NCBI GenBank assembly: GCA_016180435.1 | Contig: JACPBG010000001.1 | Location: 216,006-280,005, forward strand | Source: Candidatus Sungiibacteriota bacterium | Lineage (GTDB): Bacteria; Patescibacteriota; Minisyncoccia; Sungbacterales; HO2-52-23 | Reading direction: 5' to 3' | Length of the DNA stretch: 64,000 nucleotides | In this document: positions 1 to 64,000 of the stretch, piece by piece | How positions within the stretch are numbered: position 1 is the first letter of the stretch | Layout: each line of letters begins with the position of its first letter | Notes under the pieces: generated by a model | Told to the model about the DNA's origin: nothing | The model's database searches: none | The model's input: only the letters and a program-made list of their open reading frames with translations | Position numbers and translations under genes: made by a program

Positions 1-85
1 GGTTAGGTTCATTGCCGCAATGACGTCATTCATTATTGCTCCTTCCACAATGTATTAAATTGAATTATAAACTATTTATTTTAGA

Positions 86-1534
86 ATGTCAAGATTTCTA
101 AAAATATATCTTTATAATACTTTAACCCGCAGAAAAGAAGTATTTCGCCCACTTCACAAAAATTGGGTTGGTTTATATACCTGCGGGCCGACTGTCTATA
201 ACTATGCGCATATTGGAAATCTGCGAACTTATATTTTTGAAGACGTATTGCGGCGCACTCTCGCATATGCCGGATATAAAGTAAAACATGTAATGAATAT
301 TACCGATGTGGGGCATCTGACATCCGATGCGGACGAGGGCGAGGATAAGCTTGAAAAAGAAGCGCAGCAAGAAAAAAAATCCGTCTGGGATATTGCTGAA
401 TTTTATACCAGCGCATTTCTTAACGATATTTTGCGGCTCAATATAAAAAGGGCGGGGGTACTGACTCCGGCGACAAAAAATATCAAACAGCAGATTGCGC
501 TGATTGAAAAACTCTTCCGAACCGGCTTGGCGTATGAGACCACACAAGCGGTCTATTTTAATGTTTCTGAATTCAAGACGTATACAAAATTATCCCGCCA
601 AAGAATTGATGAAAAAATAACTGCCGCGCGCGCCGAAGTTATCCAGGACCCGGAGAAAAGAAATCCCCGCGACTTTGCGCTATGGTTCAAACGCACGGGA
701 AAATTCAAAAACCATGCCCTGCATTGGCCCTCGCCCTGGGGAGACGGATTCCCGGGCTGGCATATTGAATGTTCCGCAATTTCAACCGCATATTTGGGCC
801 AGCCTTTTGATATTCATACCGGCGGCGTTGACCATATCAGCGTCCACCACACCAATGAAATCGCCCAATCCGAAGGGGCATTCGGAAAACCCATGGTTAA
901 ATACTGGATGCACGGCGAATTTCTTCTGCTTGATCAGGCGCGCATGGGAAAATCCGTAGGAAATTTTATCACCTTGGATACGCTGGTTAAAAAAGGCATT
1001 AATCCCCTCGCATTTAGATACCTTGCGCTTGGCGCGCATTACCGTTCCAAATTGAATTTTACTTGGGAATCGCTTAGCGCCGCACAAAATTCGTTGGAGC
1101 GATTATATGATTTCGTTGAACGATTATCAGGACTATTGAGGCGAAACCTCGATAGCGACTATCGAGGTTTCGCCTCAATAGTAAAACCAAGAAAAAATTT
1201 TGAAAAGGCGATATATGACGACCTTGACACTCCTAAAGCGCTTTCGGTTTTGTGGAACTTAATCCGCGACTATAACAAAAAACCCGTGCGCTACCAACCG
1301 CGGGAAGTATTAAAACTGCTTTTTGACTTAGATCAAGTCCTGGGCTTGGGATTAAAAGATGTAAAATCCGAAAAAATTCCCGCAGAAATTCTTCAACTCG
1401 CCGAAAAACGTGAAGCGCTTCGTAAAGAAAAAAAATGGCAGGAAGCGGATCATATACGAAAAAAAATATTAAACGCCGGGTACGAAATTAAAGATTCACC
1501 ACAGGGATCACAAATCAAAGAGCGCCATAATTAA
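86..1534 (+). CDS. cysS: Cysteine--tRNA ligase (class I aminoacyl-tRNA synthetase)
   Basis: 482 aa; N-terminal CGPTVYNYAHIGN (HIGH-type motif), KMGKS (KMSKS-type) motif, typical CysRS length and architecture. Confidence 0.93.
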   Translation: MSRFLKIYLYNTLTRRKEVFRPLHKNWVGLYTCGPTVYNYAHIGNLRTYIFEDVLRRTLAYAGYKVKHVMNITDVGHLTSDADEGEDKLEKEAQQEKKSVWDIAEFYTSAFLNDILRLNIKRAGVLTPATKNIKQQIALIEKLFRTGLAYETTQAVYFNVSEFKTYTKLSRQRIDEKITAARAEVIQDPEKRNPRDFALWFKRTGKFKNHALHWPSPWGDGFPGWHIECSAISTAYLGQPFDIHTGGVDHISVHHTNEIAQSEGAFGKPMVKYWMHGEFLLLDQARMGKSVGNFITLDTLVKKGINPLAFRYLALGAHYRSKLNFTWESLSAAQNSLERLYDFVERLSGLLRRNLDSDYRGFASIVKPRKNFEKAIYDDLDTPKALSVLWNLIRDYNKKPVRYQPREVLKLLFDLDQVLGLGLKDVKSEKIPAEILQLAEKREALRKEKKWQEADHIRKKILNAGYEIKDSPQGSQIKERHN

Positions 1535-1568
1535 AAAGCCGCAAGCAAATTGCCTGCGGTTATTTGAT
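1533..1568. terminator. Bidirectional rho-independent terminator between convergent cysS and lipoprotein gene
   Basis: Hairpin gccgcaagc-aaatt-gcctgcgg flanked by A-run on 5' side and T-run on 3' side. Confidence 0.5.
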
Positions 1569-2138
1569 CTGGCTTAATCCCCGTCCAGCTGCGCCGGAAA
1601 ACGCGCCAGTTATCGGATCAGTAATATATTTTCTCTCTTTTTCGTCAACCACATAGTTATCGGGTATAATCAACCTGACAAACTTGTCATCAAAGAAAAT
1701 CAAATAGGCAATCAGGGACTCTCCGGTTCGCGGAAATGATGCCGAGATCGGAGAATCCAGCACCATGGGGCGGCTAGTCATGACAAGACGTATGGACTTT
1801 ATGCGGGTACGTTCCATCTTATCGCGGTGATCTTCAGCCGCTTCGGGAGTTGAGGCAATAATTTGCAGGCTCCCGTAAAGAAGCTCTTGCTTCTCTTTGG
1901 CCATTAAGACATCGCCCACATTGGGGGTTTTACGGGTGATATTCAGCTGTTTCATAACTTCCACATATGGGGTGTCTTTAGTGATAGCGTTTAGCTTACT
2001 CACGAGTTTATCGGCATTATCGGCAACTCCCGTAGGGATAATCTGGGTTTTGTTGAGCGGTATGCTTAATCCGCCGCATCCTGCCAATACTAAAGCCAGA
2101 TTAAATATTGCCCCCGCCAAAAGTGTATTATTACTCAT
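1560..2138 (-). CDS. Putative lipoprotein (signal peptide with LAGC lipobox)
   Basis: N-terminus MSNNTLLAGAIFNLALVLAGCGG fits SPII lipobox; no other recognisable domain. Confidence 0.5.
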   Translation of the reverse strand: MSNNTLLAGAIFNLALVLAGCGGLSIPLNKTQIIPTGVADNADKLVSKLNAITKDTPYVEVMKQLNITRKTPNVGDVLMAKEKQELLYGSLQIIASTPEAAEDHRDKMERTRIKSIRLVMTSRPMVLDSPISASFPRTGESLIAYLIFFDDKFVRLIIPDNYVVDEKERKYITDPITGAFSGAAGRGLSQIK

Positions 2139-2278
2139 TGAACCTCTGTTGAAAAAGAACGTTATTTATGTGTAACATTTCCTACAGAATATTGCAATAT
2201 CCGAATAAATAACAACCCACAGGTTTTCCCATATCCTCCCACTTGTCAACGGTTTTTGACCTGACGTATGCTTAATAT

Positions 2279-3649
2279 ATGCCTCAAATCTCCACCCAAA
2301 ATCCTATTGAGCTTCGCATGCCGCCCCAAAACGTAGAGGCGGAAATGTCGGCTTTGGGATCGCTTATGCTTGACCGCGACGCAATTTTTAAAGTCGCGGA
2401 TTTTTTAAAGCCGCATGATTTTTATAAATCCGCACACCGCGAAATTTACGAGGCGATGCTCGACATTTTCAATCACCGCGAGCCGATTGACGTTTTATCG
2501 GTTACGGCGCGGCTTCGTGAAAAAGGAAAATTGGAGGAAGTTGGGGGATCCGCCTATATCACGAGTTTAGTGAATGTGGTTCCCACCGCCACCCACGTGG
2601 CGCATTACGCTTCAATTGTAAGAAAGAAGCGCCTACTCCGCGATTTAATTGAGGCATCCAGCCATATTGCACAGCTCGGGTACAAGGAGGCGGAGGATGT
2701 TGAACAATTGATCGATGAGGCGGAACAGAAAATATTCGGCATATCGCGCGACTCTCTGCGCCAGGAATTTTTTCTGATAAAAGATGCACTGGAAGAGGCC
2801 TGGGAACGCATTGAAAAAATCCATAACAGCCGCGACGCCCTGCGCGGAGTTACCACGGGCTTTAAAGAACTTGATTCAATCCTGGGGGGCTTGCAAAAAT
2901 CGGACTTGGTCGTGCTGGCTTCGCGCCCGAGTTTAGGAAAAACATCGCTGGCTCTGGATATTTCACGCAATGCCGCGCGAGCCAAACACGCGGTCGGCGT
3001 ATTTAGCTTAGAAATGTCCAAAGAACAGCTGGTGGACCGCTTAATCGCCAGCGAGGCCGCAGTAGACCTTTGGCGCCTGCGCACCGGACATTTAAATCAG
3101 CACGGCGATGGAAATGATTTCTCACGATTGCAAAGCGCTTTATCCACTCTATCGGAACTTCCCCTGTATCTGGACGATACGCCATCCCCCACCGTAATGG
3201 AGCTTCGCGCCAAAGCCAGGCGGCTGCAATCCGAAAAAAAACTTGAACTGGTGGTAATTGATTACCTTCAGCTAATTAAAGGTTATGGAAGCCCGGAGTC
3301 GCGAGTGCAGGAGGTATCGGAAATTTCTCGCTCCCTCAAGGCCATGGCCAAAGAGTTAAATGTGCCGGTGCTTGCTCTTTCCCAGTTATCGCGCGGAGTT
3401 GAAATGAGGCCCTCGGCCATTCCCAAACTTTCGGATTTACGCGAAAGTGGAAGCATTGAGCAGGATGCGGACGTGGTCATGTTTATTTACCGCGAAGATA
3501 AAGTCAAAGAAAACAGCGAACGTAAAAACATCGCCGAAATCCGCGTGGAAAAACACAGGAATGGCCCCACCGGCAAAATTGAACTGTATTTCCACGAAGA
3601 AACCGCCTCATTCCGCTCTCTTGAAAAACATATGGAGGAACTTATATAA
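2279..3649 (+). CDS. dnaB: Replicative DNA helicase DnaB
   Basis: 456 aa; DnaB N-terminal domain (NVEAEMSALGSLMLD), Walker A GxxxxGKT (SRPSLGKTS), C-terminal RecA-like motifs (DYLQLI, ESGSIEQDADVV). Confidence 0.93.
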   Translation: MPQISTQNPIELRMPPQNVEAEMSALGSLMLDRDAIFKVADFLKPHDFYKSAHREIYEAMLDIFNHREPIDVLSVTARLREKGKLEEVGGSAYITSLVNVVPTATHVAHYASIVRKKRLLRDLIEASSHIAQLGYKEAEDVEQLIDEAEQKIFGISRDSLRQEFFLIKDALEEAWERIEKIHNSRDALRGVTTGFKELDSILGGLQKSDLVVLASRPSLGKTSLALDISRNAARAKHAVGVFSLEMSKEQLVDRLIASEAAVDLWRLRTGHLNQHGDGNDFSRLQSALSTLSELPLYLDDTPSPTVMELRAKARRLQSEKKLELVVIDYLQLIKGYGSPESRVQEVSEISRSLKAMAKELNVPVLALSQLSRGVEMRPSAIPKLSDLRESGSIEQDADVVMFIYREDKVKENSERKNIAEIRVEKHRNGPTGKIELYFHEETASFRSLEKHMEELI

Positions 3650-3650
3650 A

Positions 3651-3797
3651 ATTATTCTAATTGTTCTAATTAACCTAATTGTTCTAATCAATGACCATAA
3701 AAAATGTCTAATGACCAAAACTATTTTAGATATTTAGACATTCGCAAAATTGGGATTTAATTAGGTAAATTAGAATAATTAGGTTAATTAGAATAAT
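3651..3797. repeat. AT-rich palindromic intergenic element E1 built from TTCTAAT / ATTAGAA heptamer arrays
   Basis: Left half attattctaattgttctaattaacctaattgttctaat; right half aattaggtaaattagaataattaggttaattagaataatt is its inverted counterpart; near-identical copy at 5158-5299. Confidence 0.8.
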
Positions 3798-3806
3798 TTT
3801 TATTTC

Positions 3807-4433
3807 TTGTACCCAGCGCCTATTCAAAAATTAATTGACCTGTTCACCAAATTTCCCGGCATTGGTCCCCGACAAGCCACTCGCTTTGTTTTTTTTATGC
3901 TGAAAAATCGTGCCCTTATACCCGATTTGCGGCAGGGATTGGCGGATTTGGATAGAAAAATCGCTTTTTGCCCGCTATGCTATCGGGCGCTTGAACAAAA
4001 TGGCGAAAAAGGCGCGTACTGTATGCTATGCCGCGACACCAAACGGAATAGCCGACAAATCGCCGTGGTGGAAAAAGAAGCGGATTTGCAAAATTTAGAA
4101 AAAACCGGATCATATTCCGGCCTTTATCATGTCTTAAGCGGACTCATTGCGCCGCTTGATCCAAATTCTCCAAAGGGTTTGCATTTAAAAGAATTGCACG
4201 AGCGGGTCAATAATCTACTGGAAAAAGAGAGGAAATGTGAGATTATTTTGGCAACCGGAACCACAACCGAAGGCGACATGACCGCGCTTTATATTGAACG
4301 AATCCTAGCGCCTTTGAAAAACAAATTTCCGGAACTTAAAATCTCGCGCCTAGGCCGAGGACTCTCACTCGGCTCCGAACTTGAATATGCGGATGAAGTA
4401 ACCCTGAAAAACGCCTTAACGAACAGGAAATGA
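3807..4433 (+). CDS. recR: Recombination protein RecR
   Basis: 208 aa; HhH N-terminus (FPGIGPRQATR), C4 zinc finger CPLC...CMLC, Toprim region. Confidence 0.9.
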   Translation: MYPAPIQKLIDLFTKFPGIGPRQATRFVFFMLKNRALIPDLRQGLADLDRKIAFCPLCYRALEQNGEKGAYCMLCRDTKRNSRQIAVVEKEADLQNLEKTGSYSGLYHVLSGLIAPLDPNSPKGLHLKELHERVNNLLEKERKCEIILATGTTTEGDMTALYIERILAPLKNKFPELKISRLGRGLSLGSELEYADEVTLKNALTNRK

Positions 4434-4482
4434 AGGAATAATATAGCTACTTAAAATTATACTTTTCTGATTAGCAGCTTTT

Positions 4483-5157
4483 CTATCCGTACACCGGGGA
4501 CTCGCGGTAAATACAGTACTCGCAATTTTGATGGGCTTTGGGAATCGGGCCGGTAACGATTTCGCGGACTCTTTTTAAAACCGAGATGCCACGCGATGGA
4601 GAAACATCCATTTTGATAAGTTCGGTCTTAAAATCCGCCGCACCCATGCCGTATGACGTTGGCCAGAAAAATAATAAATATCCGTATTCTGCCGGAGGCA
4701 TTTTATTTTCGCGGAAAAGCAAAGCATATAAATCAAGCTGGGTGCGGTAATGTTCATGCGTATCCTCTTTGGTCGGATAACCGCGGGTTTTGAAATCAAA
4801 CGGCACAAACTTTCCGTCAGGCGCAATTAACAAATCGTCAATCGCGCCGCGAAGCACAATATCAAGGTCCGGAAATTTTGCCCCAAGACCCCCGCGGCCA
4901 AAATCTACTTCACGCCATTTATTAAATTCGGCCAAATTTTCATTATAAAGCCGGCCATCCGCTTTTCCATCAATCTCCGGAGGCAATTCGCCGCGTTTCC
5001 GATATTCGTCAAAATATTTTTTGAAAACATTATCCATTCCGTCCGGAAGCGACGGATAGGCGCCGCGCGGGCGCTTTTTATTTTCATTCATCTGCAGCCA
5101 AAGACAGCGCGGACATTCCAATAAATAACTTGTACCGGATGGAGAAACTTTAATCAC
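4483..5157 (-). CDS. Cas4/RecB-family PD-(D/E)xK nuclease with putative Fe-S cysteines (stand-alone)
   Basis: Motifs IDDLLIAPDGKFVPFDFK (D..D/ExK), QLDLYALL (QxxxY), Cys pairs CPRC (N-term) and CEYC (C-term). Start uncertain: track start at 5199 is TTG inside repeat E2; GTG at 5157 or ATG at 5091 are alternatives. Confidence 0.55.
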   Translation of the reverse strand: MIKVSPSGTSYLLECPRCLWLQMNENKKRPRGAYPSLPDGMDNVFKKYFDEYRKRGELPPEIDGKADGRLYNENLAEFNKWREVDFGRGGLGAKFPDLDIVLRGAIDDLLIAPDGKFVPFDFKTRGYPTKEDTHEHYRTQLDLYALLFRENKMPPAEYGYLLFFWPTSYGMGAADFKTELIKMDVSPSRGISVLKRVREIVTGPIPKAHQNCEYCIYRESPVYG

Positions 5158-5299
5158 AATTATTCTAATTACTCTAATTGCTCTAATTATTCTAATCAAA
5201 TCCTAATGACAAAATGTCTAAAAACTTTAGGAAATAGGCATTCAAATCATTGAGGTTTTTTAGGTTAATTAGGTCAATTAGAATAATTAGGTTAATTTA
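5158..5299. repeat. AT-rich palindromic intergenic element E2 (second copy of E1 family)
   Basis: aattattctaattactctaattgctctaattattctaatc ... aatgtctaa ... ttaggttaattaggtcaattagaataattaggttaatt; collinear with E1 at 3651-3797. Confidence 0.8.
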
Positions 5300-5747
5300 A
5301 TAGGCCCTTTATTTCCTTCAAAATACTATCCGGCACCGGATCACGCTCGGGCGCATGCCCGGGATAGCGCCAAGCGGTTATCACTTTAATTCGTTTAGGT
5401 TTGGGAATTGGAAATTGAGAATTGGAAATTCCTCGCACGGCCGTTACCATATACATAACCCATATTTCGGAATATTTCTTTCCTTCTGCCGGAGACATAG
5501 CAGCAATAGCGCGAGGCAATATCCCCTCCTCCGCCCGCGCCGGATGACGAATCACCCGTTTAATCCGCGATTCAGTCAAACGATAATGCCGCATTTTCAT
5601 ACGCGAGTGCTGAGTCCAAATATATTTATCACTCCATCCTCCTGAATGTCCCACGGTCTTGATACGAGAATGAAGAATTTTCTTCAATCTTTCTCGCGGG
5701 GTCCAATATTCCGCGCGAAGACGGGGGAATTTATCCACAGATATCAT
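5292..5747 (-). CDS. Hypothetical protein, DUF4258-like motif (possible toxin-like small protein)
   Basis: WTQHSRMKMRHYRLTESRIKRVIRHP resembles the DUF4258 T-x-H-A-x-E-R-M-x-E-R-x-I signature; contains in-frame simple repeat at 5401-5436. Confidence 0.35.
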   Translation of the reverse strand: MISVDKFPRLRAEYWTPRERLKKILHSRIKTVGHSGGWSDKYIWTQHSRMKMRHYRLTESRIKRVIRHPARAEEGILPRAIAAMSPAEGKKYSEIWVMYMVTAVRGISNSQFPIPKPKRIKVITAWRYPGHAPERDPVPDSILKEIKGLLN

Positions 5748-5800
5748 AACTAAACTTTATCACCGCAAACAAAGAAAAACAAATTAAAAACTCCATAAAA

Positions 5801-7387
5801 TCAAATTTTTATGGAGTCAAGATCAAACTCGCGATTTTGGATCATTAAAACAAGCTTCTCCAGGTCCTCATCCAGCGGACGATCCTTGCCGACAAAAGCA
5901 ACTTTGCTCCTAACCTTTTCATAGATTTTTCTGGTTCTCGGGTCAAGTTTTGCCGGATCGCGTCCGCTCCGAAGATCAGCGGCCTGCGTAACCGTAAGTA
6001 AAGTAATCGCAAGCAGCATTGTCAGCGCTTCGTTCAAAGCAAGCGCCTGACGAGCGGCGCCAAAACCAAAACTGACAATATCCTGATTCATAGATTCGGT
6101 CGCGCGGCGGAGCGGCGCATATGGCTGCGCCAGAAACTTAGCCTCTCCATATACATCGGTTCCACAAAGACCTACGCCCTTGAGTCCGCTATTGAATCCC
6201 GGCTCTTCTCCAGCTAAGCTCGGCGGAAGACCTTCATTGAGCCGCGCATCCAAAATCCGCTCTTTCACGGCGAACATCAAATCCGCAACCAAACCCATTT
6301 GCTGTTTCAAACGGTCCATTGCGTCCGCGATGTCAAACCCCGAGAAATTTCCAGTATGATGAATCTTCTTTTCTTCAAAATTAACCACAGGATTATCGTT
6401 GGCCGAGTTCATCTCGCACATGATTACCTTTTTAATTTCCCTGAGAGCGGTAAGCACCGGACTGAAAACGTGCGGAGAACACCGTTGCGAATATGCTTTC
6501 TGGGTATCCACCACGTTAGTAAGAACGCCTGCCTTAACCGATCGTTCCACCTGCGCACGCAATTCATCAATATCTTTGGTAAGTGCGCTTCCTTCAAGAA
6601 GAAGACGCAGGTCGCGGGCAGCTATTTGCTGTCCGGGATGTGGTTTCACACTATGTACAAAAGGATGAAGAGAATCGGTAATACCCTCCGATGCCTCAAA
6701 GGAAAGCGCGGTACACGCCAAAGCAAGTTTTACAAAATAACATGCGTCGTACCAGGCAAAGGCGGCCATGGAAGTCATGGCAGATGTTCCATTCACCAAA
6801 GAGAGACCTTCTTTTTCACGAAGCACCAACGGTTCCAGACGCAGTTCACACAAAACATCGGCAGTTTCTCGTATGCGGCCTTGATACCATGCTTTCCCGC
6901 TACCGCGCACAACCGCTGCAAGTGCCGCCAGCGGAACCAGATCTCCGCTGGCGCCAACCGATCCATAGCGATGGATTATAGGAAGAACGTCGCAGTTAAG
7001 TAATTGAATAATCCGCAAAACCTTATCAGGTCCGATTGCCGAACATCCCTCGTGCAAAATGGCGTTTACGCGAAGAAGCATTATACCCCGCACAATTTCC
7101 GGATGGATTAACCTGCCAATACCGCAAGAGAGCGAATTGATCAAATTTTCCTGAAAAGGGATCCGTTTCTCTTCCGGAATAACAATGTTGTCATTTGCGC
7201 CAACAGCCAGACGGTCACCGTACATACGAATATCGCTTGCCAAATAAAACGCCCTGCTTCTTATGAGTTTCTGTACCGCCTCCGAATCTTTGGGAAGATA
7301 TACGGCCCTTCGCCCTCGAGCAACGAGAATCAATTTTTCAATCGTCAAACTTTCTCCATCCACAATGACAGGCGATAAATTCTTCAT
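5801..7387 (-). CDS. MIO-dependent aromatic amino acid ammonia-lyase/aminomutase family (HAL/PAL/TAL-like)
   Basis: 528 aa; MIO-forming Ala-Ser-Gly triad in GSVGASGDLVPLA; global HAL/PAL architecture; selectivity positions read S-L (NSLSCGIG) rather than HAL S-H. Confidence 0.85.
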   Translation of the reverse strand: MKNLSPVIVDGESLTIEKLILVARGRRAVYLPKDSEAVQKLIRSRAFYLASDIRMYGDRLAVGANDNIVIPEEKRIPFQENLINSLSCGIGRLIHPEIVRGIMLLRVNAILHEGCSAIGPDKVLRIIQLLNCDVLPIIHRYGSVGASGDLVPLAALAAVVRGSGKAWYQGRIRETADVLCELRLEPLVLREKEGLSLVNGTSAMTSMAAFAWYDACYFVKLALACTALSFEASEGITDSLHPFVHSVKPHPGQQIAARDLRLLLEGSALTKDIDELRAQVERSVKAGVLTNVVDTQKAYSQRCSPHVFSPVLTALREIKKVIMCEMNSANDNPVVNFEEKKIHHTGNFSGFDIADAMDRLKQQMGLVADLMFAVKERILDARLNEGLPPSLAGEEPGFNSGLKGVGLCGTDVYGEAKFLAQPYAPLRRATESMNQDIVSFGFGAARQALALNEALTMLLAITLLTVTQAADLRSGRDPAKLDPRTRKIYEKVRSKVAFVGKDRPLDEDLEKLVLMIQNREFDLDSIKI

Positions 7388-7468
7388 ATGTCCTCCTTGT
7401 CAAAGGACGTATTTTCTATCCCCATGTAACCACTGTCTGTTTACACAGTCAAATGCGTGTATATAAAA

Positions 7469-7501
7469 TAAAAAGGCCAAGGCAAAACCTCGGCTTTTTT
7501 T
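7469..7501. terminator. Hairpin with flanking A/T runs (bidirectional terminator; serves minus-strand CoA ligase gene)
   Basis: aaaaa-ggccaaggcaaaacctcggc-ttttttt. Confidence 0.5.
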
Positions 7502-7502
7502 C

Positions 7503-9107
7503 TTATTTTTCGTCTGCCTTTTTCATTTGCAGATCGAGTGATAAATCTATCAGTTTGCGAAGTTCATGCTTCAAAACAGTTCCTTTGGCGGCTTTAGGCA
7601 ATTCATTCACAAATTGAACCCGGCGGATTGCGGAATAACCCGAAAGTTTTTCATGGCTCATCCTCATCACATCTTCCTCGGTCAAGGCCGCATCCGCGCG
7701 CACCACAAATGCATACGGAATTTCTCCTTTATCTTGGTCCGGACATCCTATAACAGCAATCTCGCTTATTCGATCTCCGAAATACCGCAACATCACATCC
7801 TCGATTTCCTTGGGCCATACAGCAAAACCGCTCACCTTCATCATATCATCTTGACGGTCAATAATCCGAAGATGACTTTCATCAAGCACCCCGATATCTC
7901 CGGTAAAAAGCCAGCCCTTGCGAATCCTTTCCTGTGTGGCCTTGGGATTCCGGAAATATCCTTTAAAAACATTAGGCCCTCGAATGATCACCTCGCCCCG
8001 TTTGCCGTCTTGCGTAATTCGTCTGCCGGATTTATCTACCAAACGCACCTCAACGTTTTCAATCGGCTCTCCTACGCTGTCATAACGGTATCCGGACTTA
8101 ACGTCGGCATTGTAGGTCGCAAAAGGAGTGCTCTCGGTTAGGCCGTATCCCATATAAATTTTCCGGCTGAATTTATCATGCCAAGCCCGGGCAGTTTCCG
8201 GAGCAAGCGGCGCTCCGGCGGAAAAAAAATAGCGCACCGAATTAAATGAATCCACATCATTCATACGCAATAATTTTTCATATCCCACCGGAACATGAAA
8301 AAACATGGAAACCCGATTGTCTTGAAGCGACTTGAGTATTTCCGGCGGATTGAACCGCGGGTGCAGTACCAGAGTTGCTCCGGCGTTGAAAGTCGCATTC
8401 ATAATGAAATTCTGACCAAAACAATGAAAAAGCGGCAAAAAACAAATAGCCACATCCTCGGAAGTCATGCCGGTGTGATGAACCGTGGCATTGATATTTG
8501 ACATCACGTTGCCGTGCGTCAACACCGCGCCCTTTCTTCGACCGGTGGTTCCGCTGGTAAGCAGTATGAGCGCAGGGTCTGACGGATCAAGGTCCTGCAA
8601 CGGAGCATAATCCGTGCAAACACCGATTTTTTCCACCTGATAAATCGGCAACACGCCGCCTAAAATAGACGCCTCGCCCCACAAATTTTCATCGGCAACA
8701 AGCACCCTGGGCTTGAGAAAATCAACGTATTCTTTAAGCTCATCGCCTTTCATAGCGGATGAAAGTAATACCGGAACCGCGCCAATCCGCCAAGCCGCAT
8801 AATTTACAACAGGGTACCAAACGTTATTGGTAAGAAAAACCCCGACTCTATCATTTTTCTTAACTCCCCACGATTTCAGTTCCCCGCTGAAAAGACATGC
8901 CAATTCGTGAAGTTCGGCATAGGAAATATGACAATATATCGGTATGCTTTCAGCGGATGTCGCGGGTTCAGTTACCGCAACTTTATTTCCGAAATAACGC
9001 TCGGCTTTCTCCAAAACCGAAAATATGTTCATGATTGCGCCTCCAAAAGAAATATTTTCAACGAACACTCGGATTATATCAATCACGAATTTGTTGTCAA
9101 ACCGCAA
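7503..9107 (-). CDS. AMP-dependent acyl-CoA synthetase/ligase (ANL superfamily; 4-coumarate/cinnamate-CoA-ligase-like)
   Basis: 534 aa; AMP-binding motif LTSGTTGRRKGAVLTHGN, YRTGD-like FTGDIG, C-terminal lysine region PKAAKGTVLKHEL. Confidence 0.85.
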   Translation of the reverse strand: MRFDNKFVIDIIRVFVENISFGGAIMNIFSVLEKAERYFGNKVAVTEPATSAESIPIYCHISYAELHELACLFSGELKSWGVKKNDRVGVFLTNNVWYPVVNYAAWRIGAVPVLLSSAMKGDELKEYVDFLKPRVLVADENLWGEASILGGVLPIYQVEKIGVCTDYAPLQDLDPSDPALILLTSGTTGRRKGAVLTHGNVMSNINATVHHTGMTSEDVAICFLPLFHCFGQNFIMNATFNAGATLVLHPRFNPPEILKSLQDNRVSMFFHVPVGYEKLLRMNDVDSFNSVRYFFSAGAPLAPETARAWHDKFSRKIYMGYGLTESTPFATYNADVKSGYRYDSVGEPIENVEVRLVDKSGRRITQDGKRGEVIIRGPNVFKGYFRNPKATQERIRKGWLFTGDIGVLDESHLRIIDRQDDMMKVSGFAVWPKEIEDVMLRYFGDRISEIAVIGCPDQDKGEIPYAFVVRADAALTEEDVMRMSHEKLSGYSAIRRVQFVNELPKAAKGTVLKHELRKLIDLSLDLQMKKADEK

Positions 9108-9146
9108 TACTTATGCTAATGTTTCCCCAAGTAAAAGAGGGGTTTT

Positions 9147-10316
9147 ATGGCTCGTTCAAAATCAAATACAGTGATCGTGGAAGCCAAACGCACTCCCATA
9201 GGCAAACGCAATGGCGTTTTCAAAAACCTCAAAGCGCATGAGCTTGGCGGCGCGCTTATAAAATCAGTGTTGAATGCCTGGGGACACCGGGTTGATGAAG
9301 TGATTATGGGAAATATGATCGGAGTAAGCTTTGATGCCGCACAAGGATTGAGACCGCGCCTGAATCCGGCAATGGAGGCATGCATCAAAGCCGGATATGG
9401 ATTTATTCATGGATGGACATGCGGAGATGCCTGCAGTTCGGCGTTAAAATCGGTCATAGTCGGAGACAGAAGTATTCGCTCGGGAGATTGTTCAAGTGTC
9501 CTGGCCGGAGGCATGGAATCCATGAGCGGACTTCCGAAAGAGTGGCTGGCTATGGTGCTAAAGGATCCTAACGATTTATCTCCTCTGCATCCTACCGATT
9601 ATTTCTCACATGGATTCACTACACTGGAAGCCGGAGAATGGTGCGCCAAGTATTGCGGAGTAAGCCGCCAAGATCTAGATAATTGGGCCATAAAAAGTTA
9701 CTTGCGAGCGCGCAAGGCCCAGACCGATGGAGTTTTTAATACGCAGATTGTGCCAATTAACGAAGTTGCTTTGGATGAAGAACCAACTCTGCCGATTACC
9801 GAAGACATGATACTCAAAGCCGCACCCAAATTGGGACCGGACGGAACCATAACGTATTATACCGCATCCAAAAATGCGGACGGGGCGTCGGTCGTGTGGC
9901 TAATGGATCCAACATTCGCAAAAAAACGCGGATTCCAACCGCTTGCCGAAATTGTAAGCCAAGCCCCAAGCCAAACCATACATCGCGATACAAGACACTT
10001 CACGGTTGAGCCTCTGCAGGCCATACACGCGGCCCTGCAAAAAGCCGATCTTTCACTGTCAGATGTAGATATTTTTGAAATAAATGCGCCATTCGCACCG
10101 GTAATAGTCCATGCAATCCGCCAACTCGGCATATCGGAGGAGTTGGTAAATATATATGGCGATTCAATCGCTTTCGGGCATCCGGTTGGAGCATCCGGCG
10201 CGATTTTGCTGGTACGCGCCATATACGCGCTTCTTGCCACCGGAGGACGTTATGCCGTAATTTGCCTGTGCCATGCGCTGGGCGGCGCAACTGCAATGGT
10301 TATCCGGCGAATGTAA
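9147..10316 (+). CDS. Thiolase-family protein (acetyl-CoA C-acyltransferase-like)
   Basis: 389 aa; N-terminal thiolase fold, C-terminal GHPVGASGAILLVRAIYAL and CLCHALGGATAMVI matching thiolase GHPxGASG and CxGGGxG regions. Confidence 0.7.
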   Translation: MARSKSNTVIVEAKRTPIGKRNGVFKNLKAHELGGALIKSVLNAWGHRVDEVIMGNMIGVSFDAAQGLRPRLNPAMEACIKAGYGFIHGWTCGDACSSALKSVIVGDRSIRSGDCSSVLAGGMESMSGLPKEWLAMVLKDPNDLSPLHPTDYFSHGFTTLEAGEWCAKYCGVSRQDLDNWAIKSYLRARKAQTDGVFNTQIVPINEVALDEEPTLPITEDMILKAAPKLGPDGTITYYTASKNADGASVVWLMDPTFAKKRGFQPLAEIVSQAPSQTIHRDTRHFTVEPLQAIHAALQKADLSLSDVDIFEINAPFAPVIVHAIRQLGISEELVNIYGDSIAFGHPVGASGAILLVRAIYALLATGGRYAVICLCHALGGATAMVIRRM

Positions 10317-10338
10317 AATATTTTGAGCTAATACAAAA

Positions 10339-10366
10339 ACCGAGGCATAACTGCCCCGGCTTTTTT
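10339..10366 (+). terminator. Rho-independent terminator downstream of thiolase gene
   Basis: ccgaggcataactgccccgg followed by cttttttc. Confidence 0.5.
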
Positions 10367-10415
10367 CATCCCGTTACCACGGAAATCATAGGTGTAAACC
10401 CGTGGTAACGGGATT
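10366..10415. repeat. 50-bp palindrome ATCCCGTTACCACGG-N17-CCGTGGTAACGGGAT
   Basis: Perfect 14-15 bp arms; shares TCATCCCGTTA with the left TIR of the small element at 37057. Confidence 0.7.
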
Positions 10416-10425
10416 CATATCAGAA

Positions 10426-10740
10426 TTATTGGGAAAGTTCTTTATCTATATCCGTAAGTTCGGCATCCAAATCATCCATTTTCATCGCGTTTAATTCATT
10501 TTCCATCGTCTCTTCTTCGCTTGGCATCATATTATTACCGGACATCATGTTATCCGGAACCATCATCTCGCCCGTATCGCTGGGCGCGGATGCATAATAA
10601 TAGTACGCAAGCGCGACAACTATGATGGCGGCCGCAATCACCGCCCCAAGCCACATTTTATTTTCTGGCGGAGACGGCAGCATTGGCGGAGATGATGGTG
10701 GCTGGCCGGACGACGGCAAATTGGTTTGATTTCCATTCAT
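10426..10740 (-). CDS. Hypothetical small membrane protein (Pro/Ser-rich N-terminus, one TM helix, acidic C-terminus)
   Basis: 104 aa; hydrophobic stretch LGAVIAAAIIVVALAYYYY. Confidence 0.35.
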   Translation of the reverse strand: MNGNQTNLPSSGQPPSSPPMLPSPPENKMWLGAVIAAAIIVVALAYYYYASAPSDTGEMMVPDNMMSGNNMMPSEEETMENELNAMKMDDLDAELTDIDKELSQ

Positions 10741-10829
10741 GTTTGCTTCGCAAAAGATCTTAGAACTTAGCGTCTAGAACTTAGTAATTTTCTAAGTTCT
10801 AAGTTCTAAATTCTAAGTTCTCGTATTAA
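10741..10829. repeat. Heptamer array element E3: 2x AGAACTTAG then 4x CTAAGTTCT (inverted)
   Basis: tcttagaacttagcgtctagaacttagtaattttctaagttctaagttctaaattctaagttctcg upstream of minus-strand gene 10426-10740. Confidence 0.75.
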
Positions 10830-11600
10830 CTATGGTTCTGTTGAAGTCGCATTTCCTCCTCCCAGACCTTTAGTTGAGCGCACCACATCCACCAAGGCGC
10901 GGTGCGCGGCCTTTACTTTCTCCGCAACCCCATGCACCAATTCCCGGACTTTGGCAAATGACTTTTTGAAATCCGGATCGCTGACGGCCGATGCATATTT
11001 GGCCTTGGCGTCTTCCAGCGCGTTTTGAGCATCATCAATGGCTGATTCGGCTGTATCAAGTTTCGCGCGAAGTTCATCCACATTCTTGCCGTTGGCAGCT
11101 GCTTTATCCAGACGCTCGCCTATGCGCTTAGCAAAATCATTCAGGCGGTCGATTGCGCCTTCGAATTTTTTGACCATGTGGTCAAAAAACATTTCGATCT
11201 TTTCGGCCCGCTTTTCGCCGAGTTTCTTTTTTAACTCTTCGCGCCGCGCTTTGGCCGTGTCGCGGAATTCCTCGCGTTTGGCACGCACCTCATCGCGGAA
11301 CCCCTCCCGCTTATCGCGGATCTCTGCCCGCATGGTTTGACGTTTCTCGCGCATTTCTTCGGTCATGGCTCCGCGCTTTTGCGTCATTTCCTCGCGCATG
11401 GCATCGCGTTTCTCGCGCATCTCCTGCATCATGGTTTCCCGCTTATCCGTGATGCCCTGACGCGTATCCTGACGCTTTTGCTGGATGTCTTTGCGCGTAT
11501 CGCGTTTTTGGTCACGCAGGGTTTGGGCTGCAACCAAAATCGGCAAAATAGATAACAGCGCCAACGAACCTCCTATAATTAATACATATCTTTTATTCAT
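10830..11600 (-). CDS. Hypothetical secreted coiled-coil protein with internal KR-x-x-M-x-x-EM repeats
   Basis: 256 aa; signal-peptide-like N-terminus; repetitive MREKRDAMREEMTQKRGAMTEEMREKRQTMRAEIRDKREGFRDEV. Confidence 0.4.
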   Translation of the reverse strand: MNKRYVLIIGGSLALLSILPILVAAQTLRDQKRDTRKDIQQKRQDTRQGITDKRETMMQEMREKRDAMREEMTQKRGAMTEEMREKRQTMRAEIRDKREGFRDEVRAKREEFRDTAKARREELKKKLGEKRAEKIEMFFDHMVKKFEGAIDRLNDFAKRIGERLDKAAANGKNVDELRAKLDTAESAIDDAQNALEDAKAKYASAVSDPDFKKSFAKVRELVHGVAEKVKAAHRALVDVVRSTKGLGGGNATSTEP

Positions 11601-11701
11601 ACGATAATTGCTAAATTATAAGTAAAAATAATTTTTTCGGCCTTTTTTATATTATCGCATAAAAATCAGTAAATCGCAAAACGCTTATCCACAGTTGATT
11701 C

Positions 11702-12748
11702 TCAAAGAGAAATTACTTCCTCCCACGGCAGGTCCGGCTTGCCAAAATGACCATAAGATGCGGTGCTTAAATAAATTGGCCGGCGCAAATTAAGACGCTC
11801 AATTATGGCTTGCGGCCGAAAATCGAATTTTTCGGAAACTAGTTTTCCTAAATCCTTACCGTCGCTGGTTTCGGCATGCACCATCAAGGGCTCGGCGCGG
11901 CCAATAGCATATGCAACCGAGACCATACAATCCTTGGCAAGTCCGTTTGCCACGATATTTTTAGCCGCATATCGCGCCATATAGGCGGCCGAGCGATCCA
12001 CTTTGGTAGGGTCCTTGCCGGAAAACGCGCCGCCGCCATGCGGAATAAGCCCGCCATACGTATCCACCATGATTTTTCTGCCGGTAAGTCCGGTGTCTGC
12101 CGTAAATCCGCCGATTACAAATTTTCCGGTAGGATTGACCAAGACCTCGATTCCCGATAAATCACCAGTAACCGGATGGATCAATTTGCGCAGCAGTATT
12201 TCTTTAATTTCCGGCTGGGAGATGCTGTCCGAGTGCTGACATGATATCAATACAGCGCTCAATTTCCCATCATGCATCGTTACCTGCGATTTGCCGTCAG
12301 GGCCAAGCCATGAACATTCAGAATCGTTTCTGCGCAAATCCTCAAGGCCTTTGGTAAATTTATGCGCCAGCGAAACAGCCCGCGGAAGAAATTCCGGGGT
12401 TTCGGCAGTAGCGTATCCATACATAATACCCTGATCCCCGGCGCCTCCGGTGTCCACTCCCTGCGCGATATCCGGGGACTGACGGATGATATTCGTAACA
12501 ACTTTCAAATTATCCGCATATCCGATGTCGCGGTATATTTTTTGCGCAATTTCTCCGGCCTCAATCTCCCCCCGGGAAGTTACTTCTCCTCCCACGACCA
12601 AAAGTCCGTGGGAGCCAAAACTCTCCACAGCCACGCGGGAATGCGTATCTTTTTTAAGATATTCGTCCAAAATCGCGTCCGAGATTTGGTCGCATATTTT
12701 ATCCGGATGTCCGGAGGTTACGCTTTCTACGGTGTATGTGGTACGCAT
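11702..12748 (-). CDS. metK: S-adenosylmethionine synthetase (methionine adenosyltransferase)
   Basis: 348 aa; N-terminal ESVTSGHPDKICDQISDAILD, GGGAFSGKDPTKVDRSAAYMARYAAKN signature. Confidence 0.9.
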   Translation of the reverse strand: MRTTYTVESVTSGHPDKICDQISDAILDEYLKKDTHSRVAVESFGSHGLLVVGGEVTSRGEIEAGEIAQKIYRDIGYADNLKVVTNIIRQSPDIAQGVDTGGAGDQGIMYGYATAETPEFLPRAVSLAHKFTKGLEDLRRNDSECSWLGPDGKSQVTMHDGKLSAVLISCQHSDSISQPEIKEILLRKLIHPVTGDLSGIEVLVNPTGKFVIGGFTADTGLTGRKIMVDTYGGLIPHGGGAFSGKDPTKVDRSAAYMARYAAKNIVANGLAKDCMVSVAYAIGRAEPLMVHAETSDGKDLGKLVSEKFDFRPQAIIERLNLRRPIYLSTASYGHFGKPDLPWEEVISL

Positions 12749-12759
12749 AAATGTAAATT

Positions 12760-12915
12760 AAAACTCACAAAGCACAGAAACCAAGACATAAACAAGCACT
12801 AAAATTCAAAATTCACCTAATTTCTAAGGCCTGAATTTTTAATTTCTTTATTTGGTATTTTATTAGAAATTAGACAATTAGGTAATTAGAAATTTATCTT
12901 AATGGGTTTTGTGCA
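12760..12915. repeat. Repeated ~150-bp leader/element E4 upstream of metK (homologous to 39476-39760 minus its inserted small element)
   Basis: acagaaacca..actaaaattcaaaattcacctaatttctaaggcctga..taatttctttatttggtattttattagaaattagacaattaggtaattagaaatt..gggttttgtgc shared almost verbatim with the region upstream of neuB. Confidence 0.75.
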
Positions 12916-12935
12916 TATCTCTGGTTTTGTACGTT

Positions 12936-12966
12936 TAAAATAAACCCTCTTCCGTAAAGAAGAGGC
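12936..12966 (-). terminator. Rho-independent terminator (minus strand)
   Basis: Minus-strand reading gcctcttctttacggaagaggg followed by tttatttt. Confidence 0.55.
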
Positions 12967-13150
12967 GAAAAAAGCTATCGCTCCCCTTACAGGGCTGGCA
13001 TTGGCACTATTCCGCTTTTAACGGAACTTTGCTGGCGGGTCATAGGGCCAGATCCCTCACCGCACTCTGGATAAAACATAAATTTTGATTATCTATATAA
13101 TACATGCAACTATACAAAAAACAAGAAAGTTTTCCACAAACATCCGACCA
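12966..13150 (-). ncRNA. Candidate small non-coding transcript (unclassified)
   Basis: ~180-nt GC-richer stretch between two minus-strand terminators, preceded by AT-rich promoter-like sequence at ~13085-13130, ending in the terminator at 12936-12966; contains several helices (gggccagatccc, ccgcttttaacgg); no match to SRP/6S/RNase P/tmRNA motifs that I could recognise. Confidence 0.2.
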
Positions 13151-13154
13151 CGTT

Positions 13155-13187
13155 AAAATAAAAACCGCCTGGCTATTTCCAGGGCGG
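13155..13187 (-). terminator. Rho-independent terminator of NYN-domain gene
   Basis: Minus-strand ccgccctggaaatagccaggcgg followed by tttttatttt. Confidence 0.6.
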
Positions 13188-13199
13188 TACGACCTAAAA

Positions 13200-14189
13200 T
13201 TAGATATCATCATCTCCTTCATTATTTAAATTTACTGAGATTGGTCGTGGTACTACTGACAACTCTGGACTACGGACTTTGACGGCTTTTGCTCTAATCT
13301 TTGACTCAGAGCGAACACTCATGACTTCTTTGGAAATCAGTTCGGACTCCAAGGAAACAAACATATCACATGACTCACGGAGTTCAAACGACAAACTTTC
13401 TTCCGTAAAAAAGACGATTGTGTAAATACCTTTTTGGCGCATCCGCTGCAGGAGATAGGCATAATCGCTATCTCCCGCCACCAAGATAACGCAATCAAAC
13501 CGTCCGCTAGATGCCAGTTCCATCATGTCAACCGTTAATTCCACGTCGCAATTAGCTTTTCCAACCACACTACCATCATTTCGCGTAATAAGTTTCTTGG
13601 TTTTGACATAGATGTAGTATCCAAAACCCTCCAGTGCCCGGAAAAAACTTCGCCTCCGGTCAATTCGCGCCTCTCGATCAACATCACCGTCCGAAACCTC
13701 TTCAGAAAAATAAGCACGCACTGCCAAACACTTGCCATACCAATTTAGCACTTTAAGTAGTTTATCGAAACTAGTACGCATACCGGGAAATACCCGCAAG
13801 GTTGCTCCCTCTAAATTCTGCCCGTCAACGAAGACCGCGGTACGGCGAGACAAAGATACTTGATTAAAAAGGCGGTCCAATTTACTCTGAATCACTGATT
13901 CTAATCCCTTAACTGTACTGCCGAGTTTGATGATGCTGGTTTCTACCGTCTTGAGTCGCTCATCGGTTTTTTCCGAATAAGTTGAAACATTTCCAGTCGT
14001 CCCGTGAATTTGCGCCCCAAGTTTATTCGCAATTTCCTGCCTTAATTCTGTCAAGGTTTTCTCAGTCGCCACAACCTCACCCAAACGCCCGATAAGCCGA
14101 CTTTCAACATCCACCAAAAGCTCTTCCAAAAAATCCTTCACCGCCACTGCTGGATCTTTCGCCTTTTTACTCTTCGGATTCTTATTCAT
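13200..14189 (-). CDS. NYN-domain (LabA/PIN-like) protein with N-terminal coiled-coil region
   Basis: 329 aa; C-terminal TAVFVDGQNLEGA ... CVILVAGDSDYAYLLQRMRQKGIYTIVF matches the NYN fiDGeN / GDsDf pattern. Confidence 0.55.
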   Translation of the reverse strand: MNKNPKSKKAKDPAVAVKDFLEELLVDVESRLIGRLGEVVATEKTLTELRQEIANKLGAQIHGTTGNVSTYSEKTDERLKTVETSIIKLGSTVKGLESVIQSKLDRLFNQVSLSRRTAVFVDGQNLEGATLRVFPGMRTSFDKLLKVLNWYGKCLAVRAYFSEEVSDGDVDREARIDRRRSFFRALEGFGYYIYVKTKKLITRNDGSVVGKANCDVELTVDMMELASSGRFDCVILVAGDSDYAYLLQRMRQKGIYTIVFFTEESLSFELRESCDMFVSLESELISKEVMSVRSESKIRAKAVKVRSPELSVVPRPISVNLNNEGDDDI

Positions 14190-14302
14190 TCATTACCCTC
14201 TCTATTTTGGTAAAGTTCGTGCTTCCAATTATACAATAAAATAGAATAAAAAACAAGCCCTCAGGGTAAATTAGGCCTGCCGTATCAAAAACTACTTTTT
14301 AA

Positions 14303-15028
14303 CTACTCGTGCAAAAGTTCGTTTATAAACGCACGGGTTTTAACTCCGACAAAACCGACTGTTTCTAAGCCGCGGGATATCTGAAATTTCTTCACAGCCG
14401 CTTCCGTGATTTTTCCAAAATATCCGGTTACCGGACCATCATCGGGAATTCCCCAACCGCCTTTCTGCAAAAATTCCTGCAAAATTTTAACTTCGTCCCC
14501 ACGCATTCCAAGATATAAATTCATAGTCAAAATTCTTTTGGAAACACCGGCGACCGCCGGAACGCCGGGCGATGACGTAGCCAAATCAGGCCTGACCGCG
14601 ACAGGCAATGGCGCCAAAACCGGCGGCAGAACTGCCGGAGACAAAGAAACAACCGGCAGAGCGGCTCCGCTTCCCGGGACTGAAAAATCACGGATGATTT
14701 GGGCTTCAATCAAACCTATCTCTTTTTTGGACGGCAGACCTTTGACTTCTAGCAGATGATCAACCAAAATTTGCTGCGGATCAAGCAACATGCCATCGGC
14801 AGATTGAAATTTTGCGTCATAATCGGCAAAAACCTTCCACTGATATCCCCAGACATTTACCGTAAAAAGATTTAGGGCGTGTCGTTTCTCCAATCGCGCG
14901 CCAATAAGATGAACTTCGCCGGTCTTATAGATATGCGCTTCCGGCGGAATGTAATCGGCATAAGAAAAAATTGGCATTATTACAATGCCCGAGAAGACAA
15001 GAAAGAACAGATATAAAAATTTATTCAT
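14303..15028 (-). CDS. Secreted protein with C-terminal peptidoglycan-binding (PG_binding_1-like) domain
   Basis: Signal peptide; C-terminal LYLGMRGDEVKILQEFLQKGG...DGPVTGYFGKITEAAVKKFQ. Confidence 0.55.
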   Translation of the reverse strand: MNKFLYLFFLVFSGIVIMPIFSYADYIPPEAHIYKTGEVHLIGARLEKRHALNLFTVNVWGYQWKVFADYDAKFQSADGMLLDPQQILVDHLLEVKGLPSKKEIGLIEAQIIRDFSVPGSGAALPVVSLSPAVLPPVLAPLPVAVRPDLATSSPGVPAVAGVSKRILTMNLYLGMRGDEVKILQEFLQKGGWGIPDDGPVTGYFGKITEAAVKKFQISRGLETVGFVGVKTRAFINELLHE

Positions 15029-15077
15029 ATAATCAAAAGCGCCATATCAAATTGCCGAGATAAGTCAAAAAGCTTTT

Positions 15078-15626
15078 TTATTTGGCAATAATTGCTTCAA
15101 TAATATCATCGCCGCCGTATTGATTCTGCCCAATCCCATCCGGGCCGAATGATCCGACCACCGCTGCCCAACGCTCGCCCGCGCCCGGATCAATATCATA
15201 ATCCGGATCAAAAAAATAAGCATTGTTCCAGGGGTCATTCATAATCGCCGAAATATAAGGGCCGCTCCAATTATTATAGTTTCCGTCGGTGGCAATGAGT
15301 CCGGCCGCAGGCGCGCCTAAATCCCATACCTCATTTCCGCTGGCTCCGGTTCCTACCTGATCCACCGGATAATGCCCGGGCCACTCATTGGCGTCGTTTT
15401 CCAAAAGCACGATGGCTTTGCGGATTTGATTAACATCTCCGAGCGCTTTGACCAGCCGCGCCGATTCTTTGGCGCGATACAATTGGAACATGATAATTGA
15501 CGCCAAAATGCCGATTACGGCCATAACCATCAGCATTTCAATCAGCGTGAACCCCGCCCTAAATTTGAGGCTAAACCTCGATAGTCCACCGTTGAGGTTT
15601 AGCCTCGCAGAGAAAAATCGTCTCAT
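15078..15626 (-). CDS. Type IV pilin / pseudopilin (prepilin-type N-terminal cleavage/methylation domain)
   Basis: RAGFTLIEMLMVMAVIGILASII = G|FTLIE prepilin motif followed by hydrophobic helix. Confidence 0.8.
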   Translation of the reverse strand: MRRFFSARLNLNGGLSRFSLKFRAGFTLIEMLMVMAVIGILASIIMFQLYRAKESARLVKALGDVNQIRKAIVLLENDANEWPGHYPVDQVGTGASGNEVWDLGAPAAGLIATDGNYNNWSGPYISAIMNDPWNNAYFFDPDYDIDPGAGERWAAVVGSFGPDGIGQNQYGGDDIIEAIIAK

Positions 15627-16198
15627 CTTTTTATCATACCATCAAAAGCCAACCGCGAATAGTCAGCTACATTAATGCCTTTTAGCGCATATATCTGATT
15701 GGCCGAGAAAATCTTTTTATCCTCCGGATTTAAATCCAGCCATGAAATCGCCATATCAATTTTTTCCCAGGACCGTGCTTCGATTTCAAGATACGGTTCC
15801 AATTCGGGAAAAGTATCTATATCAAACTCTACCTCATCTTTTATCCAGCGTATCCGTTTGTTTTCAGCATAATGTTTCTCCACAAAACCCAACCGCAAAA
15901 TAAGCGCGGCAGTTTTATCAAAATCATCCACAATAATTTCTACCTCCTCCATACCGTCATCCGATTCGCTTCCGTCATGCGACTTTATGCCAAGGCGCTG
16001 TTTAAAACTCAAGGTGATTCTGTCGCCCTCATCCCGCAATCGAAGCCAGGCGCCCTGCTTATCCAGCCGTAAGTCCGGATAATCAAAAACGCGCCGCCGA
16101 TAAAAATATTCGCCGGATTTTTGCGCGCCGATCTCCTGTAATTTTTTCTGAATCGCCGCCGGATTAATATTCAAGAATTTAACCTCTATTTCTTCCAT
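15623..16198 (-). CDS. CYTH-domain protein (CyaB/thiamine-triphosphatase-like)
   Basis: 191 aa; N-terminal EIEVKF motif and acidic/basic residue pattern typical of the CYTH triphosphate-tunnel fold. Confidence 0.65.
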   Translation of the reverse strand: MEEIEVKFLNINPAAIQKKLQEIGAQKSGEYFYRRRVFDYPDLRLDKQGAWLRLRDEGDRITLSFKQRLGIKSHDGSESDDGMEEVEIIVDDFDKTAALILRLGFVEKHYAENKRIRWIKDEVEFDIDTFPELEPYLEIEARSWEKIDMAISWLDLNPEDKKIFSANQIYALKGINVADYSRLAFDGMIKR

Positions 16199-16295
16199 AA
16201 GTTACTTTTTGATTATAACAATGCGCTCCATGTCATTACTTGTATAATTCGCAATACCGCCATATCATTTGTTTAGACCTTTTACGAGGTGAAAA

Positions 16296-16571
16296 TTGAA
16301 CAAAATGGAAATCCAAAATCTGAATCTGAAACTCAAGGAAACGGCAAATACTTATGATGCGCTTGCGCGTATATCTAAAATTTTCGGCGTCGTGCAAATC
16401 CAAAAATTATTTCCTGAAGAAACCGACCCGGAACTTTCAACCCTTTACATCATACAACTCAATCCGATTATACAAGTTGATCCGGTCCTGCTGGAACAAG
16501 TGCTCACGGCCTTGCGTCAAGACCCTGACGTAGAATACGCCGAAATGCCGCCTCATCGCAAACTAATATAA
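16296..16571 (+). CDS. Hypothetical protein
   Basis: 91 aa ORF with upstream -10-like TATAAT and downstream weak terminator (16578-16610); no recognisable domain. Confidence 0.3.
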   Translation: MNKMEIQNLNLKLKETANTYDALARISKIFGVVQIQKLFPEETDPELSTLYIIQLNPIIQVDPVLLEQVLTALRQDPDVEYAEMPPHRKLI

Positions 16572-16706
16572 TTTAATCGCCCCCAAAATTCTACTTTTGC
16601 GGGGTTTTTTATCCTCTACACCCCATGACATCTTTTATATTTCTTTCCCGAGCCGTCCGCCGACGCCCTTCGGGCTTTGGCGGACTCCGCTTCTCCGAGA
16701 TAACTA

Positions 16707-19481
16707 CTAGATTTTGCCGTGGCAATGCTTATACTTCTTTGGGCGGCCGTCAGAATGGGCCGCTCCGCACGGGCAGGGGTCATTGCGACTTGGTTCTTTT
16801 TGGCCTTTTAATTTAATAGAAGCTCCCATTTTTCCCGAAGAAGATTCTTCGCCCGGTTTAAATTGACTTACCGCAATATCCGGCCGGCGCTCCTCAACCC
16901 GGCGGGGATTTTCTCCGGCCATAGATATGGCGCCGACTTTAAAAATGGTGTGAACTATTTCACTGCGAATCGCGGCCTGCAGCTGCCGAAAAAGCCGCAC
17001 GCCCTCATTTTTATATTCCACTAATGGATCGCGCTGTCCGTAGGCGCGCAGGCGTACCGAATCGCGCAAATGCTCCATTTGATCAAGCTGATCCATCCAT
17101 AAAACATCAATGGTGCGAAGCATCACGGCGCGCTCGGAAGAGCGCATCTGCTCATCTCCCACGGCCTTTTCATGCTCTTCATATTTTGACTCCAAAACAT
17201 CAAATATAAAAGTGCCTATCTTATTGCGCTTCTCATCGCCGTATAATTCCTCGCCCGCAATTTCACGGAGTTTATGATGCATATCATCGGAAATCGACGC
17301 AATACTTTTTACTCCCTCGAATATTTCTTCAAGATTCCAATCGTCAATCCGATCGGCTGATGCATGAAATTCCACTAATTTTGAAACTTCTTCCTTAATC
17401 ATATCAAAAATCCTTTCGCGTAAGGTAACTTTCTCGACTTCGCTCGAAGAATAATTATCTAAGTTACCATTTGGGATTTGGGATTTGGGATTTGGGATTT
17501 CCGAAAAGAGAATATCTTTTCGGAGGCGGTATATTGAGTCCCTCTGCCTATTCAGCACATCATCAAACTCCAGCACGTGCTTTCGCGCATCAAAATGAAA
17601 CCCCTCGATTTTTTCCTGCGCGGCTTCAATAGCGCGCGATACCATGCGGTTTTCAATTGGCTGATCTTCAGGGATACCGAGAGTTTCCATCATGCGCCTC
17701 ACCCTCTCTGCCCCGAATATCCGCATCAAATCGTCTTCCATAGATACGAAAAACTGCGACTCGCCCGAATCGCCTTGCCGTCCGGCGCGTCCGCGCAACT
17801 GATTATCGATCCGGCGCGCCTCATGCCGCTCGGTGCCGATCACGCATAACCCCCCCAACCCGCGGACAATATCAGCTTCTTTCTGATCCTGCGGATTTCC
17901 TCCAAGAATTATGTCAACGCCTCGTCCGGCCATGTTGGTTGCAATTGTAACAGCACCAGCTCTGCCGGCTTGCGCGATGATCAATGCCTCGCGCTCGTGA
18001 TTTTTGGCGTTTAATACCTCATGCGGCACGCCTTCAACCTCAAGCATTTTGACCAGGCGTTCATTTTTTTCGATGGACACGGTGCCAACAAGCACCGGCT
18101 GACCTCTGCCATATCTTTCTTTTACTTCGCGTACAACTGCCTGCATTTTCCCCCGCTCGGTGCGAAATACCAAATCAGGCAAATCGCGGCGCACCATGGG
18201 GCGATGCGTGGGAACGGATATCACGTCAAGGTTATAGACCTTATGAAATTCCTCGGCCGAGGTTTGCGCGGTTCCGGTCATGCCCCCGAGTTTTTTATAC
18301 ATGCGGAAATAATTTTGAAACGTAATAGTGGCAAGGGTCCGCGATTCCTGTTCAACCCGCACGCCTTCTTTGGCCTCCACCGCCTGATGCAATCCCTCCG
18401 ACCAACGGCGCCCGGGCATAAGGCGCCCGGTAAACTCATCCACAATTGTCACTTTGCCGTCCTTTACCACATAATCGCGATCACGCGTAAATAAGGCTTG
18501 CGCCCGCAAGGCCTGTTCCAGATGATGCACAAAACGAATTCCTTTTTCCTCATAAATATTTCCGATGCCAAGCATTTGCTCAACTTTATCAATACCCGCC
18601 TCGGTGATGGATACGGCGCGCAGTTTTTCATCCACATTGTAATCAATATTTTCTTTCAGGCGCGGTACGATTTTTGAAAATACGCGGTAAAGTTCGGCGG
18701 ACTCTGCATCCGGCGCGGAAATTATCAAAGGAGTTCGCGCCTCATCAATTAAAATGGAATCCACCTCGTCAACTATGGCGTAATGATGGTGTTTTTGCCG
18801 AAGCGATTCGGGCGCATATTCTAAATTATCGCGCAAATAATCAAAGCCGAATTCGTTGTTGGTGCCGTAAGTTATGTCCGCGGCATAGGCTTCATGCCGC
18901 GCACAAGGCCGGAAATGCGAAAGGCGCGGATCATCATGACGCTGGATGTCTTGAAATTCCGGATCATAAATTCCGGAAAATTCATGGGCGATAACTCCGG
19001 TTGATACGCCCAGCGCGTGATACACCGGCCCCATCCAGCCCGCGCCAACCCGCGACAAATAATCATTCGGAGTAACCAAATGCGCGCCCCTGCCTTCAAG
19101 CGAATTCAAATAAAGCGGCAGGGTGGCCACCAGGGTTTTTCCCTCGCCGGTTTTCATCTCGGCAATTTTTCCCTCATGAAGCACAATTCCACCGGCTAAC
19201 TGCACATCAAAATGCCGCTGATTAAGTTTTCTCTTGGCAGCTTCCCGAACCGCGGCAAACGCCTCAGGAAGAATTTCTAACAGGGATCCGATCCCTGTTA
19301 CAGGGATCGGATCCCTGTTTATTCCTAGACGCCGCTTAAATTCAACCGTAAGATTTCTAAGTTCTTCATCTGAGAATTTTTCAAAATCTTTCTCCAATTC
19401 ATTGATCTCATCAACAATCGGCTGGAGAGATTTTATATAGCGTTCATTGGCATCCCCAAAAATTTTTCCCAAGATTGACAT
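16707..19481 (-). CDS. secA: Protein translocase subunit SecA
   Basis: 924 aa; DEAD-like motor (MKTGEGKTLVATLP, DEVDSILIDEARTPLIIS), C-terminal zinc-binding CPCG...HCHG; carries two unusual in-frame insertions (17470-17499; palindrome near 19270-19320). Confidence 0.95.
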   Translation of the reverse strand: MSILGKIFGDANERYIKSLQPIVDEINELEKDFEKFSDEELRNLTVEFKRRLGINRDPIPVTGIGSLLEILPEAFAAVREAAKRKLNQRHFDVQLAGGIVLHEGKIAEMKTGEGKTLVATLPLYLNSLEGRGAHLVTPNDYLSRVGAGWMGPVYHALGVSTGVIAHEFSGIYDPEFQDIQRHDDPRLSHFRPCARHEAYAADITYGTNNEFGFDYLRDNLEYAPESLRQKHHHYAIVDEVDSILIDEARTPLIISAPDAESAELYRVFSKIVPRLKENIDYNVDEKLRAVSITEAGIDKVEQMLGIGNIYEEKGIRFVHHLEQALRAQALFTRDRDYVVKDGKVTIVDEFTGRLMPGRRWSEGLHQAVEAKEGVRVEQESRTLATITFQNYFRMYKKLGGMTGTAQTSAEEFHKVYNLDVISVPTHRPMVRRDLPDLVFRTERGKMQAVVREVKERYGRGQPVLVGTVSIEKNERLVKMLEVEGVPHEVLNAKNHEREALIIAQAGRAGAVTIATNMAGRGVDIILGGNPQDQKEADIVRGLGGLCVIGTERHEARRIDNQLRGRAGRQGDSGESQFFVSMEDDLMRIFGAERVRRMMETLGIPEDQPIENRMVSRAIEAAQEKIEGFHFDARKHVLEFDDVLNRQRDSIYRLRKDILFSEIPNPKSQIPNGNLDNYSSSEVEKVTLRERIFDMIKEEVSKLVEFHASADRIDDWNLEEIFEGVKSIASISDDMHHKLREIAGEELYGDEKRNKIGTFIFDVLESKYEEHEKAVGDEQMRSSERAVMLRTIDVLWMDQLDQMEHLRDSVRLRAYGQRDPLVEYKNEGVRLFRQLQAAIRSEIVHTIFKVGAISMAGENPRRVEERRPDIAVSQFKPGEESSSGKMGASIKLKGQKEPSRNDPCPCGAAHSDGRPKKYKHCHGKI
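17470..17499. repeat. In-frame simple-sequence repeat (TTGGGAT/GGGATTT)x4 inside secA
   Basis: ttgggatttgggatttgggatttgggattt encodes IPNPKSQIPNG in SecA. Confidence 0.85.
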
Positions 19482-19535
19482 AACCGTTATTATACTGCTT
19501 TTTATCCAAAATAAAAAGGCCTGTCCAATGACAGG

Positions 19536-19775
19536 TCAACTTTTATCTCGACGAGCCCCTAAGAGCGACTTATATTTTTGGCGATAAACTTCACGGATTT
19601 GTTCCAAGAAAAAATCTTTTGGTTCAGATTCCAAGAAGTTATGGAATAGGATTAAATCCGCTTTACGAAGCGGGCGCAATGCTCTCCGAATTTCTGGAGC
19701 CCAAACTTTTTCTCTTATTTTTTTTAGAATCCGCTTTTTCCGACGGGACGACAAACGGGATACATGTTTTACCAC
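19536..19775 (-). CDS. Hypothetical small basic protein
   Basis: 79 aa, Lys/Arg-rich; followed on the minus strand by a hairpin plus T-run terminator (19500-19535). Confidence 0.3.
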   Translation of the reverse strand: MVKHVSRLSSRRKKRILKKIREKVWAPEIRRALRPLRKADLILFHNFLESEPKDFFLEQIREVYRQKYKSLLGARRDKS

Positions 19776-19966
19776 AAAATTATTCCTTTCGTTTTAATAT
19801 AATGAACTAAGTTCATACTATATAATTAAATTTTATTGTCAAAACTTGACTTGACCCGATAACCAAATTTTGCTATAAATTTAACGTGTTCCTTAAAAAC
19901 GACCGGCATGCTTTCTCCCGGTAGAAGCAGAAGGCGCGGATTCTCCCGAATAAAATCGGGATACAA

Positions 19967-20989
19967 ATGACAGCGAACTCCGCTGTAGAATGGAGAATTT
20001 TTATGTCAGAAGTGATGCTGCAGGTTCAACCCCGGCCGGAAGATATTCCGATGTTAAAGACCGACAGAAGTTTAGTCTGCCTAATTGATGCAAGCGGGCA
20101 TGTGCTTGCAAAACGCCTCGACAAAGAGAGCAGGAGGCGAGATATAGAAATAGAAATCTTTGCCCCCTTTACCTCGGCCATACTTGTACGCGGAATAGTA
20201 CAAGGCAGTGTTGTAGAATCTCTGCTTGAAAACGTCACAGAAATTGGAGAGAACCCAGCGACTTCACTAACCTCTCTCATCGTTCTCACCAAAAGACAGC
20301 GGGAGCGAATCAATGAAATTCTTGCGAGCTTAGACCGCGGTAAATTTCCGCTCAACACGCTTCATATCAAACAAACCTCGGAGTTGAATCAATATCAAAG
20401 ACGAACCGAGTTCTTTACAACAAAACCGCGCATAAAAATACCTGACTGCGACCGTACGGTAGAACTCAATTGGTTCACAGATCGTGATGCAGAGCTAAAA
20501 ACCAAACTCCTTGGCGCAAAAATAAAATACGAATGGCATGAGGGATCTTTTAAGATTGAGGACGTGCCTGATCATGACATATTATTGTCATATCGGGATA
20601 ACCAAAAACGGCCATTCTCGTATTATCCTTCAATGTTTAATGCAGGATTAATGAGTACTTACCGGTGGTATGAATCAGAAGATGCGGTTAATTCTGGCTT
20701 CCCATATATTCTGCCTTATGCCGTGGAGCCGCGGGATCGTTCGTTTGACATGCCAAAAACCGACGCATACAAACGAGGTATTATCCCCGCTACTCTGCGA
20801 GTGCTCTATGGCGAGTACGAACTCTTTGAGTATTTTGAGATAGATGATGCGCTGTTATTTCTTGAAGAGAAACGCGTAAACGCGTCCGGATCAGAACTAT
20901 ACTGGCACCTTGTCGTAATCTATAATTCGGAACTTCGGGAGAAAATTTCACGGGTTATATCAAATAACCGGCTATACGTAAAAAGATAA
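19967..20989 (+). CDS. Hypothetical protein (no recognisable domain)
   Basis: 340 aa ORF with own sigma70-like promoter (TTGACC-N17-TATAAA near 19845-19875) and terminator (20993-21014). Confidence 0.45.
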   Translation: MTANSAVEWRIFMSEVMLQVQPRPEDIPMLKTDRSLVCLIDASGHVLAKRLDKESRRRDIEIEIFAPFTSAILVRGIVQGSVVESLLENVTEIGENPATSLTSLIVLTKRQRERINEILASLDRGKFPLNTLHIKQTSELNQYQRRTEFFTTKPRIKIPDCDRTVELNWFTDRDAELKTKLLGAKIKYEWHEGSFKIEDVPDHDILLSYRDNQKRPFSYYPSMFNAGLMSTYRWYESEDAVNSGFPYILPYAVEPRDRSFDMPKTDAYKRGIIPATLRVLYGEYELFEYFEIDDALLFLEEKRVNASGSELYWHLVVIYNSELREKISRVISNNRLYVKR

Positions 20990-20992
20990 TAA

Positions 20993-21014
20993 GACGGCAC
21001 GAGCCGTCTATTTT
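20993..21014 (+). terminator. Rho-independent terminator
   Basis: gacggcacgagccgtc followed by tattttg. Confidence 0.6.
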
Positions 21015-21041
21015 GATACATCAAGAATTGAGTTTTTTGAT

Positions 21042-21081
21042 TTGTATCTAATTTTACGCTTAAGCGTAAAATTAGATACAA
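21042..21081. repeat. 40-bp perfect palindrome TTGTATCTAATTTTACGCTTAAGCGTAAAATTAGATACAA
   Basis: 19-bp perfect arms around a central TTAA (contains CTTAAG); lies between convergent genes but lacks a T-tract. Confidence 0.85.
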
Positions 21082-21093
21082 AATGAATTTACG

Positions 21094-21123
21094 AAAAATG
21101 AAACTCCACGGGCAAGCCCGTGG
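21094..21123 (-). terminator. Rho-independent terminator of arginine decarboxylase gene
   Basis: Minus-strand ccacgggcttgcccgtgg followed by agtttcattttt. Confidence 0.55.
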
Positions 21124-21174
21124 TCTTCTGGTGCGTGGATAAATTGACAAGAACGGTGCAATTTAATTTCCGTA

Positions 21175-21777
21175 CTATGACTGAATCGCAGGGGAAACGG
21201 CGCCACTCAGCATTCCGGATTGATCTTCGTAATCGGCAAACACGGCGGCGGCAAAGACCGTGGTCCATAGGCCGTCTTTATTACCAATAGCGGATTGAGT
21301 GATATTGGAAGTGCGTACGATTTTCTCGGACATTTTAAAAATTTGTTCCCTCTCATCCCAGGCGGTATCGGAATCAAATTCAATGCCCAAAGTGGTTGCC
21401 AACATGCTGGCAGCCAAATCCTCGGCATAATCCCCGGCTTTTTCTTCGGTCTCGCCAAAAGAATGATGCTCGGAAAGATAGCCGTGCTGATCCGGGTCCG
21501 CCGGAATCGCACAACCGACCGACGCGGCAACCAGGCGATTGGGCTCATTGCTTGATTCACGGTCATACACGCAAAAAACGATTTCCCCGGGTTTTAAAAG
21601 TTTCAATCCTTCTTCTTTGGAAACGCGCTTGGCTCCGGGCGGATAAATGCTGGAAACCAAAACCAAATTACAATACGCGATACCCGCATCGCGAAGCGCC
21701 AACTCAAAAGAAGCGAGCTTTTCTTTATGCACGCCCACGCCTTTGGTGAAAAATATTTTGGTGGGAACTAAGTTCAA
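21175..21777 (-). CDS. pdaD: Pyruvoyl-dependent arginine decarboxylase (PdaD family)
   Basis: 200 aa; N-terminal [37 protein letters not shown]; the NLVxVSSIxPP segment matches the PdaD Ser-Ser self-cleavage site. Confidence 0.65.
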
Positions 21778-21779
21778 AT

Positions 21780-22068
21780 TCGCTATAGCGGTTTTCGACC
21801 GCTACAATTTCAGACACGACTCGGTTGCTCCTGCGGCAACCTCGCTAAGGGTCGGCGCGGTTTTCCGCGCAAAGCGCGGATCCAAGCAAACCGCGCCTCC
21901 CATTGTCTGAAATTGCAACGGCCTCAACCGCCTGTATGCTCACCTTAGGGTTTTCTTATTGTATCCGCTTTCAGCGGACTCTCCCATTGCCTAAAATCAT
22001 GTGACTTTAGCCATCCGTATACTTACCTTAGGGTTTTCTTATGGTGGCCGCCTTTGGCGGCCAACTAA
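21780..22068. other. Structured GC-rich intergenic region with two ~40-bp tandem direct repeats (CCTTAGGGTTTTCTTAT + hairpin)
   Basis: Copies at ~21943-21985 and ~22025-22065; additional inverted pairs caatttcagaca/tgtctgaaattg and several GC hairpins; function unknown. Confidence 0.5.
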
Positions 22069-22485
22069 TTAGTTACCTTCATTTCTAATCCTACCTTTCC
22101 GATATCTACGGACAGAGCGAGCAAGATGCATTTCTTTTTTTATGCGGCGCGCGCCGCGGCGCTTCAGGGCCTGGCGTTTTCCCTTAAAATGCACCAATTC
22201 TCCCTCAATCTCGTCTTTTAGAAGATCAATTGCGGTTCGCGGATCTTGATCGTCCGCCACGGCCCGCAAAAGTTTACTGCCGATTCGCAGATTCACCTCG
22301 GCATGATACACCTTGCCTTTGCGGTGATGTTCGGTGGTTCGCGAAATTTCAATTTCCAGGATCGGCAAGTCCGATTCTGCCGCTTTTTTCATGCGTAGTT
22401 CCACCGGCCGGACGATTTTTTCTTCAGCGTAAATTCGCAGTGCCGGAGTTAAGACCAAATTTTTGGCATAAATTTTAAAACGCAT
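22069..22485 (-). CDS. hpf: Ribosome hibernation promoting factor / RaiA (S30AE family)
   Basis: 138 aa; MRFKIYAKNLVLTPALRIYAEEKI...LEIEISRT...GKVYHAEVNLRIGSKLLRAVADDQD typical of HPF/YfiA. Confidence 0.8.
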   Translation of the reverse strand: MRFKIYAKNLVLTPALRIYAEEKIVRPVELRMKKAAESDLPILEIEISRTTEHHRKGKVYHAEVNLRIGSKLLRAVADDQDPRTAIDLLKDEIEGELVHFKGKRQALKRRGARRIKKEMHLARSVRRYRKGRIRNEGN

Positions 22486-22497
22486 AATTTCTACTCA

Positions 22498-22536
22498 TTA
22501 TAAAGAAAAAAATCCGCAGAATCAACTGTGGATAAC
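22498..22536 (-). promoter_or_regulatory. Sigma70-like promoter of hpf with DnaA-box-like TTATCCACA overlapping the -35
   Basis: Minus strand: TTATCCACAGTTGATTctgcggatttttttcttTATAATgag (TTGATT-N17-TATAAT); the 18-mer TTATCCACAGTTGATTCT is also found at 11683-11700. Confidence 0.5.
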
Positions 22537-23055
22537 TTACTTAAAATTCTTCAAGTATACATAGAGGTCTTTGGCAACCCGCTTGGCATCATCTCCTATC
22601 ATATCCTTCACGAATTCATCGTAACTATAACTTGCCGCACTAAATTTTAGAGGATCAACCCTCTTTTCCATGTCCTCCATATAAACATGCGCGACAAACC
22701 CTATCTCTGGATTTGTAAAACCTTCTCGTGCGATAGTAAGCAGAACTGGCTTTTTGGTTTTTCGATGAACGGCATAACCTACTCCGAATGCATATGACGG
22801 CAACGGATCCAACACACGGAGCAAATCAAGTTCCTTACTCACTGCCACACGGAACTTCTCTCCTATGTCAACTGAATTTACATCCCATCCGCGAAGATCT
22901 TTATCCGAAGCATAAAATTCTCCAATGACTTGGCGACCCTCACTCCACCCATCTTCATATGCCGTGAGGCGCCCGATGAAAAAAGTTGCAACTGCCATAC
23001 ATAGCGCCAAAAGACCAATAACAACAGAGTAGTTACTTCGGCTATCCTGTTCCAT
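22537..23055 (-). CDS. Hypothetical membrane-anchored protein
   Basis: 172 aa; single N-terminal TM helix VVIGLLALCMAVATFFIG; no recognisable domain. Confidence 0.4.
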   Translation of the reverse strand: MEQDSRSNYSVVIGLLALCMAVATFFIGRLTAYEDGWSEGRQVIGEFYASDKDLRGWDVNSVDIGEKFRVAVSKELDLLRVLDPLPSYAFGVGYAVHRKTKKPVLLTIAREGFTNPEIGFVAHVYMEDMEKRVDPLKFSAASYSYDEFVKDMIGDDAKRVAKDLYVYLKNFK

Positions 23056-23335
23056 AATTTTCTCCTATTGAAAGAACGATCTCTGTATTTATATCAAATC
23101 CAGGAAGAAAAGCGAGGAATTCGTACTTCTTCCTTACGATCGTGGTACTAACACGTTAATTGAACCACTGTGCGCTGAAGCGCACAGATTCACGACTTAC
23201 CGCCAAGTCCCAGGATACGAACATTAAGTCTATCCGCAAACGTAAAGCGACCGCTATATATTTGCAGATAAATTATGCACCTTAAAACTTTAATTCTAGC
23301 TGCGGTTACTCTAAAATTTTAACTTTGGTTTAACA

Positions 23336-24307
23336 TCAGAATCCGACATATTGAATTTCCTCCTCCAATATCACCCCAAATTTACGCATACAAGTGTCTT
23401 TTATTATAGAGATCAGGGTTAAGATATCCTCGGCTTTGGCATTGCCCGGATTTATTATAAAATTCGCGTGCTTCGGCGAAACCACGGCATTCCCGACACG
23501 CCAGCCTTTAAGCCCGGCCATTTCAATAAAAAATCCGGCAGAAATAAAACCCCGGCGGTTCTCAAAAACCCAGCTTGAATTTTCATGTTTTCTATGCCAC
23601 CACGGAATACGGTTACCCAATTTTTCCAAAATTTCTTCGGACAATGGGACTCCTTTGAATATGCTTCCGGCGGACGACTCGCCGATCGGCTGCTCGCCAA
23701 TGCGCTCCGCGCTTTTTTGCCTGATTACCTCTAAAAGCTCCGCGGTGCGCGCCGGATCTTCCTGTTTTAATTTTAAAACAGCGGAAAGTATAATCCACTC
23801 CGGATGTTTTTTAAAAATTGATTCTCTGTAACCAAATTGACACTCGCGAGCGTTTAGCGTAAAGCGTTTAGCGTTTAGAAAATCCAGCACTTCAACAGAT
23901 TCAATCACGTCTTTCATCTCGCCACCGAAACATCCGGCATTTCCGCGCACTGCCCCGCCCGCCGTTCCCGGCACCCCCGTCCCCCATTCAAGTCCCGAGA
24001 GTCCGGCTTTGGCGGTTTCTATAGCCAGACGCGGCATCATGATACCGGCATCAACAGTAACCTCCGGACCATTAATTCTAAGCTCTCCGCCGATAATATG
24101 AATGGCCAGGCCGTCAAATCCTTTGTCGCTCACCAAAATGTTGGATCCGGCGCCTAAAATAAAAATGGCCGCTTGATTTTTTGCGGCAAAATCAAGCGCC
24201 TCTTTCATTTCCTGTTCATTCCTTGCCTCGGCAAAAAATCGGGCAGGCCCCCCGATTTTATATACGGTATACGGCGCAAGAATAATATTATGCCGCAAGG
24301 CGATCAT
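23336..24307 (-). CDS. murB: UDP-N-acetylenolpyruvoylglucosamine reductase MurB
   Basis: FAD-binding N-terminal domain (YKIGGPARFF, ILGAGSNILVSD), C-terminal MurB domain; probable ATG at 24307 (track extends to 24376); in-frame GCGTTTAGCGT-type repeat at 23843-23868. Confidence 0.85.
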   Translation of the reverse strand: MIALRHNIILAPYTVYKIGGPARFFAEARNEQEMKEALDFAAKNQAAIFILGAGSNILVSDKGFDGLAIHIIGGELRINGPEVTVDAGIMMPRLAIETAKAGLSGLEWGTGVPGTAGGAVRGNAGCFGGEMKDVIESVEVLDFLNAKRFTLNARECQFGYRESIFKKHPEWIILSAVLKLKQEDPARTAELLEVIRQKSAERIGEQPIGESSAGSIFKGVPLSEEILEKLGNRIPWWHRKHENSSWVFENRRGFISAGFFIEMAGLKGWRVGNAVVSPKHANFIINPGNAKAEDILTLISIIKDTCMRKFGVILEEEIQYVGF

Positions 24308-24590
24308 GACTATTTTCTTTTCTCCTTTTTTCTTCAATTTTATCCCACATTTCTTTATCCTTGCGCGCCTTAACATCCTCCCATGACCCGCCGAGCGCCT
24401 CGAATTCTTTTTTTAATTGCTGAAACTCTTTGCCCATACGCAAAGATTCATTGATTCTGGCTGTATCTTCCATATTGCCAAATCCAAAATTAAGGCGTTT
24501 TTGGGCCAAAGATAATTCGGTCATCTTCTCTTCCAACACCGCACGACGGCGATTTTCCAAGTCCTTATTTTTTTCAAGTGACTCATTCAT
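24288..24590 (-). CDS. Hypothetical coiled-coil protein
   Basis: 100 aa, Lys/Glu-rich ORF immediately upstream of murB; no domain recognised. Confidence 0.3.
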   Translation of the reverse strand: MNESLEKNKDLENRRRAVLEEKMTELSLAQKRLNFGFGNMEDTARINESLRMGKEFQQLKKEFEALGGSWEDVKARKDKEMWDKIEEKRRKENSHDRLAA

Positions 24591-24599
24591 TTTATTTCA

Positions 24600-24860
24600 A
24601 AAGTCGAAATTTGGTGCGGGGTCCTAAGCTTGCCCTCCCACCTTTTAATTCCTAGAAGGGCCATGAAGGGTTTAACTCCAACTCATTTGTCCTAAGTGAG
24701 TGCCTGCTTCATGGCCCACCTAGAAAAAGGTGGGAGGGTGAAAGTGCCTGCCTCTAACGCCATGAGAATTGTCAAAATTAAGTGGGGGATAAATGAGTGC
24801 CTACCTGATACCCCACCACAAAAATGTAGGGGACTGATGTTCTATATTCTATACTATACC
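24600..24860. other. Structured intergenic region: nested ~100-bp palindrome plus three AGTGCCTRC motifs
   Basis: Outer arms ccctcccacctttt / aaaaggtgggaggg (24643-24739), inner arms gggccatgaag / cttcatggccc; gtgcctgc repeated at ~24706, 24743, 24797. Confidence 0.5.
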
Positions 24861-24865
24861 AAATT

Positions 24866-24890
24866 AAAAAGGCGTTGCAACTTGCACGCC
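24866..24890 (-). terminator. Rho-independent terminator of aminopeptidase gene
   Basis: Minus-strand ggcgtgcaagttgcaacgcc followed by tttttaattt. Confidence 0.55.
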
Positions 24891-26020
24891 CTACGGAATA
24901 ATAATATCTTTGAGCTGCTTCGGATATTTGGTTAAATTCCAACAGCCGGTTTTAGTGACTTGCACCAAATCCTCAGTACGAACGCCGAGTTTATTTCCAG
25001 GATCATACAATCCTGGTTCTACCGACGTCACCAGGCCATTTTTTAGGATATAGGATCCTTCATTAATCCGCGCCGGCGGCTCGTGGCATAAAAGTCCAAG
25101 CCCATGGCCGGTGCCGTGGATAAACCCTCGACCCTTAACAAGATCAGTTTTAAAACCCGCTTTCGCAAACAATTCCTCAATCGCAACATGAATATCTTTC
25201 CCATCCACTCCGGCGCGAATCATCCCAATGCCTTTTTCTTGACCGGCAAGTACTGCCTCATACATCTTTACAAAAAGCGTAGGCGGATCGCCTTTACAAA
25301 ACGTCCGCGTCATATCAGAAAAATAACCGGTTTTTCGCGAATAAGGATAGATATCGAATATGATTGAAGTATTAGCACGAAGCGGTCCTACACCCACATG
25401 ATGCGGAATCGCAGATTGGGCGCCAGAAGAAACAATTGTGTCATAAGATGCGCAGCCGCGACGGAAAAGCTCAAGCTCAATGAATGAACGCAATCCTTCG
25501 GATGTAAGCGTCTTACCTTTCTCCATGATGAAACCATTTTTTATCGAGGCGCGGCGAAGGCGCTTTTGCACCAAATCCAGCACATCCTCCATATGATTTT
25601 GTACTTCAGTAATATGGCTGATTTCTTTTTCGGTCTTTACAATACGATTTTCATACCACGGCAACTGGCCAATTCGTATCTTTATCCCGGATTTACGCAA
25701 ACGATCCACAACTTCAATCGGAGTAAACGGGTGAACTTCTAAAGCGGTTAGGCCGCGTTTTTCAAGCAAATATTTTACCCGACTTTCTTGAAATAGGACT
25801 CCGCGTTAAGAACTTGGCAATTTTTGGCCTCAAGCTTCGCACGCGTAAATTCCAAAGATCCGACAAGCAAGAACCTATCCCATCGTCCGTTTTCGCGCGC
25901 AAACTCTAGAAAAAAATGCGGATCCGGAAGCGGCATCCGAACCAGCCAAAAAAGATCCATATTAATGGTTTCGGCCATATAGGTTGCGCCGTATATGAGA
26001 CGTGCTCGTTTTATAGACAT
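24891..26020 (-). pseudogene. Xaa-Pro aminopeptidase (M24B) interrupted by a +/-1 frameshift near 25769-25777
   Basis: Creatinase-like N-terminal domain in ORF 25775-26020 and the rest plus M24 catalytic domain (HGTGHGLGL) in ORF 24891-25769 lie in different frames 5 nt apart; could be a genuine frameshift or a sequencing error. Confidence 0.6.
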
Positions 26021-26183
26021 AGAAATTCTTTATGCAAAAAGCTCAGCATAGCATATAATTTTATACCATATAAAGCAAGATCCCCTTTTTAAGGGGGGCC
26101 TTGCCGGACAAATGGAGTTTTCAGAAGTCACTCCTGAAAACACTCACATGTTCTATTTGTAGCAAATTGCCAATAAAAAGTCA

Positions 26184-26284
26184 ACCCCGTTAGAGATTTG
26201 GTTATCCACATTACACATGCGCGTCAAAAAACACCTAAAACGTATTTCATCAGTACTACAAGAATCTTACATCTCTAACGGGGT
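26184..26284. mobile_element. Small TIR-bounded element (MITE-like), copy a: ACCCCGTTAGAGAT ... ATCTCTAACGGGGT
   Basis: 14-bp perfect terminal inverted repeats flanking ~73 bp non-coding DNA; same TIR family at 37057, 39537, 52234, 52257. Confidence 0.65.
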
Positions 26285-26305
26285 CAATACCCTTTATCCA
26301 CAGAT

Positions 26306-26343
26306 TAATTAAAAAAGTGTTAAACACCGAGTGTTTAACACTT
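26306..26343 (-). terminator. Rho-independent terminator of gene 26372-26896
   Basis: Minus-strand aagtgttaaacactcggtgtttaacactt (13-bp perfect stem) followed by ttttttaatt. Confidence 0.7.
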
Positions 26344-26371
26344 TCTATACATTAAACAGATTCTCCTATCA

Positions 26372-26896
26372 TTATGTTGAACCGGAGTACCGTGCATTGT
26401 TGCAAAACCCGATCTCTTCTTCAATTTTTCTCAAAATGTCCTGCCGCTCGTATTCGCGCACCGCACGGCACTGAAGCGGAGACCGTACCCAAACAACACG
26501 CACCGTGCAATAAATTTTTTGGCAATATCTTTCCACCAAGCTGCAAACCGCCTTTCTCCCGGCTACAATTATGATTTCGGGGATAAAATTTATTATCTTA
26601 TTGCACAGGGGATATCGAATATAGGCAGGATAATCACTGATGAAATAACTCGCCGGATATGAAAATGCCTGGATGTCCTCAAAGTTATATACAAACACTT
26701 CTTTCAAACCGGTTATCTTTTCACGGATGATCGGGAAAGAAATAATTTCATGCACTTCCCGGGTGAGCCAGAGGCGGTTGGCTTCAAATTCCTCCGGAGT
26801 GGACCATAAACTCCTCCCCCTATAGGACGGAGGATTATCATAAACAACCATAAGCTTGAGCCGCATATCCACCCCCGATAATTGATGCAGGCGCAT
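26372..26896 (-). CDS. Hypothetical Cys-rich protein
   Basis: 174 aa (possibly starts at internal Met); C-terminal cysteines C-x8-C-x5-C-x11-C; no confident family assignment. Confidence 0.4.
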   Translation of the reverse strand: MRLHQLSGVDMRLKLMVVYDNPPSYRGRSLWSTPEEFEANRLWLTREVHEIISFPIIREKITGLKEVFVYNFEDIQAFSYPASYFISDYPAYIRYPLCNKIINFIPEIIIVAGRKAVCSLVERYCQKIYCTVRVVWVRSPLQCRAVREYERQDILRKIEEEIGFCNNARYSGST

Positions 26897-26953
26897 TGAA
26901 AGGTACTGGCTCCAGTATGTACCAAATCCTTAACAAAATCAACTGAAAACGCG

Positions 26954-28132
26954 TTGTATCATACAATGGACAGGAGAAAAATTTTATACGTCATTACCAA
27001 GTCAAACTGGGGAGGGGCGCAAAGATACGTTTATGATCTTGCCACAAATTTGCCGCAGAATCGTTTTGAAATTGCCGCGGCAACCGGAGGAAATGGTCTT
27101 TTGATTCAAAAATTGCGCAAAGCCGGCATACGCATTATAGACATCCGATCCTTTCAACGCGACATAAGTATCCTGAAAGAATTTATGGCATTCTGGCATT
27201 TATTTAAGGTATTTTTGCGCGAAAAACCGGATGTCATACATTTAAACAGTTCCAAAGCAGGCGGGATCGGGGCAGTAGCCGCGTTTCTCTACAAACTAAT
27301 AACTAATAACTGGTTACTGATAACTATCTTTACTGCTCATGGCTGGGGATTTAACGAGCCCCGGGCGCATTGGCAAAAATTCCTGATTAGAATTGCAAGT
27401 CGAACCGCCGCCCTATTTCAGGATAAAATCGTTGTGATAAATAACGCCGATTATGATGCCGTACGCTCATTTATTCCGCCGCACAAACTCTCGCTTATAC
27501 ATAACGGCATACGGCGTCCGGAATTTCTGCCAAGACGCGAAGCGCGCAAATTTTTAGAAGAAAAAATCGGACGTCCGCTTCCCTCCGATACACTAACCAT
27601 AGGAACTATTGCAGAACTCACCAAAAATAAAGGACTCATTTATTTGATTGACGCGGTCAATCAAATAAAAACAAAAAACAAAAGACAAAAGACAAAAGTG
27701 ATTATTATCGGAGAAGGTGAGGATAGAAAGATGCTTGAAGAAAAAATAAAAATATGCAATTTGCAAGATACGATTTTTATTACGGGATTCATTCCGGATG
27801 CCGAAAAATATCTAACGGCATTTGATATTTTTGTGCTCCCGTCGCTAAAAGAGGGCCTCCCCTATACTTTGCTTGAAGCCATGGCCGCCGGACTTCCCGC
27901 TATTGCAACCCGCGTAGGAGGAATTCCGGATATAATCCAAAACAACGAAAACGGCCTTATGGTTCCTCCGTCTGATCCGCAAGCCCTTTCCACCGCGCTT
28001 AAAACGCTCATCGAAAATACTGTAATCCGCGCGCGGCTCGGAAAACAAGCCAACCGAACCGTCAAGACAAAATTCACGCTCAATGCTATGATAGAAAAAA
28101 CAATTTCACTCTATAGCACACATGGCTACTAA
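26954..28132 (+). CDS. Glycosyltransferase family 4 (GT-B, Glycos_transf_1)
   Basis: 392 aa; C-terminal EGLPYTLLEAMAAGLPAIATRVGGIPDII...NGLMV motif. Confidence 0.85.
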   Translation: MYHTMDRRKILYVITKSNWGGAQRYVYDLATNLPQNRFEIAAATGGNGLLIQKLRKAGIRIIDIRSFQRDISILKEFMAFWHLFKVFLREKPDVIHLNSSKAGGIGAVAAFLYKLITNNWLLITIFTAHGWGFNEPRAHWQKFLIRIASRTAALFQDKIVVINNADYDAVRSFIPPHKLSLIHNGIRRPEFLPRREARKFLEEKIGRPLPSDTLTIGTIAELTKNKGLIYLIDAVNQIKTKNKRQKTKVIIIGEGEDRKMLEEKIKICNLQDTIFITGFIPDAEKYLTAFDIFVLPSLKEGLPYTLLEAMAAGLPAIATRVGGIPDIIQNNENGLMVPPSDPQALSTALKTLIENTVIRARLGKQANRTVKTKFTLNAMIEKTISLYSTHGY

Positions 28133-29513
28133 CCGCATCAAAATCACGCTTCTTATTTTAGGGGACTTTCTAACACTCTGGGGAACCCTAATTTTGATTT
28201 TGTTTCTCCGCTATCACGCCGATCAAGATTTCGATCTACAAAAAATGTTTCAAATCCATGTAGCGCCTTTTACTCTCGTATTTGCCGCCTGGCTCGTACT
28301 TTTCGGCGCTTTTGGATTATACGACATACGGACGCTCGGCCTCGTTACCATACGGGATGCGCGGAGGCTTTTATTAAGAATGACGGAAGCAATGGCGTTT
28401 AATACGGCCTCGGCCATTATCATTTTTTATTTGATTCCGGCATTTGAAATCGAACCGCGCCGCAATTTATTCTTGGTGGTTTTGGGATCATTATTCTTCA
28501 TCTTTACATGGCGCTGCCTTATTAATCTTTTCATAACCAAAGCCAAGCCCTTACCGATCGCATTTTTTGGCATTAACAAAGAAGTGGTGGAGCTTGCGGA
28601 TTGGCTCCTGAAAAATCCGCAGCTCGGAAGAAAGCCGGCCGCATTCATATCCGCAAACAGCGAGGACACCCTGCGTCCCCTGCCCCTTCCCGTGTTCACC
28701 CACACCCAAGACATGCAGCATCTAGCGCGCGATTTGGCGCTGGATGCCATAATCATTACCCGCGAGATCAAAGAGAATAAAACACTGACGCGCGCTCTTT
28801 TTCAAATGATACCGCTGGGCGTAGGCATTACGGAATTTACGGCATTCCACGAAATGCTCACCGGAAAAATCCCTTTATCACTCATAGGGGAAGTGTGGTT
28901 TTTGGAAAATCTGGCTGGCAGCCAAAAAGACATATATGAATTTTTCAAACGCGTGCTTGATATCGGACTTGCCATACTTCTGGGCATTCCATTTTTAGTC
29001 CTTTTACCTTTAACTGCAATTTTTATCAAAATCAATTCGCCGGGTAGAATATTCTTCCGGCAAAAACGGGTGGGTAAAAATGGAAAGGAGTTTTTTCTGA
29101 TAAAATTCCGTTCTATGGTGCAGACTGCCGAAAAACTTGGCGGATTTAAAAATGAATCCGAAGACCGCCGCCATACCGGCGTAGGAAAATTTTTAAGAAA
29201 AATATATATTGACGAATTGCCACAAATAATAAATGTTTTGCGCGGTGAAATGTCATTTATCGGACCGCGGCCGGAGCGGCCCGAATATGTCCGCGAACTA
29301 AAAGAAAAAATTCCGTTTTACGAAATGCGACTTTTAGTTCCGCCCGGCATCACCGGCTGGGCGCAAATTAATATGGAGAATGACGCATCCGTGGAGGATG
29401 CGCCGGAAAAAATGCAGTATGATCTTTATTACATCAAAAATCGTTCATTCCTGCTGGATATTCTAGTGGCGCTCCGCACAATTTTTATCATTCTCCGCCG
29501 CCCTGGAAGATAG
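28122..29513 (+). CDS. Polyprenyl-phosphate sugar phosphotransferase (WbaP/PssY-like initiating transferase)
   Basis: 463 aa; N-terminal TM helices, C-terminal Bac_transf domain (KFRSM, DELPQIINVLRGEMSFIGPRPERP, PGITGWAQIN). Confidence 0.85.
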   Translation: MATNRIKITLLILGDFLTLWGTLILILFLRYHADQDFDLQKMFQIHVAPFTLVFAAWLVLFGAFGLYDIRTLGLVTIRDARRLLLRMTEAMAFNTASAIIIFYLIPAFEIEPRRNLFLVVLGSLFFIFTWRCLINLFITKAKPLPIAFFGINKEVVELADWLLKNPQLGRKPAAFISANSEDTLRPLPLPVFTHTQDMQHLARDLALDAIIITREIKENKTLTRALFQMIPLGVGITEFTAFHEMLTGKIPLSLIGEVWFLENLAGSQKDIYEFFKRVLDIGLAILLGIPFLVLLPLTAIFIKINSPGRIFFRQKRVGKNGKEFFLIKFRSMVQTAEKLGGFKNESEDRRHTGVGKFLRKIYIDELPQIINVLRGEMSFIGPRPERPEYVRELKEKIPFYEMRLLVPPGITGWAQINMENDASVEDAPEKMQYDLYYIKNRSFLLDILVALRTIFIILRRPGR

Positions 29514-29576
29514 TTTGACATCTTAATACCAATATGATACCGTAACTTGAGACCCTTAAGTTAGCGGAGTGAAAAA

Positions 29577-29981
29577 ATGGCTTTTAGTATGCAGCGCCTT
29601 GTCCCGGCAAATGAAACTAAAAAGGGGAAGCGCACATGGAATTGGAACATGCCGGACGGAAAACAAATAACGATTTATCAGAGATATCGGGACGAGGAAT
29701 TCGGAAATCACTTCCATAAAGGAGGGGACCCTTCAAAAAATCCGGAAAGGTTTCTCCTTCTTAACGGGATAGTTTATTTTTGGCTCGAAGATAAAAACGG
29801 CCACAGATATACTATGGTACTAGACGCAACCGATGGACCGGTGGAAATCATGATACGACCGTATATTCTCCACGGCGCCCGGGCGCTGGCAGATTGTTGC
29901 TTTATCGAATACCGGCAGAGCAAATTTGATCCGGCACATACAGATACATATCCGGAAGAAATCTTTCGGGAAACACATTAA
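29577..29981 (+). CDS. Cupin-fold protein, WxcM/FdtA-like (sugar ketoisomerase-like)
   Basis: 134 aa; GNHFHKGG metal-binding-like motif, similar to cupins at 44349-44810 and 57212-57604. Confidence 0.5.
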   Translation: MAFSMQRLVPANETKKGKRTWNWNMPDGKQITIYQRYRDEEFGNHFHKGGDPSKNPERFLLLNGIVYFWLEDKNGHRYTMVLDATDGPVEIMIRPYILHGARALADCCFIEYRQSKFDPAHTDTYPEEIFRETH

Positions 29982-30007
29982 AAGAACGCCTGCGCGTTCT
30001 TTTTTTA
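29982..30007 (+). terminator. Rho-independent terminator
   Basis: aagaacgcctgcgcgttctt followed by ttttttt. Confidence 0.7.
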
Positions 30008-30106
30008 ATTTGGATGACCTCTCGTTAAATATTATGGGATAATGGTAAAAATGGGGGGCTAAATATGTTAGTATAAATGATACTTATCAACTAATTTATG
30101 TAAAAG

Positions 30107-30502
30107 TTACAATGGTCTACAAAAAACGGCAAAATTTGCCCTTCCTGCGGCAGAAAAAATGCAAAAAAGAACGGATATTCACGCGGCAAGCAGCAATATA
30201 AATGCTTAAAGTGCAATAAGAAGTTTTCCGGTCAAAGACGACGCGGTATTTTACAAAGTATTCTTTGGCAGCAATACGCCCATGATTATTGCACAGTAGA
30301 TCAACTGACCCGCAAGTATCACCGAAGCGAAAAGTGGATCCGATCTCAACTGGATGCATACCGATTCCCGGAACATAAGATGGCGCCGCGTCCGGTCGTG
30401 ATCGTGGCTGACGCCATGTTCTTTGGAAGACACTGGGGAGTGGTAGTAATGCGCGCTCCGCACAATTTTCATCATTCTCCGCCGCCCTGGAAGATAGGAT
30501 AA
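30107..30502 (+). pseudogene. Zinc-ribbon transposase remnant (IS1/IS1595-type N-terminus; truncated, no ATG start)
   Basis: Frame encodes KNGKICPSCGRKNAKKNGYSRGKQQYKCLKCNKKFS (CxxC-N17-CxxC ribbon) then ...PRPVVIVADAMFFGRHWGVVV resembling the start of a DDE domain; ORF ends inside the duplicated 45-bp segment. Confidence 0.45.
30453..30497. repeat. 45-bp direct duplicate (44/45 identical) of the 3' end of the sugar-transferase gene (copy 1 at 29469-29513)
   Basis: gcgctccgcacaattttcatcattctccgccgccctggaagatag vs gcgctccgcacaatttttatcattctccgccgccctggaagatag; encodes ALRTIFIILRRPGR* in both places. Confidence 0.9.
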
Positions 30503-30548
30503 AAACAGGTTATTATCACAAATTGTCATACGGAATATCTGTATTTTT

Positions 30549-30586
30549 TACTCTGATATGTATACGATCGAAATAATATCAGAGTA
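30549..30586. promoter_or_regulatory. 38-bp palindromic site TACTCTGATAT-N16-ATATCAGAGTA (copy A, downstream of PaaX-like gene)
   Basis: tactctgatatgtatacgatcgaaataatatcagagta; second copy at 31284-31321. Confidence 0.6.
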
Positions 30587-30638
30587 AATCTGAATATCCG
30601 CCGCAGAACCATACAGAAAAATAAGATAGATAATACAT

Positions 30639-31232
30639 TTAAATTTCGTGAATGGTCCCGCGCTTATTTACCGAAAAAATATGAACGTGCGGTAGTAACT
30701 TTCTTTCCCGAATTGCATGAATAAAATCCTCGTCTATGGCATTGCCGCGGCTAACCCAAACGCTTTTTTGCAACAATTTAAATTCCATTTCTCGAAGACA
30801 AGCACGAACCCAATCACGAGCCCTGCGCTCTTTTTCGGGGATGTCAAATGCAACAATTATCAAACCGCTCCCCGTCGGAGGATCAAGTGAAACGGAAAAT
30901 TTTGAAAAATTATTCTGGGAGCGATCACGGATATACCTTAATCGTTCAATGCCACGTTTAGTAATATTCCAAAATGACGACTTTCCTTTTTCTTTTTTTA
31001 CCACCAATCCCTCATGTTGCAAATAATTGAGGGTGTTGTAAAATTGACGATGTTTCCTATAGATATCGGCCCAATCAGTTTTGAACTGGCGCGGACCTTG
31101 AGATAAGAATCTCCGATAATCGCGACGTGCCTCAGATTTAGACATAAAAAAGGATTTAAATAAATCAACGGTCACTTCCGCCTCGAATTGAAGTAATTCT
31201 AGAATTTTTTCGACAAACGTTTCGCGCTTCAT
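30639..31232 (-). CDS. PaaX-family-like transcriptional regulator: N-terminal winged HTH + C-terminal Cas2-like domain
   Basis: 197 aa; C-terminal LIIVAFDIPEKERRARDWVRACLREMEFKLLQKSVWV parallels Cas2 N-terminal beta-alpha-beta (lVlVsYDIsdd.rRrkvaklL..yGqRVQySVF) and the PaaX middle domain. Confidence 0.55.
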   Translation of the reverse strand: MKRETFVEKILELLQFEAEVTVDLFKSFFMSKSEARRDYRRFLSQGPRQFKTDWADIYRKHRQFYNTLNYLQHEGLVVKKEKGKSSFWNITKRGIERLRYIRDRSQNNFSKFSVSLDPPTGSGLIIVAFDIPEKERRARDWVRACLREMEFKLLQKSVWVSRGNAIDEDFIHAIRERKLLPHVHIFSVNKRGTIHEI

Positions 31233-31283
31233 TTAAATATATTCAGTGGCCAAAAACCGCGTTCCAGCCCGCAAAAATTTATA

Positions 31284-31321
31284 TACTCTGATATTTATAC
31301 GATCGTATTTATATCAGAGTA
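31284..31321. promoter_or_regulatory. 38-bp near-perfect palindrome (copy B) ~50 bp upstream of PaaX-like gene; putative operator
   Basis: tactctgatatttatacgatcgtatttatatcagagta (34/38 self-complementary). Confidence 0.6.
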
Positions 31322-31382
31322 AAAAATATTATTACTGGTCTGGTACTACTTGGGGGGAAGATAAAAAAACAATTATTAATAC

Positions 31383-32294
31383 TCAAAAAATATGCAACAG
31401 AGTTTTCAACTCATTTATTCCGTCAACAAAAGATATTTTTGGTTCCCAGCCGAGAAGTTCTTTGGCTTTCTTGATATCGGCCAAAGTTTCTAATACTTCG
31501 CCCTGGCGCGATTCGATAAATTTCCACGGCCCGCCGATCATCTCGGCGATTTCAAGAACACTGTAGTTCGTTGCCGTACCGATATTTACTATTTCTCCTT
31601 TGCCTACTTGACCGGATTTCATGGCAAGCAAATTGGCGCGCGCCACATCCGTAACGTGCGTAAAATCCCTACGCTGGGTCCCATCCGGCACCACACTCAT
31701 TGGCGTACTATTCGCACGTTGCTCTAAAAAAATTCCAATTACAGTTGCATATGGTCCGTCGGAAGCAGTGGTTTGCCGAGGCCCATAAACATTAAAATAA
31801 CGCAAAGAAACTGTTTCTAGGCCATAAAAACGCGCGGCCATTTCGCAATATTGCTCCCCCACTCTTTTCTGAATCGCGTAAGGAATAATGGGCTCCGGAC
31901 GCATGTCCTCCGTAAGAGGCATCACATCTTTTCTGCCGTACGCGGAGGAAGACGCGGAATACACCACTCTTTTGACTCCCGCATCGCGCGCCGCCAAAAG
32001 AACATTCAACGTTCCAGTAATATTGATATCATTGGTAAGCCGCGGCTCTTTCAGGGAATATTGCATTCGGGGTTGCGCCGCAGTATGGAAAATTCCCGCT
32101 GCACCCTTGAAAACCGGCGCAAGTTTGTCAAAATCGCGGATATCCATCTCATGAAGGATGGCCTTAGGATTTAGCCGCTCGCGCTTGCCGGTCAAAAAAT
32201 TATCAATAACATGCACTTCGTCGCCGCGCGCAATCAGCATATCCACAATATGGGAGCCGATAAAACCAGCCCCGCCGGTTACAATAAATTTCAT
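31383..32294 (-). CDS. NAD-dependent nucleotide-sugar epimerase/dehydratase (extended SDR)
   Basis: 303 aa; TGGAGFIGSH Rossmann motif, YxxxK (YAIQK). Confidence 0.85.
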   Translation of the reverse strand: MKFIVTGGAGFIGSHIVDMLIARGDEVHVIDNFLTGKRERLNPKAILHEMDIRDFDKLAPVFKGAAGIFHTAAQPRMQYSLKEPRLTNDINITGTLNVLLAARDAGVKRVVYSASSSAYGRKDVMPLTEDMRPEPIIPYAIQKRVGEQYCEMAARFYGLETVSLRYFNVYGPRQTTASDGPYATVIGIFLEQRANSTPMSVVPDGTQRRDFTHVTDVARANLLAMKSGQVGKGEIVNIGTATNYSVLEIAEMIGGPWKFIESRQGEVLETLADIKKAKELLGWEPKISFVDGINELKTLLHIF

Positions 32295-32326
32295 TAGGAA
32301 TTAGGAATTAGGAATTAGGAATTAGT
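32294..32326. repeat. Tandem heptamer array (AATTAGG)x4.5 abutting the epimerase start codon
   Basis: attaggaattaggaattaggaattaggaattag; on the coding strand (CTAATTC)n runs directly into ATG with no Shine-Dalgarno. Confidence 0.85.
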
Positions 32327-32356
32327 GGAAAATAAAATTCGCCCGTAATTCTTAAT

Positions 32357-33325
32357 TCATACTTCCTTATTCATTTTCTTCTGTATCCATTCCTTATCAT
32401 GCACTGATACATCTTCTTCGGTAAGTCCCTGGGTTTCTAAAAGCGTTCGGTTGTACTCGCGCATGGACTTCAAAAAATTGATTCCCGCGGCCAGGCGCTT
32501 ATATTCATGCGATCCGGCGGGAATCCTTGTCAAAAATTCTTCTCCGCGCGCAATCAAGGCGCTGGTATCTTTCGGAAAACAATATCCGCCGTATCCGCGA
32601 TAACTATGATATCCGACATCCAGCCAGGATCCTCCGATCCGGCGGTCATGCGAAAGCATGACGCGGACATTCTCATAATCGGTTTTGGTTTTTGACATGC
32701 CGGACACCGTGGAGATTGCATCGCAAAAATCTTTAATAATATTCCCAAATGTTACTTTAAACGCTCCGAAAAGATTCCCCGCATATTTTCCCAACTCCGC
32801 TTCGGTGGCGTTCAGGCGCAAAAATTCATAGGTGCCAAGCGCTCCGGGAGAAGAAAAATATGCCATCGGGAGAAGATTTAAAATTGTACTCGCATAAGAT
32901 TTAGAGTGAGCAGTATATCCGACCACCTGCCGATCGGGATTTAGCATATCTTCCCAAGCCCGCGATTCAGTCAAAAATTCCGGATTGAATAAAATTTTAT
33001 GGTGCGGATGGCGCTTTTGCAGTTCTTCGGTGGTGCCCGGCGGAACGGTTGATTTTACAATTATGATTTTTTCGGAGCTTAACATCCCGAGGGCGGATTC
33101 CACCGCGCTTATATCAGCCGAGCCGCCTGCGGTCATGGGCGTCGGGACGCAAATAAAAACCGCGTCGGCAAAATTGATGTTATCATGAAATCCTTTTTTA
33201 GGATCAATATCATATAGGAACAATTCTTCACCGCGCTTGTATCCGCGAATTTCCTCAAAATACCGCTTAAGCGGAGTCCCCACCATGCCAATACCCATAA
33301 TCCCGATTTTTAATTGAGACACCAT
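32357..33325 (-). CDS. Nucleotide-sugar dehydrogenase (UDP-glucose/UDP-ManNAc 6-dehydrogenase family)
   Basis: 322 aa; N-terminal GxGxxG (IMGIGMVG), catalytic GGYCFPKD motif. Confidence 0.8.
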   Translation of the reverse strand: MVSQLKIGIMGIGMVGTPLKRYFEEIRGYKRGEELFLYDIDPKKGFHDNINFADAVFICVPTPMTAGGSADISAVESALGMLSSEKIIIVKSTVPPGTTEELQKRHPHHKILFNPEFLTESRAWEDMLNPDRQVVGYTAHSKSYASTILNLLPMAYFSSPGALGTYEFLRLNATEAELGKYAGNLFGAFKVTFGNIIKDFCDAISTVSGMSKTKTDYENVRVMLSHDRRIGGSWLDVGYHSYRGYGGYCFPKDTSALIARGEEFLTRIPAGSHEYKRLAAGINFLKSMREYNRTLLETQGLTEEDVSVHDKEWIQKKMNKEV

Positions 33326-33355
33326 ATGTATGAAACGAGGAATTGAAATGATAGG

Positions 33356-35659
33356 TTACTGACTCCCTCCTTGCAGTTGCTTAAGAAATCCTTCCACTTC
33401 TTTGGCTAAACCAGGGTCAAGCCGGGCCGCAGTTTCAGCCTCCGCAATCGCGCGCTCCTTCTCCCCGAAAAATGCGAGCAAAGAAGCCAGTAAAGCATGA
33501 TATTTGGCGTTATCCGGATATCTTAAAATCAACTCTTCATAAAGCGTGCGGGCCGAAACAAAATCTCCGGCTTGCTGATAAAGTCCGGCCAAACGCTCCA
33601 CAGTCTCCACGGCCATTATATCCTGACGAAAGTAGGTCTTGGCCTTTTCAACAGCATCCGCGCGCTTTGCCATGTACCCGACTGCCAGAAGATTGACCGC
33701 GGCATCCTGATAGGACGGCTCCAGATCAAGAACCTGTTGCAGAACTTTTACCGTTTCATCGATTCTTCCCTGATTGAGGTAAACCTGCGCCAGCTCAAAA
33801 TAAATTATTTGCTTTCCCGGACTCAAACCAATCGCTTCCTTCAGGGCATTTTCCGCCTCAACCGCGTATTGGGGGTTCAGGCGCGCGGCGCGCGACATTA
33901 AAGCCCCTAAAAATAATTTATGCTTTACATCCGGAGCGGGAATTGAGGCTTCACGCCGCAACTCTTCAACGGAAAAATCGATCATTTTTTTATGTTCATC
34001 TTCGGTGTATTTACTATGCCCAATCACGCCGCGGGCCAGATTTGAAAGCTGTTCCCTGACTTCCGTATCGCCGAAAGTATTATAAGCAAGGGCATTCTTA
34101 AAATATTGGATAACTTCGTCCATGGGACGCTGGGCTTGATATGACTGCAGCGCCACGATAAGTCCTTTGGACTCAAGAACCGGCTTTGCGTGGAACTGAT
34201 ATCCTCCTATAAGAAAAAAAGCGATAAACGCTACTAAAACAGCATACGCAAGCCCTGCGCTCACGGGATGCGACGCCGCGCCCCTGACCGCGCCGGGATG
34301 AGTTTTATCATGACGAAGTTTTTCTTTTAGGGCGGCTGGAGCAGTGACTGCCTCGCGCGGAGCGGTTAAAACCTCTGTGTAGGCCAAAAAGGAGAAAAAG
34401 AGCAAATATGTGTTTAGATTGTCAAAAACAAAGATATTTTGCAGAAAATATGTAAGAAAAAGCGCGGAAATTATCAAGCCCTCAAAAGGCGCAACATTCC
34501 CTTTTTGCAAAGAATGAAAAATCAGCCAAAGCGATACGCCGATAAGCGAAAGATAACTCAAGAGCCCCAAAAAACCGGCATGGATCAGCCAGTCAAAAAA
34601 AACATTGTGCGAGCGGTCAAACCACGGCTCCTGCTGATACAGGCGCGGATCGAAATATTTCTGGAAAACCAGATAATAATTTTCCTGCCCCCATCCGAAA
34701 ATCGGACGCTCCAGCACTGCCTTGGAAGACATGCGCCATATCATAAAACGGGACTGAATGGTGCGCTCCTGAAAAGAATAACTGGTCAAGCGCGAAAGCA
34801 CCGGACTGGAGCGGACAAAATCGCTTTCCCGGGCAAACCAAAAAATAAACGGAATTGCCGCCACGGTGAACAAAACAGCTCCGGCCCATTTACGCATTTG
34901 AGAAACAGCCGGAAACATTTTCTTCCAGAATACGACGCTGGCAATACTCAAAAAAATCAAGGCGCCGGCGATAGCCAATGTGGCCCCCCGGGTTGCGGTA
35001 AAATAAATAATTATAAGCTCAAAAATAAGCGCCGCGCCGTAAAGGGCCGAGAGCCACCATTTTTTCCAAAATTGGTACAAAAGAATAAAAAGAAGCCAAA
35101 TATGAAAAACCAAATACGCCGCAAGATAGGTCGGATTTCCAATGGTTGAATCCACCCGAAATCCGCCCTGCAATGATATTCTATAGCCAAGGCGCTGGGT
35201 AAGCGCAATGTATGACACAATTAAACTCGCAATCAGAGTGGAGTGAAAAAATATCAGCCAATCACGCCGAGTCTTAAAAACAGAGGCGAGCATCACAAAA
35301 TAAATATAAAGATGGAAGAGCATCATAAATCCCTCCATGCGCTCATAATTGGAAAAAAATGCGCGATATGGATTGGGGCTGAAAAGATCCGCTAAAAATA
35401 AAATTACTATAAAAATCGTGGCGGCCTTGAAAAGCGGGGTCAGGCGGGGCCTAAACTCGGAACGCACCATGGCCAGAAAGACCCAGAATATAAAAATAAA
35501 TTCCACAGTAATGCGAAAAGCAAAATTCTTCCCCGTGATAAAGGGAAAAAGCATGGAGGAGGAAACATAAAGCGGCAAAAAGGGAATAACCCAGAGGCCG
35601 ATCTTTACGATCCAAAGAAAGAATTGTTCTTGAGGTTTAAGTTTCATATATACATCCAA
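33356..35659 (-). CDS. O-antigen-ligase-like (Wzy_C) polytopic membrane protein with C-terminal TPR repeats
   Basis: 767 aa; ~10 TM helices, SHNVFFDWLIHAGFLGLL matches Wzy_C H-N motif; C-terminal TPR-like repeats. Confidence 0.65.
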   Translation of the reverse strand: MDVYMKLKPQEQFFLWIVKIGLWVIPFLPLYVSSSMLFPFITGKNFAFRITVEFIFIFWVFLAMVRSEFRPRLTPLFKAATIFIVILFLADLFSPNPYRAFFSNYERMEGFMMLFHLYIYFVMLASVFKTRRDWLIFFHSTLIASLIVSYIALTQRLGYRISLQGGFRVDSTIGNPTYLAAYLVFHIWLLFILLYQFWKKWWLSALYGAALIFELIIIYFTATRGATLAIAGALIFLSIASVVFWKKMFPAVSQMRKWAGAVLFTVAAIPFIFWFARESDFVRSSPVLSRLTSYSFQERTIQSRFMIWRMSSKAVLERPIFGWGQENYYLVFQKYFDPRLYQQEPWFDRSHNVFFDWLIHAGFLGLLSYLSLIGVSLWLIFHSLQKGNVAPFEGLIISALFLTYFLQNIFVFDNLNTYLLFFSFLAYTEVLTAPREAVTAPAALKEKLRHDKTHPGAVRGAASHPVSAGLAYAVLVAFIAFFLIGGYQFHAKPVLESKGLIVALQSYQAQRPMDEVIQYFKNALAYNTFGDTEVREQLSNLARGVIGHSKYTEDEHKKMIDFSVEELRREASIPAPDVKHKLFLGALMSRAARLNPQYAVEAENALKEAIGLSPGKQIIYFELAQVYLNQGRIDETVKVLQQVLDLEPSYQDAAVNLLAVGYMAKRADAVEKAKTYFRQDIMAVETVERLAGLYQQAGDFVSARTLYEELILRYPDNAKYHALLASLLAFFGEKERAIAEAETAARLDPGLAKEVEGFLKQLQGGSQ

Positions 35660-37048
35660 CTATACCGCACTCTTAAATATTTTCAACCTCGACAAAACCC
35701 TTTGCCTGATATCCTTAAAAACCGCACGATCATATTCGTCAATTGAGAAAAACTCTTTCCAGGAAAATTTCCATTGGGGAAGCGCTTTTTTAATGGCCAG
35801 CGCATAAGCCGGCGTTGTCAAAATTCCCAAAAGAAGCATTTCGGATGCCGCGCCCCATAATCCGAAGAAATAAGTAAAAACAGCATTAAGAAGCACAACC
35901 GCAACGGTGCGCGAAACCGTAACCGCAAAAAGTTTCTGTTGGGCACGCAGGGCATAAAAAACCGGCACCGCAACAGTCCTGAATCCCGAAACGGGCAAAC
36001 CAAGAAGTAGGAGATAAAAATACGGGAGTGCCTCCCAATATTTTGGAATGACGAGTGCGACAAAGACCGGAGCGCCCGCGGCCGCAACAATGAATAATAT
36101 AAAATTCGCGGCAGTCGCATATTTGGTGGCGCGATTTAGCTGACGGGATAAACGTTCCGGGTCATCAGCTGATCGCGGCAAAACCGGGGTCAAAATTTCC
36201 CGCAACGGAAAAAGCGATTTTACATGAGCCGTAAGCCCTTGCGCCAGCGCAATCAGCGCCACCCCCTCTATTCCCACAAAGGCCTTTACGAGAAACGGCC
36301 GGATATTCTGCGCAAAATTATTGATAAAATCGCTCGCAATCGCCCATTTGCCGTGCCGCAAGAAAAGATCAAAAATCGCGCTGCGGCATTCCGCCCAAGA
36401 CGGAATAATAAAAAGCGGATCTCGGCGATATCCTAAACTTATCAAAACCGGAACAAGCATAGAGGCAAAACCCGCCCAAAGCGCCTCCTGCGCGCCGAAT
36501 ACCGCAAAAAAATAAAAAAGCGCGATTGAAACAATCCGGGCCATGCTTGAAATCAACCGATAGGCGTTTCCCCACCCAAAATCAAGAAATATCTGAAATT
36601 TAAGCTTATAGGCGGTTTCAAACGGAACCGCAATAAAAAAAAGCGAGACCACCGCCAGATGCGGAATTCCTTCGCTCTCGCCCAGCCAGGATGCGATAAA
36701 TCGCGAACCGAATAAAAAAAGCAAAAAAAATACCGCGCTCACCAACGCCACAAACCAAATATAAAAACTGAAAACCGCCTGGGCCCTGCGGCGATCACTC
36801 GCAAGATACGATGCAACGTCGCTTACCACCACATTTTCCAAACCGGCTAAAAAAAATCCGGCCATAAACTCATAGGCCGCAAGCGCCAGACGATAAACTC
36901 CGTATTCAAATAAGGAAAGAAGACGAAGAAGAGAGATAGCGGTCAGCGCATCAATAAATTTCCAGACCACAGTTCCCGCACCGGAAATGGCAATGCCGCG
37001 TATCACAACCTTCCCCATGTTTTCTTTTTCCTCGATATTATTATTCAT
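35660..37048 (-). CDS. Polysaccharide biosynthesis flippase (Wzx/MOP superfamily)
   Basis: 462 aa, ~12 TM helices, Polysacc_synt-like N-terminus. Confidence 0.6.
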   Translation of the reverse strand: MNNNIEEKENMGKVVIRGIAISGAGTVVWKFIDALTAISLLRLLSLFEYGVYRLALAAYEFMAGFFLAGLENVVVSDVASYLASDRRRAQAVFSFYIWFVALVSAVFFLLFLFGSRFIASWLGESEGIPHLAVVSLFFIAVPFETAYKLKFQIFLDFGWGNAYRLISSMARIVSIALFYFFAVFGAQEALWAGFASMLVPVLISLGYRRDPLFIIPSWAECRSAIFDLFLRHGKWAIASDFINNFAQNIRPFLVKAFVGIEGVALIALAQGLTAHVKSLFPLREILTPVLPRSADDPERLSRQLNRATKYATAANFILFIVAAAGAPVFVALVIPKYWEALPYFYLLLLGLPVSGFRTVAVPVFYALRAQQKLFAVTVSRTVAVVLLNAVFTYFFGLWGAASEMLLLGILTTPAYALAIKKALPQWKFSWKEFFSIDEYDRAVFKDIRQRVLSRLKIFKSAV

Positions 37049-37056
37049 CCCGTTAG

Positions 37057-37146
37057 AAGTATAATTCTTAAAAAAACACGCCTCTTAAAAATACAGGTGT
37101 TATCATTTGATCCTGTAGAAAGTATAGACCCAAACTTCTAACGGGA
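37057..37146. mobile_element. Small TIR-bounded element copy b: TCCCGTTAGAAG ... CTTCTAACGGGA
   Basis: 12-bp terminal inverted repeats of the CCCGTTAGAA family flanking ~66 bp; fills the neuC-flippase intergenic region. Confidence 0.6.
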
Positions 37147-38424
37147 TTAATAAAACCTTTTCTGGATTGAAGGATTGACCCGCGCCAGAATTTCGGCGAT
37201 ACGCGCGCCCGCCTTGCCATCCCCAAACATGGCACTTGACGGATACCGCCCATGCCGCAACTGTTTTTCGATTGCCTCTTTTATTTTTTTTTCTTCCGGC
37301 AAAACTTCAATGACATTTGCTCCACACTCTCGGCCCGTTTGCCTACTGCCGACCAGCACAGATGGCGTTCCGAAAAACGCTCCCTCGCGCAAAAAACTGG
37401 AAGAATTTCCTATGGCCGCGGAGGCATGCGCCAAAACCCGGTTAAAATCCTCCGGACTAAAATTTTTATAAAATGCGCGGTCCGGACGGCTGTTACGGAC
37501 GCGATACTCGCGAATGGCGGAAGATATTCCGTCTGATCCGGCATCCAGATTTGACACCACAAACATGGCCGGCATCTTGATTTTATCTATCGCGGCGCAT
37601 AGTGCCCGGGCATATTCGTAATTCATATTATATTCGGTGGTAACCGGATGATACAACACGAGTAAAAAGGGCTTATGCAAATCAAAATTGTCCGATCCTC
37701 CCCTTCCGTATCGCCTGAAAAAATCATTATCCAGGCCAAGATCTATACTCTTGATAAAATCAATTCCGGAAAAACCCGGCATAAAAACAAAATCCGGATT
37801 TTCTCCCATGCGTATCAGGCGCTGGCGGCTTTTTTCGGTCACGGGAAAATGCATGTGGGCAAGCTTGGTAATCGCATGACGCACGCTCTCGTCAATGGTT
37901 CCCGAAACGTCTCCGCCTTCCACATGGGCAATCGGAATATTCAAAAATGCCGCGGCCATCGCAATAGGCAAACTTTCAAATCGATCAGCGTAAATCAATA
38001 CGACATCCGGCTTTAATTTCTCAAAAAGCTTTGGAATTCCTAAAAGCCCAAGTCCGGCGCTCTTTACCATAACGCGCGTATTCCCTCCTTCCAAAAATAG
38101 CGGAAGTCGCGCGTGTATGGGAAATCCCGCGCCCATAAGCAATTTGGGCAGATATTCCAATTTTTCAACTTCACCTCTTTTTCCTAAAATTTTTGTGGTG
38201 CGGGCCTTTATATACCAAGAAAAAGCTTTCAAAAATGAAACCGGCTCGCCATGAAATAAATACCAAAACAAGTGGTCAAAATAAAAATTGGTTACGGCGA
38301 TAACCTGCAATTCCAACTGCGGATGTTTCTGAATCGCCTCCATAACCGGTTTAACTCTGCCATAAATCGCGCGGTCATTCACCACCACGCAAATTTTTCT
38401 TTTTTTCATTTGATGTGTTTCCAT
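37147..38424 (-). CDS. neuC: UDP-N-acetylglucosamine 2-epimerase (hydrolysing), NeuC-like
   Basis: 425 aa; Epimerase_2 family; HVEGG motif (IAHVEGGDVSGTIDE). Confidence 0.75.
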   Translation of the reverse strand: METHQMKKRKICVVVNDRAIYGRVKPVMEAIQKHPQLELQVIAVTNFYFDHLFWYLFHGEPVSFLKAFSWYIKARTTKILGKRGEVEKLEYLPKLLMGAGFPIHARLPLFLEGGNTRVMVKSAGLGLLGIPKLFEKLKPDVVLIYADRFESLPIAMAAAFLNIPIAHVEGGDVSGTIDESVRHAITKLAHMHFPVTEKSRQRLIRMGENPDFVFMPGFSGIDFIKSIDLGLDNDFFRRYGRGGSDNFDLHKPFLLVLYHPVTTEYNMNYEYARALCAAIDKIKMPAMFVVSNLDAGSDGISSAIREYRVRNSRPDRAFYKNFSPEDFNRVLAHASAAIGNSSSFLREGAFFGTPSVLVGSRQTGRECGANVIEVLPEEKKIKEAIEKQLRHGRYPSSAMFGDGKAGARIAEILARVNPSIQKRFY

Positions 38425-39452
38425 TTTAACTGCATGTCGCGCGGAACATCTGCTTTCGCCCGTTTTCCCAAAATTTTAGGGAAATGCACTGCTTTGATCT
38501 CACCGGTCCCGGGACGTTTAACCCAGATATTTTTTTTAGTTAACAACTCGCCCTTTTTGATATTCTGTATAGAAACAACGCAGGCATACGCAAAATCAAT
38601 TGTCGGCTGTTCTTCTTTCAAAATTTTTTTTACTCCCCCGCGCGCTTCCCATATAGCCCGGGATCCCTTTATCAAATCCTTGAGCTCCACCGGGTTGATT
38701 GAAATCGGCACATCCGGTCCAGGCCACTTTTTATCCGAAGTAAAATGCTTCTCCAGGATTGATGCGCCAAGCGCGGTTGCACCGAAAGACGTATAATTCC
38801 CAAGCGAATGATCGGAAAGTCCGATAACCGCATCCGGAAACGCACGCGAAAGCTCGAGCATTGCTCCCAATCTGACCTTTTCATACGGCGTCGGATACAT
38901 GGAGGTCACGTGCAAAAGCGCAAATGGAATATGTTTTTTACGCAAAATTGCGACTGCGGGCTTAATTGATGAAATATCGTTCATGCCGGTGCTTAAAATA
39001 ACAGGTTTCCCGAAGGACGCGATATGCTCAATCAAAGGATAATTATTGCACTCTCCGGATCCGATCTTATATGCCCTGACGCCCATTTTTTCAAGGCGAT
39101 CCGCGGCTGCGCGGGAAAATGGCGTGCAAAGATAGATCATACCCAGACGCTCCGTATAATGCTTTAATTCACGTTCCTTTTTTTCCGAAAACGCGCAGCG
39201 CTCCATAATCTCATAGATCGATACTTTGGCATTCCCCGGAATGGTTTTTTTTGCCGCAGGCGCCATTTCATCCTCCACTACATGCGACTGAAATTTTACG
39301 CACTCGGCCCCGGATTTTTTGGCATCACGGATCATCCGCTTGGCTTTGGCAATACTACCCTCATGATTGATCCCGATTTCGGCAACCACCAAAGGCGGGA
39401 AGTCACGTCCAATCTTCCGATTACCAATCTTAATGAAGGGGTTCTTTTTCAT
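38406..39452 (-). CDS. neuB: N-acetylneuraminate (nonulosonic acid) synthase NeuB
   Basis: 348 aa; NeuB TIM-barrel (VVAEIGINHEGS...KFQ) plus C-terminal SAF domain. Confidence 0.85.
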   Translation of the reverse strand: MKKNPFIKIGNRKIGRDFPPLVVAEIGINHEGSIAKAKRMIRDAKKSGAECVKFQSHVVEDEMAPAAKKTIPGNAKVSIYEIMERCAFSEKKERELKHYTERLGMIYLCTPFSRAAADRLEKMGVRAYKIGSGECNNYPLIEHIASFGKPVILSTGMNDISSIKPAVAILRKKHIPFALLHVTSMYPTPYEKVRLGAMLELSRAFPDAVIGLSDHSLGNYTSFGATALGASILEKHFTSDKKWPGPDVPISINPVELKDLIKGSRAIWEARGGVKKILKEEQPTIDFAYACVVSIQNIKKGELLTKKNIWVKRPGTGEIKAVHFPKILGKRAKADVPRDMQLKWKHIK

Positions 39453-39475
39453 ACGAAAAATATATAACTTATTTT

Positions 39476-39760
39476 CTAAAACTCACAAAACACAGAAACC
39501 AGAACTAAAATTCAAAATTCACCTAATCTCTAATTTACCCCGTTAGAAATAAACAAATATAGTAGCATCTGCAACTCGTTTTTATCGGTAAAAATAGATA
39601 ATTTCCGCACTAAAAACATCTTCTGTTTCTTTCTAACGGGGTGAACCTAATAAAATTTCTAAGGCCTAAGTTCTTAATTTCTTTATTGGACATTTTATTA
39701 GAAATTAGACAATTAGGTAATTAGAAATTGAGGCCGCTATTTGGGTTTTGTGCGTTTATT
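39476..39760. repeat. Copy E5 of the ~150-bp leader element (see 12760-12915) upstream of neuB, interrupted by a small TIR element
   Basis: acagaaaccagaactaaaattcaaaattcacctaat...[insert 39537-39642]...tttctaaggcctaagttcttaatttctttattggacattttattagaaattagacaattaggtaattagaaatt...gggttttgtgcg. Confidence 0.75.
39537..39642. mobile_element. Small TIR-bounded element copy c: ACCCCGTTAGAAA ... TTTCTAACGGGGT
   Basis: 13-bp perfect terminal inverted repeats; inserted within the repeated leader element relative to the uninterrupted copy upstream of metK. Confidence 0.7.
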
Positions 39761-40523
39761 TTTCTTCCTCCAAAATTTTTTTTAATTGCCGCTCGGATAT
39801 TTCCCAATCCTCCGGCGTATCAATATCAACGCTATATTTTACATCCATAACAAATCCGCGCACATCATTCCCATAAAAACTCTGGTCTTCTTCAAAAAGA
39901 AGCGCTGTCTTAAAAATATAAAATGCGCTGTTACGAATATATGTCTTAGGAAGATCCTGCCGGCGCCGGATAACGTTTTTTACCGAGCCACCGACAAATA
40001 ATTCCGCCCTACTCCCTTCTTGCAAATTAAATTGCCAGTGTGGGCTGTATCCGCCCGGAACTTCAACCAAACTAATAACCGAATCAGCATTACTTTGCAA
40101 AAACAAATTAAAACCATCTTTTATGCATGCTGGCGGAACGCCGGGAGTGGTTGCTTGCGTCAAAATAACAACCTTCGGTTCCCAATCCTCATTTTCTTTA
40201 AGAACCTTAACCGCATGTTGTAAGACCGGCAAAGTCGGACTCGTATCTTGCGCGAATTCCGCAGGACGCATAAACGGAACTTCGGCTCCAAATTTCTTGG
40301 CAATATCGGCAATCTCTTTATCGTCGGTTGAAACAACAACCCTATCGCACACCCCGCTTTCTTTCAATGCCTCAATAGCCCAAGCAATTAGTGGTTTCCC
40401 TAAAAAGGGTTTTATATTTTTACGCGGAATGGATTTTGACCCGCCCCGCGCCGGAATTATGCCTAAAATTTTCTTTTTTGAATCTGCCATATTCGCATTA
40501 ATGGGACTGTTGCCGAATACCAT
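39756..40523 (-). CDS. neuA: N-acylneuraminate cytidylyltransferase (CMP-sialic acid synthetase) NeuA
   Basis: 255 aa; IPARGGSKSIPRKNIKPFLGKPLIAWAIE signature of CMP-NeuAc/CMP-KDO synthetase family. Confidence 0.85.
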   Translation of the reverse strand: MVFGNSPINANMADSKKKILGIIPARGGSKSIPRKNIKPFLGKPLIAWAIEALKESGVCDRVVVSTDDKEIADIAKKFGAEVPFMRPAEFAQDTSPTLPVLQHAVKVLKENEDWEPKVVILTQATTPGVPPACIKDGFNLFLQSNADSVISLVEVPGGYSPHWQFNLQEGSRAELFVGGSVKNVIRRRQDLPKTYIRNSAFYIFKTALLFEEDQSFYGNDVRGFVMDVKYSVDIDTPEDWEISERQLKKILEEEK

Positions 40524-40653
40524 TTCTGCTGCAAATGATGAATTTCGGCCAAAATCGCTTCAAAACTTCTTGGCTTATCTTTCAGATAGGCCGCCAAGTT
40601 CTATTATCCAAAATAATAAGCAAGTTCTGCAAAGTCGAGGTTGTATTACTGGG

Positions 40654-41532
40654 TCATCCCCAAATGGCCGTAATCGCCACGCCGCTAAGCATTATAAGGG
40701 TTGCAACCAGACGCCGTTTCAAATCCCGCTCTTCCAGAAATTTCCCGGCTAAAATCACGGTCCATAAAGACCATAGGCGCTTCATACTTGCGGCATAGGC
40801 CGCCAGCGAATACCCCAAGGCTTGGGCGGTCAAAAATGAGCCGATTCCTCCGGCAAGCGAAACAAGCACAAGCGATCTCCTCCAACGCACCGCATCGCGA
40901 AAAAATGAAATCCGCGAATTCTTGAAAAAAATCATACTTCCCGCGATCGTTAAAATTCCAACCGCGATAAGCACCAGGGATGAGAAAAAAATCCCGGAGG
41001 ACGCCACCACCGCTTTTTTATCAAAAGGAAACGAAAAGGCAAAAAGAATTGAACCCATAATGCCGAATATCATGCCTTGGCGCAAAGCAGCGCGCTCCTC
41101 CACGCCCGAATCATTTCCTCCGGACGGAAGTAAAAGCCAAAGACCCGCGATGGTTGTTAAAATGCCCAAAGCCCCGGTGATGGTCGGAACCTCGCCCAAC
41201 ACCAAAAATCCGGTAAAAATTACAATGGGCGGAATTAAAAGGCGCAACGGCGCTATCAGCGACGCATCGGCAATCTTAAAAGCGCGGATAAAAATATTTT
41301 GCGATACTACATTTAAAAAGGTTGTTGCGAAAAACGCGCTCCAAAATCCGGATTTTATTTCCGGAATCCCAAAAATAAAAAGCGGGATCAACAAAAGCAA
41401 TCCACCGCCGAACCACGAGATTCCAAGCAATATTTGCTCATCCATCCCCTCGCGCAGATATTTTCGTTTCAGCACGTCATCCGCGCCCAGCGCCAATGTT
41501 CCGGCCAGCATTAAAAGAACAAAGATAGTCAT
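40654..41532 (-). CDS. EamA/DMT-superfamily transporter
   Basis: 292 aa, 10 predicted TM helices in two repeated halves. Confidence 0.6.
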   Translation of the reverse strand: MTIFVLLMLAGTLALGADDVLKRKYLREGMDEQILLGISWFGGGLLLLIPLFIFGIPEIKSGFWSAFFATTFLNVVSQNIFIRAFKIADASLIAPLRLLIPPIVIFTGFLVLGEVPTITGALGILTTIAGLWLLLPSGGNDSGVEERAALRQGMIFGIMGSILFAFSFPFDKKAVVASSGIFFSSLVLIAVGILTIAGSMIFFKNSRISFFRDAVRWRRSLVLVSLAGGIGSFLTAQALGYSLAAYAASMKRLWSLWTVILAGKFLEERDLKRRLVATLIMLSGVAITAIWG

Positions 41533-41936
41533 AGACCGTTAATTTTTACAATTAGCAGTTCAATTCTTCTTCCGCGGGCATCAATCTGATGCGGAACTCC
41601 CGGCGGAATGTCAATGACATCTCCCTCGGCAACTTCCTGCTCCTTTCCGCCCGCAATGGACGCGGCGGTTTTTTCGCCCTTACGCAAAGATACCGGATTT
41701 TTAAGTTCTCCGCCCAAAATAAACTTCGCACTGCCTTTGCGCACAAACCAAATATCTGCCGCATGTTCATGCATTTCCGCATCCGGCAGTACATCATCCA
41801 AAACCACGGATGCCACTGCATACGGTCCGTCCCAGGAGCCCGAAAGTAATTTAACGGTTTTTGCGCGAGACCCTGCGGCAAGTTCAATTTCAGCCGCCTC
41901 TTTATTTGTCACGATTTTATAACTCATATTTCCCAA
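41529..41936 (-). CDS. Cupin-domain protein
   Basis: 135 aa; His-containing cupin motifs (EMHEHAADIWF ... PPGVPHQI). Confidence 0.55.
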   Translation of the reverse strand: MGNMSYKIVTNKEAAEIELAAGSRAKTVKLLSGSWDGPYAVASVVLDDVLPDAEMHEHAADIWFVRKGSAKFILGGELKNPVSLRKGEKTAASIAGGKEQEVAEGDVIDIPPGVPHQIDARGRRIELLIVKINGL

Positions 41937-43281
41937 GCACTGCGCTCACAAGGCGCTCCGCCGAATGGCCGTCTAATCTCCAGATGAATTCAGAAAAAAT
42001 CTTTCTGCGCTCCACGGCATCTTCGGCAGGATTTTTTAAGTAATCATTAATATATTGGATAAGTTCAACGGAACTATGCGCCAATTTAAATCCCCGAGTT
42101 TCGGTAAGCAATTTATAATGCGTAAAATCAGTATAGAAACGCGCAACCGAATCCCAATATGGCTCTTTTGACTCTCCATCAAATGCCGCGCAGATAACCG
42201 GCCTATCAAATGCCACGGCATCAATTGTCATGGAAGAAGCAATATTAATCACTACATCGGCATAGCGAAGCGAATTTACCAGATGCGCGATTTCCGCTTT
42301 GCTCATTTCCCAACTCCCCTTTTCCGCGCTCGTATAGTGAGCAACCCCGTCATCAAATTTAATATTTTTCATACCGATAATTTTTTCGCGGTTGGCCATA
42401 AAATTAGGATGCGGCCGGAATAAAACATTAACTGAACCCTTAATTTTTTCTTTCTCAATCGCCTCATTAATTATTTTGGCTATTTCCCATTCATGCGGCG
42501 CCAAAAAATCACCAATACCGGCAATCAAAATTAACTTTTTGGCAGGATCCAAGCCGACATTACGCAAAAATTCCTCCCGCGAACTTTTAAGTATCTCCGG
42601 ATCAACATACCAGTCATAATGCGGAATGCCTACAACCTTGATCCGGCTTTCCGGAATAAAATGATAACGCATAGCGCACATTTTAAGAAAAGGGTTATGC
42701 ACCAAAAGTCGCGGCGGCAAAACACGGATAATGCCGTGATTAGTCAAATTATCCCAGCTTTTGGCCATACCGGCAATGGCAATATCCAGGCGCCGCGCCT
42801 CGCGCAGAAGAACAACATCCATATTTTCAATAACATTAGTGGCAAAAACAATATCGGGTTTTTCTTTAAGAATAAATTCGGAAATCACTGGATATCTCAC
42901 CAAACAATTGTCTCCGAAACGCACTAGCGCCTGAAAAAATCGGAATGCGCCCAAAAAATAAAGCAGACGCTTAACAAAAAAGATAAAGGGCCTTTTTCGT
43001 CCTTGGTAATCACTTTTTTGCAGCATGGAAACGCTTTCCGTACGCATGGTGTTTCTAGCCAGAAACGCGAAAAACCGATCAATAAACGTATTGGGGTACA
43101 AAGGCATTCTGACAATACGGACTTTGGGGCCAGAGAATTCTTTTTGATAATACTCCAATTTATCCGGCGTAACCACCAGAACAACCTCACATCCGTATGC
43201 GAGAAATTTATCTAAAACCCCGGAACGAAGAATATTCCGCGCAATAAATCCTCCGGCCACGGTAATAATAATTTTTTTCAT
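41917..43281 (-). CDS. GT-B glycosyltransferase of the CDP-glycerol glycerophosphotransferase / capsule polymerase (polysialyltransferase-like) superfamily
   Basis: Probable start MKKIIITVAGG (track ORF extends to 43368); conserved HP motif (VLFRPHPN) typical of TagF/GT38-like enzymes. Confidence 0.5.
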   Translation of the reverse strand: MKKIIITVAGGFIARNILRSGVLDKFLAYGCEVVLVVTPDKLEYYQKEFSGPKVRIVRMPLYPNTFIDRFFAFLARNTMRTESVSMLQKSDYQGRKRPFIFFVKRLLYFLGAFRFFQALVRFGDNCLVRYPVISEFILKEKPDIVFATNVIENMDVVLLREARRLDIAIAGMAKSWDNLTNHGIIRVLPPRLLVHNPFLKMCAMRYHFIPESRIKVVGIPHYDWYVDPEILKSSREEFLRNVGLDPAKKLILIAGIGDFLAPHEWEIAKIINEAIEKEKIKGSVNVLFRPHPNFMANREKIIGMKNIKFDDGVAHYTSAEKGSWEMSKAEIAHLVNSLRYADVVINIASSMTIDAVAFDRPVICAAFDGESKEPYWDSVARFYTDFTHYKLLTETRGFKLAHSSVELIQYINDYLKNPAEDAVERRKIFSEFIWRLDGHSAERLVSAVLGKYEL

Positions 43282-43453
43282 AGTATGATATACTGTATAT
43301 GTTATGTGAAGCCCACGAAAAAGTATTATTGGCTGAGCGCAGTCGAAGCCCAACCTTGCGCAAGGCAAAAGGTAACTTCTCGACTACGCTCGAAGAATAA
43401 TATCCTTATGATTTTTCATGAATCTCATATAAATAATAACACATAATAGAAAC

Positions 43454-44374
43454 ATGAGAAAAAAAATATTCATAATAGGCCTGGGAGGATTAACCGGCTC
43501 CAAATTAGCCATAATGGCTCAAAATGACTATGAGGTCTTTGGCAGTTACAATCTTAGAAATCCTGAATTTACTTTTGTCAAAAGCGTAAAATTGGATATT
43601 TCAAACGTGCCTGAATTGCAAAAGGCCTTGTCAGAAATACATCCTGATATTTTGATTAATGCTTCAGGCATTAATAGCGTAGATTATTGCGAGAGCCATC
43701 AAGATGAAGCCAGAAGAATCCACATTGATGCGGTAAAATGCATATCGGAAATTGCCGATTCACTTGGTGCTAAATTTGTCCATCTTTCCTCTGACTCGGT
43801 ATTTGACGGCATGAAAGATGCGCCCTACACGGAAAAAGATAGGCCAAACCCTATCAATTTTTACGGGCATACAAAACTGGCCGGCGAGAAAATTGTATTA
43901 AAAAACTCTAAAAATTTGGTAGTGCGCGCCAGCGTGCTGTACGGATGGCTACTGAAACAATTGTCTAACTTGCCTTCCAGTTCCATGAAGCCGTCAAATT
44001 TTGGCCAGTGGCTGATCACTAAACTAATTTCCGGAGAAAAAGTGAAAATCATTGCGGACGAATACGACTCACCGATAATTGCGGATGATTTTGCCAGATC
44101 CATATTGCATCTGGTCAAGAATAATCAAGCCGGAGTTTTCCATTCCGCTCCACCCATACGAATAACCCGATACGATTTCAGTATAAAACTCGCCCATATC
44201 CTTGGTTTGAATTCCGGTCTGATCCAGCCCGTATCCAATAAAGAGTTAGGACGAATTATAACTACCGGTTTTAATAAATGCCTGGATTCAAATAAAATTA
44301 AACGAACCGGATTTAAATTTTTATCCCTTGAGGAATCGCTGAATTTACTCAAAAAACAGGTTTTTTCCACTTAA
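43454..44374 (+). CDS. NAD(P)-dependent sugar reductase, RmlD-like (dTDP-4-dehydrorhamnose reductase family)
   Basis: 306 aa; RmlD substrate-binding fold, YxxxK (YGHTK), SDSVFDG motif. Confidence 0.7.
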   Translation: MRKKIFIIGLGGLTGSKLAIMAQNDYEVFGSYNLRNPEFTFVKSVKLDISNVPELQKALSEIHPDILINASGINSVDYCESHQDEARRIHIDAVKCISEIADSLGAKFVHLSSDSVFDGMKDAPYTEKDRPNPINFYGHTKLAGEKIVLKNSKNLVVRASVLYGWLLKQLSNLPSSSMKPSNFGQWLITKLISGEKVKIIADEYDSPIIADDFARSILHLVKNNQAGVFHSAPPIRITRYDFSIKLAHILGLNSGLIQPVSNKELGRIITTGFNKCLDSNKIKRTGFKFLSLEESLNLLKKQVFST

Positions 44375-44810
44375 CCCAGTCATAATCGTCAAAAGTAACA
44401 TTTTGCATTTCATCATCATTGGGCCGCCAGGCGATGTCGGCCAGCGCCAAGACCCGCGATACTCCTTTGGATAGATTCATATGAGCCGAGGGATAATTTT
44501 TAGGCACATAAACCAAAACCGGATCATCTTCGCCTGATTCCGCTTCTTGATACTTGCCATCCTTATCTTTAACTATAAAAACAACTTTGCCGTGTATGCA
44601 GACAAAATAACTGTCGCGCCGGGTATGCAAATGCGGCCCTTTTATTTCCCCGGGATTAACTGAACTTACATATACATATTTGGGATGACTTTTAATAATA
44701 TCGTCCCAATCGCGCCAAACTACGGTCAAAGAACCGTTTACATGTTTATCCCCGATGTCCCGGGTAGAATGTTTTTCCAATTTTATAAATTGAATGATGT
44801 CATCTTTCAT
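44349..44810 (-). CDS. WxcM/FdtA-like cupin (dTDP-sugar 3,4-ketoisomerase-like)
   Basis: 153 aa; GEIKGPHLHTRRDSYFVCIHGKVVF cupin motif. Confidence 0.6.
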   Translation of the reverse strand: MKDDIIQFIKLEKHSTRDIGDKHVNGSLTVVWRDWDDIIKSHPKYVYVSSVNPGEIKGPHLHTRRDSYFVCIHGKVVFIVKDKDGKYQEAESGEDDPVLVYVPKNYPSAHMNLSKGVSRVLALADIAWRPNDDEMQNVTFDDYDWVKWKKPVF

Positions 44811-44975
44811 GTCGAGTTATAAATCATTTAAAATAAAGCATAAATAAACGGGGAGAGCACCGAACTTTGACCTAAAGTAATCAATATGCCGCCCAGAACC
44901 AAAGCCACAACTACCGGCGCAAGCCACCAGGCCTTTCTTTCTTTAAGAAAATCCCATATTTCAAATAATAATGAT

Positions 44976-46094
44976 TTATTTTGCATGATTATTTACATTA
45001 AAAAATTTCTCAACCAGTACTCTATATAATACATCACTAATTATATTATGCCCATTTTTATTAAAATGAATGCTGTCTCCCGCAAGATATATTTCTCTAA
45101 AATTTGGCGCATCAAGATACGGCAGGAGGTCAACAACCTCAATCCCATATTCCTCCCCCATCTTCTGCAATCGCTCCTGCGGCATTTTTGTCAGGTTGTA
45201 CGAATGCCGAAACTGCTCCGTTTGGGGGAAAACTATGATAATTAATTTTGCGCCAGATTTTTCGAGTTCATCGGCAAAACCAACCAATTTTTTTTCAAAT
45301 CCGGGCCAGTTTTTTGTCCACTCCTCCATCACTCCTTCTTGAAAATACCGCAGGTTATATGAATTCCGCCTAGCCGAGCGCAAAATCTCGCATACCCGGC
45401 AAATCCTAACCACCCCGTCTTTCCATGTCATCTTTTCCCGCGATCTATCTTGGCGAGATATTCCCGCCCCCTCATCTTTCAATAAATTTTCCGTATCAAG
45501 TTTCTGTTTCCTGACCTCCTCAAACGTAATTTCTCTGATATCATTTAAAAACAAACCAAGCACCACGACATCCGAATCATATTTATAGCCCTCTTCCGCA
45601 AAATATGTATATTCCTGATCAAATTCATAGCTATTCACCCCGGCTTTTATGATTTCGGTGGAAAATCCCGCTCCGGCTAATTTACGTTCAAGTTGCCGCA
45701 AATATGTATCTTCAAAACTTACTCCGGCTCCAAATGTGATTGAATCTCCCAAACCCAAGATTCTTATAACACCGGGACTTTTTTTATAATCATGTTCTCT
45801 ATCACGCAAACCCTTCGAATTAATCTCAATATAAATCTTATCATATGGCGAATTAGGAAAGTATCCCGTAAAACCCGGTTTATATTTATATCCTTTCGTT
45901 TCATCCGGCAAAAAAAGACCGGGCGGATACCCATACGAATCCGGCTGTTTTCCCCACAGGTATCGTGCCAGCGTTTCCAAAATTATAAAACAAAAAACCG
46001 AGACCCAAAAAAGCAATAAAATTTCCCTTTTCTTTGAAACAATAAATTGTGCGGCCTTTTTAATCATTGGCATACTTTTCACTATCCCACGCAT
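44976..46094 (-). CDS. SGNH/GDSL-family hydrolase (possible glycan O-acetyl esterase/transferase)
   Basis: 372 aa; N-terminal TM anchor, GDS block (LGLGDSITFG), DxxH block (GDSIHFN). Confidence 0.7.
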   Translation of the reverse strand: MRGIVKSMPMIKKAAQFIVSKKREILLLFWVSVFCFIILETLARYLWGKQPDSYGYPPGLFLPDETKGYKYKPGFTGYFPNSPYDKIYIEINSKGLRDREHDYKKSPGVIRILGLGDSITFGAGVSFEDTYLRQLERKLAGAGFSTEIIKAGVNSYEFDQEYTYFAEEGYKYDSDVVVLGLFLNDIREITFEEVRKQKLDTENLLKDEGAGISRQDRSREKMTWKDGVVRICRVCEILRSARRNSYNLRYFQEGVMEEWTKNWPGFEKKLVGFADELEKSGAKLIIIVFPQTEQFRHSYNLTKMPQERLQKMGEEYGIEVVDLLPYLDAPNFREIYLAGDSIHFNKNGHNIISDVLYRVLVEKFFNVNNHAK

Positions 46095-47823
46095 GCGCTA
46101 AATTATTTTCTCTCTTTATCAAAAAATATTCCATAACTAAATAGTCAATACCCGTCCCCATCATGCATTTATAAGCATCATAGGGCGAGCATACAATCGG
46201 TTCACCGCGTATATTGAATGAGGTATTGATGACAATAGGAATGCCGGCGCGTTTTTCTACCTCTTTAATAAGATCATAGTATAGTGGACTTTCCTTCCTA
46301 TTCACCGTCTGAAGCCGCCCGCTTCCGTCAACATGCGTCACGGACGGTATGCGCTCGCGCCATGCCTTTCTGACAGGATACACCATCAGCATAAAATCGG
46401 TCGGGGCAGGAATAGATTGGTCGCATTCAAAATAGATTTGAGCATCCTCCCGGCATACCGCCGGCGCAAACGGACGGAATTTTTCTCTGTGTTTTACTTT
46501 AGTGTTCAAAAGCTCTTGCGCATCTGGATTTTGCGGATTGGCCAAAATGCTGCGCGCGCCGAGCGCCCTCGGACCCCATTCCATCCTTCCCTGAAACCAT
46601 CCCACGACCTTATTCTCACAGATAAGCCGCGCAACATCCGCAATAAGCGATTCCCGGCCGGAAAATTCAGAATACACAATACTATGCTCATCCAGAAAAG
46701 ACCTAATTTTATTATCCGAATATACCGGCCCCAAATATGCATTCGCTAAAATAAAGTTTCTCTTATTCCCTAAAATGGTGTGGTAGATATAGGATGCCGC
46801 GCCGATGCTGGTGCCGCCATCTCCGGAATCCGGCTGTATCCAAATATTCTTAAACGGAGTGTCACGCAAAATCTTTCCATTAAATACACTGTTTAATCCG
46901 CAACCTCCGGCCATAACCAGATTGTCGCACGCCGTAATTTTATACGCATGGCGCAGTATCTTTGTCAGCGCCTCTTCAAAAATCAGCTGAAGCGCGGCAG
47001 CAATATCTTTATGGCGTTTAGTGATTTCCATCTCGGGTTTCCTCACCGGACCGCCCAAAAGCTCACAAAGTTTTTGTGACGGCATTCTATCCGCCCAGTG
47101 ATAAATAAAATAATCCATGTCCATTCTAAAACTACCATCCTCTTTTATATCCATGACTTTGCACAATTTCCCATAATATGGATTTTGGGCCTTATCCATA
47201 AGGCCGTGCGCAGAAAGTCCCATCACTTTATATTCTGAATTATTAACGCTAAAGCCAAGATATGCGGTAATAGCTGAATACAAAAGCCCCAGCGAGTGCG
47301 GAAACCGTATTTCTTTCATAAGTTTAATATCGCACGAGTCGCCCATTCCGAAAGCGGTTGTTGTCCATTCCCCTACGCCATCCACCGTCACAATGGCGGC
47401 TTTCTCAAAAGGACTAATTAAAAAAGAACTTGCGGCATGCGCCAAATGATGTTCAATGAAAAAAATAGGGCCGCCATATTTCAACCTCTTGCGGATCATA
47501 CGGGGCACTCTCAATTTCTCGTTAATCCATGAAGGTACGGAACTTATAAATGTTTTCAAACTCCGCGGAAACATCTCAAAATGCTGATAAAGCACCCGCT
47601 CAAATTTAAGAAGCGGCTTTTCATAAAAACCGACATACTGAATCGCATCAATGCCAATACCCTCGCTCTCCAAACAATAGCGTATGGCATTCAAAGGGAA
47701 CGACGAATCATGTTTTTTTCTGGTAAACCGCTCTTCTTGCGCGGCCGCGACAATAATACCGTCTTTCAGAAGAGCGGCCGAAGCATCATGATAATAACAG
47801 CTGATTCCCAATATATACATCAC
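46060..47823 (-). CDS. Carbamoyltransferase (NodU/CmcH/TobZ family)
   Basis: 587 aa; N-terminal ILGISCYYHDASAALLKDG (Carbam_trans_N) and C-terminal domain. Confidence 0.85.
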   Translation of the reverse strand: MMYILGISCYYHDASAALLKDGIIVAAAQEERFTRKKHDSSFPLNAIRYCLESEGIGIDAIQYVGFYEKPLLKFERVLYQHFEMFPRSLKTFISSVPSWINEKLRVPRMIRKRLKYGGPIFFIEHHLAHAASSFLISPFEKAAIVTVDGVGEWTTTAFGMGDSCDIKLMKEIRFPHSLGLLYSAITAYLGFSVNNSEYKVMGLSAHGLMDKAQNPYYGKLCKVMDIKEDGSFRMDMDYFIYHWADRMPSQKLCELLGGPVRKPEMEITKRHKDIAAALQLIFEEALTKILRHAYKITACDNLVMAGGCGLNSVFNGKILRDTPFKNIWIQPDSGDGGTSIGAASYIYHTILGNKRNFILANAYLGPVYSDNKIRSFLDEHSIVYSEFSGRESLIADVARLICENKVVGWFQGRMEWGPRALGARSILANPQNPDAQELLNTKVKHREKFRPFAPAVCREDAQIYFECDQSIPAPTDFMLMVYPVRKAWRERIPSVTHVDGSGRLQTVNRKESPLYYDLIKEVEKRAGIPIVINTSFNIRGEPIVCSPYDAYKCMMGTGIDYLVMEYFLIKRENNLAHAWDSEKYAND

Positions 47824-47838
47824 AGTGATGAATTGCAG

Positions 47839-48081
47839 CTAAAATTGCCTGTAGTATTTTTCAATCGGTTTTTTACCAAGATTTAAATCAATCCAGTACG
47901 TTTTTGCCTCTCTATGCAATTTGAGGTCCAAAAAATGCTTTTTCCTCAATCGCGCGATAAATACAGTCGGCCCTATTGCAATAAAATAAACCAGTGACAA
48001 AATCAGGCTATTTATAAGATAGCTGATCGTATGCCCCAGCATGCCCATCCCTTTATAAAATCCTGAAAAAAAGTGTTTCAT
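47839..48081 (-). CDS. Small membrane protein (possibly SxtJ/SxtK-like carbamoyltransferase-associated)
   Basis: 80 aa, one or two TM helices, directly downstream of carbamoyltransferase. Confidence 0.3.
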   Translation of the reverse strand: MKHFFSGFYKGMGMLGHTISYLINSLILSLVYFIAIGPTVFIARLRKKHFLDLKLHREAKTYWIDLNLGKKPIEKYYRQF

Positions 48082-48086
48082 ATTAT

Positions 48087-48296
48087 TTATGAAATTAACT
48101 TCTTCACGCCTTGTCCGACAAGAACCGCGCTGGACGCGATACCGAAAGCATAGATGAAATCGAGAAAATGAAATTCATACCGCCTAGTGTAAAAAAACAA
48201 AAAATATAATACCGCCGAAAAAATGAAAAAGGAGAAGAGAAAACCGCAAATTCTCCCTGCCGTAAAAACAACCGATGTTTTTGATTCAAAATTCAT
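48087..48296 (-). CDS. Small membrane protein
   Basis: 69 aa, two hydrophobic helices. Confidence 0.3.
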   Translation of the reverse strand: MNFESKTSVVFTAGRICGFLFSFFIFSAVLYFLFFYTRRYEFHFLDFIYAFGIASSAVLVGQGVKKLIS

Positions 48297-48358
48297 AAAT
48301 TATCACAACACCCGTAGAATAAGCGTTTGATATATGTTATAACTAAAATATACTACTT

Positions 48359-49615
48359 ATGATAACATCAAATCTTGAGCCGAACAACCCGAATCAGCGC
48401 CCTTTTTTCTCCGTTATTATCCCCACCCTCGGAAAAATTGAGGGGTGGAAATTATCCATCCAATCCATACTTGAGCAAACCTTCAATGATTTTGAACTAA
48501 TCGCCATTGATTCAGGGCCAGAAACAGAAAGCCGTCCGATCGTAGAAAAATTAAATGATCCCCGAATCAAATATGTAAATACCGATGGGCAAGATCCGCG
48601 GCTTAATTGGGATGTAGGATTCAAAAATGCAAAAGGAGAATATATTATCTGGGCGGAAGACGATAATTACCTCCTACCCAGTGAACTCACAGAATTTGCG
48701 AATGCCATTTCAAAAACTGACGCTGATTTCATAACAGCCGAACACATTCACTGGAGAGGACTTGAGCATCCTCTTAAACGAGCGCGGAATTGCCTGATAA
48801 TCAGAAAAGGCCTTTTCAGCGGAGAAATAACTCCGCTGGACGCTAAAAATGTTATCCGCAGAATATTTGATCTGCCATATAAAGGAAAATTCGTCAGCAT
48901 CCATTTTTCGGCAACCGCAGTTAAAAAAGAGCTGGCCGAAAAACTTATGAATAAAATAAAGGAAATAAATTTTGGAACAACCGGCTCCCATGCGCTTCGT
49001 ATCGGACTCGTCGCACTTGCAAAAAATGCCTATCATATTGACCAGCCGCTGGCAATTGTCGGACAATCGGGTACATCTATGTCGGATGTATGGCCCAAAC
49101 CATTTTCAAAAATAAAACGTCCGGAATTCAAATTTATTTTAAGCCCGGTAAGGGCCAACACATACACGAACTACCGGCTGGAAAATCACTTGCTTATTAA
49201 AAAATATCTGCCGGATGAACTTGCCGAATTTCCAATTGACTACCATAGATTTTTTCGTACGTATCACAAAGAACTTGCACATCTAGATTTATCCTGGAAA
49301 GAAACTATCGCAAAATGGAATGAACTTTTCTATTATGTAAACATATCGGAAGACCAAAATATAAAAAAACTAAAAAGAGAAATAAACATATCTTTTTTAC
49401 GAGGTCTGATTATCAAATTGATGCGCGTATTAAAAATATATGGACTTATTAAAAACGTACTTGAAAGAGTACGCATGCCCAAAGGAGGAATAGAAATTTC
49501 TCTATTTCCATATGAAGTAACTAATATACAAGAGTGCTCTCACAAACTTCCCGAAATCATCAAAAAGGAAATTCCCGAGATTTCAAAATTTTTCCCGCAA
49601 AAAACTATTGCATAA
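48359..49615 (+). CDS. Glycosyltransferase family 2
   Basis: 418 aa; N-terminal FSVIIPTLGK ... DSG ... EDDNY (DXD-like) GT-A motifs. Confidence 0.7.
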   Translation: MITSNLEPNNPNQRPFFSVIIPTLGKIEGWKLSIQSILEQTFNDFELIAIDSGPETESRPIVEKLNDPRIKYVNTDGQDPRLNWDVGFKNAKGEYIIWAEDDNYLLPSELTEFANAISKTDADFITAEHIHWRGLEHPLKRARNCLIIRKGLFSGEITPLDAKNVIRRIFDLPYKGKFVSIHFSATAVKKELAEKLMNKIKEINFGTTGSHALRIGLVALAKNAYHIDQPLAIVGQSGTSMSDVWPKPFSKIKRPEFKFILSPVRANTYTNYRLENHLLIKKYLPDELAEFPIDYHRFFRTYHKELAHLDLSWKETIAKWNELFYYVNISEDQNIKKLKREINISFLRGLIIKLMRVLKIYGLIKNVLERVRMPKGGIEISLFPYEVTNIQECSHKLPEIIKKEIPEISKFFPQKTIA

Positions 49616-49702
49616 ATCCCGTTACATTTCAACGTAATATTGAACTACGCAGAAATGATCTAAAATCTTATTGTGGTATCTCAACGGTGAAACCGCGGCG
49701 TT

Positions 49703-52198
49703 TTAAAAATGTAACGGGATAAATCCAACCGATCGCAACCACTTGGCCTCCCCCATTATCCCTTCATAACGAACGGTGACAGTATGAAAACCGGACGGCA
49801 CGGCCAGCGCCATATATAAACCGTTGGCTCTGACAATTTCCGCCGGAACGCCGTCAATTTCCGCCTGCCAACCCGGAAGATTGCTTTCGGAAACCACAAG
49901 CCAAGCGTCTTTTTTTGATTTGGTTTTAAATTCAAAAAAGCCGTTGCGCAATACAAATTCGGAAATACCGGCGTCATCCGCGGCAATAATACCTGACGCG
50001 CATTTAACACAATCAATATAGGTGATCTGCGAAAAATCTCTTTTTTCTTTTTGCCTAAGTTCCGTCAAAGATCCGTGCGGGAATTCAAAAACTTTTTTGG
50101 CAAAATAAAATCTGGGAAGAGCATTTTTGTTCTCATATATATAGAGAGGAATTTTGTAAGCGGAAACCTCCCGGATGCCGCGCAGTAAAAGATCGGGGTG
50201 CGCCAACCGAACTCCGGAAACAATATATTTCCCGGCCATCATGCCGAGCATATCCAGATTGGCCAAAAGCCGCTGCGTGTTTTCGCTATTGGAAAAACGC
50301 GCGGTGCCGTATTCTCCTCCGCGGGTACTGCCCAACGCCACCAGCGTGTCAAACAAATCCTGCGGAAGAATGGGGTCATACCCATCCACCGACGGCATCA
50401 CCAGCATATTTATATTGGTCCAGCCGCTTATATTTTTTAGTTGAGCAGATGCGCGCAATTGCTCAATTGAGGGTCTATATTCGGAAGTCACAACTTCACT
50501 GAATTTTCCCCGATCAAGCAAAAATGGAAAAGTCCGGTACAACATGCGCTCCTCGGCCGGAACGAATTTGTCAAAAAGAGCGCTGCGCGATCCAAGTTCG
50601 GATTGCGGCATCGCGCCAATTTCAATTGATGCTTTCATGATAACCACAAACAAAAACAGTGAAATTGCGTATCCGGCCCGGCTGAATAAATAATATCCGA
50701 TCCGTTTCCATATGAAAAGAACCGTCAGAATAAAACTGCTGATAAGGCCCAGAAACGGCAGTAGAAAATAAACATCCGAAAAAGAAAGAAACGCGCGCCA
50801 AGCCGCCAGACCGCGTAAAATCGCATCCTGATAATGAATCGGGTCCTTATCATATCCAAAATTTCCGTAGATAAATTTAGAGAAGACAATCTGCAAAAAA
50901 TCCCCTATTTGTTTCCAAAAAGCTCCGCCAAATATATTTAACGAAACAACCAGAAGAGAAAAAGCGCCGATTCCAGCGCCCAGAAACACAAACATCTTTC
51001 TCATCGTTTTTTCTTCGCGCAAGTCCCGCATAAGATCAAACCCAACGGCTCCGAGGCAAGCCAGATAAAACGTTCCCGCAAACATCCATTTATGCATATA
51101 CCGGAAAAGATTAAACACCGGCAATTGCTGTAAAAAATATGAGATGGGCGATTTTTCAAAAGCAATAGCCAGCGCAACCAGATACACGCCGGCAAACACC
51201 GCCGCCACCGCAATATTACGCCGCGCTCCATTGTTCTCCGGCGCCACGCTCCGTCCGGCTTTGGTCTTCACTATCAACATAACTGCGGCAATTGCCGAAA
51301 AAAATATAAAAACGCCCACATACATGCTCTTTACGCCCACCGAAATATACGGAAAATATAGATAATTGGGAAAGAAAAGCAGGATAAAATCGCCGATCTT
51401 AATGCCGCTCCCCAGCGCAGTTGCCAAATCTATGCCTTCGGAGCGGACGCTCAAAGAAATGTATCTAAACACCGGCAAAATCAGGGGAAGCGCCACTGCC
51501 AGCCCCACGGCAACCATTGGAATAATAAAATATAACCACTCCTTCAGAACATTTAACCATCCCAACCGTTCCACCGCAAAAAGATAAATAAAAACGAATG
51601 CCCCGAAAAGAAACAGTGAATAAACCGCCATTTGAGGGTATCCGCCCAAAAACACAAATCCAACTCCGGCCCCGGCAATAATTTTCCAGAACCAGGGCCG
51701 CGTCACTCCGGAACGCATTCGCAAAAATATCCAGATAAGAAATGGGGTTAAAAAGAAAACATTCGCCACCCAAAGATTTGCCAAAAAATTTATAGTAAAA
51801 GACGAGAGGTAAGCGATGCCTATCAAACTTGAAGCCAAACGCGACAGTTTGAGCGCGCGCCCGGCCATATAAGAAAAAAAGAGCGTCAGAAAATAATTAA
51901 TAAAAAGGCGCAAATGCACTCCGTCTATACCCTCCAGATACGAAAAAATTATGCGATTCAAAGGATCTAAAAATCCTCCGGCATGGCCCAGATATAAAGG
52001 TGATCCGGAAAATGTCCAGGGGCTCCATAAAAAAGAATCTCCCCGCCGGAGGGCATCGTGATAAAAATCAAAATAGGGATAAAAGATGGAGGCGGTGTCC
52101 AGATGTGCAAACACCCAATCCTGAAAAAAGATCGGGAAAAATGCGATTATAAGCAATATCGCAAAAAAAATGATGATTCCGAGGTCTTGCTTTTGCAT
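49703..52198 (-). CDS. YfhO-family polytopic membrane protein (putative lipid-linked glycan/teichoic-acid glycosylation)
   Basis: 831 aa; many TM helices, C-terminal beta-rich domain ending SNLPGWQAEIDG...VRYEG, paralogous to 61863-63950. Confidence 0.55.
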   Translation of the reverse strand: MQKQDLGIIIFFAILLIIAFFPIFFQDWVFAHLDTASIFYPYFDFYHDALRRGDSFLWSPWTFSGSPLYLGHAGGFLDPLNRIIFSYLEGIDGVHLRLFINYFLTLFFSYMAGRALKLSRLASSLIGIAYLSSFTINFLANLWVANVFFLTPFLIWIFLRMRSGVTRPWFWKIIAGAGVGFVFLGGYPQMAVYSLFLFGAFVFIYLFAVERLGWLNVLKEWLYFIIPMVAVGLAVALPLILPVFRYISLSVRSEGIDLATALGSGIKIGDFILLFFPNYLYFPYISVGVKSMYVGVFIFFSAIAAVMLIVKTKAGRSVAPENNGARRNIAVAAVFAGVYLVALAIAFEKSPISYFLQQLPVFNLFRYMHKWMFAGTFYLACLGAVGFDLMRDLREEKTMRKMFVFLGAGIGAFSLLVVSLNIFGGAFWKQIGDFLQIVFSKFIYGNFGYDKDPIHYQDAILRGLAAWRAFLSFSDVYFLLPFLGLISSFILTVLFIWKRIGYYLFSRAGYAISLFLFVVIMKASIEIGAMPQSELGSRSALFDKFVPAEERMLYRTFPFLLDRGKFSEVVTSEYRPSIEQLRASAQLKNISGWTNINMLVMPSVDGYDPILPQDLFDTLVALGSTRGGEYGTARFSNSENTQRLLANLDMLGMMAGKYIVSGVRLAHPDLLLRGIREVSAYKIPLYIYENKNALPRFYFAKKVFEFPHGSLTELRQKEKRDFSQITYIDCVKCASGIIAADDAGISEFVLRNGFFEFKTKSKKDAWLVVSESNLPGWQAEIDGVPAEIVRANGLYMALAVPSGFHTVTVRYEGIMGEAKWLRSVGFIPLHF

Positions 52199-52233
52199 AC
52201 GATTATGCGTTAATATAGGCGGGATAGCTATAA

Positions 52234-52440
52234 ACCCCGTTAGAAACGGGCGCTTCGCCCCGTTAGAGATTTATAGAGTATTGAACCCATTTAAGAAAAA
52301 AATCATATTTTCACTTATATAGTCGGGGTCTTGTCGCGCCATATCTCTAACGGGGTGAGCGACCTGCCAATGAAAGCATTATACTCCCATCAGCTATTTC
52401 TATCTCTACCGCGACAGAGTCGGTGGCGTTCTAACGGGGT
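52234..52440. mobile_element. Nested pair of small TIR elements (outer ACCCCGTTAGAAA...GTTCTAACGGGGT; inner CCCCGTTAGAGAT...ATCTCTAACGGGG at 52257-52354)
   Basis: Inner element sits 10 bp inside the left end of the outer element; inner TIR variant (GTTAGAGAT) is identical to copy a at 26184. Confidence 0.65.
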
Positions 52441-52498
52441 AAAACAAATAAGACGAAATCAATGTTTTATCAGTAGTAACTAAATCTGCTGAAATTTT

Positions 52499-53539
52499 AT
52501 GCGACTATTGATTACCGGTGGATCAGGGTTTATGGGATCAAACTTCATCCGCTACCTTTACAACGCCTACAAAACGGCGCGTATTTGGAATTTGGATCTT
52601 TTAACTTACGCCGGCAATCCGGAAAATCTTGCTGATATTGAAGCAACTGAATCAAAAATGCCGGATGATGAACGCCGCTATACTTTTATCAAAGGCGACG
52701 TGGCAGACCGAGAACTGATCCAGCGCCTGTTTGAAGAAAATGAATTTGATACGGTATTCAATTTCGCCGCTGAAAGCCATGTGGATCGCTCCATCGTGAA
52801 CTCGGTTAATTTCATACGCACCAATATCCAGGGAACCCATACGCTTTTGGATGCGGCCCGGAATTTTAATACTCCTCATTTCATTCACGTATCAACGGAC
52901 GAGGTCTACGGAGACCGCCTGGAGGGATCGGCAGATGAGAAGACCCTGCTTAAACCCTCCAATCCATATTCGGCGTCCAAGGCCGGAGCGGACTTCCTGG
53001 CCCAGGCATATATCAGAACCTATAATCTTCCCATAACCATAATACGCTCATGCAATAATTTCGGGCCCTATCAATATCCGGAAAAATTAATACCCCTTAC
53101 CATTACCAACCTTCTGGAGGGAAAAAAGGTTCCGGTCCATGGCAGCGGCCTGCATGTCCGAAGCTGGATTTATGTAAAGGATTTCTGCGAGGCCCTGGAT
53201 GCCATCTGGCAAAAAGCCCATACGCGAGAAATTTACAACATAGGCGGAGTTGAGAAAAAAAATATGGATATAGTGGCGCATATCGCATCCTGCCTGCAAA
53301 AAGACGCCCACGCCTGGATAGAACATGTAAACGACCGCCCGGGACAGGACGTCCGCTACTCAATAACGCACGCCAAACTAAAATCCCACATAGGATGGGA
53401 GCCAAAATACGAATACAAAACCGCGTTTGCGGATACTATAAACTGGTATCTTGCCAACCCTGAATGGTGGAAAAAAATACGCGATACCAAAGAATTTACG
53501 GATCATCTGGATCTTCAATCCAAAGGAATGCGATTTTGA
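52499..53539 (+). CDS. rfbB: dTDP-glucose 4,6-dehydratase
   Basis: 346 aa; TGGSGFMGSN, YxxxK (YSASK), characteristic RmlB regions. Confidence 0.9.
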   Translation: MRLLITGGSGFMGSNFIRYLYNAYKTARIWNLDLLTYAGNPENLADIEATESKMPDDERRYTFIKGDVADRELIQRLFEENEFDTVFNFAAESHVDRSIVNSVNFIRTNIQGTHTLLDAARNFNTPHFIHVSTDEVYGDRLEGSADEKTLLKPSNPYSASKAGADFLAQAYIRTYNLPITIIRSCNNFGPYQYPEKLIPLTITNLLEGKKVPVHGSGLHVRSWIYVKDFCEALDAIWQKAHTREIYNIGGVEKKNMDIVAHIASCLQKDAHAWIEHVNDRPGQDVRYSITHAKLKSHIGWEPKYEYKTAFADTINWYLANPEWWKKIRDTKEFTDHLDLQSKGMRF

Positions 53540-53547
53540 TAAACCAT

Positions 53548-53704
53548 TTAATAACCCCATATTCTGCTGCAATTGCAATATTTCGGCTGCGGCGCCCAAC
53601 GGCTCAAACTCGCCGTATCAACCGATACGCCTCGTTTTCCGCCGGGGCGTCTCGCTCGAAATATTGCAATTTCGCAACGAAAGAGGGTTATTAAACGGTT
53701 TCTA
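53548..53704. mobile_element. 157-bp element with ~38-bp imperfect TIRs (TTAATAACCC...GCAATTGCAATATTTCG / CGAAATATTGCAATTTCGC...GGGTTATTAA)
   Basis: Fills exactly the space between convergent rfbB and GT2 genes; long inverted arms with ~70-nt GC-rich interior; alternatively a giant bidirectional terminator-like hairpin. Confidence 0.5.
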
Positions 53705-53707
53705 ACC

Positions 53708-54403
53708 TTATATTTTCTTGAAGCGATATTTAAAAAGGGTCGCTATTATTTTAAACGTATAATACCAGCGCATTTTCTTTCCCTGTTCAAATGTACGGGA
53801 TCTATGTAAAATCGGCACATTCACGACTCGCAATCCCAGACGGAAAACCTTGGCTGAAATCTCGGATTCGGTTTCAAACCTGTCCTCCTCTAAAGTTATT
53901 TTATCAAATATTTCGCGCTTAAAGGCCTTGGCCGCGGTGGTAAAATTATAAATCCGATTAAAATAAAGCGCATTAAAAAGCCGATTGACGGCAGCACTCC
54001 CGAAATTATAAAGCTTGGAATAACTCCCCTGCTTCCCTAAAGTCCGAGACCCGTATACGACGTCAGCTTCGTCCCGGATAAGCGGCCGGAGAAGCCCCGG
54101 AATATTTGAAACCGCATACTCCAAATCAACATCCTGACGGACGATATAATCGCCGGTGGAGGCCTTAATGCCGTCTCGCACGGCAGCCCCCACCCCCTGA
54201 TTTTTTTCATGGATCACGATTTTATATTTATCTTTCAACGACTCCAAAATTTCCCGACTGCCGTCGCTGGAACCGTCGTCAATTAATATAAATTCTTTTT
54301 TAAGTCCGGGAAGCGCCAAACCTTCAACTTGACGCACTGTCTCAAGAATGAAGTTCTTTTCATTATAGATTGGAATGATAATTGAAACGGTTTTTCCATT
54401 CAT
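53708..54403 (-). CDS. Glycosyltransferase family 2 (Dpm1/GtrB-like polyprenyl-phosphate sugar transferase)
   Basis: 231 aa; VSIIIPIYNE ... IDDGSSDGS ... motifs. Confidence 0.8.
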   Translation of the reverse strand: MNGKTVSIIIPIYNEKNFILETVRQVEGLALPGLKKEFILIDDGSSDGSREILESLKDKYKIVIHEKNQGVGAAVRDGIKASTGDYIVRQDVDLEYAVSNIPGLLRPLIRDEADVVYGSRTLGKQGSYSKLYNFGSAAVNRLFNALYFNRIYNFTTAAKAFKREIFDKITLEEDRFETESEISAKVFRLGLRVVNVPILHRSRTFEQGKKMRWYYTFKIIATLFKYRFKKI

Positions 54404-54447
54404 ATAGTAAAAAATTCTTATTTATAATATACGTGGAAATAAAAACT

Positions 54448-55182
54448 ATGAACTATCGCGTTGATTTAGTCGTTCCGGTATATAACGAGCGGGAAACATT
54501 TCCGGCGCTTTATGATTTTATCAGTAAAAACGTAAAATCCGATTGGCGGTTATTCGTTGTATATGACTTTCCTGAAGATACAACGCTGGAAGTTGCCAAA
54601 CCGGTTTCGGATAAAGATCCACGGATAAAACTTGTTCTGAATTCCGAACGCGGAGGACTTGGCGCAACCAAAACCGGTTTTTACGCCGCCCAAGCCGAGG
54701 CAATCATGTTTATCATGGCTGACAATAGCGAGGATATGCTTAAAAAAATAGATGAGATGGTGCAACGATTTTATGAGGAAAAAGCGGATATTGTCGTAGC
54801 GTCCCGCTACATGAGAGGGGCTACGCGGCGCGGAGGACCTTTTTTAAAGGGGGTAATTTCCCGCCTTGCCAGCTTGTCTCTACACTGGCTTATTGGCATT
54901 CCCACTCATGATGCGACTGAAAATACACGAATATACCGCAAATCAATGCTCAAAGAAATTTCCATTGAATCGCAAAAAACATTTGAAGTGTCGCTTGAAG
55001 TTATCATAAAGGCGCACCTTCTCGAAAAAAAAATAATTGAAGTGCCGGTAATTTGGATTGACCGAAAAAATTACAGAGGAGAATCAAAATTCAAAACATG
55101 GCAATGGCTTCCGTACTATCTTTATTGGTATTTATACGGAATAAAGCATTATTGGGTGAAAAAATTACGCCGCACCCCCTAA
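54448..55182 (+). CDS. Glycosyltransferase family 2 (Dpm1/GtrB-like)
   Basis: Start at MNYRVDLVVPVYNE (track ORF begins 54382 and would overlap the divergent gene); GT-A motifs. Confidence 0.75.
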   Translation: MNYRVDLVVPVYNERETFPALYDFISKNVKSDWRLFVVYDFPEDTTLEVAKPVSDKDPRIKLVLNSERGGLGATKTGFYAAQAEAIMFIMADNSEDMLKKIDEMVQRFYEEKADIVVASRYMRGATRRGGPFLKGVISRLASLSLHWLIGIPTHDATENTRIYRKSMLKEISIESQKTFEVSLEVIIKAHLLEKKIIEVPVIWIDRKNYRGESKFKTWQWLPYYLYWYLYGIKHYWVKKLRRTP

Positions 55183-56231
55183 AAAAACTTTTTAACGATT
55201 CCGAGAACTCCTTGATTCCAGAGCGAGCGATTTCCTTTTCCGCTTGACATGCGAAGAGTATCTTTGTGTTCACGGTACCATTGAAACGCATCAATCAATA
55301 TCTCTTTATTGCTTTTTTGCGGCGACCATCCAAGTTTTTCTATTTTATCAATTGATCCGAAAAAATCTATGTCGGCCGTCTCATAAATCCAATGGTGCAG
55401 GGGCGAGAGGCCGACTTTATCAAAAAACCTTAGTGCTACTTTCACCGGAAAAGCCGGGAGCGGAAAAATCTTTGATCCTGAATTTGCGAAACTGCAAAGC
55501 GCCTCAAGATCGCCGCGAATAGTTCCGAACTCTTTTGCTCCGATATTAAACGTATCGTTCACGCGGATATCGCTGCTTGCCGCGACAAAAAGTATCGCGC
55601 GAATCGCGTCATCAACCGAGAGAAATTGATGGCGATTAGTTCCGGACCCGATGATGGGAACCCGCCTCCCGGCCATAATCCACTCAAATAAAATCTGAAA
55701 CGCGCCAAGCCGTTCGGCTCCGATTACTGTCGGCAACCGAAGTATGGGAATTTTCATATCTTTTTTCCGGTATATTTCACAATATTGCTCAGCGATTTTT
55801 TTGCTTCCGCTGTAAGCATCACGGCTTATCAAAGGATGGTCTTCGGTCAGCGGAACGCGCTGCGGAATGCCATAAGCATAGATGGAAGATAAAAATACAA
55901 ATGTCTTAATGCCTTTTTTATACGACTCCTCAAGAAGTATCCGGGTTCCATCGGCATTCACCGAATGAATATCTTCATCTTTCTGAAGCGGCAAAGCCGC
56001 GGCCGCATGTATGACAATATCAATCCCAATAAGCGCCCGCCGTACATCTTCAATGCTACGCACGTCGCCTTTGATAAATTTGATTGCGGAGGGCACAGGA
56101 GATTTAGGAAAATTTTCAAAATCCAGGATCGTTACTTCAAATCCGTTGTTCAAAATATTAAGTACAAGATTGCTTCCTATAAAACCCGACCCGCCTGTGA
56201 CTAAGTAACGCATATTCTTATTGAGATTCAA
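55179..56231 (-). CDS. NAD-dependent nucleotide-sugar epimerase/dehydratase
   Basis: 350 aa; [11 protein letters not shown], YxxxK (YSGSK). Confidence 0.85.
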
Positions 56232-57156
56232 GATACCAATTTATGGTCTTTTGCAAACCCTCTTCAAGCGCAACATTGGCTTGAAAACCAAATCGTTCCT
56301 TAGCCTTGGTTATATCCAGCATCCGGCGCGGCTGGCCGTCCGGCTTAGTGGTATCCCAAACGATTTTTCCTTTATACCCGACGAGTTTTCCTATAAGCTT
56401 TACTAATTCTTTTATAGGCATTTCATGGCCCGAGCCCAAATTTATCGGCTCTGAAGAATCATACCGTTCGGTTGCCAAAACAATTCCCTCGGCGGCATCT
56501 TCGGCATACAAAAATTCGCGCGATGCGCTTCCGGTCCCCCATACTGTCACTTCAGGAATATTATTTTTTTTGGCCTCCACGAATTTAACTATGAGCGCGG
56601 GTATAACATGCGAATCTTCCAAATCAAAATTGTCCCGCGGGCCGTAAAGATTCACAAGCAAGAGATAAATCGCATTAAACCCGTACTGCTGGCGGTAGGC
56701 CTGGGCCTGCACCAAAGGCATTTTTTTTGCCAAGCCATACGGCGCATTGGTTTCTTCCGGATAACCGTTCCATAAATCCTCTTCTTTAAAAGGGACCGGC
56801 GTAAACTTAGGATATGCGCAGATGGTGCCCACCACCACAAACTTTTTAATACCCTCCAGGCGCGCCGCCTCCATAAGCTGGGTTCCCATCATAAGATTGT
56901 CGTAAAAAAGCTCGGCAGGTTTTTTGCGGTTAAATCCAATGCCGCCGACATTGGCCGCAGCATGAATCACGATATCTTTCCCCCGAACCACATCAACGCA
57001 ATTTTCCCATATTCGCAAATCATGCTCTTTGGAGCGCGTAACGAACATGTTTTCTTTCGGAACTCGCCGTGCCCGTAATTTATCCACGATAAAAGAACCC
57101 AGAAATCCGGCTCCTCCGGTGACTAAAATTTTCTTGGTTTTAAGGTCTATTGACAT
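56218..57156 (-). CDS. fcl: GDP-L-fucose synthase (GDP-4-keto-6-deoxymannose 3,5-epimerase/4-reductase)
   Basis: 312 aa; [46 protein letters not shown] typical of Fcl. Confidence 0.85.
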
Positions 57157-57211
57157 CTAAAGCGCGATTTTATAAAATACTCATGGATCTTTTCAAAATG
57201 AGGGGTTAACT

Positions 57212-57604
57212 ATGTATAAAGGACAGATTGCGCCCATTCCCAACGGTGAAGATAATAGGCGTATAATCGAAGAGTTCAATTGCACTGAAGGCGGATTTTC
57301 AGTGGGAAGATTTTTTATAAAAAACGACGATAAGGCCCTTGGAAACCACTATCACCGAGACAAAGAAGAGACGTTTGTCATATTGGATGGCAGCGGAATA
57401 GTTGTCACCCAAAAGCTTCTCACAAGCGGCAATCCTCTGGGACCCGTTGAAAGGACCGAACTACAGCCGGATTCGGTTGTAAAAATAATGAGATATACGG
57501 CCCACGCCTTCCTGCTTAAGCCGGGTTCACGGATGATTTGCTATTCATCAGCGGCATTTAACCTCGAAAATCAGGATCTTATACCTTATATTGTCATCCC
57601 ATAA
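57212..57604 (+). CDS. Cupin-fold protein, WxcM/FdtA-like
   Basis: 130 aa; GNHYHRDKEETFVILDGSG cupin motif, paralogous to 29577-29981. Confidence 0.5.
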   Translation: MYKGQIAPIPNGEDNRRIIEEFNCTEGGFSVGRFFIKNDDKALGNHYHRDKEETFVILDGSGIVVTQKLLTSGNPLGPVERTELQPDSVVKIMRYTAHAFLLKPGSRMICYSSAAFNLENQDLIPYIVIP

Positions 57605-57642
57605 TTATATGGGATCTTTTTATTTAAATCCAGCTTGCCGGA

Positions 57643-58674
57643 TTATGCGAGCCGGATTTTTTCAGCTTCTTTTTCAAGACCATGGCTTTTAAGATCGTGT
57701 TTTACCATGATTTTCACCAAATCGCTAAATTCGGTCTTGGCTTCCCAGCCAAGTTCTTTTTGGGCTTTAGCGGGATTGGCCACCAAATGTTCCACCTCGG
57801 TCGGACGGTAATAACGAGGGTCAACACCAACATAGTTTTGCCAGTCCGAAATACCAACGCAGGCAAACGCCGCTTCCACAAAATCACGCACCGAATGGCT
57901 CACGCCCGTACCAATTACGAAGTCATCAGGTTTTTCACGTTGCATCATACGCCAAGCCGCATCCATATATTCCGGGGCAAAACCCCAGTCCCGCCGCGCG
58001 TCCAAATTTCCCAAATAAATTTTCTTATCCAGTCCCGCAAGTATCCGCGCAATTCCCCGCGTAATTTTCCGCGTAACAAACGTCTCGCCGCGCCGCTCGG
58101 ACTCGTGATTAAACAATATGCCATTTACCGCAAAAATTCCGTACGCTTCGCGATAATTTATGGCGGTATGATACGCAAAAACCTTAGCGGCTCCATACGG
58201 ACTCCGTGGATAAAATGACGTTTTCTCATTTTGCGGGGGGGGTGCGGCTCCAAACATCTCGGAAGAACTTGCCTGATAAAATTTAACTTTTTTACTGCCT
58301 TGTTCTTCATAATCCTTAATGGCCTCCAGAATCCGAAGCGCGCCCAGGCCGGTGATATTGGCCGTATATTCGGGTATGTCAAAAGAAACGCGCACATGCG
58401 ATTGCGCGCCCATATGATAAAATTCATCCGGCTGGATTTTATAGATAAGTTTTCTAACCGTATTGGCATCCGCCAAATCGCCATAATGCAAAAAAAACCG
58501 CACGCCCTGAAGATGCGGATCCTGATAAATATGATCAATCCGTCCGGTATTAAAGGTGGATGCGCGACGAATAACGCCATGCACCTCATACCCTTTCTCC
58601 AACAAAAATTCGGCCAAGTACGAGCCGTCTTGCCCGGTAATTCCCGTAATTAAGGCCTTTTTAAATTCAACCAT
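57643..58674 (-). CDS. gmd: GDP-mannose 4,6-dehydratase
   Basis: 343 aa; [28 protein letters not shown] hallmark N-terminus. Confidence 0.9.
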
Positions 58675-58769
58675 GATTTTTTAAACTTTATATCTGATAC
58701 GCATAAATATACAACAACTCTGCCACAAAACAAGTAACTCACTGAAATTAAAAGAGATGACAGGATAAA

Positions 58770-59345
58770 TCATCTCTTCTTTCTACTCACGCGAGTTGGC
58801 GGAAAAATGAAACCATAAAGATCCACAATAGCCGGGAATACTCCTTCCGAAATAAGCTTCTCACGAGTAAAAGGAATTAAACCCCCTCCGATTTTATACT
58901 CATCTTTATCAAGGTGCCTGGATGCGTAAACAAGTTCCTTTGATGTAAGTTCTACTGTGAAGGTATAAGTAGCCATGTGGCATCCAACTGTCTGTGGCAG
59001 CTGCGCCCTATCTTTCCAACGATAATCAAAGATCGCAGTAAGTTTAAACCGATTTTGAGAAAATGCGAGTCCGGTCTCCCGTTTGAAATTTCTCGTTACC
59101 GCTTCTTCTTTGGTCTCATACGGCTCCATTCGACCGCCTATCCAAAACCAACCTATCATTGGCTTTGACTGTCGCCGCGCCAGATAAATTACTTTCCGTT
59201 TAACGTCAATTGGAACAATATCAGCGCAAGCAAATACGAAACACTGAAGTCCCTTGCCATATTCCTTATCGGGAAGACGAACAAACGGTATGGGTTTATA
59301 CCCATCTTCCGTGTAACTGCTAATCAGAACTTTTTCTTGCCCCAT
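58770..59345 (-). CDS. NUDIX hydrolase (GDP-mannose mannosyl hydrolase-like)
   Basis: 191 aa; degenerate Nudix box GGRMEPYETKEEAVTRNFKRETGL; adjacent to gmd/fcl as in gmd-fcl-gmm operons. Confidence 0.5.
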   Translation of the reverse strand: MGQEKVLISSYTEDGYKPIPFVRLPDKEYGKGLQCFVFACADIVPIDVKRKVIYLARRQSKPMIGWFWIGGRMEPYETKEEAVTRNFKRETGLAFSQNRFKLTAIFDYRWKDRAQLPQTVGCHMATYTFTVELTSKELVYASRHLDKDEYKIGGGLIPFTREKLISEGVFPAIVDLYGFIFPPTRVSRKKR

Positions 59346-59600
59346 AAATCACCCTTCGATAAATTGTACTATAAAAGTACAACCACAAAACGATATGTCT
59401 AATATAGCATAATTATACTATACCGTCAATAAAAATTCGCTGAGTTTGGTGAATAATAAGATTTTAAGCCAATTTTATTCTTCGAGCCTGTCGAGAAGTA
59501 CATTATGGATTAAGGTAATTTCTCGACGCGCCGCCGCTGCGGCTTGCTCGAAAAATAACTTATCATTGCGCGGCCTATAATTTACGCTAAAATAAAAGCA

Positions 59601-60287
59601 ATGACCGCAACACTCATTATTCTCACCAAAAACGAAATTGAAGGATTAAAACAAATTTTTCCCAAAATTGACCGCACCCTTTTTATGGAATTAATCGCCT
59701 GCGACGGCGGATCAGGAGACGGAACCCTTGAATTTTATAAAGAGCACGGAGTACAAATTCAGCCGGAAGTAAAATACGGGGACGTTTTCAGAGCCGCAGC
59801 CCAAATTGCCAAAGGCGAAATTATAATTTTCTTCCGGCCGGACGGCAATGAAGACCCGCGCGATCTCCCAAAACTCATCCAATACATCAAAGACGGGGCG
59901 GATCACGTGATTGCATCCAGATTCATGATGGGCTCTCGCAACGAAGAAGATGATTCAATCCTAAAAATCCGCGCCTGGGCAAACCGCATGTTTACTCTAC
60001 TTGCCAATATTTTTTTCAATCGCACCGGAATATATATTACCGACACCATCAATGGCTATCGCGCCGTGCGAGCCGACAAACTTCGTGAAATGAAACTTGA
60101 TGCGCCGGGTTTTTCCATTGAATACCAAATGACCATCCGCTCGCTTAAACTCGGCCACAAAATCAGGGAGATCCCGACAATTGAGGGCAACCGTATTGGA
60201 GGCAGAGTGAAAGCATCGTCAATTCCCGTGGGCATGGAGATGCTCCGGCGCCTTATCACTGAAATCGCAATCGGAAAAAATTTTTGA
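59601..60287 (+). CDS. Glycosyltransferase family 2
   Basis: 228 aa; LIILTKNE ... CDGGSGDGT ... GT-A fold motifs. Confidence 0.7.
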   Translation: MTATLIILTKNEIEGLKQIFPKIDRTLFMELIACDGGSGDGTLEFYKEHGVQIQPEVKYGDVFRAAAQIAKGEIIIFFRPDGNEDPRDLPKLIQYIKDGADHVIASRFMMGSRNEEDDSILKIRAWANRMFTLLANIFFNRTGIYITDTINGYRAVRADKLREMKLDAPGFSIEYQMTIRSLKLGHKIREIPTIEGNRIGGRVKASSIPVGMEMLRRLITEIAIGKNF

Positions 60288-60358
60288 CGACATATACAAC
60301 AATTGCATACCTCAAATAGGTAATAAAAATGGCTCCTGGGGAAGCCGAGATAATACGA

Positions 60359-61147
60359 TTATAAAAAATCCAGAGTAACAGCAATTGTCGCCGCGCCCGA
60401 GGGGACGAATTCTTTTTGCTCAAGCATACATCGCAACTCATCCGCAGTAAAAAACCCGTGCTTTCCTTCCCAAGCATCTTCCGCATTCTCTGCACGTTTA
60501 AGCACTTCCCGACTCGTCAAGTTGGTTTTACCAGAAAAGCAGATCACTCTAACCGCGAGTCCCGTCGTATGTTCGCATAACGCAACTTCTTTGAGATCGC
60601 AGATATCGCTTGGCTCAAGACCCAATTCTTCTTTAATTTCCCGCAAAATTACAGGCATGGCGCTTTTAGCGCGTAGTGCCTCCGCAAGATCTACATATCC
60701 GGCAGAACTCACAGCCCACATATTCGGGCAATGACTCACCAATTCCGAACGGAAAGTGAGAATAAAAAGATCATCGCTCGTCTGCAAAAGACAATCTGCC
60801 CCGAGAGTATAAAAATGCTCTGCTTGAGGAGTCGCTTCCCAAATCCCGGACTTATTCAGCATACTATACTGGGCCCAACTTACTGCCGCACAAGAAATTA
60901 CGCACCGATGCGACGGCGGAGAATCCAAAGAGTAGGAAAGCACCCCGACCATCTGTGGAATCACATGCTGCAGAAGAAACGGCTTACCTTTTTTATCCCT
61001 CCACTCGATAATATATTTATCAAGTGTGGGGGTAAGCAATCCGCCCCTGGGATTAAAATGAAGAGAATAATTGGTTGAACACTTATCAAGAATCCTGACT
61101 TTCTGCCGCTCCAGTAAATCCATTTCCAGCCATCCTTTCGCATGCAA
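60359..61147 (-). CDS. Hypothetical protein with C-terminal Nudix-box-like motif
   Basis: 262 aa; ILREIKEELGLEP resembles REUxEExGU. Confidence 0.3.
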   Translation of the reverse strand: MHAKGWLEMDLLERQKVRILDKCSTNYSLHFNPRGGLLTPTLDKYIIEWRDKKGKPFLLQHVIPQMVGVLSYSLDSPPSHRCVISCAAVSWAQYSMLNKSGIWEATPQAEHFYTLGADCLLQTSDDLFILTFRSELVSHCPNMWAVSSAGYVDLAEALRAKSAMPVILREIKEELGLEPSDICDLKEVALCEHTTGLAVRVICFSGKTNLTSREVLKRAENAEDAWEGKHGFFTADELRCMLEQKEFVPSGAATIAVTLDFL

Positions 61148-61229
61148 AATCTATTCATAAGAACCATAAAGAAGTATAGCAGAAAAACTTATTTTTGTCC
61201 ATAGCCAATCTTATCCAATACAAGATTTT

Positions 61230-61829
61230 TTATTCGCCTTGTTTTTCAAAAAGCGTGGTCCATTGGGGAGTGCGCATAAATATCAAACCGCTTTTAACAT
61301 GCCGTAAATTTGTGCCGGAGGCAAATTTTAGAACTTTTTTAGGCGTTAAGCGATGAACGTGGAAACGATATCCTAAAAACGGGTTTCGATGAATTTTCCA
61401 GGCGCCCCGCGCATGAGCCATACCGCGAAATAATTCCCAAGGATATACAAAAAACGCAAGACCGCCGGGCTTTAATACACGGTCCACTTCATGAAATACC
61501 GACTGTAAATCCTTAATGTGTTCTATAGTGTGCAAAGAGTAAATCTTGTCAAAACTTGATGAAGGAAAAACAAGTTTGGTTGCATCCATAACCATAGCCT
61601 CTCCTCCACAATGTTCTTTCAAAGCATCGGGGTTTATGTCAATGCCGACAACTTTTCGCGCCACTCGAGCCACCTTTTGCTGGACAAAACCATTATCGCA
61701 TCCGATATCCAACACCATATCTTTACTATCAATAGCCAGCGTCTTAATTACAAGGTCAGCCAATTTATCTCTTTGGATGAGCCAATCATCTTTGGGCAGA
61801 ACTACTTTAGAATACTTACGGTCATACAT
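61230..61829 (-). CDS. Class I SAM-dependent methyltransferase
   Basis: 199 aa; motif I VLDIGCDNG, Methyltransf_11-like. Confidence 0.75.
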   Translation of the reverse strand: MYDRKYSKVVLPKDDWLIQRDKLADLVIKTLAIDSKDMVLDIGCDNGFVQQKVARVARKVVGIDINPDALKEHCGGEAMVMDATKLVFPSSSFDKIYSLHTIEHIKDLQSVFHEVDRVLKPGGLAFFVYPWELFRGMAHARGAWKIHRNPFLGYRFHVHRLTPKKVLKFASGTNLRHVKSGLIFMRTPQWTTLFEKQGE

Positions 61830-61862
61830 AAATAATGCCAGGATAAAAATTTACTCTAACTT

Positions 61863-63950
61863 TTAGTAGATGCTCATTTTCTCAAGAAAAAGGCGAGATG
61901 ATCCCTGGTATTCAAATAAAACTTCATGGCTTCCCTCCGGAACATATACGGCCTGAAACAGATAGTTTGCATTATAAATCTGCGCGCGTTTTCCGTCAAT
62001 TTCCGCAATCCAGCCCGGGATATTGGATTCACTAAACACAAGCCACCCGCCTTTTTCCGTCTCAACGGATAATTTCACTTTTCCGTTCAAGTATTCGTTT
62101 ACCGTAACTTTTCCCTGACTTTCCGTTTCTTTACAATCCTTACACTCAATGAATGTTTTTTCCTTAAAGTCCTTGTTTTCCGCGACTGCCAAAAGCAAAT
62201 CCCGCTCCGATCCGCGCCAAAAAAACGGGTGCCGAGCAAAATATGTTCTGGGCAAAAATTGCATATTCTCATAAAGATGAAATGGAACCGATAGGGATGA
62301 ATTTTCTTCCACCGGAATTTCCCGAAGTCCGGGGTGCCCAAGAGGATAAATTGAGATAATATATTTTACGTTCATCATGGAAAGAAGCGGCAGGCGCGCG
62401 GCAAAATCCGCCGCCTTTTCCTCAATGGAAACAACCCGCAGTGCTTTATCATTAACTTTCTGGTCAATCCGTGCGTTATTTTTTACCGCACCAGCATCAA
62501 AAACCGCAACCCGCCCGGGAGCAAGCACGGTTTCAATCAGCTGGTTTTGCCGCATGGTGCGGAGCGACTCATATCCCCACATATTTTGCAGGCCGTAAAA
62601 CGCCCCGATCTGGTTCGTCAAAAACTCCCGATGCAAAATCGCCTGCTCCTCCGCGGAAACCGAGCGCCGCGAGGTTAATTCGCGAAACATCCCTTCTCCG
62701 AAAAGAAACGGGAGAATACGAAACGAAGCAAGATCACTCTCCCGCGCCTTTATAATACGCAAAACCGCCGGCTCTTTGGCCAGAAGCGACTGCGGAATAA
62801 AAGAATCAAATGAAAAAGAAAAAGCGAGCCACGCGTTTAATGCAGTTGCCATAATTACGCACCACCCCAACCAACGGAATGGATAATTTCTCGCAAAAAA
62901 ATAAATCAGAAAAACAGCGGCAGGAATAAGCAAAACCGGAATTCCGAATGCCGGATTCAATAACGATATGTGCATCCGCAAATCGCTGATAGTCAAGTCA
63001 AACGCCGCCGCATAGTGCTCAAAAGGAAATATTCGCGCCCGATCTCCCAAAATAAAAGACAAAAGGCGCGATTTAAAATCAGGGTTTTGTGAAAGACGCG
63101 CTAAAAAAATATTTAGCGCGGCAATACCGCCTACGATAAGAAAAGACGCCGCTAGGCCGCCCCGCAAAAAATTTATAAATTTTTTCTCTTGAAACCATTC
63201 CCGCGGCTTATTTAAAAATTCATTAAATCCGTGCGCCGCAAGATATGCAAGCGGGATTGCGGCGGCATAAAGCCATCGGGTAGGACTTGTAATGCGGGAA
63301 AAAACCGGAAAATACCGGTTAAACCAGGAAAAGGGGGCAAGATCCGCCGCCATGGCAAAGAGTATAAAATAAGAAATCAGAAAAAACCATACCTCCCGCG
63401 TACGGAAAAAAATAACCGCCATAAGCGCAAAAATAAACGGGAAAACTCCTATATAAAAACCGGCGGTACTTATGGAAACTTGGGGAATATCAAAATTCGG
63501 CGGCAAAAATAAATAAATCCATTCTCCCCAAGGGAGCGATTCAGAAACTTGGGCTGTATATCCCGGAACCCGAACCGATAAATCAAGATACTGCCAGGTT
63601 GGCAAAAGCTGCGGAAGCGCCAAGACCGCACCCCCGGCCACCGCTAATACAAGAAAAAAAGCAGTCCGGAACCGCCATATCAGCGATTCGCCTTGCCCGG
63701 TAATATCAAGAAAAAGCGCATACGCCCAGGCAAAAGTGATGCTGTAAAGAACTATATGCGGCACACCGGCTAAAAAACCAACCGCGCCTCCCGCCACACC
63801 TGCCAAAAAATACGGAATAAGCGCGCGAACCGAATCAGATTGTCGGATACGCAAAGCAATAAATAACAGCAGAGGAAGAACAAAGAATCCATTGGCAAAG
63901 GCAAAACTAACGTATAAAGCCGCGAACGTCTGGCCGATGGCATAAGCCAT
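61863..63950 (-). CDS. YfhO-family-like polytopic membrane protein (second paralog)
   Basis: 695 aa; multiple TM helices; C-terminus NIPGWIAEIDGKRAQIY...FEYQG parallels the 49703-52198 protein. Confidence 0.5.
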   Translation of the reverse strand: MAYAIGQTFAALYVSFAFANGFFVLPLLLFIALRIRQSDSVRALIPYFLAGVAGGAVGFLAGVPHIVLYSITFAWAYALFLDITGQGESLIWRFRTAFFLVLAVAGGAVLALPQLLPTWQYLDLSVRVPGYTAQVSESLPWGEWIYLFLPPNFDIPQVSISTAGFYIGVFPFIFALMAVIFFRTREVWFFLISYFILFAMAADLAPFSWFNRYFPVFSRITSPTRWLYAAAIPLAYLAAHGFNEFLNKPREWFQEKKFINFLRGGLAASFLIVGGIAALNIFLARLSQNPDFKSRLLSFILGDRARIFPFEHYAAAFDLTISDLRMHISLLNPAFGIPVLLIPAAVFLIYFFARNYPFRWLGWCVIMATALNAWLAFSFSFDSFIPQSLLAKEPAVLRIIKARESDLASFRILPFLFGEGMFRELTSRRSVSAEEQAILHREFLTNQIGAFYGLQNMWGYESLRTMRQNQLIETVLAPGRVAVFDAGAVKNNARIDQKVNDKALRVVSIEEKAADFAARLPLLSMMNVKYIISIYPLGHPGLREIPVEENSSLSVPFHLYENMQFLPRTYFARHPFFWRGSERDLLLAVAENKDFKEKTFIECKDCKETESQGKVTVNEYLNGKVKLSVETEKGGWLVFSESNIPGWIAEIDGKRAQIYNANYLFQAVYVPEGSHEVLFEYQGSSRLFLEKMSIY

Positions 63951-64000
63951 GGCAAAAAGTAACGAAGGAAATATGGAAAACTTACTCGCGCGGGCAAACG

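Follow-up and report, generated by a model that had tools for sequence, protein, structure and literature searches.

Two short intergenic spacers in a 64,000-nucleotide stretch of a Candidatus Sungiibacteriota genome (hereafter the window) are filled from end to end by imperfect palindromes made of regularly phased AT-rich repeats. Their position between adjacent genes raises the question of whether such sequences are regulatory sites, structured RNAs or inserted elements. The first, E1 (3650-3798), is a 149-bp imperfect palindrome occupying the whole dnaB-recR spacer. The second, E2 (5158-5299), is a 142-bp copy occupying the whole spacer between ORF151 and a PD-(D/E)XK nuclease gene. The reading preferred here, to which we assign a probability of about 0.5, is that both represent a palindromic insertion of Candidate Phyla Radiation (CPR) bacteria in its gene-less form, whose arms pair in operon RNA to form a duplex that RNase III probably cuts.

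Anatomy and gene context of E1 and E2

In the left arm of E1 (3650-3691, + strand), a 9-bp unit is repeated four times, placing CTAATT at 3657, 3666 and 3675 and CTAATC at 3684; the right arm (3757-3798, - strand) carries four units with AATTAG at 3759, 3768, 3777 and 3786. Between the arms lies a partly palindromic centre (3692-3756) that reads AATGACC...AATGTCTAATGACC...TTAGACATT...ATTGGGATTT. The right arm has an inner motif, AAATCCCAAT on the - strand, of the kind usual for a downstream-type arm. E2 is collinear with E1 at 70% identity in a global alignment, and the core AATGTCTAA is common to both. Its left arm (5158-5199, + strand) has CTAATT at 5165, 5174 and 5183 and CTAATC at 5192, and its right arm (5256-5299, - strand) has AATTAG at 5267, 5276 and 5285 together with a degenerate unit at 5258. 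The first-pass annotation had placed two collinear copies here, built from heptamers; the collinearity and the imperfect palindromes are confirmed, but the heptamer unit is not, the measured period being 9 bp with the unit NNNCTAATT.

Both elements directly abut coding sequence. The TAA stop codon (3647-3649) of dnaB (2279-3649, + strand) is joined directly to the terminal AATT of E1, and recR (3807-4433, + strand) begins with TTG 8 nt past the element, without a Shine-Dalgarno sequence. The GTG start of the nuclease gene (4483-5157, - strand) immediately adjoins E2, and ORF151 (5292-5747, - strand), which has no Pfam match, ends within the E2 right arm, where its stop codon lies at 5292-5294. 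Shine-Dalgarno sequences are missing from most genes of this genome, and a TATAAT-like box is frequent 5-8 nt upstream of ATG. Gene-start calls are distorted by these elements, and short-read assemblies break at them.

Phasing, folding and comparison with known classes

On its own, the heptamer TTCTAAT shows no enrichment, with 16 occurrences where 14.8 are expected, and 12 of these 16 fall in four loci. By contrast, there are 11 instances of the phased pattern YCTAATTNNYCTAAT, where chance would yield 0.01. The elements thus form a real, non-random family, as had been proposed, although the departure from expectation lies in the phasing and not in the frequency of the heptamer. Predicted RNA folds of E1 and E2 reach -40 to -44 kcal/mol (z = -5.9 to -8.5), which together with the phased-pattern count rules out chance AT-rich sequence.

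A search of the elements against Rfam 15 returned only chance-level plant microRNA hairpins (E 0.4-7, far under gathering scores), and a known RNA family was rejected for want of a match at gathering or relaxed thresholds. Integron attC sites and REP/BIME elements, which are defined by GTTRRRY cores and GC-rich 35-nt palindromes, were rejected by eye, since these features and a nearby integrase or RAYT gene are all absent. A replication origin or iteron array is excluded by a cumulative GC skew that is monotonic over the window and by the absence of the elements from relatives. In TIGR arrays, box C/D motifs flank spacer pairs and a Tas (Nop-domain) gene lies adjacent (10.64898/2026.09.09.750476). 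A TIGR or CRISPR-like array was likewise rejected, as no box C/D motifs, spacers, or Tas or Cas gene accompany the elements; with a period of 9 bp and only three variable bases, E1 and E2 have no room for box-flanked spacer pairs.

A palindromic insertion across CPR phyla

E1 and E2 are copies of a palindromic insertion found across CPR/Patescibacteria phyla. A pattern scan of one genome per species recovered at least 119 loci and 36 two-arm elements, the latter nearly all in CPR-labelled genomes from many phyla; the few matches in MAGs labelled Chlamydiae, Gammaproteobacteria and Bacteroidota may be genuine canonical copies or may lie on mis-binned contigs. Among CPR lineages, Saccharibacteria genomes are carriers of canonical copies. 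Family copies have the termini AAATTATTCTAATT...AATTAGAATAATTT and are 72-78% identical to E1 and E2 from end to end. Each arm is built of four CTAATT units spaced by 9 bp, sometimes 7 bp, followed by an inner motif, and the arms come in two distinguishable types. An arm profile matches both ends of E1, at 3648-3697 (+ strand, E 1.6e-12) and 3800-3748 (- strand, E 9e-12). No earlier description of these CPR elements was found in the literature.

Conservation within the arms is uneven. Across 29 aligned copies from many phyla, CTAATT is invariant in eight of eight units, and the triplets between these blocks are variable and unpaired. The consensus fold of the alignment contains four 6-bp helices, and RNAalifold found zero covariation in it, a result that says little about the hairpin because every paired column is invariant. 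The variable triplets match between the two arms of the same element in 31% of cases, versus 47% between unrelated elements, a deficit that is partly due to the existence of two arm types. By this measure, there is no selection on the arms for complementarity.

A co-directional gene pair surrounds 33 of 35 elements, compared with a background of 71% (p = 8e-4), and most copies have a stop codon about 0-10 nt off one end and a start codon 4-15 nt off the other. The residual spacer has a median of 20 nt versus a background of 73 nt, a difference that is not significant on crude gene calls (p = 0.13). Canonical two-arm copies are absent from 120 viral contigs matching the pattern; those matches are other tandem repeats, and a phage-borne element is thereby rejected.

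Other arrays in the window

The window holds two further, degenerate members of the family. One of them (12805-12902), with 8-bp units ATTAGAAA/TTAGACAA..., is placed between a SAM riboswitch (12972-13077, - strand) and the metK start (12748); the other (39511-39731) lies upstream of neuB. The arm profile from relatives matches the metK leader element at 12851-12891 (E 4e-4) and the neuB leader element at 39687-39726 (E 4e-3), which upholds the kinship suggested for them by the first-pass annotation. The left arm of the neuB member is split by a separate element of about 118 bp with CCCCGTTAGAA inverted ends (39533-39650).

Related arrays had also been proposed at two other places. The short palindrome at 10755-10821, composed of inverted heptamer arrays (AGAACTT / TTCTAAG x4.6), occupies a stop-to-start spacer. 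At 32293-32325, 4.7 copies of ATTCCTA (- strand) make up a solo array that lacks an inverted partner and runs up to the ATG of an epimerase gene. Both are true heptamer arrays, but neither shows detectable homology to the arm profile, and they have only their design in common with E1 and E2. The recurrence of units with a CTAAT/CTAAG core is confirmed. The window contains four strict period-7 arrays, as against none of any other period from 4 to 12 and none in Markov simulations, and nearly all of its arrays comprise 4-5 units.

Insertion status

Orthologous intergenic regions of relatives bear directly on the origin of the two elements. E2 is missing from variant contig L005, in which its two flanking genes overlap. 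E1 is missing at the dnaB-recR junction of relatives whose RecR proteins are 78% and 67% identical and whose spacers measure 30 and 1 nt; the flanks of the empty sites are too diverged to give exact element boundaries. Because they are absent from orthologous junctions, E1 and E2 are lineage-specific insertions rather than conserved operators, and the idea of conserved regulatory sites does not hold. Direct repeats of 3-9 bp at any offset show no excess around 36 elements, and a duplication of AATT or of 2 bp would be indistinguishable from the ends themselves.

Longer forms carrying a PF05635 gene

At three loci (L016, L026 and L040), the arms enclose PF05635 genes. Of 69 metagenomic cassettes with a PF05635/TIGR02436 gene, 44 have both arms and seven have one. 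[quoted passage not shown] Its gene is co-oriented with the gene upstream in 38 of 40 cases, and the ATG is located within the inner motif of the upstream arm. A related protein, PDB 2RLD, comprises five chains, and the pentameric structure of a related protein is cited in PMC4990558. None of the examined cassettes lies in an rRNA gene, no Rfam rRNA was found beside 28 related loci, and no transposase was seen between the arms in about 36 genomic elements and 80 metagenomic loci.

BLAST alignments of E1 and E2 to these cassettes are restricted to the arms and inner motifs. The E1/E2 core AATGTCTAATGAC has the same letters as the start of the PF05635 gene at L026 (ATG TCT AAT GAC). An ORF remnant in E1 was rejected, as the likeness to the PF05635 gene is unconvincing past the first 13 bases, and a PF05635 gene of the cassette subfamily was not found within the window. 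E1 and E2 are best read as gene-less members of this cassette family, which is intervening-sequence-like and probably mobile.

Proposed mechanism and rival explanations

According to the preferred reading, copies would land in short spacers of co-directional genes and be transcribed together with them. In the operon RNA, the arms would pair as a long duplex in which 6-bp CUAAUU/AAUUAG helices are split by 3x3 loops, and RNase III would probably cleave this duplex, by analogy with 23S rRNA intervening sequences. By excising the insert or splitting the cistrons, cleavage would make the insertion tolerable; translation of the downstream gene would then proceed without a Shine-Dalgarno sequence, as is apparently the case for most genes of this genome. 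Anatomy, distribution, insertion status, gene context and the connection to PF05635 cassettes are established by the observations above; pairing in vivo, cleavage by RNase III and the mode of copy movement are steps that we infer. Homologues beyond CPR add to this picture. PF05635 genes of cyanobacteria and Chloroflexota are flanked by inverted tandem heptamers whose sequence is unrelated to the CPR arms, and in cyanobacteria the heptamers differ between cassettes even when the proteins are 65-70% identical. Since cyanobacterial cassettes use unrelated heptamers, arm pairing, rather than one DNA-binding specificity, would be the shared property.

The original proposal that the arrays are protein-binding sites fares unevenly against these data. 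In this account, the arms would be recognised by a sequence-specific DNA or RNA protein, with one 9-bp unit per subunit or domain; the protein in question might be the pentameric four-helix bundle itself, a recombinase, or one with a nucleoid or regulatory role, and binding would power mobility or regulate adjoining genes. As all paired columns are invariant, sequence-specific recognition accounts for the conservation no less well than pairing, and binding arrays stay a live rival given an invariant CTAATT, triplets that vary and do not pair, and the lack of covariation. The fixed phasing with about four units per arm, the pentameric state of related proteins and the two arm types, as in transposon ends, fit the same account. 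The unrelated cyanobacterial heptamers, however, make a shared protein-DNA code unlikely; the window encodes no candidate binding protein, the elements are not conserved operators, and a spacing of 9 bp sets successive sites on different faces of B-DNA. We regard binding arrays as rather unlikely on balance. It is still harder to see the element as an expression module, which would provide an outward promoter (TAGAAT as -10 box) or a Shine-Dalgarno-independent leader while its hairpin insulates or terminates the upstream gene. An outermost TAGAAT or TAGAAA is present on 18 of 28 start sides, but also on 13 of 31 stop sides, which leaves no clear asymmetry, and short copies lie in both orientations relative to genes without bias (17 versus 14). 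Start codons 4-15 nt past the outer unit do leave no room for a Shine-Dalgarno sequence, in a genome that rarely uses one and often has the TATAAT-like box before ATG; the solo array at 32293-32325 reaches an ATG, and heptamer repeats 1 nt before start codons without ribosome-binding sites have been described (PMC4679880). Against this, the sole sigma-70-like match in E1 and E2 has a poor second hexamer (AATAAT), promoter-like matches in the region are not commoner than in shuffles, relatives express these gene pairs although they lack the element, and no GC-rich stem stands beside a T run, unlike in intrinsic terminators.

An ordinary MITE is a similarly improbable description. It would be moved by a transposase encoded elsewhere that recognises multiple subterminal sites in the arms, leaving PF05635 as passenger cargo. 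Multiple subterminal binding sites are known in some transposons, and E1 and E2 resemble MITEs in their terminal inverted repeats, small size, non-coding nature, multiple copies in a genome and presence/absence polymorphism. This genome also harbours another active family of small elements with inverted ends, unrelated to the first, a member of which has inserted into one copy. What speaks against a MITE is that direct repeats of 3-9 bp show no excess around the copies, the lack of canonical copies among the viral-contig matches, and the content of the long forms: the longer relatives with the same ends encode the PF05635 protein, and no transposase was seen in them.

Relation to known systems

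The preferred reading, paired arms cut by RNase III, has its closest parallel in the 23S rRNA intervening sequences of Leptospira and Coxiella, which bear the S23p / 23S_rRNA_IVP ORF. Like the cassettes, these are inserts of about 0.4-0.5 kb with complementary, stem-forming ends and an optional PF05635 ORF of about 120 aa; they are transcribed inside the host RNA, have ORF-less short forms and show a sporadic distribution suggesting horizontal spread (PMC4990558, PMC11270868). The terminal stem of intervening sequences with this ORF is cleaved by RNase III in vitro (Coxiella), and such sequences are viewed as selfish elements (PMC4990558); the same ORF is present in CPR rRNA insertions (PMC11270868). 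E1 and E2 share the complementary long-stem termini in their predicted folds, and the ORF is carried by their long relatives only. Unlike rRNA intervening sequences, CPR copies reside in spacers of protein-coding operons rather than in rRNA helices, and they end in tandem 9/7-bp arrays where the rRNA inserts have a simple 28-bp stem.

Correia/NEMIS elements of Neisseria and the ERIC and RUP MITEs are, like E1 and E2, palindromic inserts of 100-160 bp that lie near genes and are co-transcribed. In published accounts, Correia elements serve as substrates of RNase III and carry parts of promoters. The CPR elements differ from Correia/NEMIS in showing no sequence similarity and no discernible TA duplication, in having internally repetitive arms, and in having long relatives that encode a four-helix-bundle protein instead of a transposase. 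The Avd accessory protein of diversity-generating retroelements has the same fold and belongs to the same family as the cassette protein (PF05635 resembles Avd; PMC10053308), but no reverse-transcriptase gene was noticed beside the inspected cassettes.

TAACTGA heptamer repeats occur in Beggiatoaceae, cyanobacteria and Bacteroidetes, where the arrays frequently stop a few nucleotides short of a start codon that has no ribosome-binding site (PMC4679880). The expression-module account recalls the Beggiatoaceae repeats of this kind, which immediately precede start codons. Together with the cyanobacterial STRR heptamers, they resemble the window arrays in comprising 2-6 short units, in being mostly intergenic and in their patchy distribution across phyla (PMC4679880), and the E1/E2 family shares with them an array that ends a few nucleotides before a start codon without a ribosome-binding site. 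In contrast to their exact 7-nt units, those of E1 and E2 measure 9 nt and form two inverted arrays around a core; family members elsewhere mix 7-nt units into the arms. Neither intervening sequences nor S23 proteins are mentioned in PMC4679880; the connection with PF05635 cassettes comes from the present analysis.

Implications

A wider interpretation can be put forward tentatively, as a possibility that we hold to be less than even. Inverted tandem arrays of 7-9 nt units, combined with a gene for an Avd-like four-helix bundle, may constitute one unrecognised, cross-phylum class of selfish cassette that removes itself at the RNA level. Its protein would act on the arrays, and STRR, TAACTGA and the window arrays would represent copies lacking the gene, or footprints. 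If true, the class would span CPR, cyanobacteria, Chloroflexota and the classical rRNA intervening sequences, and its targets would be transcribed DNA such as operon spacers, defence loci and rRNA. The data bring together three puzzles that had been treated apart, namely rRNA intervening sequences with their S23p/IVP proteins, the abundance of intergenic tandem heptamers in some bacteria, and the tolerance of streamlined CPR genomes for repeats: in CPR, cyanobacteria and Chloroflexota alike, one protein family sits within inverted arrays of short units.

For CPR genomes, the analysis describes a conserved gene-less form wedged stop-to-start in operons and connects short tandem repeats that had no explanation with an element that may be mobile. 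It predicts RNase III processing in operon transcripts, binding of the four-helix-bundle protein to the arrays, and insertion polymorphisms that would reveal the mechanism of movement. The arm profile offers a practical annotation marker for these elements.

Structure and Genomic Setting of E1 and E2

E1 (3650-3798) and E2 (5158-5299) are indeed present as collinear copies, as the first-pass annotation had claimed, and share 70% identity. Each is an imperfect palindrome of ~145 bp, with CTAATT repeated in four head-to-tail units at a constant 9-bp spacing in the left arm, AATTAG as their mirror image in the right arm, and a centre that is itself partly palindromic (AATGTCTAA...TTAGACATT). Because the spacing is fixed at 9 bp, the unit is the nonamer NNNCTAATT rather than the heptamer originally described. 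Of the proposed departure from chance in frequency and phasing, only the phasing stood: bare TTCTAAT is not enriched (16 occurrences vs 14.8 expected), whereas YCTAATTNNYCTAAT, the phased pattern, was counted 11 times with only 0.01 expected. Strict period-7 arrays are enriched in the window as well, with four found, none for other periods from 4 to 12, and none in simulations. As single strands, both elements fold at -40 to -44 kcal/mol, giving z-scores of -5.9 to -8.5 relative to shuffled sequences.

In the source genome, a Candidatus Sungbacteria, E1 fills the dnaB-recR spacer, with the TAA stop of dnaB fused to its AATT end and the TTG start of recR 8 nt past the other end. E2 occupies the spacer between two minus-strand genes, ORF151 and a PD-(D/E)XK nuclease gene, supplying the stop codon of the former and directly adjoining the GTG start of the latter; gene callers push the nuclease ORF into E2 (238 vs 224 aa). 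Both downstream genes, recR and the nuclease gene, are devoid of a Shine-Dalgarno sequence, which few window genes carry. A Shine-Dalgarno-like motif was seen in only ~12 of 55 window genes, and in many a TATAAT-like box precedes the ATG by 5-8 nt (e.g., 19482-19500, 43435-43453, 59575-59600), a placement suggesting frequent leaderless mRNAs.

L005, a contig of a related strain, matches the window without a difference until ~5030 and then diverges; it lacks E2, and ORF151 and the nuclease gene overlap there. The cysS-ORF-dnaB-recR synteny is retained in relatives. In one, with a 78% identical RecR, the dnaB-recR spacer measures 30 nt, and in another (67%) it is 1 nt, with no arm anywhere in these two loci. 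Judged by sequence comparison, the E1 and E2 copies are insertions. At 83% RecR identity, the same junction holds a different GC-rich palindromic insert of ~165 nt (L327, 3915-4080) that has an outer inverted repeat of its own, AAGAAATGTGCTTTTGAAAAC...GTTTTTCCAAAGCACATTCT; palindromic inserts may land at this junction repeatedly. ORF151 itself contains a TTGGAAA-type array (5401-5430), which together with adjacent bases forms 27 extra nt absent from L005. E1 and E2 also break assemblies: short-read Logan contigs of the same species (L001-L007) repeatedly start or end within their arms.

A Family of Short Copies Across the CPR

Scanning one genome per species with three phased CTAATT units returned at least 119 loci. 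Across many phyla of the Patescibacteria (CPR), including Saccharibacteria and Roizman-, Shapiro-, Levy-, Curtiss-, Doudna-, Staskawicz-, Yanofsky-, Uhr-, Moran- and Magasanikbacteria, among others, the matches form inverted pairs 100-250 bp apart with common termini, AAATTATTCTAATT...AATTAGAATAATTT. The arm profile, AATTattCTAATTantCTAATTantCTAATTaatCTAAanAAnncCcAA, recovered 36 two-arm elements, and some arms have 7-bp units (AATTAGA) mixed in. Copies from other phyla align with E1 and E2 end to end at 72-78%, as well as E1 aligns with E2. Flanking genes are co-directional for 33 of 35 elements, compared with a background of 71% (p = 8e-4), and the copies themselves lie in either orientation relative to these genes (17 to 14). 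In most, a stop codon is found ~0-10 nt from one end, usually as a TAA joined directly to the terminal AAAATT, and a start codon 4-15 nt from the opposite end. No canonical (two-arm) copy was present among 120 viral contigs that matched the phased pattern; a small number of genomes assigned to other phyla have canonical copies, possibly on mis-binned contigs.

In the MAG BP7.bin63 (L042, L061, L097, L102), canonical elements are nested within another repeated palindrome, GGATCCAGGAGAGT...ACTAACCTGGATC, and several elements of other genomes have GC-rich hairpins, such as CCTGCCTGCCGGTAGGCAG, inserted in the centre or right arm. These arrangements suggest layered insertions.

In the consensus structure of a 29-copy alignment, 3x3 internal loops lie between four 6-bp CUAAUU/AAUUAG helices. 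Covariation is absent from this alignment, the paired columns all being invariant. Within one element, the variable triplets of the left and right arms match in 31% of cases vs 47% between unrelated elements (119 observed, permutation mean 177 +/- 10), a low value due partly to the arms being of different types (polarity). It is thus the sequence of the arms that is conserved, not pairing alone.

Cassettes Enclosing a PF05635 Gene

In three CPR genomes, an arm pair of the E1/E2 type encloses an ORF of ~120 aa matching PF05635 (23S rRNA-intervening sequence protein), TIGR02436 (four helix bundle protein) and PDB 2RLD. A metagenome search with such proteins yielded at least 577 relatives, and the best 69 with both flanks available were examined. 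Canonical arms lie at either side of 44 of these and at one side of 7; inverted arrays of variant heptamers (e.g., TTTCTAA, TTTCCAA, AATGACN, TCGAAAT) accompany most of the remaining 18. The cassettes are ~470 bp long, and the PF05635 gene has the orientation of the upstream gene in 38 of 40. On the upstream side, its ATG falls within the arm's inner motif, AATGACYAATGA; the downstream arm ends in AAATCCCAAT. The E1 core, AATGTCTAATGAC, is identical to the opening codons of the ORF at locus L026, and no gene of this subfamily lies within the 64-kb window.

Outside the CPR, Nostoc, Planktothrix, Anabaena and Chlorohelix plasmids carry distant homologues with 33-44% identity, and inverted tandem heptamers flank six of the eight records inspected (TTCAAAA, TTTACGA/TCCCCAA, AGTAAAA, GTCGGAG, TTCGTAA, ATGAATT). 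Proteins that are 65-70% identical are accompanied by entirely different heptamers, so the cassettes have a design in common, not a repeat sequence. The distant cassettes are often located within defence operons (drmD-MmeI, cas2-cas1, helicase-methylase). On plasmids of Planktothrix, Anabaena, Pseudanabaena and Chlorohelix (L333, L335, L336, L337), TIGR02436 cassettes were seen in or beside such operons: flanked by drmD and an MmeI-type enzyme, flanked by cas2 and cas1, upstream of cas1, and flanked by a helicase-related gene and a DNA methylase gene.

Other Repeats in the Window

A second family of small inverted-end elements (~90-120 bp, CCCCGTTAGAA...TTCTAACGGGG; 13 matches vs 4 expected) has at least five copies, at 26186-26282, 37049-37145, 39533-39650 and 52236-52438, including a nested pair at 52.2-52.4 kb. 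The copy at 37049-37145 fills a stop-to-start spacer, and another is inserted in the left arm of the degenerate CTAATT-type element at 39.5 kb. In the region 12805-13077, a SAM riboswitch (12972-13077, minus strand, 53 bits) is separated from its metK gene (start 12748) by ~220 nt with the degenerate palindromic element, an insert that would come after the aptamer and ahead of the coding region. A heptamer array, (ATTTGGG)x4.6, lies in frame inside secA at about codon 660 (17469-17500). A single gene with a PaaX-like domain (30639-31232) lies between two 48-nt segments (30542-30589 and 31281-31328) that are 88% complementary to one another and also palindromic internally (ACTCTGATAT...ATATCAGAGT). 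Further repeats include a 45-nt direct repeat with 98% identity, 984 bp apart (29469-29513 and 30453-30497), and tandem 44-nt segments, 82% identical at 83-bp spacing, each ending in a small GC hairpin (21934-21977 and 22017-22060).

Proposed Mechanism and Alternatives

The best-supported reading is that E1 and E2 are gene-less members of a family of intervening-sequence-like cassettes. Intervening sequences of rRNA containing this ORF have ends complementary to each other, the stem being cut in vitro by RNase III in the case of Coxiella, and are regarded as selfish, horizontally moving elements whose mechanism of movement is not known (PMC4990558). ORFs of the PF05635 type also occur in CPR rRNA insertions (PMC11270868). 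The family further resembles Avd of diversity-generating retroelements (PMC10053308). E1 and E2 lie outside the rRNA location that defines such sequences, and no member of their family was seen to carry the transposase expected of a MITE; they are therefore filed as members of neither class. A literature search, incomplete in coverage, found no account of these CPR elements or of TIGR02436 genes with flanking inverted short-unit arrays.

The first-pass idea that the arms are arrays of protein-binding sites is kept alive by a CTAATT motif that is invariant without covariation. A possible role as an expression module resembles the TAACTGA heptamers located just ahead of start codons (PMC4679880), but the asymmetry expected of such a module is missing. 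Movement as a classical transposase-driven MITE is weakened, since neither a target duplication of 3-9 bp nor a transposase-bearing copy was found among the family members examined.

For the intervening-sequence-like cassettes, analogy with rRNA intervening sequences suggests that the arms would pair in the operon transcript and then be processed. Such pairing and processing would account both for the need of the PF05635 gene to be co-oriented with upstream transcription and for the tolerance of inserts that fit precisely from the stop codon of one co-transcribed gene to the start codon of the next.

Follow-up and report, generated by a model that had tools for sequence, protein, structure and literature searches.

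The question raised by this locus is whether a Cas4-like nuclease gene and its small neighbor, found beside dnaB and recR in a Candidatus Sungbacteria MAG (CPR/Parcubacteria), form an inserted module or belong to the ordinary chromosome of their host. The window, i.e., the whole stretch of 64,000 nucleotides that was analyzed, contains both as minus-strand open reading frames (ORFs; 4483–5199 and 5292–5747). To the initial annotation, the placement between two palindromic elements hinted at an inserted accessory module, of the kind known from phages, mobile elements, and defense islands. CPR repair toolkits are minimal, and what solo Cas4-like nucleases do in them has been a question since the 2017 Cas4 phylogenomics survey. 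We conclude that the pair is old, tied to DNA-replication and repair genes, and not a recent phage, toxin, or defense insertion. Most probably, Sungbacteria and related Parcubacteria have inherited it vertically as part of the chromosome, with a Cas4-like nuclease and a small partner serving DNA maintenance. The basis for this is that the genes are conserved, syntenic, often coupled, and under purifying selection, that their motifs do not vary, and that the context is free of mobile, phage, and CRISPR elements. The features are collected in Table 1.

Table 1. Features of the locus (positions within the window)
Feature	Positions	Strand	Remarks
dnaB replicative helicase	2279–3649	+	DnaB and DnaB_C domains
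Palindromic element E1, sister of E2	3648–3800	.	separates the stop codon of dnaB from the TTG start of recR
recR	3807–4433	+	RecR_HhH, Toprim_4, and RecR_C domains; TTG start; convergent with the nuclease gene
Solo Cas4-like PD-(D/E)XK nuclease CDS	4483–5157	-	224 aa, GTG start; PF12705 (2.5e-11), ortholog alignments, AF2, Foldseek
Palindromic element E2	5152–5297	.	fills the intercistronic gap between small gene and nuclease; absent from L009
Spurious N-terminal ORF extension of the nuclease	5158–5199	-	TTG 5199 to 5158; translated left-arm 9-nt array of E2, noncoding
Small basic protein, distant DUF4258/BECR-like family	5292–5747	-	151 aa; conserved core at residues ~41–151; alignment of relatives
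Tandem array of 7/14 nt (TTGGAAA x4.3), in frame within the small gene	5401–5430	-	encodes a variable loop between conserved halves
HAL/PAL-type lyase	5801–7387	-	Pfam
AMP-dependent ligase	7503–9107	-	Pfam
Thiolase	9147–10316	+	Pfam
104-aa ORF, apolipoprotein-like protein, metK	10426–12748	-	ancestral upstream synteny partners of the pair

As for the nuclease gene, the initial annotation had rightly seen that the N-terminal end of its ORF runs into E2: the first 14 codons (5158–5199, MIRIIRAIRVIRII) are the 9-nt array of that element. Judging from the alignments, the true start is the GTG at 5157 (MIKVSPSG...), which corrects the start codon of the gene. Most aligned orthologs begin at, or a few residues ahead of, MIK(V/I)SPSG, and the 93%-identical nuclease of the related locus L009 begins ATG-MIKVSPSG, preceded by sequence unrelated to that in the window.

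The protein so delimited stands alone and belongs to the Cas4/AddB/AdnA/Exo5 branch of PD-(D/E)XK nucleases, with a predicted four-cysteine metal site, much as had been proposed. It passes the Pfam model PDDEXK_1 (PF12705; 44.4 bits, gathering threshold 22, E 2.5e-11), and its distant relatives pass it as well. The motifs are E14-C15-P-R-C18, GAID107D, FD121FK123TRG, H134EHYRxQ140LDLY144, and C212EYC215. D107, D121, K123, Q140, Y144, and all four cysteines are invariant in 27 orthologs and likewise in an eight-sequence alignment reaching 23% identity. The cysteines are arranged in a 2+2 layout (C15xxC18 ... C212xxC215), and the chain ends 4–9 residues past C215. Canonical Cas4 Fe–S cysteines, on the other hand, follow the pattern C-Xn-C-X2-C-X5-C (1+3), as in SSO0001 and AddB, and the layout found here does not fit it. 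The Cas4 models also remain below their cut-offs (PF01930, 14.0 bits vs 22.7; TIGR00372, 30.4 vs 65).

The AF2 model of the nuclease (pLDDT 86.5) finds its best Foldseek matches in the AdnA nuclease domain (1e-5), Cas4 in Cas4–Cas1–Cas2 (2.7e-5), human Exo5, and SSO0001. The family comprises at least 7,992 clusters at 90% identity; the best 120 homologs in both searches are all stand-alone proteins of 207–289 aa (family ~220–240 aa), with no domain fusions among the top matches. Relative to L009, the gene has a dN/dS of 0.07. A Pfam scan of selected ORFs, namely 11 within ~10 kb and 10 large ones farther away, returned cysS, dnaB, recR, HAL, AMP-ligase, thiolase, metK, NYN, SecA, and envelope glycosyltransferases. 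Apart from dnaB, no UvrD-like or other partner helicase occurs among these ORFs, the large ones encoding SecA and envelope enzymes. The gene does not qualify as a fragment of AddAB, AdnAB, or RecBCD, as no UvrD-like helicase is fused to the nuclease or to these homologs or encoded among the scanned ORFs. The nuclease is of an ordinary housekeeping, solo Cas4-like type, and its partner had not been described before.

This partner was described initially as a downstream gene with a DUF4258-like motif. The gene in fact lies transcriptionally upstream of the nuclease, and the window's own copy has no Pfam match at E<=10, PF14076 (DUF4258) included; among its relatives, the likeness is weak but consistent. 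PF14076 matches 57 of 95 relatives, always below threshold (17/31 in one set, best E 2.6e-4, and 40/64 in the other, best E 6.3e-5). One search yielded 337 homologs, and those of them with a source label come from Sungbacteria, Patescibacteria, or Parcubacteria; another yielded 332 representatives among 1.84e9 proteins. In the orthologs, the loop encoded here by the tandem array holds low-complexity inserts of 0–100 aa. The dN/dS relative to L009 is 0.20.

Synteny speaks for an ancestral chromosomal unit. The block metK–apolipoprotein-like gene–~100-aa ORF–small gene–nuclease is shared by 12 or more species-level genomes of Sungbacteria and retained in the window; metK and/or the apolipoprotein-like gene precedes the pair in at least 12 species-level genomes. 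In the window, this order is broken up by the HAL/AMP-ligase/thiolase block (5801–10316). All three genes of the block carry strong SD sequences, which are absent from 26 of the 30 other genes checked, and this trio upstream of the pair is itself a likely candidate for an insertion. Among 41 GTDB species loci, the small gene lies upstream of the nuclease on the same strand in 19 and in an inverted arrangement in two more. The two genes overlap (often as ATGA) or lie a few nucleotides apart in six loci (L011, L016, L023, L026, L059, and L064).

Independent evidence comes from 80 metagenome loci found through the small protein; 60 of them have usable flanks, and in 23 of these a nuclease is adjacent. 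In 19 of the 23, the nuclease comes first and the small gene second, opposite to the order in the window, and the nuclease is only 24–33% identical, yet it retains CxxC...CxxC. The partnership is frequent but not obligatory, since 32 of the 60 small-protein loci have no nuclease within 4 kb and the small gene is missing within 6 kb in 16 genomes anchored on the nuclease. Other neighbors of the small gene belong to DNA metabolism and include a divergent dnaX upstream (14 loci), MPG glycosylase downstream (eight loci), and an EEP nuclease (one locus). In L014 and L015, recR adjoins the small gene with 1-nt spacing and the nuclease follows dnaB by 8 nt. In distant lineages, the surroundings of the nuclease are generic housekeeping genes (Pth, HisRS, proteases) rather than repair-specific ones.

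Where do the palindromic elements fit in? The window contains exactly two 9-nt-array palindromes, against 0.04 expected. E2 is built of four to five AATTNNTCT units (5158–5196), a ~65-nt spacer, and four TTAGGNNAA/AATTAGRNN units (5260–5297), with a predicted RNA hairpin of -42.6 kcal/mol (z -5.6); the corresponding values for E1 are -44.6 kcal/mol and z -7.1. The initial view that the pair sits between these repeats stands only in part. E1 and E2 bracket recR plus the nuclease; the small gene falls outside and the pair is not enclosed, since E2 itself parts the two genes. Moreover, E2 is missing from the 93%-identical L009 while the genes are present, so it is the repeat that is the newcomer and not the genes.

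Compared with two related genomes, the recR–nuclease segment has the opposite orientation. The TTG start of recR is backed by a tblastn alignment from residue 1 to the recR of L014/L015, where the ORF starts with ATG. An invertible switch formed by E1 and E2 was rejected: all same-population Logan contigs show the window arrangement and read through E1, and none of them joins the small gene to recR or dnaB to the nuclease. A present-day inversion polymorphism is therefore unsupported. Arrays lie directly beside the start codons of recR and the nuclease, and likewise of genes in L114 and L118. In L131, one array lies in opposite orientation before the small gene and another far upstream of an RRM-protein gene; an Rfam search at these arrays returned no RNA gene. 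That the arms act as strictly oriented promoters is speculation. As a side hypothesis, the array palindromes may be portable terminator/promoter cassettes that mark, or have mediated, the recR–nuclease inversion. As a separate observation, two 348-aa genes with a common upstream element are not paralogs.

From these observations, we infer the substrate and metal cofactor of the nuclease, its physical interaction with the small protein, and the pathway they share. Residues D107, D121-x-K123, and Q140/Y144 would constitute an intact metal-dependent active site, and the four cysteines, two N-terminal and two C-terminal, would staple the ends of the fold, most likely through an Fe–S cluster, with zinc as the alternative. 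Judged by its structural relatives, the enzyme would most likely serve recombinational repair or replication of these small genomes by trimming ssDNA ends or 5' flaps. The small protein appears to be a divergent DUF4258/BECR-fold domain that keeps an invariant His-x3-Lys/Arg helix. It presumably shares a transcript with the nuclease, to which it is often translationally coupled. Rather than being a selfish toxin, it would bind nucleic acids or cleave RNA as a partner in the DNA-maintenance pathway of the nuclease. More tentatively, a toxin-type BECR/DUF4258 domain might have been domesticated in Parcubacteria as the partner dedicated to a Cas4-like nuclease with a metal cluster; the two would then make up a two-component nuclease, specific to CPR, for DNA repair coupled to replication, possibly for RNA/DNA flap or end processing in genomes without RecBCD/AddAB.

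The best-surviving alternative, which we nevertheless consider rather unlikely, is that the two genes are conserved neighbors without a shared function, the nuclease being a solo repair enzyme and the small protein an unrelated housekeeping RNA-binding protein or RNase in the same operon. Operons of reduced genomes often mix functions, and the many loci with only one of the two genes speak for this alternative, as do a relative of the small protein fused to an RNA/DNA methyltransferase domain (P0315) and a methyltransferase gene that separates the pair in L022 and L034. Chance, however, hardly explains a repeated re-association of the small gene with nucleases this divergent, in two gene orders and frequently with ATGA or near-zero spacing.

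A shared role in DNA maintenance also fares better than a toxin–antitoxin or defense module, in which a BECR RNase toxin, the DUF4258-like protein, would have the nuclease or another neighbor as its partner or effector. This is an improbable reading, although the literature places DUF4258 among the RelE/ParE or colicin-like BECR toxins (PMC11980606; bioRxiv 10.64898/2026.08.28.747851), the small protein retains the invariant His and basic residues, and the PADLOC Cas4 models match the nuclease, if weakly (3e-10). The small protein itself has no PADLOC match. No conserved small antitoxin gene accompanies the pair: the upstream position is taken by HAL in the window, by HgmA in L014, and by PEBP or the nuclease elsewhere, and across loci the partners of the small gene vary among HAL, HgmA, PEBP, nuclease, recR, and MPG, whereas DUF4258 modules usually run antitoxin-then-toxin. 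Varying partners, stable housekeeping synteny, and purifying selection (dN/dS 0.2) speak against a type II toxin–antitoxin module; in addition, there is no second copy of the pair in the window or any fetched locus and no integrase or transposase among the scanned ORFs.

The notion that the nuclease came from a phage or mobile element, or is an orphan remnant of CRISPR adaptation, inserted between repeats is largely refuted and highly improbable: repeats do flank the nuclease, phrog_31195 (PHROG, of unknown function) matches it at full length (E=1.6e-37), and many phage PD-(D/E)XK/Cas4-like proteins in BFVD resemble it remotely in fold, but these viral folds are 10–18% identical and no closer than cellular ones, tblastn against 50,697 phage genomes (INPHARED) and an IMG/VR scan returned no relative, and a CRISPR origin is opposed by the subthreshold PF01930 and TIGR00372 scores. 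The absence of CRISPR/Cas neighbors, already noted in the initial annotation, was borne out, with no cas genes (cas1 and cas2 included) among the scanned ORFs and no CRISPR-like array or repeat family in the 64 kb. The insertion proposed there did not hold up, given the synteny across at least 12 genomes, the coupling, the purifying selection, a GC content matching that of the flanks, and the lack of phage relatives and of a PADLOC match for the small protein; orthologs have the genes as a conserved chromosomal pair, the very outcome that the annotation itself had named as speaking against it.

For annotation practice, this implies that a "stand-alone Cas4 plus DUF4258" is not automatically a defense or toxin–antitoxin island. 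If the pairing is functional, it would offer a first handle on the role of the abundant solo Cas4-like nucleases in CPR and place a toxin-fold (BECR/DUF4258) protein in housekeeping DNA maintenance.

How, then, does the pair compare with known systems? The small protein resembles DUF4258 (PF14076)/Ntox49 BECR toxins in size, in its predicted beta-alpha-alpha-beta-beta-beta-alpha order, and in an H-[AS]-x2-[KR]-M-x-x-[YR] helix, after which come beta strands closing in "(I/V)ITAWR". It differs from them by lacking an antitoxin partner, by its fixed housekeeping synteny near DNA repair and replication genes, by its variable in-frame insertion loop, and by its restriction to 332 representative clusters.

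The nuclease shares its catalytic constellation with the nuclease domains of AdnA/AdnB, AddB, human Exo5, Dna2, and the Cas4 protein SSO0001. These are iron-staple Fe–S nucleases that act as end-resection or flap-processing enzymes, and N- and C-terminal cysteines pin their domains, as is predicted for the Fe–S site here. The nuclease here differs in that it has no fused helicase, TM-scores are only ~0.45–0.5 at 14–20% identity, and one predicted cysteine ligand is shifted from the C-terminal to the N-terminal motif.

A further close counterpart is the solo Cas4 and Cas4-like nucleases of CPR/DPANN (Hudaiberdiev et al. 2017, PMC5704561); according to that survey, solo Cas4 is over-represented in CPR and evolves mainly vertically, with a putative role in repair or defense. 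The window nuclease falls under PF12705 instead of PF01930/COG1468, its cysteines read CxxC...CxxC instead of C...CxxCx5C, and a DUF4258-like partner gene recurs beside it, a feature absent from that survey's account. Both, however, are stand-alone proteins of ~220 aa outside CRISPR-cas loci, putatively active in repair or defense, with PD-(D/E)XK and QxxxY motifs, four conserved cysteines, and vertical inheritance in environmental bacteria with small genomes.

At the left end of the window (see the table), the initial annotation had tentatively read a stand-alone Cas4-like nuclease (224 aa) and a DUF4258-like small gene (151 aa) as an accessory module inserted between repeats. The features are real and the nuclease was correctly identified, but the pair is not an insertion.

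Features at the left end of the window
Feature	Position (nt)	Strand
cysS	86-1534	+
192-aa ORF	1560-2138	-
dnaB	2279-3649	+
Palindrome E1	3648-3800	none
recR (TTG start)	3807-4433	+
Nuclease ORF (corrected start 5157; annotated ORF start 5199)	4483-5157/5199	-
Palindrome E2	5152-5297	none
Small ORF	5292-5747	-
HAL/PAL-type lyase	5801-7387	-
AMP-dependent ligase	7503-9107	-
Thiolase	9147-10316	+
104-aa ORF	10426-10740	-
Apolipoprotein-like protein	10830-11600	-
metK	11702-12748	-

The PD-(D/E)XK assignment holds in a profile search, where PF12705 (PDDEXK_1) scores 44.4 bits (cut-off 22) and the Cas4 models stay under their cut-offs (PF01930, 14 vs 22.7; TIGR00372, 30.4 vs 65). Clustered at 90% identity, the broad family has at least 7,992 members, and the matches listed are all stand-alone proteins of ~220-240 aa. 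As suspected, the annotated N-terminus runs into E2, one of two sister palindromic elements: the codons of 5158-5199 are its 9-nt array. The orthologue alignment proposed for finding the true start (26 sequences, 62-91% identity) places it at GTG 5157 (MIKVSPSG), 14 codons inside the annotated ORF. Most of the aligned sequences start at, or just ahead of, this position, and in L009, a relative with a 93%-identical nuclease, ATG-MIKVSPSG follows an unrelated 113-nt spacer; the extra codons (MIRIIRAIRVIRII) are therefore only an in-frame read of the array.

Invariant among the orthologues are E14, C15, C18, D107, D121, K123, H134, E135, H136, Y137, R138, Q140, Y144, C212, and C215, and the catalytic residues and all four Cys remain so down to 23% identity. 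The canonical Cas4/AddB pattern is C...CxxCx5C; the nuclease likewise has four Cys but in a 2+2 arrangement (CxxC...CxxC), and therefore one ligand appears to have left the C-terminal motif for the N-terminal one. Its AF2 model is confident (pLDDT 86.5, pTM 0.85), and the best solved-structure matches, namely the AdnA nuclease domain (6ppu_A, 1e-5), the Cas4 of a Cas4-Cas1-Cas2 complex (7mi5_A, 2.7e-5), human Exo5, and the SSO0001 Cas4, all have TM-scores of ~0.45-0.5 at 14-20% identity. By predicted fold, the nuclease belongs, as a divergent stand-alone enzyme, to the iron-staple nuclease branch.

In the window the small gene is transcriptionally upstream of the nuclease, not downstream as first called. 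When each GTDB species was represented by a single genome, a nuclease-anchored scan gave 41 loci. Of these, 19 have the small gene on the nuclease's strand and upstream of it, and two (L014 and L015) read cysS-dnaB->nuclease-> <-recR<-small; in 16, mostly with nucleases at most 66% identical, the 6 kb around the nuclease contain no small gene, and 4 lack a usable flank. In many genomes the two genes either overlap or lie only a few nucleotides apart. At least 12 species-level genomes have metK and/or the apolipoprotein-like gene ahead of them, an order and orientation that the window retains, with PG-binding and SecA genes farther upstream as in the related loci L001 and L006. In the window this block is broken by the lyase/ligase/thiolase trio (5801-10316); the order AMP-ligase-HAL-small-nuclease is also present in L009. 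All three genes have strong Shine-Dalgarno sequences (AAGGAGG, TGGAGG, and AGAGGGG), whereas 26 of 30 other genes checked lack a Shine-Dalgarno sequence altogether. Thus, the likely insertion adjoins the pair, and the pair itself was not inserted. In appearance the trio is an acquired cassette for aromatic-acid catabolism; the corresponding position in L014 is taken by a homogentisate-dioxygenase-like gene.

The orthologues hence reveal what the initial annotation itself had held to speak against a module, a conserved chromosomal pair. Together with this synteny, a GC content (0.43 for 4400-5800) equal to that of the flanks, dN/dS values vs L009 of 0.07 (nuclease) and 0.20 (small gene), and the lack of any match in 50,697 phage genomes (INPHARED) refute the inserted-module reading. 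IMG/VR contigs yielded no relative, viral fold matches of the nuclease are as remote as cellular ones, and PADLOC gave no match for the small protein. CRISPR/Cas neighbours are absent, as first remarked (no array in the 64 kb, no cas genes among the ORFs scanned). One datum is discordant: phrog_31195, a family annotated as of unknown function, gives a strong full-length match to the nuclease (E=1.6e-37).

The small ORF is identical (100%) to NCBI protein HYT98_01060 from a Candidatus Sungbacteria MAG, where its contig measures 364,844 bp. Calling it DUF4258-like was fair, as PF14076 is the sole recurrent family among its relatives (matched by 17 of 31 close relatives and, farther out, by 40 of 64, with a best E of 6e-5), but the similarity is sub-threshold and the window copy has no Pfam match at E<=10. 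Its 337 homologues, mostly 101-180 aa, align to the C-terminal ~112 residues, with the core KY(I/L)WTxH(S/A)xxKMRxYRLTESR(I/V)KR(I/V)IRHPxRxEEG...YSEIWxMY-[variable loop]-K(I/V)K(I/V)ITAWRYPGxSPxRDP(I/V)P. An exhaustive profile search of 1.84 billion proteins gave just 332 representative clusters; the family is therefore narrow. The loop between the conserved halves is a hotspot of in-frame repeat insertion: an in-frame TTGGAAA tandem array (5401-5430) encodes it in the window, and orthologues carry low-complexity inserts of 0-100 aa (columns ~130-240 of alignment A2; 75 aa in L009). In one relative, P0315, the small protein is joined to an MTS/RsmD-like nucleic-acid methyltransferase domain.

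An independent set of 80 metagenome loci was anchored on the small protein, 60 of them with usable flanks. An adjacent same-strand nuclease of the same family is present in 23 of the 60; of these 23, 19 have the nuclease first and the small gene second, the reverse of the window's order, often with an overlap. These 19 nucleases are 24-33% identical to that of the window, keep CPRCFWL...CxxC, and pass PF12705. Renewed pairing in two gene orders at such low identities argues for a functional link. In L022 (747-1415) and L034 (5309-6001), a SAM-methyltransferase gene lies between the small gene and the nuclease.

The 32 of 60 loci without the nuclease share a recurrent gene order, <-dnaX, PEBP->small->MPG (3-methylpurine DNA glycosylase)->ychF (dnaX in 14, PEBP in 14, MPG in 8); in a single locus an EEP-family nuclease precedes the small gene. 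In L014/L015, recR comes 1 nt after the small gene, and the nuclease 8 nt after dnaB. The small protein's company is therefore DNA replication and repair. A conserved antitoxin neighbour, as a toxin-antitoxin system would predict, was not found in the loci examined.

The palindrome occurs exactly twice in 64 kb (0.04 expected), and each copy folds as a ~150-nt hairpin (z-scores -7.1 for E1 and -5.6 for E2). The nuclease is indeed flanked by both, but the bracketed set is recR plus nuclease, with the small gene outside. Exactly this segment is inverted between the window and L014 (5940-7900)/L015, and in the window its two breakpoints fall at E1 and E2. In L014/L015 the corresponding junctions are short (8 and 1 nt) and element-free. 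L009 lacks E2. No Logan contig of the same population (several SRR121134xx runs; L050-L057) has the inverted arrangement. Every one of them stops inside the E2 right arm (5261-5288). They run through E1, apart from L057 with its end at 3757. Every contig ending in the array and none being inverted suggests that the array varies in length (unit number) or was hard to assemble, rather than that a switch is active.

Arrays of (AATTAGRNN)n lie at 3757-3806 and 5155-5215(-) and in the loci L114 (3330-3396), L118 (4100-4190), and L131 (140-170, 885-930). Often led by TTGGGATTT or TTAGGATTT, they stop 0-12 nt ahead of starts (recR TTG, nuclease GTG, the L114 PEBP gene, an L118 ORF), although their orientation rule is not strict (L131 being an exception), and every unit holds a TAGAAT-like -10 hexamer. 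A CCTAATT x4 array (32293-32325) adjoins the ATG of gene 31383-32294(-). Such arrays may serve as portable cassettes for promotion or termination of transcription, given that most genes in this genome have no Shine-Dalgarno sequence. Tandem arrays of 7-9-nt units, often imperfect palindromes and varying in unit by site, occupy many intergenic regions (10760-10825, 12800-12895, 17469-17500, 23849-23878, 27294-27326, 39654-39729), and in other Sungbacteria the spacer between small gene and nuclease likewise holds arrays, built from different units (L003 7883-8001, L019 5870-6001, L018 5932-6001).

A ~135-nt intergenic element (12759-12894 and 39477-39729, 85-92% identical, the second with a ~110-nt insert) directly precedes two unrelated 348-aa genes, metK and ORF 38406-39452, whose products have no BLASTP similarity. 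The metK copy lies between a SAM riboswitch aptamer (12972-13077, Rfam RF00162) and the start codon. Two 45-nt direct-repeat pairs, 29469-29513/30453-30497 (98% identical) and 30544-30588/31279-31323 (87%; internally palindromic, ACTCTGATAT...ATATCAGAGT), flank ORFs around 29.5-31.3 kb.

By analogy with Cas4, AddB, AdnA, Exo5, and Dna2, the nuclease is most likely a metal-dependent ssDNA-end or flap nuclease, with its two termini stapled together, on this view, by the four-Cys site. The small BECR-like protein would be expressed with it and would help in DNA maintenance by binding nucleic acid or cleaving RNA. This proposal fits the literature, in which solo Cas4 genes are enriched in CPR and DPANN, mainly vertically inherited, and of unassigned repair-or-defence role (PMC5704561). 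Solo Cas4-like nucleases are themselves already known; new is a CPR representative with 2+2 Cys and a recurrent DUF4258-like partner.

Follow-up and report, generated by a model that had tools for sequence, protein, structure and literature searches.

The window analysed here, a stretch of 64 kb, belongs to Candidatus Sungbacteria (CPR), an uncultivated groundwater bacterium, and carries on its minus strand a secA gene (16707-19481) whose product of 924 aa has exactly the sequence of SecA in a Candidatus Sungbacteria MAG at NCBI (P0001). About 2 kb inside this gene, at residue 661, lies a perfect heptanucleotide array (17469-17500) that reads (ATTTGGG)x4.6 on the plus strand, with period 7 and 100% matches both in TRF and in a TRF-independent scan, and (AAATCCC)x4.6 on the coding strand, where it is in frame and encodes EIPNPKSQIPN. 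The original prediction, four in-frame copies of GGGATTT encoding an IPNPKSQIPN peptide, was therefore correct on this point.

The array falls within a linker whose length varies between lineages (residues ~659-686; 17424-17507, minus strand) and which joins the long scaffold helix to the first helix of the wing domain. The linker of the window is about 24 aa longer than that of B. subtilis SecA and exceeds that of P0003 by 14 aa (42 nt), the length of this loop ranging from 0 to about 45 aa across orthologues. In the structure model these residues form a disordered coil (pLDDT <50), and the array is thus predicted to lie in a floppy, insertion-tolerant linker at the surface. Period-7 sequence is also found at the SecA linker of other genomes, as a perfect (AAAGTCA)x4.3 array in an unrelated bacterium (L004), and in L181 and L182. 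A GC-rich insert of ~30 nt breaks up the heptamer array in the linker of L181. The sequence of the window would formally allow programmed -1 frameshifting on C-CCA-AAU, an idea that was set aside because the unit of the sister species is not slippery.

The murB array (23843-23878, minus strand) reads CTAAACG CTAAACG CTTTACG CTAAACG on the coding strand and encodes LNAKRFTLNARE; a repeat had indeed been predicted here, but with too short a span (23843-23868), and the string quoted for it starts at 23850. The third unit is mutated exactly where a perfect unit would yield an in-frame TAA. The array, at MurB residue 144, occupies 12 codons, which form the turn and strand 2 of an ordered beta-hairpin. 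It is not an insertion, as had been supposed: the gap relative to solved MurB proteins is at most one residue and the region is as long as in nearly all orthologues, so that the array represents a replacement without change of length. The hairpin is hypervariable in sequence across relatives. In about 15 Sungbacteria-like genomes the corresponding segment of 39 nt is a heptamer array with differing units (perfect in two of them, CTACAAG x4.4 in L093 and GCGAAAA x4.3 in L124), and the hairpin peptides are three-frame translations of these heptamers; more distant CPR have ordinary sequence at this place. In L092 the segment measures 60 nt (39 + 21), an in-frame step like the 42 nt that separate the SecA linker of the window from that of P0003. 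Between the window and its sister species the murB flanks are 86-90% identical and the array only 50%, the unit differing and the length being equal. The array types are patchily distributed on the tree: an orthologue with 75% identity has the type of the window, whereas one with 85% identity does not.

The third coding site of the original prediction lies in the ORF 5292-5747 (minus strand), where TTGGGAATTGGAAATTGAGAATTGGAAATT, with period 7 (or 14) and 78-93% matches, encodes GISNSQFPIPKPK. The imperfect array itself (AATTTCC AATTCTC AATTTCC AATTCCC on the coding strand, encoding ISNSQFPIPKPK) covers 5401-5430 and does not extend to 5436, as had been proposed. It sits in a hairpin loop, an insertion hotspot very variable in length among orthologues and occupied in homologues by REP/MITE-like inserts of ~50 aa; the great variation of loop lengths, here and in SecA, agrees with the earlier view of both repeats as insertions. 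The label DUF4258 is weakly supported: 30 of the 40 proteins of the family have weak matches to PF14076, the best with E 1.7e-4, and the protein of the window itself gives no match even at E <= 5. The family profile had no match among solved structures, and we can only tentatively regard the product, from sequence comparisons, as a conserved CPR protein distantly related to DUF4258.

All three sites have period 7, the unit AAATCCC of secA resembles AATTTCC, AATTCTC and AATTCCC of the DUF4258-like gene, and the peptides are three-frame translations of heptamers rich in A, T and C, which agrees with the idea of a common class of repeats. Two further genic arrays are present in the gene of a GT4 glycosyltransferase (26954-28132), both on the plus strand. 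The first (27294-27326) is of the CTAATAA/CTGATAA type and corresponds to (CTACAAR)x4.6 in the sister species, and the second (27663-27698, CAAAAAA/CAAAAGA) to CAACAAA/CTACAAA. The units thus differ between the two species at both sites, and the sister species has a single CTACAAR type of unit in murB and at both GT4 sites.

Arrays also occur between genes. A perfect (ATTAGGA)x4.7 array (32293-32325, minus strand) abuts the start codon of an epimerase gene (31383-32294), giving an unstructured mRNA of the form (CUAAUUC)n-AUG; in the sister species it is degenerate and shorter by one 7-nt unit. An inverted pair (10750-10821, minus strand; CTTAGAA-type, then TTCTAAG x4.6) lies between two minus-strand genes and folds as a long hairpin (-31.3 kcal/mol, z = -7.2). 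An intergenic module of 76 nt (12819-12894, minus strand), which contains an ATTAGAA-type x4.4 array (12862-12894), is located between a SAM riboswitch and the start codon of metK, and a second copy with 92% identity (39654-39729, minus strand) lies upstream of an unrelated gene of 348 aa (38406-39452). Paralogy of the genes 11702-12748 and 38406-39452 would have explained this duplication; we reject it because the two proteins are unrelated. No known RNA family underlies the arrays of the window, the SAM riboswitch merely adjoining one of them. Finally, two palindromes have arms made of period-9 AATTAG/CTAATT arrays, one of about 150 nt at 3648-3800 (arms 3650-3688 and 3757-3798; z = -8.2) and one at 5152-5297 (arms 5158-5196 and 5260-5297; z = -8.4), which abuts the stop codon of the DUF4258-like gene. 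By their repeat core they belong to the same family as the ATTAG heptamers.

In the 64 kb, TRF detects nine period-7 and four period-9 arrays of at least 3 copies, where 100 block-wise dinucleotide shuffles gave means of 0.14 and 0.06, and none of these shuffles gave more than two period-7 arrays. Strict self-match scans recover four arrays at period 7 and 0-1 at each other period from 3 to 14, and the enrichment seen in these scans is confined to period 7, with none at 5, 6 or 8. Period 7 is also the commonest in a control set of 79 unrelated secA loci. Our scan of contigs for SecA relied on conserved peptide patterns of too little specificity and retrieved distant phyla for the most part; it was used only as a background control and as the source of L001, L004 and L047. 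According to a crude ORF-based proxy for genes, 5 of the 9 arrays of the window and 30 of 51 in CPR loci are coding, and intergenic DNA is about fourfold enriched in arrays per base. These 51 arrays comprise 47 canonical units, and we therefore reject the idea of a single master heptamer of the TAACTGA kind. Across phyla, perfect period-7 runs fall into a discrete class with about 4.1-4.7 copies (29-33 nt). The mode at 32-33 nt is not an artefact of the TRF threshold, since it is still present when perfect runs are counted without TRF, and it cannot be a pure effect of the reading frame, as the four intergenic arrays of the window, too, all have 4.4-4.7 copies.

Comparison with close relatives indicates how these arrays change. 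The secA units are all AAATCCC in the window (x4.6) and all AAATCCG in the sister species (x4.7). Between the assemblies L082 and L081, which are 99.4% identical over 6,989 nt, the sole indel is a CGAAATT unit of the secA array that is missing from L082, and in the 330 nt around the 5' UTR array of the epimerase gene both indels between the window and L083 are exactly 7 nt long and lie in heptamer repeats. Together with the concerted changes of units, these events speak for the slipped-strand process that had been proposed. The idea that repeats seed one another obtains some support from a composite of 66 nt, (CCGAAAT)n followed by a junction and (TTCAAAA)n, which is 83-88% identical between the secA linker of L081 and L083 and the murB hairpin of a different genome, L146 (match score 73, against a shuffle maximum of 28). 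In contrast, the suggestion that the sites are hypervariable within populations finds little support at the level of assemblies: 12 of 13 sister-species SecA sequences agree in unit number, so that copy number does differ in one of them and is otherwise constant, MurB is identical in 9 of 9, and contigs of the same strain in Logan assemblies do not differ from the window. These contigs inform on arrays other than that of secA, which none of those fetched spans; the ones reached via the upstream neighbour end 1.3 kb before it, and a look-up of exact products for the SecA of the window and for a downstream gene gave no match. The arrays at 5401, 10790, 23849, 27294 and 27663 are reproduced there with 100% identity, and those at 12862 and 32293 mostly so. 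Contig tips at arrays that might have been taken for variant alleles turned out to be Nextera adapter sequence (AGATGTGTATAAGAGACAG) or breaks at palindromes.

We consider it probable that the secA feature is a heptanucleotide simple-sequence repeat, one of a dense population of such arrays in this lineage, which evolves by slippage or template switching and is filtered by reading frame and protein structure. The arrays are far commoner than expected by chance, and whole 7-nt units are gained and lost. Units change in concert, every unit of an array differing between species at one position, and genic arrays are found only at tolerant sites: the disordered linker of SecA, the hotspot loop of the DUF4258-like protein and the hypervariable hairpin of MurB. 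Arrays would arise and be homogenised by slipped-strand mispairing or by template switching within an array while DNA is replicated or repaired, and sequence would now and then be copied from an array at one locus to an array at another. Seven not being a multiple of three, single-unit changes within genes are frameshifts, and in essential genes they would be purged; the surviving genic states should then be only those in frame, either of equal length or differing by three units (+/-21 nt, 7 aa). The peptides (IPNPK, IRNPK, KIQNSK, YKLQATS and others) would be side effects of a heptamer being translated in its three frames, with a filter that removes stop codons and keeps what the local structure requires, such as [YF]-x-[LI]-[QN] in strand 2 of MurB, and the secA and murB arrays would be tolerated mutational hotspots and not switches. 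Stepwise slippage in an essential gene passes via frameshifts, so that homogenisation at constant length needs conversion-like or double events, none of which we observed.

Three features would not be expected from simple slippage: the class with about 4.1-4.7 copies, the 66-nt module common to secA and murB, and the patchy array types of murB. These features would be accounted for if arrays were seeded and not grown in place, either because a tiny mobile or gene-conversion element copies array-containing modules between loci or because templated rewriting replaces ~30 nt by ~4.5 copies of a heptamer. The CTACAAR unit found in murB and at both GT4 sites of the sister species, the 76-nt module upstream of two unrelated genes of the window and the replacement of murB sequence at constant length point in the same direction. 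However, the units are very diverse and reveal no master sequence, the 64-kb window contains no candidate enzyme or template, and only one strong match between non-orthologous arrays was found; moreover, low-complexity A-rich sequence inflates similarity, and similar units could have converged under the need for stop-free, hydrophilic translation in three frames combined with the [YF]x[LI] constraint. We thus think that copying of modules is an unlikely explanation, and still less likely is its stronger version, a dedicated or semi-dedicated copy-and-overwrite process that writes ~30 nt (four units and a partial one) and re-seeds permissive sites of essential proteins across CPR. The route of such a process could be transposition of a micro-element, ectopic conversion between arrays or templated synthesis.

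One may also ask whether four units are selected because the secA array is a functional nucleic-acid element, be it a G-quadruplex of the template strand, a heptad operator or an RNA-binding site. The array has the form G3N4G3N4G3N4G3 and fits the definition of a canonical G-quadruplex motif (at least four tracts of three or more G, loops of 1-7 nt); the motif, GGGATTTGGGATTTGGGATTTGGG at 17473, is the only one on the plus strand of the window, and the preference for four units parallels that reported by Rehm et al. (2015). Yet the orthologous CGGATTT array of the sister species has no G3 tract and lacks the motif, which leads us to discard the G-quadruplex as the reason for the secA array; the linker arrays of L004, L181 and L182 are not G-rich, most arrays of ~4.5 copies have no G tracts, and coding DNA contains fewer of the published G-rich repeats than expected (PMC4692102). 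We give this explanation little credit for secA. The intergenic arrays, on the other hand, may well be regulatory, because they adjoin start codons or form strong hairpins.

An equally improbable alternative is that of contingency loci, in which reversible frameshifts would switch secA, murB and other genes or produce split proteins, as a form of bet-hedging. The unit length is not a multiple of three, three array alleles exist among four near-identical strains, and the unit loss in L082 (one of the 13 sister-species sequences) splits secA at the surface linker into ORFs of 700 aa and 223 aa. But no ribosome-binding site is seen ahead of the downstream ORF, the allele could be a small-k assembly artefact, and comparable frameshifts occur outside repeats in these assemblies (46 nt in the murB of L085 and 22 nt in the M24 peptidase gene of the window). 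The secA array is also far from the N-terminus. Since both genes are essential housekeeping genes and array length is nearly fixed within populations, adaptive phase variation of secA or murB is unlikely.

That the repeats themselves are assembly or sequencing artefacts is scarcely credible: the data are metagenome-assembled, frameshifting indels occur in the window and its relatives and a single assembly covers the secA array of the window, but Logan assemblies (k=31) from several runs contain seven arrays of the window, whole or for the most part, with 100% identity. Moreover, 13 sequences of the sister species, obtained from JGI, ENA and NCBI, have the orthologous secA array, and from one species to another the arrays keep the reading frame and their position.

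The secA array is thus a known kind of bacterial microsatellite, and what is unusual is its location inside essential genes. To our knowledge, heptameric repeats have long been noted and barely studied, and we know of no accepted explanation for the preference for period 7. The codons of the MurB hairpin and of the SecA linker, which carry arrays of constant length with differing units in many genomes, are natural experiments, from which the rates of slippage, homogenisation and selection can be measured in metagenomes. The arrays account for some of the insertions specific to CPR proteins and mark insertion-tolerant loops, and in MAGs they are places where frameshifts, real or artefactual, are to be expected, as in the split secA. 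If copy-and-overwrite were true, it would be a new way to generate local protein diversity, with localised hypervariable peptide cassettes across CPR.

Our literature search found no relevant work linking CPR/Patescibacteria with simple-sequence or tandem repeats, and the comparison has to be made with other bacteria. Heptameric SSRs are over-represented in many of them compared with repeats of other unit lengths, with polymerase slippage as the proposed origin (Mrazek et al. 2007, in the summary given in PMC4692102); closely related genomes differ in the length and sequence of these repeats, some of which form inverted pairs (PMC4692102). The Sungbacteria arrays resemble these SSRs in their tandem 7-nt units of at least 3 copies, their excess over chance and the unit-length indels between relatives. 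They differ in that the SSRs are described, in the same summary, as mainly intergenic (PMC4692102), whereas ours are often genic, even in essential genes, and orthologous coding sites keep the array while the unit turns over.

The GGGNATC and GGGGAYT heptamers of Xanthomonas and Nostoc form G-quadruplexes (Rehm et al. 2015, PMC4692102); they share with the secA array of the window the GGGATTT type of unit, and with our arrays in general the preference for about four units, the inverted pairs and the occurrence of arrays between the same genes of related species with differing length and sequence. However, these heptamers are defined by G tracts, are under-represented in coding sequence and, by the criterion used here, are intergenic and within about 50 bp of the start or stop of an ORF, whereas the secA array is deep inside its gene and has no G tracts in the sister species. 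The four-unit preference found here extends to units that are not G-rich, which calls into question the G-quadruplex explanation for Xanthomonas and Nostoc as well.

TAACTGA direct repeats of Beggiatoaceae, cyanobacteria and Bacteroidetes (MacGregor 2015, PMC4679880) occur in sets of 2-6, mostly directly upstream of start codons without Shine-Dalgarno, and the few that are inside ORFs, including those of MurG and of a glycosyl hydrolase, have peripheral positions (PMC4679880). Only the array at 32293-32325, where (CUAAUUC)n leads directly into the epimerase AUG, is comparable; the secA array is not. Among the TAACTGA repeats, one heptamer is used genome-wide, whereas the units of the window are diverse and none is TAACTGA or a rotation of it, and the in-ORF arrays of Sungbacteria are internal to SecA and MurB.

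The STRR heptanucleotide repeats of heterocystous cyanobacteria, reportedly described by Mazel et al. in 1990 and Elhai et al. in 2008, are said to have small dispersed repeats embedded in heptamer arrays. They likewise are tandem heptamers scattered over the genome, with more than one unit sequence in each genome, and the ~30-nt insert of L181 recalls the small dispersed repeats; they differ in belonging to another phylum and in being intergenic and often longer, and the evidence of mobility in the Sungbacteria arrays consists of one shared module, that of 66 nt. Calothrix is also mentioned in the context of heptamer repeats (PMC4692102).

Finally, contingency loci rely on slippage-prone repeats in which a change of unit number alters expression or reading frame; they are typically dispensable genes for surface structures or host interaction, highly polymorphic within populations, with the repeat in the promoter or near the N-terminus. 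Repeats of 7 bp control hmw1A in Haemophilus influenzae, as mentioned in PMC8262952. The secA array resembles such loci in having a 7-nt unit within an ORF and in the splitting of the gene by the loss of one unit in L082; it differs in that secA and murB are core housekeeping genes, their arrays are internal and, at the level of assemblies, array length is nearly constant.

The repeat arrays of the window (G+C 44.5%) are a real, non-random feature. In these 64 kb TRF finds nine period-7 arrays, each 30-33 nt or 4.3-4.7 copies long, and four period-9 arrays, against means of 0.14 and 0.06 in block-wise dinucleotide shuffles (shuffle maximum for period 7: 2), and in strict self-match scans of the window period 7 is essentially the sole period with arrays. 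An ATTAG/CTAAT or AATT core is common to many of the units. Of the nine period-7 arrays, five fall within genes (secA, murB, a gene for a 151-aa protein, and two in a GT4 glycosyltransferase gene), and four are intergenic, at 10790, 12862, 32293 and 39697. Same-strain Logan assemblies match the window at 100% over the whole or most of seven arrays; none of the contigs retrieved covers the secA array. The repeats that the original prediction had reported in secA, murB and the DUF4258-like gene are genuine and all three sites exist, two of them at slightly corrected coordinates: the array in the 151-aa gene (ORF 5292-5747, minus strand) lies at 5401-5430 and encodes ISNSQFPIPKPK, and that of murB (23336-24307, minus strand) lies at 23843-23878 and encodes LNAKRFTLNARE.

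The secA array, (ATTTGGG)x4.6 in plus-strand reading with 100% matches (TRF), occupies 17469-17500 of a minus-strand gene (16707-19481) whose 924-aa product has all four SecA Pfam domains; read in frame, it yields EIPNPKSQIPN. An NCBI Candidatus Sungbacteria MAG (P0001, 365-kb contig) encodes an identical SecA. In the window protein the stretch from the close of the long scaffold helix (...RKDILFSE) to the wing domain (LRERIF...) is 24 residues longer than in B. subtilis SecA (1tf2). In an AlphaFold2 model (62 sequences, pTM 0.71), residues 659-686 are coil flanked by helices 630-658 and 687-706, with pLDDT below 50 at 664-681, so that structural mapping agrees with the proposed insertion in a surface loop, which is how we read this array. 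The linker varies from 0 to ~45 extra residues across 117 SecA orthologues, and in a protein 82% identical (P0003) it lacks the repeat. An unrelated bacterium (L004, SecA 51% identical) has a perfect (AAAGTCA)x4.3 directly after RKDIL, period-7 sequence occurs at the same linker in two further loci (L181, L182), and two other SecA surface loops host arrays (L001, L047). The linker itself is thus a recurrent host of heptamer arrays.

Two further observations concern secA. At ~4990-5110 of L181, in the linker of its SecA (P0006), an ATTCAAA-type array is broken by a ~30-nt GC-rich segment, CGCCCCGCGGAATGCCGGCAAGCGAGGATAGG, whose translation is SPRGMPASEDR; the arrangement recalls cyanobacteria, in which small dispersed repeats are embedded within heptamer arrays. 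The window gene has a second in-frame oddity at 19280-19319 (codons ~55-67), where a 20-nt palindromic unit, ACAGGGATCCGATCCCTGTT, occurs twice and forms a perfect 19-bp mRNA hairpin (-40.9 kcal/mol, z = -7.1). Its translation, INRDPIPVTGIGS, is a loop with pLDDT below 50 in the model and missing from B. subtilis SecA. The sister species shares this repeat (L081, 10163-10201), and in L047 the same loop carries a heptamer array.

With 337 homologues, the product of the 151-aa gene is a genuine, conserved CPR protein; the window protein has no Pfam match, and 30 of 40 relatives match DUF4258 weakly. Its array falls in a hairpin loop, which measures 8-12 aa in the short homologues and in many others holds ~50-aa inserts resembling translated palindromic REP/MITE elements; here too the array is an insertion in a surface loop. 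In-frame inserts of this kind, ~15-50 aa long, are found at the same permissive loops in many CPR orthologues (DUF4258-like P0122-P0189, SecA P0027 and P0041, MurB P0268 and P0261; for example ...RHDSS..PSKSRFSLSRKRIA..., SSSRATEGSAAISEIASSRQVGTRND and LRQAQDIYPERSRG), so the loops that take heptamer arrays also take other small repeats.

The idea of permissive loops holds for these two sites and not for murB, whose array is not an insertion. Against solved MurB proteins the gap is at most one residue, and the segment between conserved anchors measures 39 nt in nearly all relatives; a confident model (pLDDT ~87-90) shows it as turn plus second strand of an ordered beta-hairpin (strands 135-142 and 147-152). 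Flanking sequences are 86-90% identical between the window and its sister species, and the 36-nt array only 50%, with units (CTAAACG)n and (CTACAAR)n respectively at equal length. Among 81 CPR loci, clear period-7 sequence at this site is seen in about 15 Sungbacteria-like genomes (MurB identity roughly 47% or more), with ordinary sequence in more distant CPR. The units include CTACAAG (perfect x4.4, L093) and GCGAAAA (perfect x4.3, L124), as well as TTCAAAA, TGCAAAA, CTACCAC, GTGACGA, CCGAAAT and GAATTAG-like ones. Recurrent MurB motifs are exact three-frame translations of heptamers, ATSYKLQATS of (CTACAAG)n and QNSKFKIQNS of (CAAAATT)n, and LNAKRFTLNA is (CTAAACG)n with its in-frame TAA mutated away. 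On a neighbour-joining MurB tree built with the hairpin masked, the array types are scattered (9, 8 and 13 sequences requiring at least 8, 7 and 8 changes), and the window's type is present in a 75%-identical orthologue and absent from an 85%-identical one. All types share [YF]-x-[LI]-[QN] in their second strand, a sign of filtering at the protein level. One segment (L092) is 60 nt long, that is 39 + 21, an in-frame step of three units. We read the murB hairpin as a long-lived array site.

The sister species (L081/L084, L082, L083 and L085, mutually 99.4-99.8% identical; SecA 81% and MurB 85% identical to the window) shows how the arrays change. Its orthologous secA array consists of (AAATCCG)x4.7, where the window has (AAATCCC)x4.6, and this difference of all units at one shared position is a signature of concerted evolution. 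L083 and L085 have four perfect secA units, L084 has one variant unit, and L082 has exactly one unit fewer; this assembly-level allele, the sole indel over 6,989 aligned nt, splits secA into 700-aa and 223-aa ORFs. Both GT4 arrays are at orthologous offsets with different units, and CTACAAR-type units occupy all three sister-species sites (murB and both GT4). The array in the epimerase 5' UTR is orthologous in L083; the 330 nt compared contain two indels, each exactly 7 nt long and within heptamer repeats. The hypervariability originally proposed is not borne out by copy number across assemblies: 12 of 13 sister-species SecA sequences from independent assemblies have the same unit count, splitting about evenly between the point alleles PKF and PKS, so that length change is rare, with little variation within populations.

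Frameshifting indels also occur outside repeats in these metagenome assemblies and are not specific to arrays. A 46-nt deletion at ~2961 of L085, away from repeats, splits murB into P0376 and P0377. At window position 25777, 22 nt (GAACGCAAGTGGTCGCCTGTTA) present in five same-strain Logan contigs are missing, so that an M24 peptidase gene whose product has 383 aa in those contigs is split into ORFs of 292 and 81 aa (24891-25769 and 25775-26020); since no repeat lies there, an error in MAG assembly or a rare deletion allele is the probable cause. The near-identical strains L081 (5078-5819) and L082 (1607-2165) differ in the intergenic region upstream of murB by two indel blocks of ~35 and ~135 nt, with an adjoining small ORF also diverged; this is apparently a small segment that is mobile or hypervariable.

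The intergenic arrays may well be functional in their own right: the inverted pair of arrays spanning 10750-10821 gives a fold with z = -7.2, the 32293 array leads directly into AUG, and the 12862 array has a SAM riboswitch on one side and the metK start codon on the other. The latter region includes a dispersed module of ~76-135 nt (12759-12894; 39477-39533 plus 39654-39729; 89-92% identical) that precedes two unrelated 348-aa genes, metK (11702-12748) and 38406-39452; the metK copy follows the riboswitch (12972-13077, minus strand, 53 bits), and no riboswitch match adjoins the other. Other repeats include a ~150-nt palindromic element (3648-3800 and 5152-5297; RNA fold z ~-8) with a similar 60-65-nt core and 44-nt arms made of period-9 AATTAG/CTAATT arrays, bracketing recR (3807-4433) and a PD-(D/E)XK nuclease gene (4483-5199); a break at 5261-5285 is a consistent feature of the Logan k=31 contigs. 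A 340-aa gene is followed by a perfect 42-nt palindrome, TTTGTATCTAATTTTACGCTTAAGCGTAAAATTAGATACAAA (21040-21083), inside which all eight Logan contigs end at 21069-21070; it probably serves as a bidirectional terminator and as a de Bruijn graph assembly breakpoint. Around a PaaX-like gene (30639-31232) lie two copies of a 48-nt palindromic element (30542-30589 and 31279-31328, 87-88% identical) and a 45-nt direct repeat (29469-29513 and 30453-30497, 98% identical), the latter taking in the 3' end of a Bac_transf gene.

The arrays are thus specific to period 7, gain or lose whole units and change units in concert; within proteins they are confined to permissive sites, and at orthologous sites they persist while the unit turns over. 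The slippage-type origin first suggested remains the likeliest for the class as a whole: slipped-strand mispairing or intra-array template switching would create and homogenise the arrays, and published work explains the general bacterial excess of heptameric SSRs in this way (PMC4692102). As 7 is not divisible by 3, a single-unit change in a gene is a frameshift; such changes would be removed from essential genes, leaving equal-length or plus-or-minus-21-nt states, and the encoded peptides would be by-products of the repeat. Simple slippage leaves some facts unexplained. In 2.14 Mb of mixed bacterial sequence, perfect period-7 runs are bimodal (41 below 3 copies, 6 at 3-3.5, 1 at 3.5-4, 8 at 4.1-4.7 and 3 longer), and runs of periods 5, 6, 8 and 9 only decay. 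In genes, 4.x copies equal 1.x plus three units, the smallest in-frame gain; all four intergenic window arrays also have 4.4-4.7. A 66-nt composite of two arrays and their junction is shared, at 83-88% identity, by the L081/L083 secA linker and the hairpin in murB of the distant L146 (alignment score 73, shuffle maximum 28). Together with the patchy murB types and the duplication of a 76-nt array-containing module upstream of two unrelated window genes, the 4.1-4.7-copy class and this composite lead us to keep open a process of copying between arrays or templated overwrite, which we nonetheless consider rather improbable as the source of the arrays. Adaptive phase variation is unlikely because the genes are essential, the arrays internal and their length nearly fixed within populations. 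Since orthologous arrays lack G tracts, the data lend no support to a G-quadruplex role for (GGGATTT)x4.

The window feature has the defining properties of prokaryotic heptameric SSRs. Rehm et al. (PMC4692102) also describe a four-unit preference and attribute it to G4 formation, a reason inapplicable here because the units are mostly not G-rich. The feature differs from the G4-repeat class, as its G tracts are not conserved and the array is not intergenic; from contingency loci, being neither polymorphic within populations nor in a dispensable gene; and from the TAACTGA class in its unit. Our literature search found no paper linking CPR with such repeats. What is new, relative to these systems, is the CPR setting, the high share of arrays within genes, including essential ones, and the fact that arrays persist at orthologous sites while their units turn over.

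Follow-up and report, generated by a model that had tools for sequence, protein, structure and literature searches.

Riboswitch aptamers built on a three-way junction, for instance those for purines, TPP and single glycine that have a translational expression platform, are formed by a closing helix round the junction, with covarying stems and with invariant junction, bulge and loop bases, and they occupy the 5' region of metabolic genes. We describe here an element that is alike in this architecture and placement and that lies between the genes for a hibernation factor (hpf) and for pyruvoyl-dependent arginine decarboxylase (pdaD) in a 64,000-nt stretch of DNA from a Candidatus Sungiibacteriota bacterium, hereafter the window. 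The likeness may extend to a contact between bulge and loop (CUUG of the bulge and CAGG of the P6 loop), as judged by inspection and with no covariation support. The element differs from these aptamers in that it has no match to an Rfam riboswitch (E <= 10), in its closing helix, which is of 20 to more than 100 bp rather than a short switchable P1, and in that one instance lies 3' of the gene and one relative is without the junction.

The raiA motif of Rfam is an orphan structured RNA often found beside raiA/hpf, upstream of raiA in Bacillota and Actinomycetota. The present element is likewise a large structured orphan RNA beside a hibernation-factor gene; unlike the motif, it is downstream of hpf and in Parcubacteria, and the Rfam scan gave no raiA match. 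Intercistronic RNase III hairpins and repeat-derived mRNA hairpins, such as the rpsO-pnp leader and the Correia, ERIC and BOX elements, have no conserved sequence-specific apical domain or are multi-copy. With these the element shares long imperfect hairpins in what would be an operon transcript, variable sequence and length, and modular tandem units, but it is single-copy in 64 kb and has a conserved junction.

The genomes of bacteria of the Candidate Phyla Radiation (CPR) are tiny, few regulatory RNAs are known from them, and we know of no RNA element so far tied to pyruvoyl-dependent arginine decarboxylase; a search of the literature found no paper connecting pdaD with a riboswitch. The spermidine riboswitch (PMC10853860) is a close variant of a SAM aptamer and has been proposed or shown to regulate polyamine-related genes. 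A polyamine-related function is also what the initial annotation of this DNA, made by eye from the letters, had imagined for the region; the element differs from that riboswitch in having no SAM-family match. A covarying junction of ~90 nt with invariant loops, beside a gene of the polyamine pathway, represents a concrete and small candidate for tests of ligand binding or self-cleavage. Were the element only a lineage-restricted mRNA hairpin it would be of local interest, and it would still show long intercistronic hairpins growing, duplicating and varying between strains of such bacteria.

The region between hpf and pdaD

Both flanking genes lie on the minus strand: hpf at 22069-22485 (Pfam Ribosomal_S30AE; stop codon 22069-22071) and pdaD at 21175-21777 (Pfam PvlArgDC, E = 3e-63), the latter with a TTG start at 21775-21777. 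The relevant RNA is for that reason the minus-strand intercistronic transcript, on the 3' side of hpf and the 5' side of pdaD, and the gene calls and Pfam agree with the initial annotation in placing the site there. The same annotation had singled out a GC-rich stretch of ~290 bp; the gap, 21778-22068, is of 291 nt, and its GC content of 0.52 is the highest among the 32 non-coding segments of the window (length-weighted mean 0.38). The second GC-richest non-coding segment is at 53540-53707 (168 nt, GC 0.48).

On the minus strand the region folds at -131.7 kcal/mol as compared to -89.8 +/- 5.0 for shuffles (z = -8.4), and on the plus strand at -116.6 kcal/mol (z = -6.3). The hpf-pdaD spacers of the window and of two loci fetched for comparison, L087 and L093 (fetched loci are cited by L-numbers throughout), all fold as long nested hairpins, with z = -8.1 in L087 and -5.3 in L093. 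The sense-strand fold is as stable as the antisense fold or more so in the window, L093 and L082. On the sense strand we count 5-11 G-U pairs per sequence against 0-1 A-C mismatches, an asymmetry that points to RNA.

Read 5' to 3' on the minus strand, the element starts 5 nt past the hpf stop with a GC hairpin, UGGCCGCC-AAA-GGCGGCCA (hp0-A, 22045-22063), which has no U-tract after it and is also found after the hpf stop in L087 and L093. It is followed by a 26-nt single-stranded motif, AUAAGAAAACCCUAAGGUAAGUAUAC (core-A, 22017-22042), which is conserved in L087 and L093 and has CCTTAGGGTTTTCTTAT as its reverse complement. The remainder of this first unit (unit A, 21979-22012) is a local hairpin, GGCUAAAGUC-ACAU-GAUUUUAGGC, and then AAUGGGAGAG; together they repeat, in truncated form, the start of the closing helix and of the junction, and the same duplication is present in L093. 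A second copy of the GC hairpin, UCCGC-UGAAA-GCGGA (hp0-B, 21964-21978), leads to a second core, AUAAGAAAACCCUAAGGUGAGCAUAC (core-B, 21934-21959), to which a core preceding the long hairpin of L046 is related; in the minimum-free-energy fold the 3' end of core-B, GCAUA, pairs with UAUAGC beside the pdaD start codon.

The second copy runs into a long closing helix. Its 5' arm (21904-21931) consists of P1, GCGGUU, a GA internal loop and the 20-nt P2, GGCCGUUGCAAUUUCAGACA, and its 3' arm (21788-21816) of UGUCUGAAAUUGUAGCGGUC, GAA and AACCGC, so that P1 and P2 together amount to 26 bp in the window. The sequence of P1 is conserved in L087, and P2 differs there in sequence and length; three of the 20 P2 pairs in the window are G-U and pair on the minus strand only. 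Enclosed by this helix is the three-way-junction domain of 88 nt (21817-21904), supported by covariance-model matches and covariation, in the order AAU-GGGA, P4 of 10 bp with a 7-nt bulge GCUUGGA, the P5 hairpin, GA-CCC, the P6 hairpin (21823-21841, loop CGCAGGA) and GAGUCG. The 10-nt tail, UAUAGCGAAU (21778-21787), abuts the pdaD start codon and lies in a 28-nt block 93% identical to L087 that contains the palindrome CGCUAUAGCG. From the end of the closing helix to the start codon there are 4 nt in the window, and 4-9 nt across the window, L087 and L093.

The 17-mer CCTTAGGGTTTTCTTAT has exactly two occurrences in the 64 kb, spaced by 83 nt, as compared to a chance expectation of 0.18 (one of 100 shuffles gave two). 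These occurrences belong to a direct repeat in two copies, with a 44-nt block at 82% identity and a 17-nt block at 88% identity, equally spaced; each tandem copy is ~83-84 nt long and comprises the GC hairpin and the 26-nt core AUAAGAAAACCCUAAGGURAGYAUAC, and the 5' copy is a partial duplicate. Tandem Repeats Finder made no call on the repeat, which has only two copies that are too divergent. The two tandem units about 80 bp apart of the initial annotation are thus real, and its repeat length of 40 bp needs correction to ~83-84 nt. Its inverted pair caatttcagaca/tgtctgaaattg is likewise present, within a 33-nt arm pair that belongs to the long closing helix.

Relatives of the element and covariation

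Starting from homologues of the Hpf protein, we reached two lineages that have the order hpf-spacer-pdaD. In Parcubacteria GW2011_GWA2_45_30 (LCKU01; loci L082-L091 and L102) the spacer is of 404 nt, and in the Logan contig L093 it is of ~280 nt. The first hairpin and the core are common to L087 and L093; L087 also has the signature of the junction, and L093 keeps the repeats with their hairpin, the core and the long hairpin, without the junction. From the window and L087 we built a covariance model of the junction (R1); run on 90 sources (the 89 fetched loci and the window), it gave one further match, at L046:3093-3202 (26.3 bits, E = 3e-4). The model matches scored 118.7 bits in the window, 88.8 bits in L087 and, with a rebuilt model (R2), 64.9 bits in L046; over the fetched loci R2 found no locus beyond these three. 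L046 is from Parcubacteria Gr01-1014_20, whose PdaD is 76% identical to that of the window. Its element, a 13-bp rod and the junction with the related core before the rod (z = -5.8), is on the pdaD strand, past the pdaD stop and ahead of the hup (HU) gene and its promoter.

Comparison of the region by blastn and nhmmer with the pdaD-upstream DNA of 80 GTDB species, among them Binatia, Deltaproteobacteria and Giovannonibacteria with PdaD 71-88% identical, revealed no similarity; the gene order in Giovannonibacteria is murB-pdaD-hpf and the spacers are short. The sister lineages L045 and L105-L107 are without the element, as are Giovannonibacteria L003 and L026. In L045 pdaD is followed directly by the hup promoter, and in L105-L107, the nearest PdaD clade, tRNA genes stand beside pdaD. 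A metagenome scan with the core motif AGAAAAYCCTAARRWNAGYATAC, a pattern too strict for members like that of L046, returned the LCKU01 lineage and two chance matches only. Conservation in orthologous intergenic regions, the lack of which the initial annotation had named as counting against its reading, is partial: the element is kept in L087 and, without the junction, in L093, but it is absent from some 80 other pdaD loci and from the nearest PdaD clade.

Covariation with homologous regions, proposed there as a check, is found in the junction helices among three lineages of groundwater bacteria, a sample of three sequences. In an alignment of just these three independent sequences (the window, L087 and L046), fitted to the model, 92% of cells are paired and both sides have changed in 19 of 32 pairs; none of 500 shuffles attained these values of pairing and covariation, and sliding the 3' partners by 1-3 columns reduced the paired fraction to 32-49%. 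A manual alignment of the same sequences, made independently, agreed: it gave Watson-Crick pairs in 29 of 30 cells of P4, with 7 of its 10 positions varying, and pairs in all 18 cells of P6, with all six positions varying. Across the three lineages the unpaired GGA, GCUUGG, GCCGA and CGCAGGA, 21 nucleotides, are invariant. Stems kept by compensating mutations, together with invariant loops, are the signature left by selection on an RNA for a particular fold.

The strains of the LCKU01 lineage differ from one another in an uneven manner. L082 and L088 each have at most two differences from L087 elsewhere over 4.4 kb, as compared to 16 (L082) and 4 (L088) in the 3' arm of the long hairpin (~3708-3765). 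In the hairpin the differences all fall in the 3' arm and the 5' arm is invariant, and six of the eight changes at paired positions keep pairing via G-U. This cluster may have arisen by recombination over a short tract or by template switching in a quasi-palindrome. A second cluster, of 46 differences from otherwise identical strain contigs, is seen in L085 at ~2100-2250 inside murB, which is there split into two ORFs; it may stem from recombination or from a chimeric assembly.

With regard to pdaD itself, the protein is 83-88% identical to those of MAGs of Binatia, Deltaproteobacteria, Acidiferrales, Chloroflexota and Verrucomicrobiia (L002-L044), at least as close as to other PdaD proteins of the CPR, which suggests that pdaD may have been recently transferred horizontally across phyla.

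Known families and sequence signals

The initial annotation had recognised no known RNA family, and a scan with the 4227 models of Rfam 15 likewise placed none at gathering in the region; the best match at E <= 10 was RAGATH-12, with 18 bits against a threshold of 75, and in L087, L093 and L046 the scan gave noise only. ARAGORN found no tRNA or tmRNA. Promoter and terminator scans called nothing inside the spacer in the window, L087 or L046, and such signals are recognisable elsewhere in these genomes: for instance, a promoter-like TTGATT-17-TATAAT is present just upstream of hpf and ends 11 nt before the hpf ATG. On the minus strand of 21778-22068 the terminator scan found none, the hairpins preceding the A-rich core and having no U-tract. 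No other copy of the element was found within the 64-kb window, in plasmids or phages (blastn) or in viral contigs (two scans, 0 matches).

Several known structures were compared with the element and set aside. A tandem glycine riboswitch is not indicated, there being no RF00504 match at E <= 10 and the tandem units being hairpin and core rather than two aptamers. For 6S RNA, a rod of ~180 nt with a large central bubble (RF00013), there was again no Rfam match; the 5' strand of the junction is of 2-3 nt, and the length of the element is ~150-330 nt. The hammerhead ribozyme had no Rfam match either, and its CUGANGA/GAAA core (N variable) is not at the junction by inspection, where the strands are AAU, UUAGCGA and GAGUCG in the window and UGCA and GAAGCC in L087. 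An intrinsic terminator would need a GC-rich stem-loop with a U-tract, which the element does not contain. At the GGA/GA loop the length of the bulge is unsuitable for a K-turn. As for an integron attC site, the arms GGTT...AACC run opposite to the R''/R' consensus, and both neighbours are housekeeping genes.

Readings in terms of translation or transcription signals fared no better. Neither a 41-aa ORF at 21802-21927 nor the short ORFs that follow the core show conservation, and the changes on both sides of the stems point to RNA rather than to a leader peptide or small ORF. The candidate promoter inside the core, TTGGCC-N17-TAAGAA, is without the final T of the -10 box, is missing in L087 and was not called by the scanner. 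A split Shine-Dalgarno or ribosome standby site was considered at UAAGGUGAG, but this sequence is not kept in L093 or L046, and Shine-Dalgarno sites are mostly lacking from the genome. We also considered the template and variable repeats of a diversity-generating retroelement: the changes in the arm of L082 and L088 are mostly C-to-T rather than adenine-specific, the arm is inverted rather than a direct repeat, and no reverse transcriptase is found beside the element in the window or L087. Elsewhere among the fetched loci, L092 has at 1587-2958, immediately ahead of an hpf 74% identical to that of the window, a bAvd accessory gene and a reverse transcriptase (RVT_1), which suggests that this locus may carry such a retroelement.

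Possible roles of the element

The region is, we are highly confident, a genuine structured RNA domain that belongs to no catalogued family. Its role we read more tentatively: it is quite possible, and to us the preferred reading, that it is a cis-acting domain of an hpf-pdaD transcript, with the junction as a putative binding module and the closing helix abutting the pdaD start. On such a reading hpf and pdaD would be transcribed together, and the element would exert its effect in cis, on its own mRNA. [quoted passage not shown] Polyamine or arginine as the ligand is pure conjecture.

What the initial annotation had offered, a cis-regulatory RNA upstream of pdaD, stands insofar as there is a conserved structured RNA on the gene-sense strand in three lineages; the claim is weakened by the position downstream of pdaD in L046 and by the missing junction in L093. 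The covarying aptamer-like fold with conserved unpaired nucleotides that is expected of a riboswitch is present, in three sequences only. The steady position in a 5' UTR that is also expected is not seen, the domain being upstream of pdaD in the window and L087 and downstream in L046, where, lying 3' of the gene, it cannot be the pdaD leader. Moreover, at 20 to more than 100 bp across lineages the closing helix is far too stable for a thermodynamic switch, and a strong occlusion of the pdaD start region receives no support from the accessibility calculation: the predicted unpaired probability from -20 to +10 of the start has a mean of 0.47 and ranks 28 of 58 genes, which is ordinary. With regard to initiation in general, 48 of 58 long ATG-start ORFs in the window are without a Shine-Dalgarno-like motif. 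In several genes of the window, hpf among them, a TATAAT-like box precedes the ATG by 5-15 nt, which suggests that leaderless or very short-leader mRNAs may be common in this genome.

A bolder reading would make the junction the aptamer of a new riboswitch class, plausibly for arginine, agmatine or a polyamine, that governs pdaD in Parcubacteria or, as a rarer alternative, a new self-cleaving ribozyme whose cut in the hpf-pdaD message would yield a near-leaderless pdaD mRNA, in an organism mostly without Shine-Dalgarno sites; we judge this unlikely.

The element might instead be an autonomous RNA module whose proximity to pdaD is incidental, either a new self-cleaving ribozyme or a small RNA processed from the mRNA, which would separate the cistrons or release a stable RNA. 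The change of position relative to pdaD, 5' in the window and L087 and 3' in L046, would suit such a module, as would its presence in L046 and absence in the sister L045, the lack of a promoter or terminator of its own, the tandem partial duplication, and the combination of invariant unpaired bases with covarying stems, as in small ribozymes. We consider it rather unlikely, given that no ribozyme or sRNA family of Rfam matched even at E <= 10, that the hammerhead core is missing at the junction, and that all four occurrences directly adjoin pdaD on the pdaD strand, an adjacency which is partly an ascertainment effect since all loci examined were fetched via pdaD or hpf. The variable position would also fit an independently transcribed gene for a trans-acting small RNA beside pdaD, in which the conserved loops CGCAGGA and GCUUGG could serve as seed regions; in another CPR lineage (L103) there is indeed a small promoter-plus-terminator unit upstream of pdaD. 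This is the least probable reading in our judgement, and the independent ncRNA that the initial annotation had allowed for is not favoured: neither a sigma-70-like promoter nor an intrinsic terminator flanks the element in the window, L087 or L046, and the candidate -10 box in the core, TAAGAA, does not have the invariant final T.

Alternatively, a generic element of mRNA processing or stability, such as an RNase III site or a 3'-exonuclease barrier right after the stop codon, might tune the stability of the upstream against the downstream cistron. The element starts 2-35 nt past a stop codon in all four lineages, its long helices are kept as structure and not as sequence or length, and near-identical strains vary in the 3' arm, mostly with G-U pairing retained at the changed paired positions (six of eight). 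Such a role would leave unexplained the 21 invariant unpaired nucleotides and the junction that covaries across lineages with PdaD only 76% identical, and none of the hairpins has a U-tract or is a canonical terminator; we think it unlikely. The confinement of strain differences to one arm, together with the tandem duplication, could also be laid to a selfish or neutral quasi-palindromic DNA repeat of the MITE, REP or BOX type, or to the residue of an hpf/pdaD rearrangement, with the hairpin kept by template-switch repair; the order pdaD-hpf in L003 and L103 as compared to hpf-pdaD here, and the insertion/deletion polymorphism between L045 and L046, point the same way. We judge this very unlikely, as only one copy of the element exists in 64 kb and nothing similar turned up in plasmids, phages or viral contigs, as changes on both sides of pairs with invariant loops across distant lineages are untypical of mobile repeats, and as the strand asymmetry, with G-U far above A-C, points to RNA.

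The promoter-plus-terminator unit of L103, where the order is pdaD-hpf-secA, spans 2338-2590: a TTGACA-16-TAAGAT promoter is followed by ~50 nt of hairpin-forming sequence and, before pdaD, by a strong 15-bp intrinsic terminator, with a second promoter-like site ~10 nt before the pdaD ATG. This unit may function as a small sRNA or as an attenuator, and it shows no sequence relationship to the hpf-pdaD element.

Within the window, the sole Rfam family above gathering is a SAM-I riboswitch (RF00162) at 12972-13077 on the minus strand, with 53.2 bits against a gathering threshold of 44.4. Between the 3' ends of pdaD and a convergent ORF of 340 aa there is a near-perfect AT-rich hairpin of ~25 bp (~21032-21088), which drew spurious miRNA matches and is likely a bidirectional terminator; a terminator-like sequence, CCACGGGC-TTGC-CCGTGG, is found at 21106-21123, and a homologue search with the hypothetical 340-aa protein returned only itself. 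A tandem heptamer, CCTAATT, of at least 3.5 copies (~32295-32320), lies directly upstream of the ATG of a 303-aa minus-strand ORF at 31383-32294.
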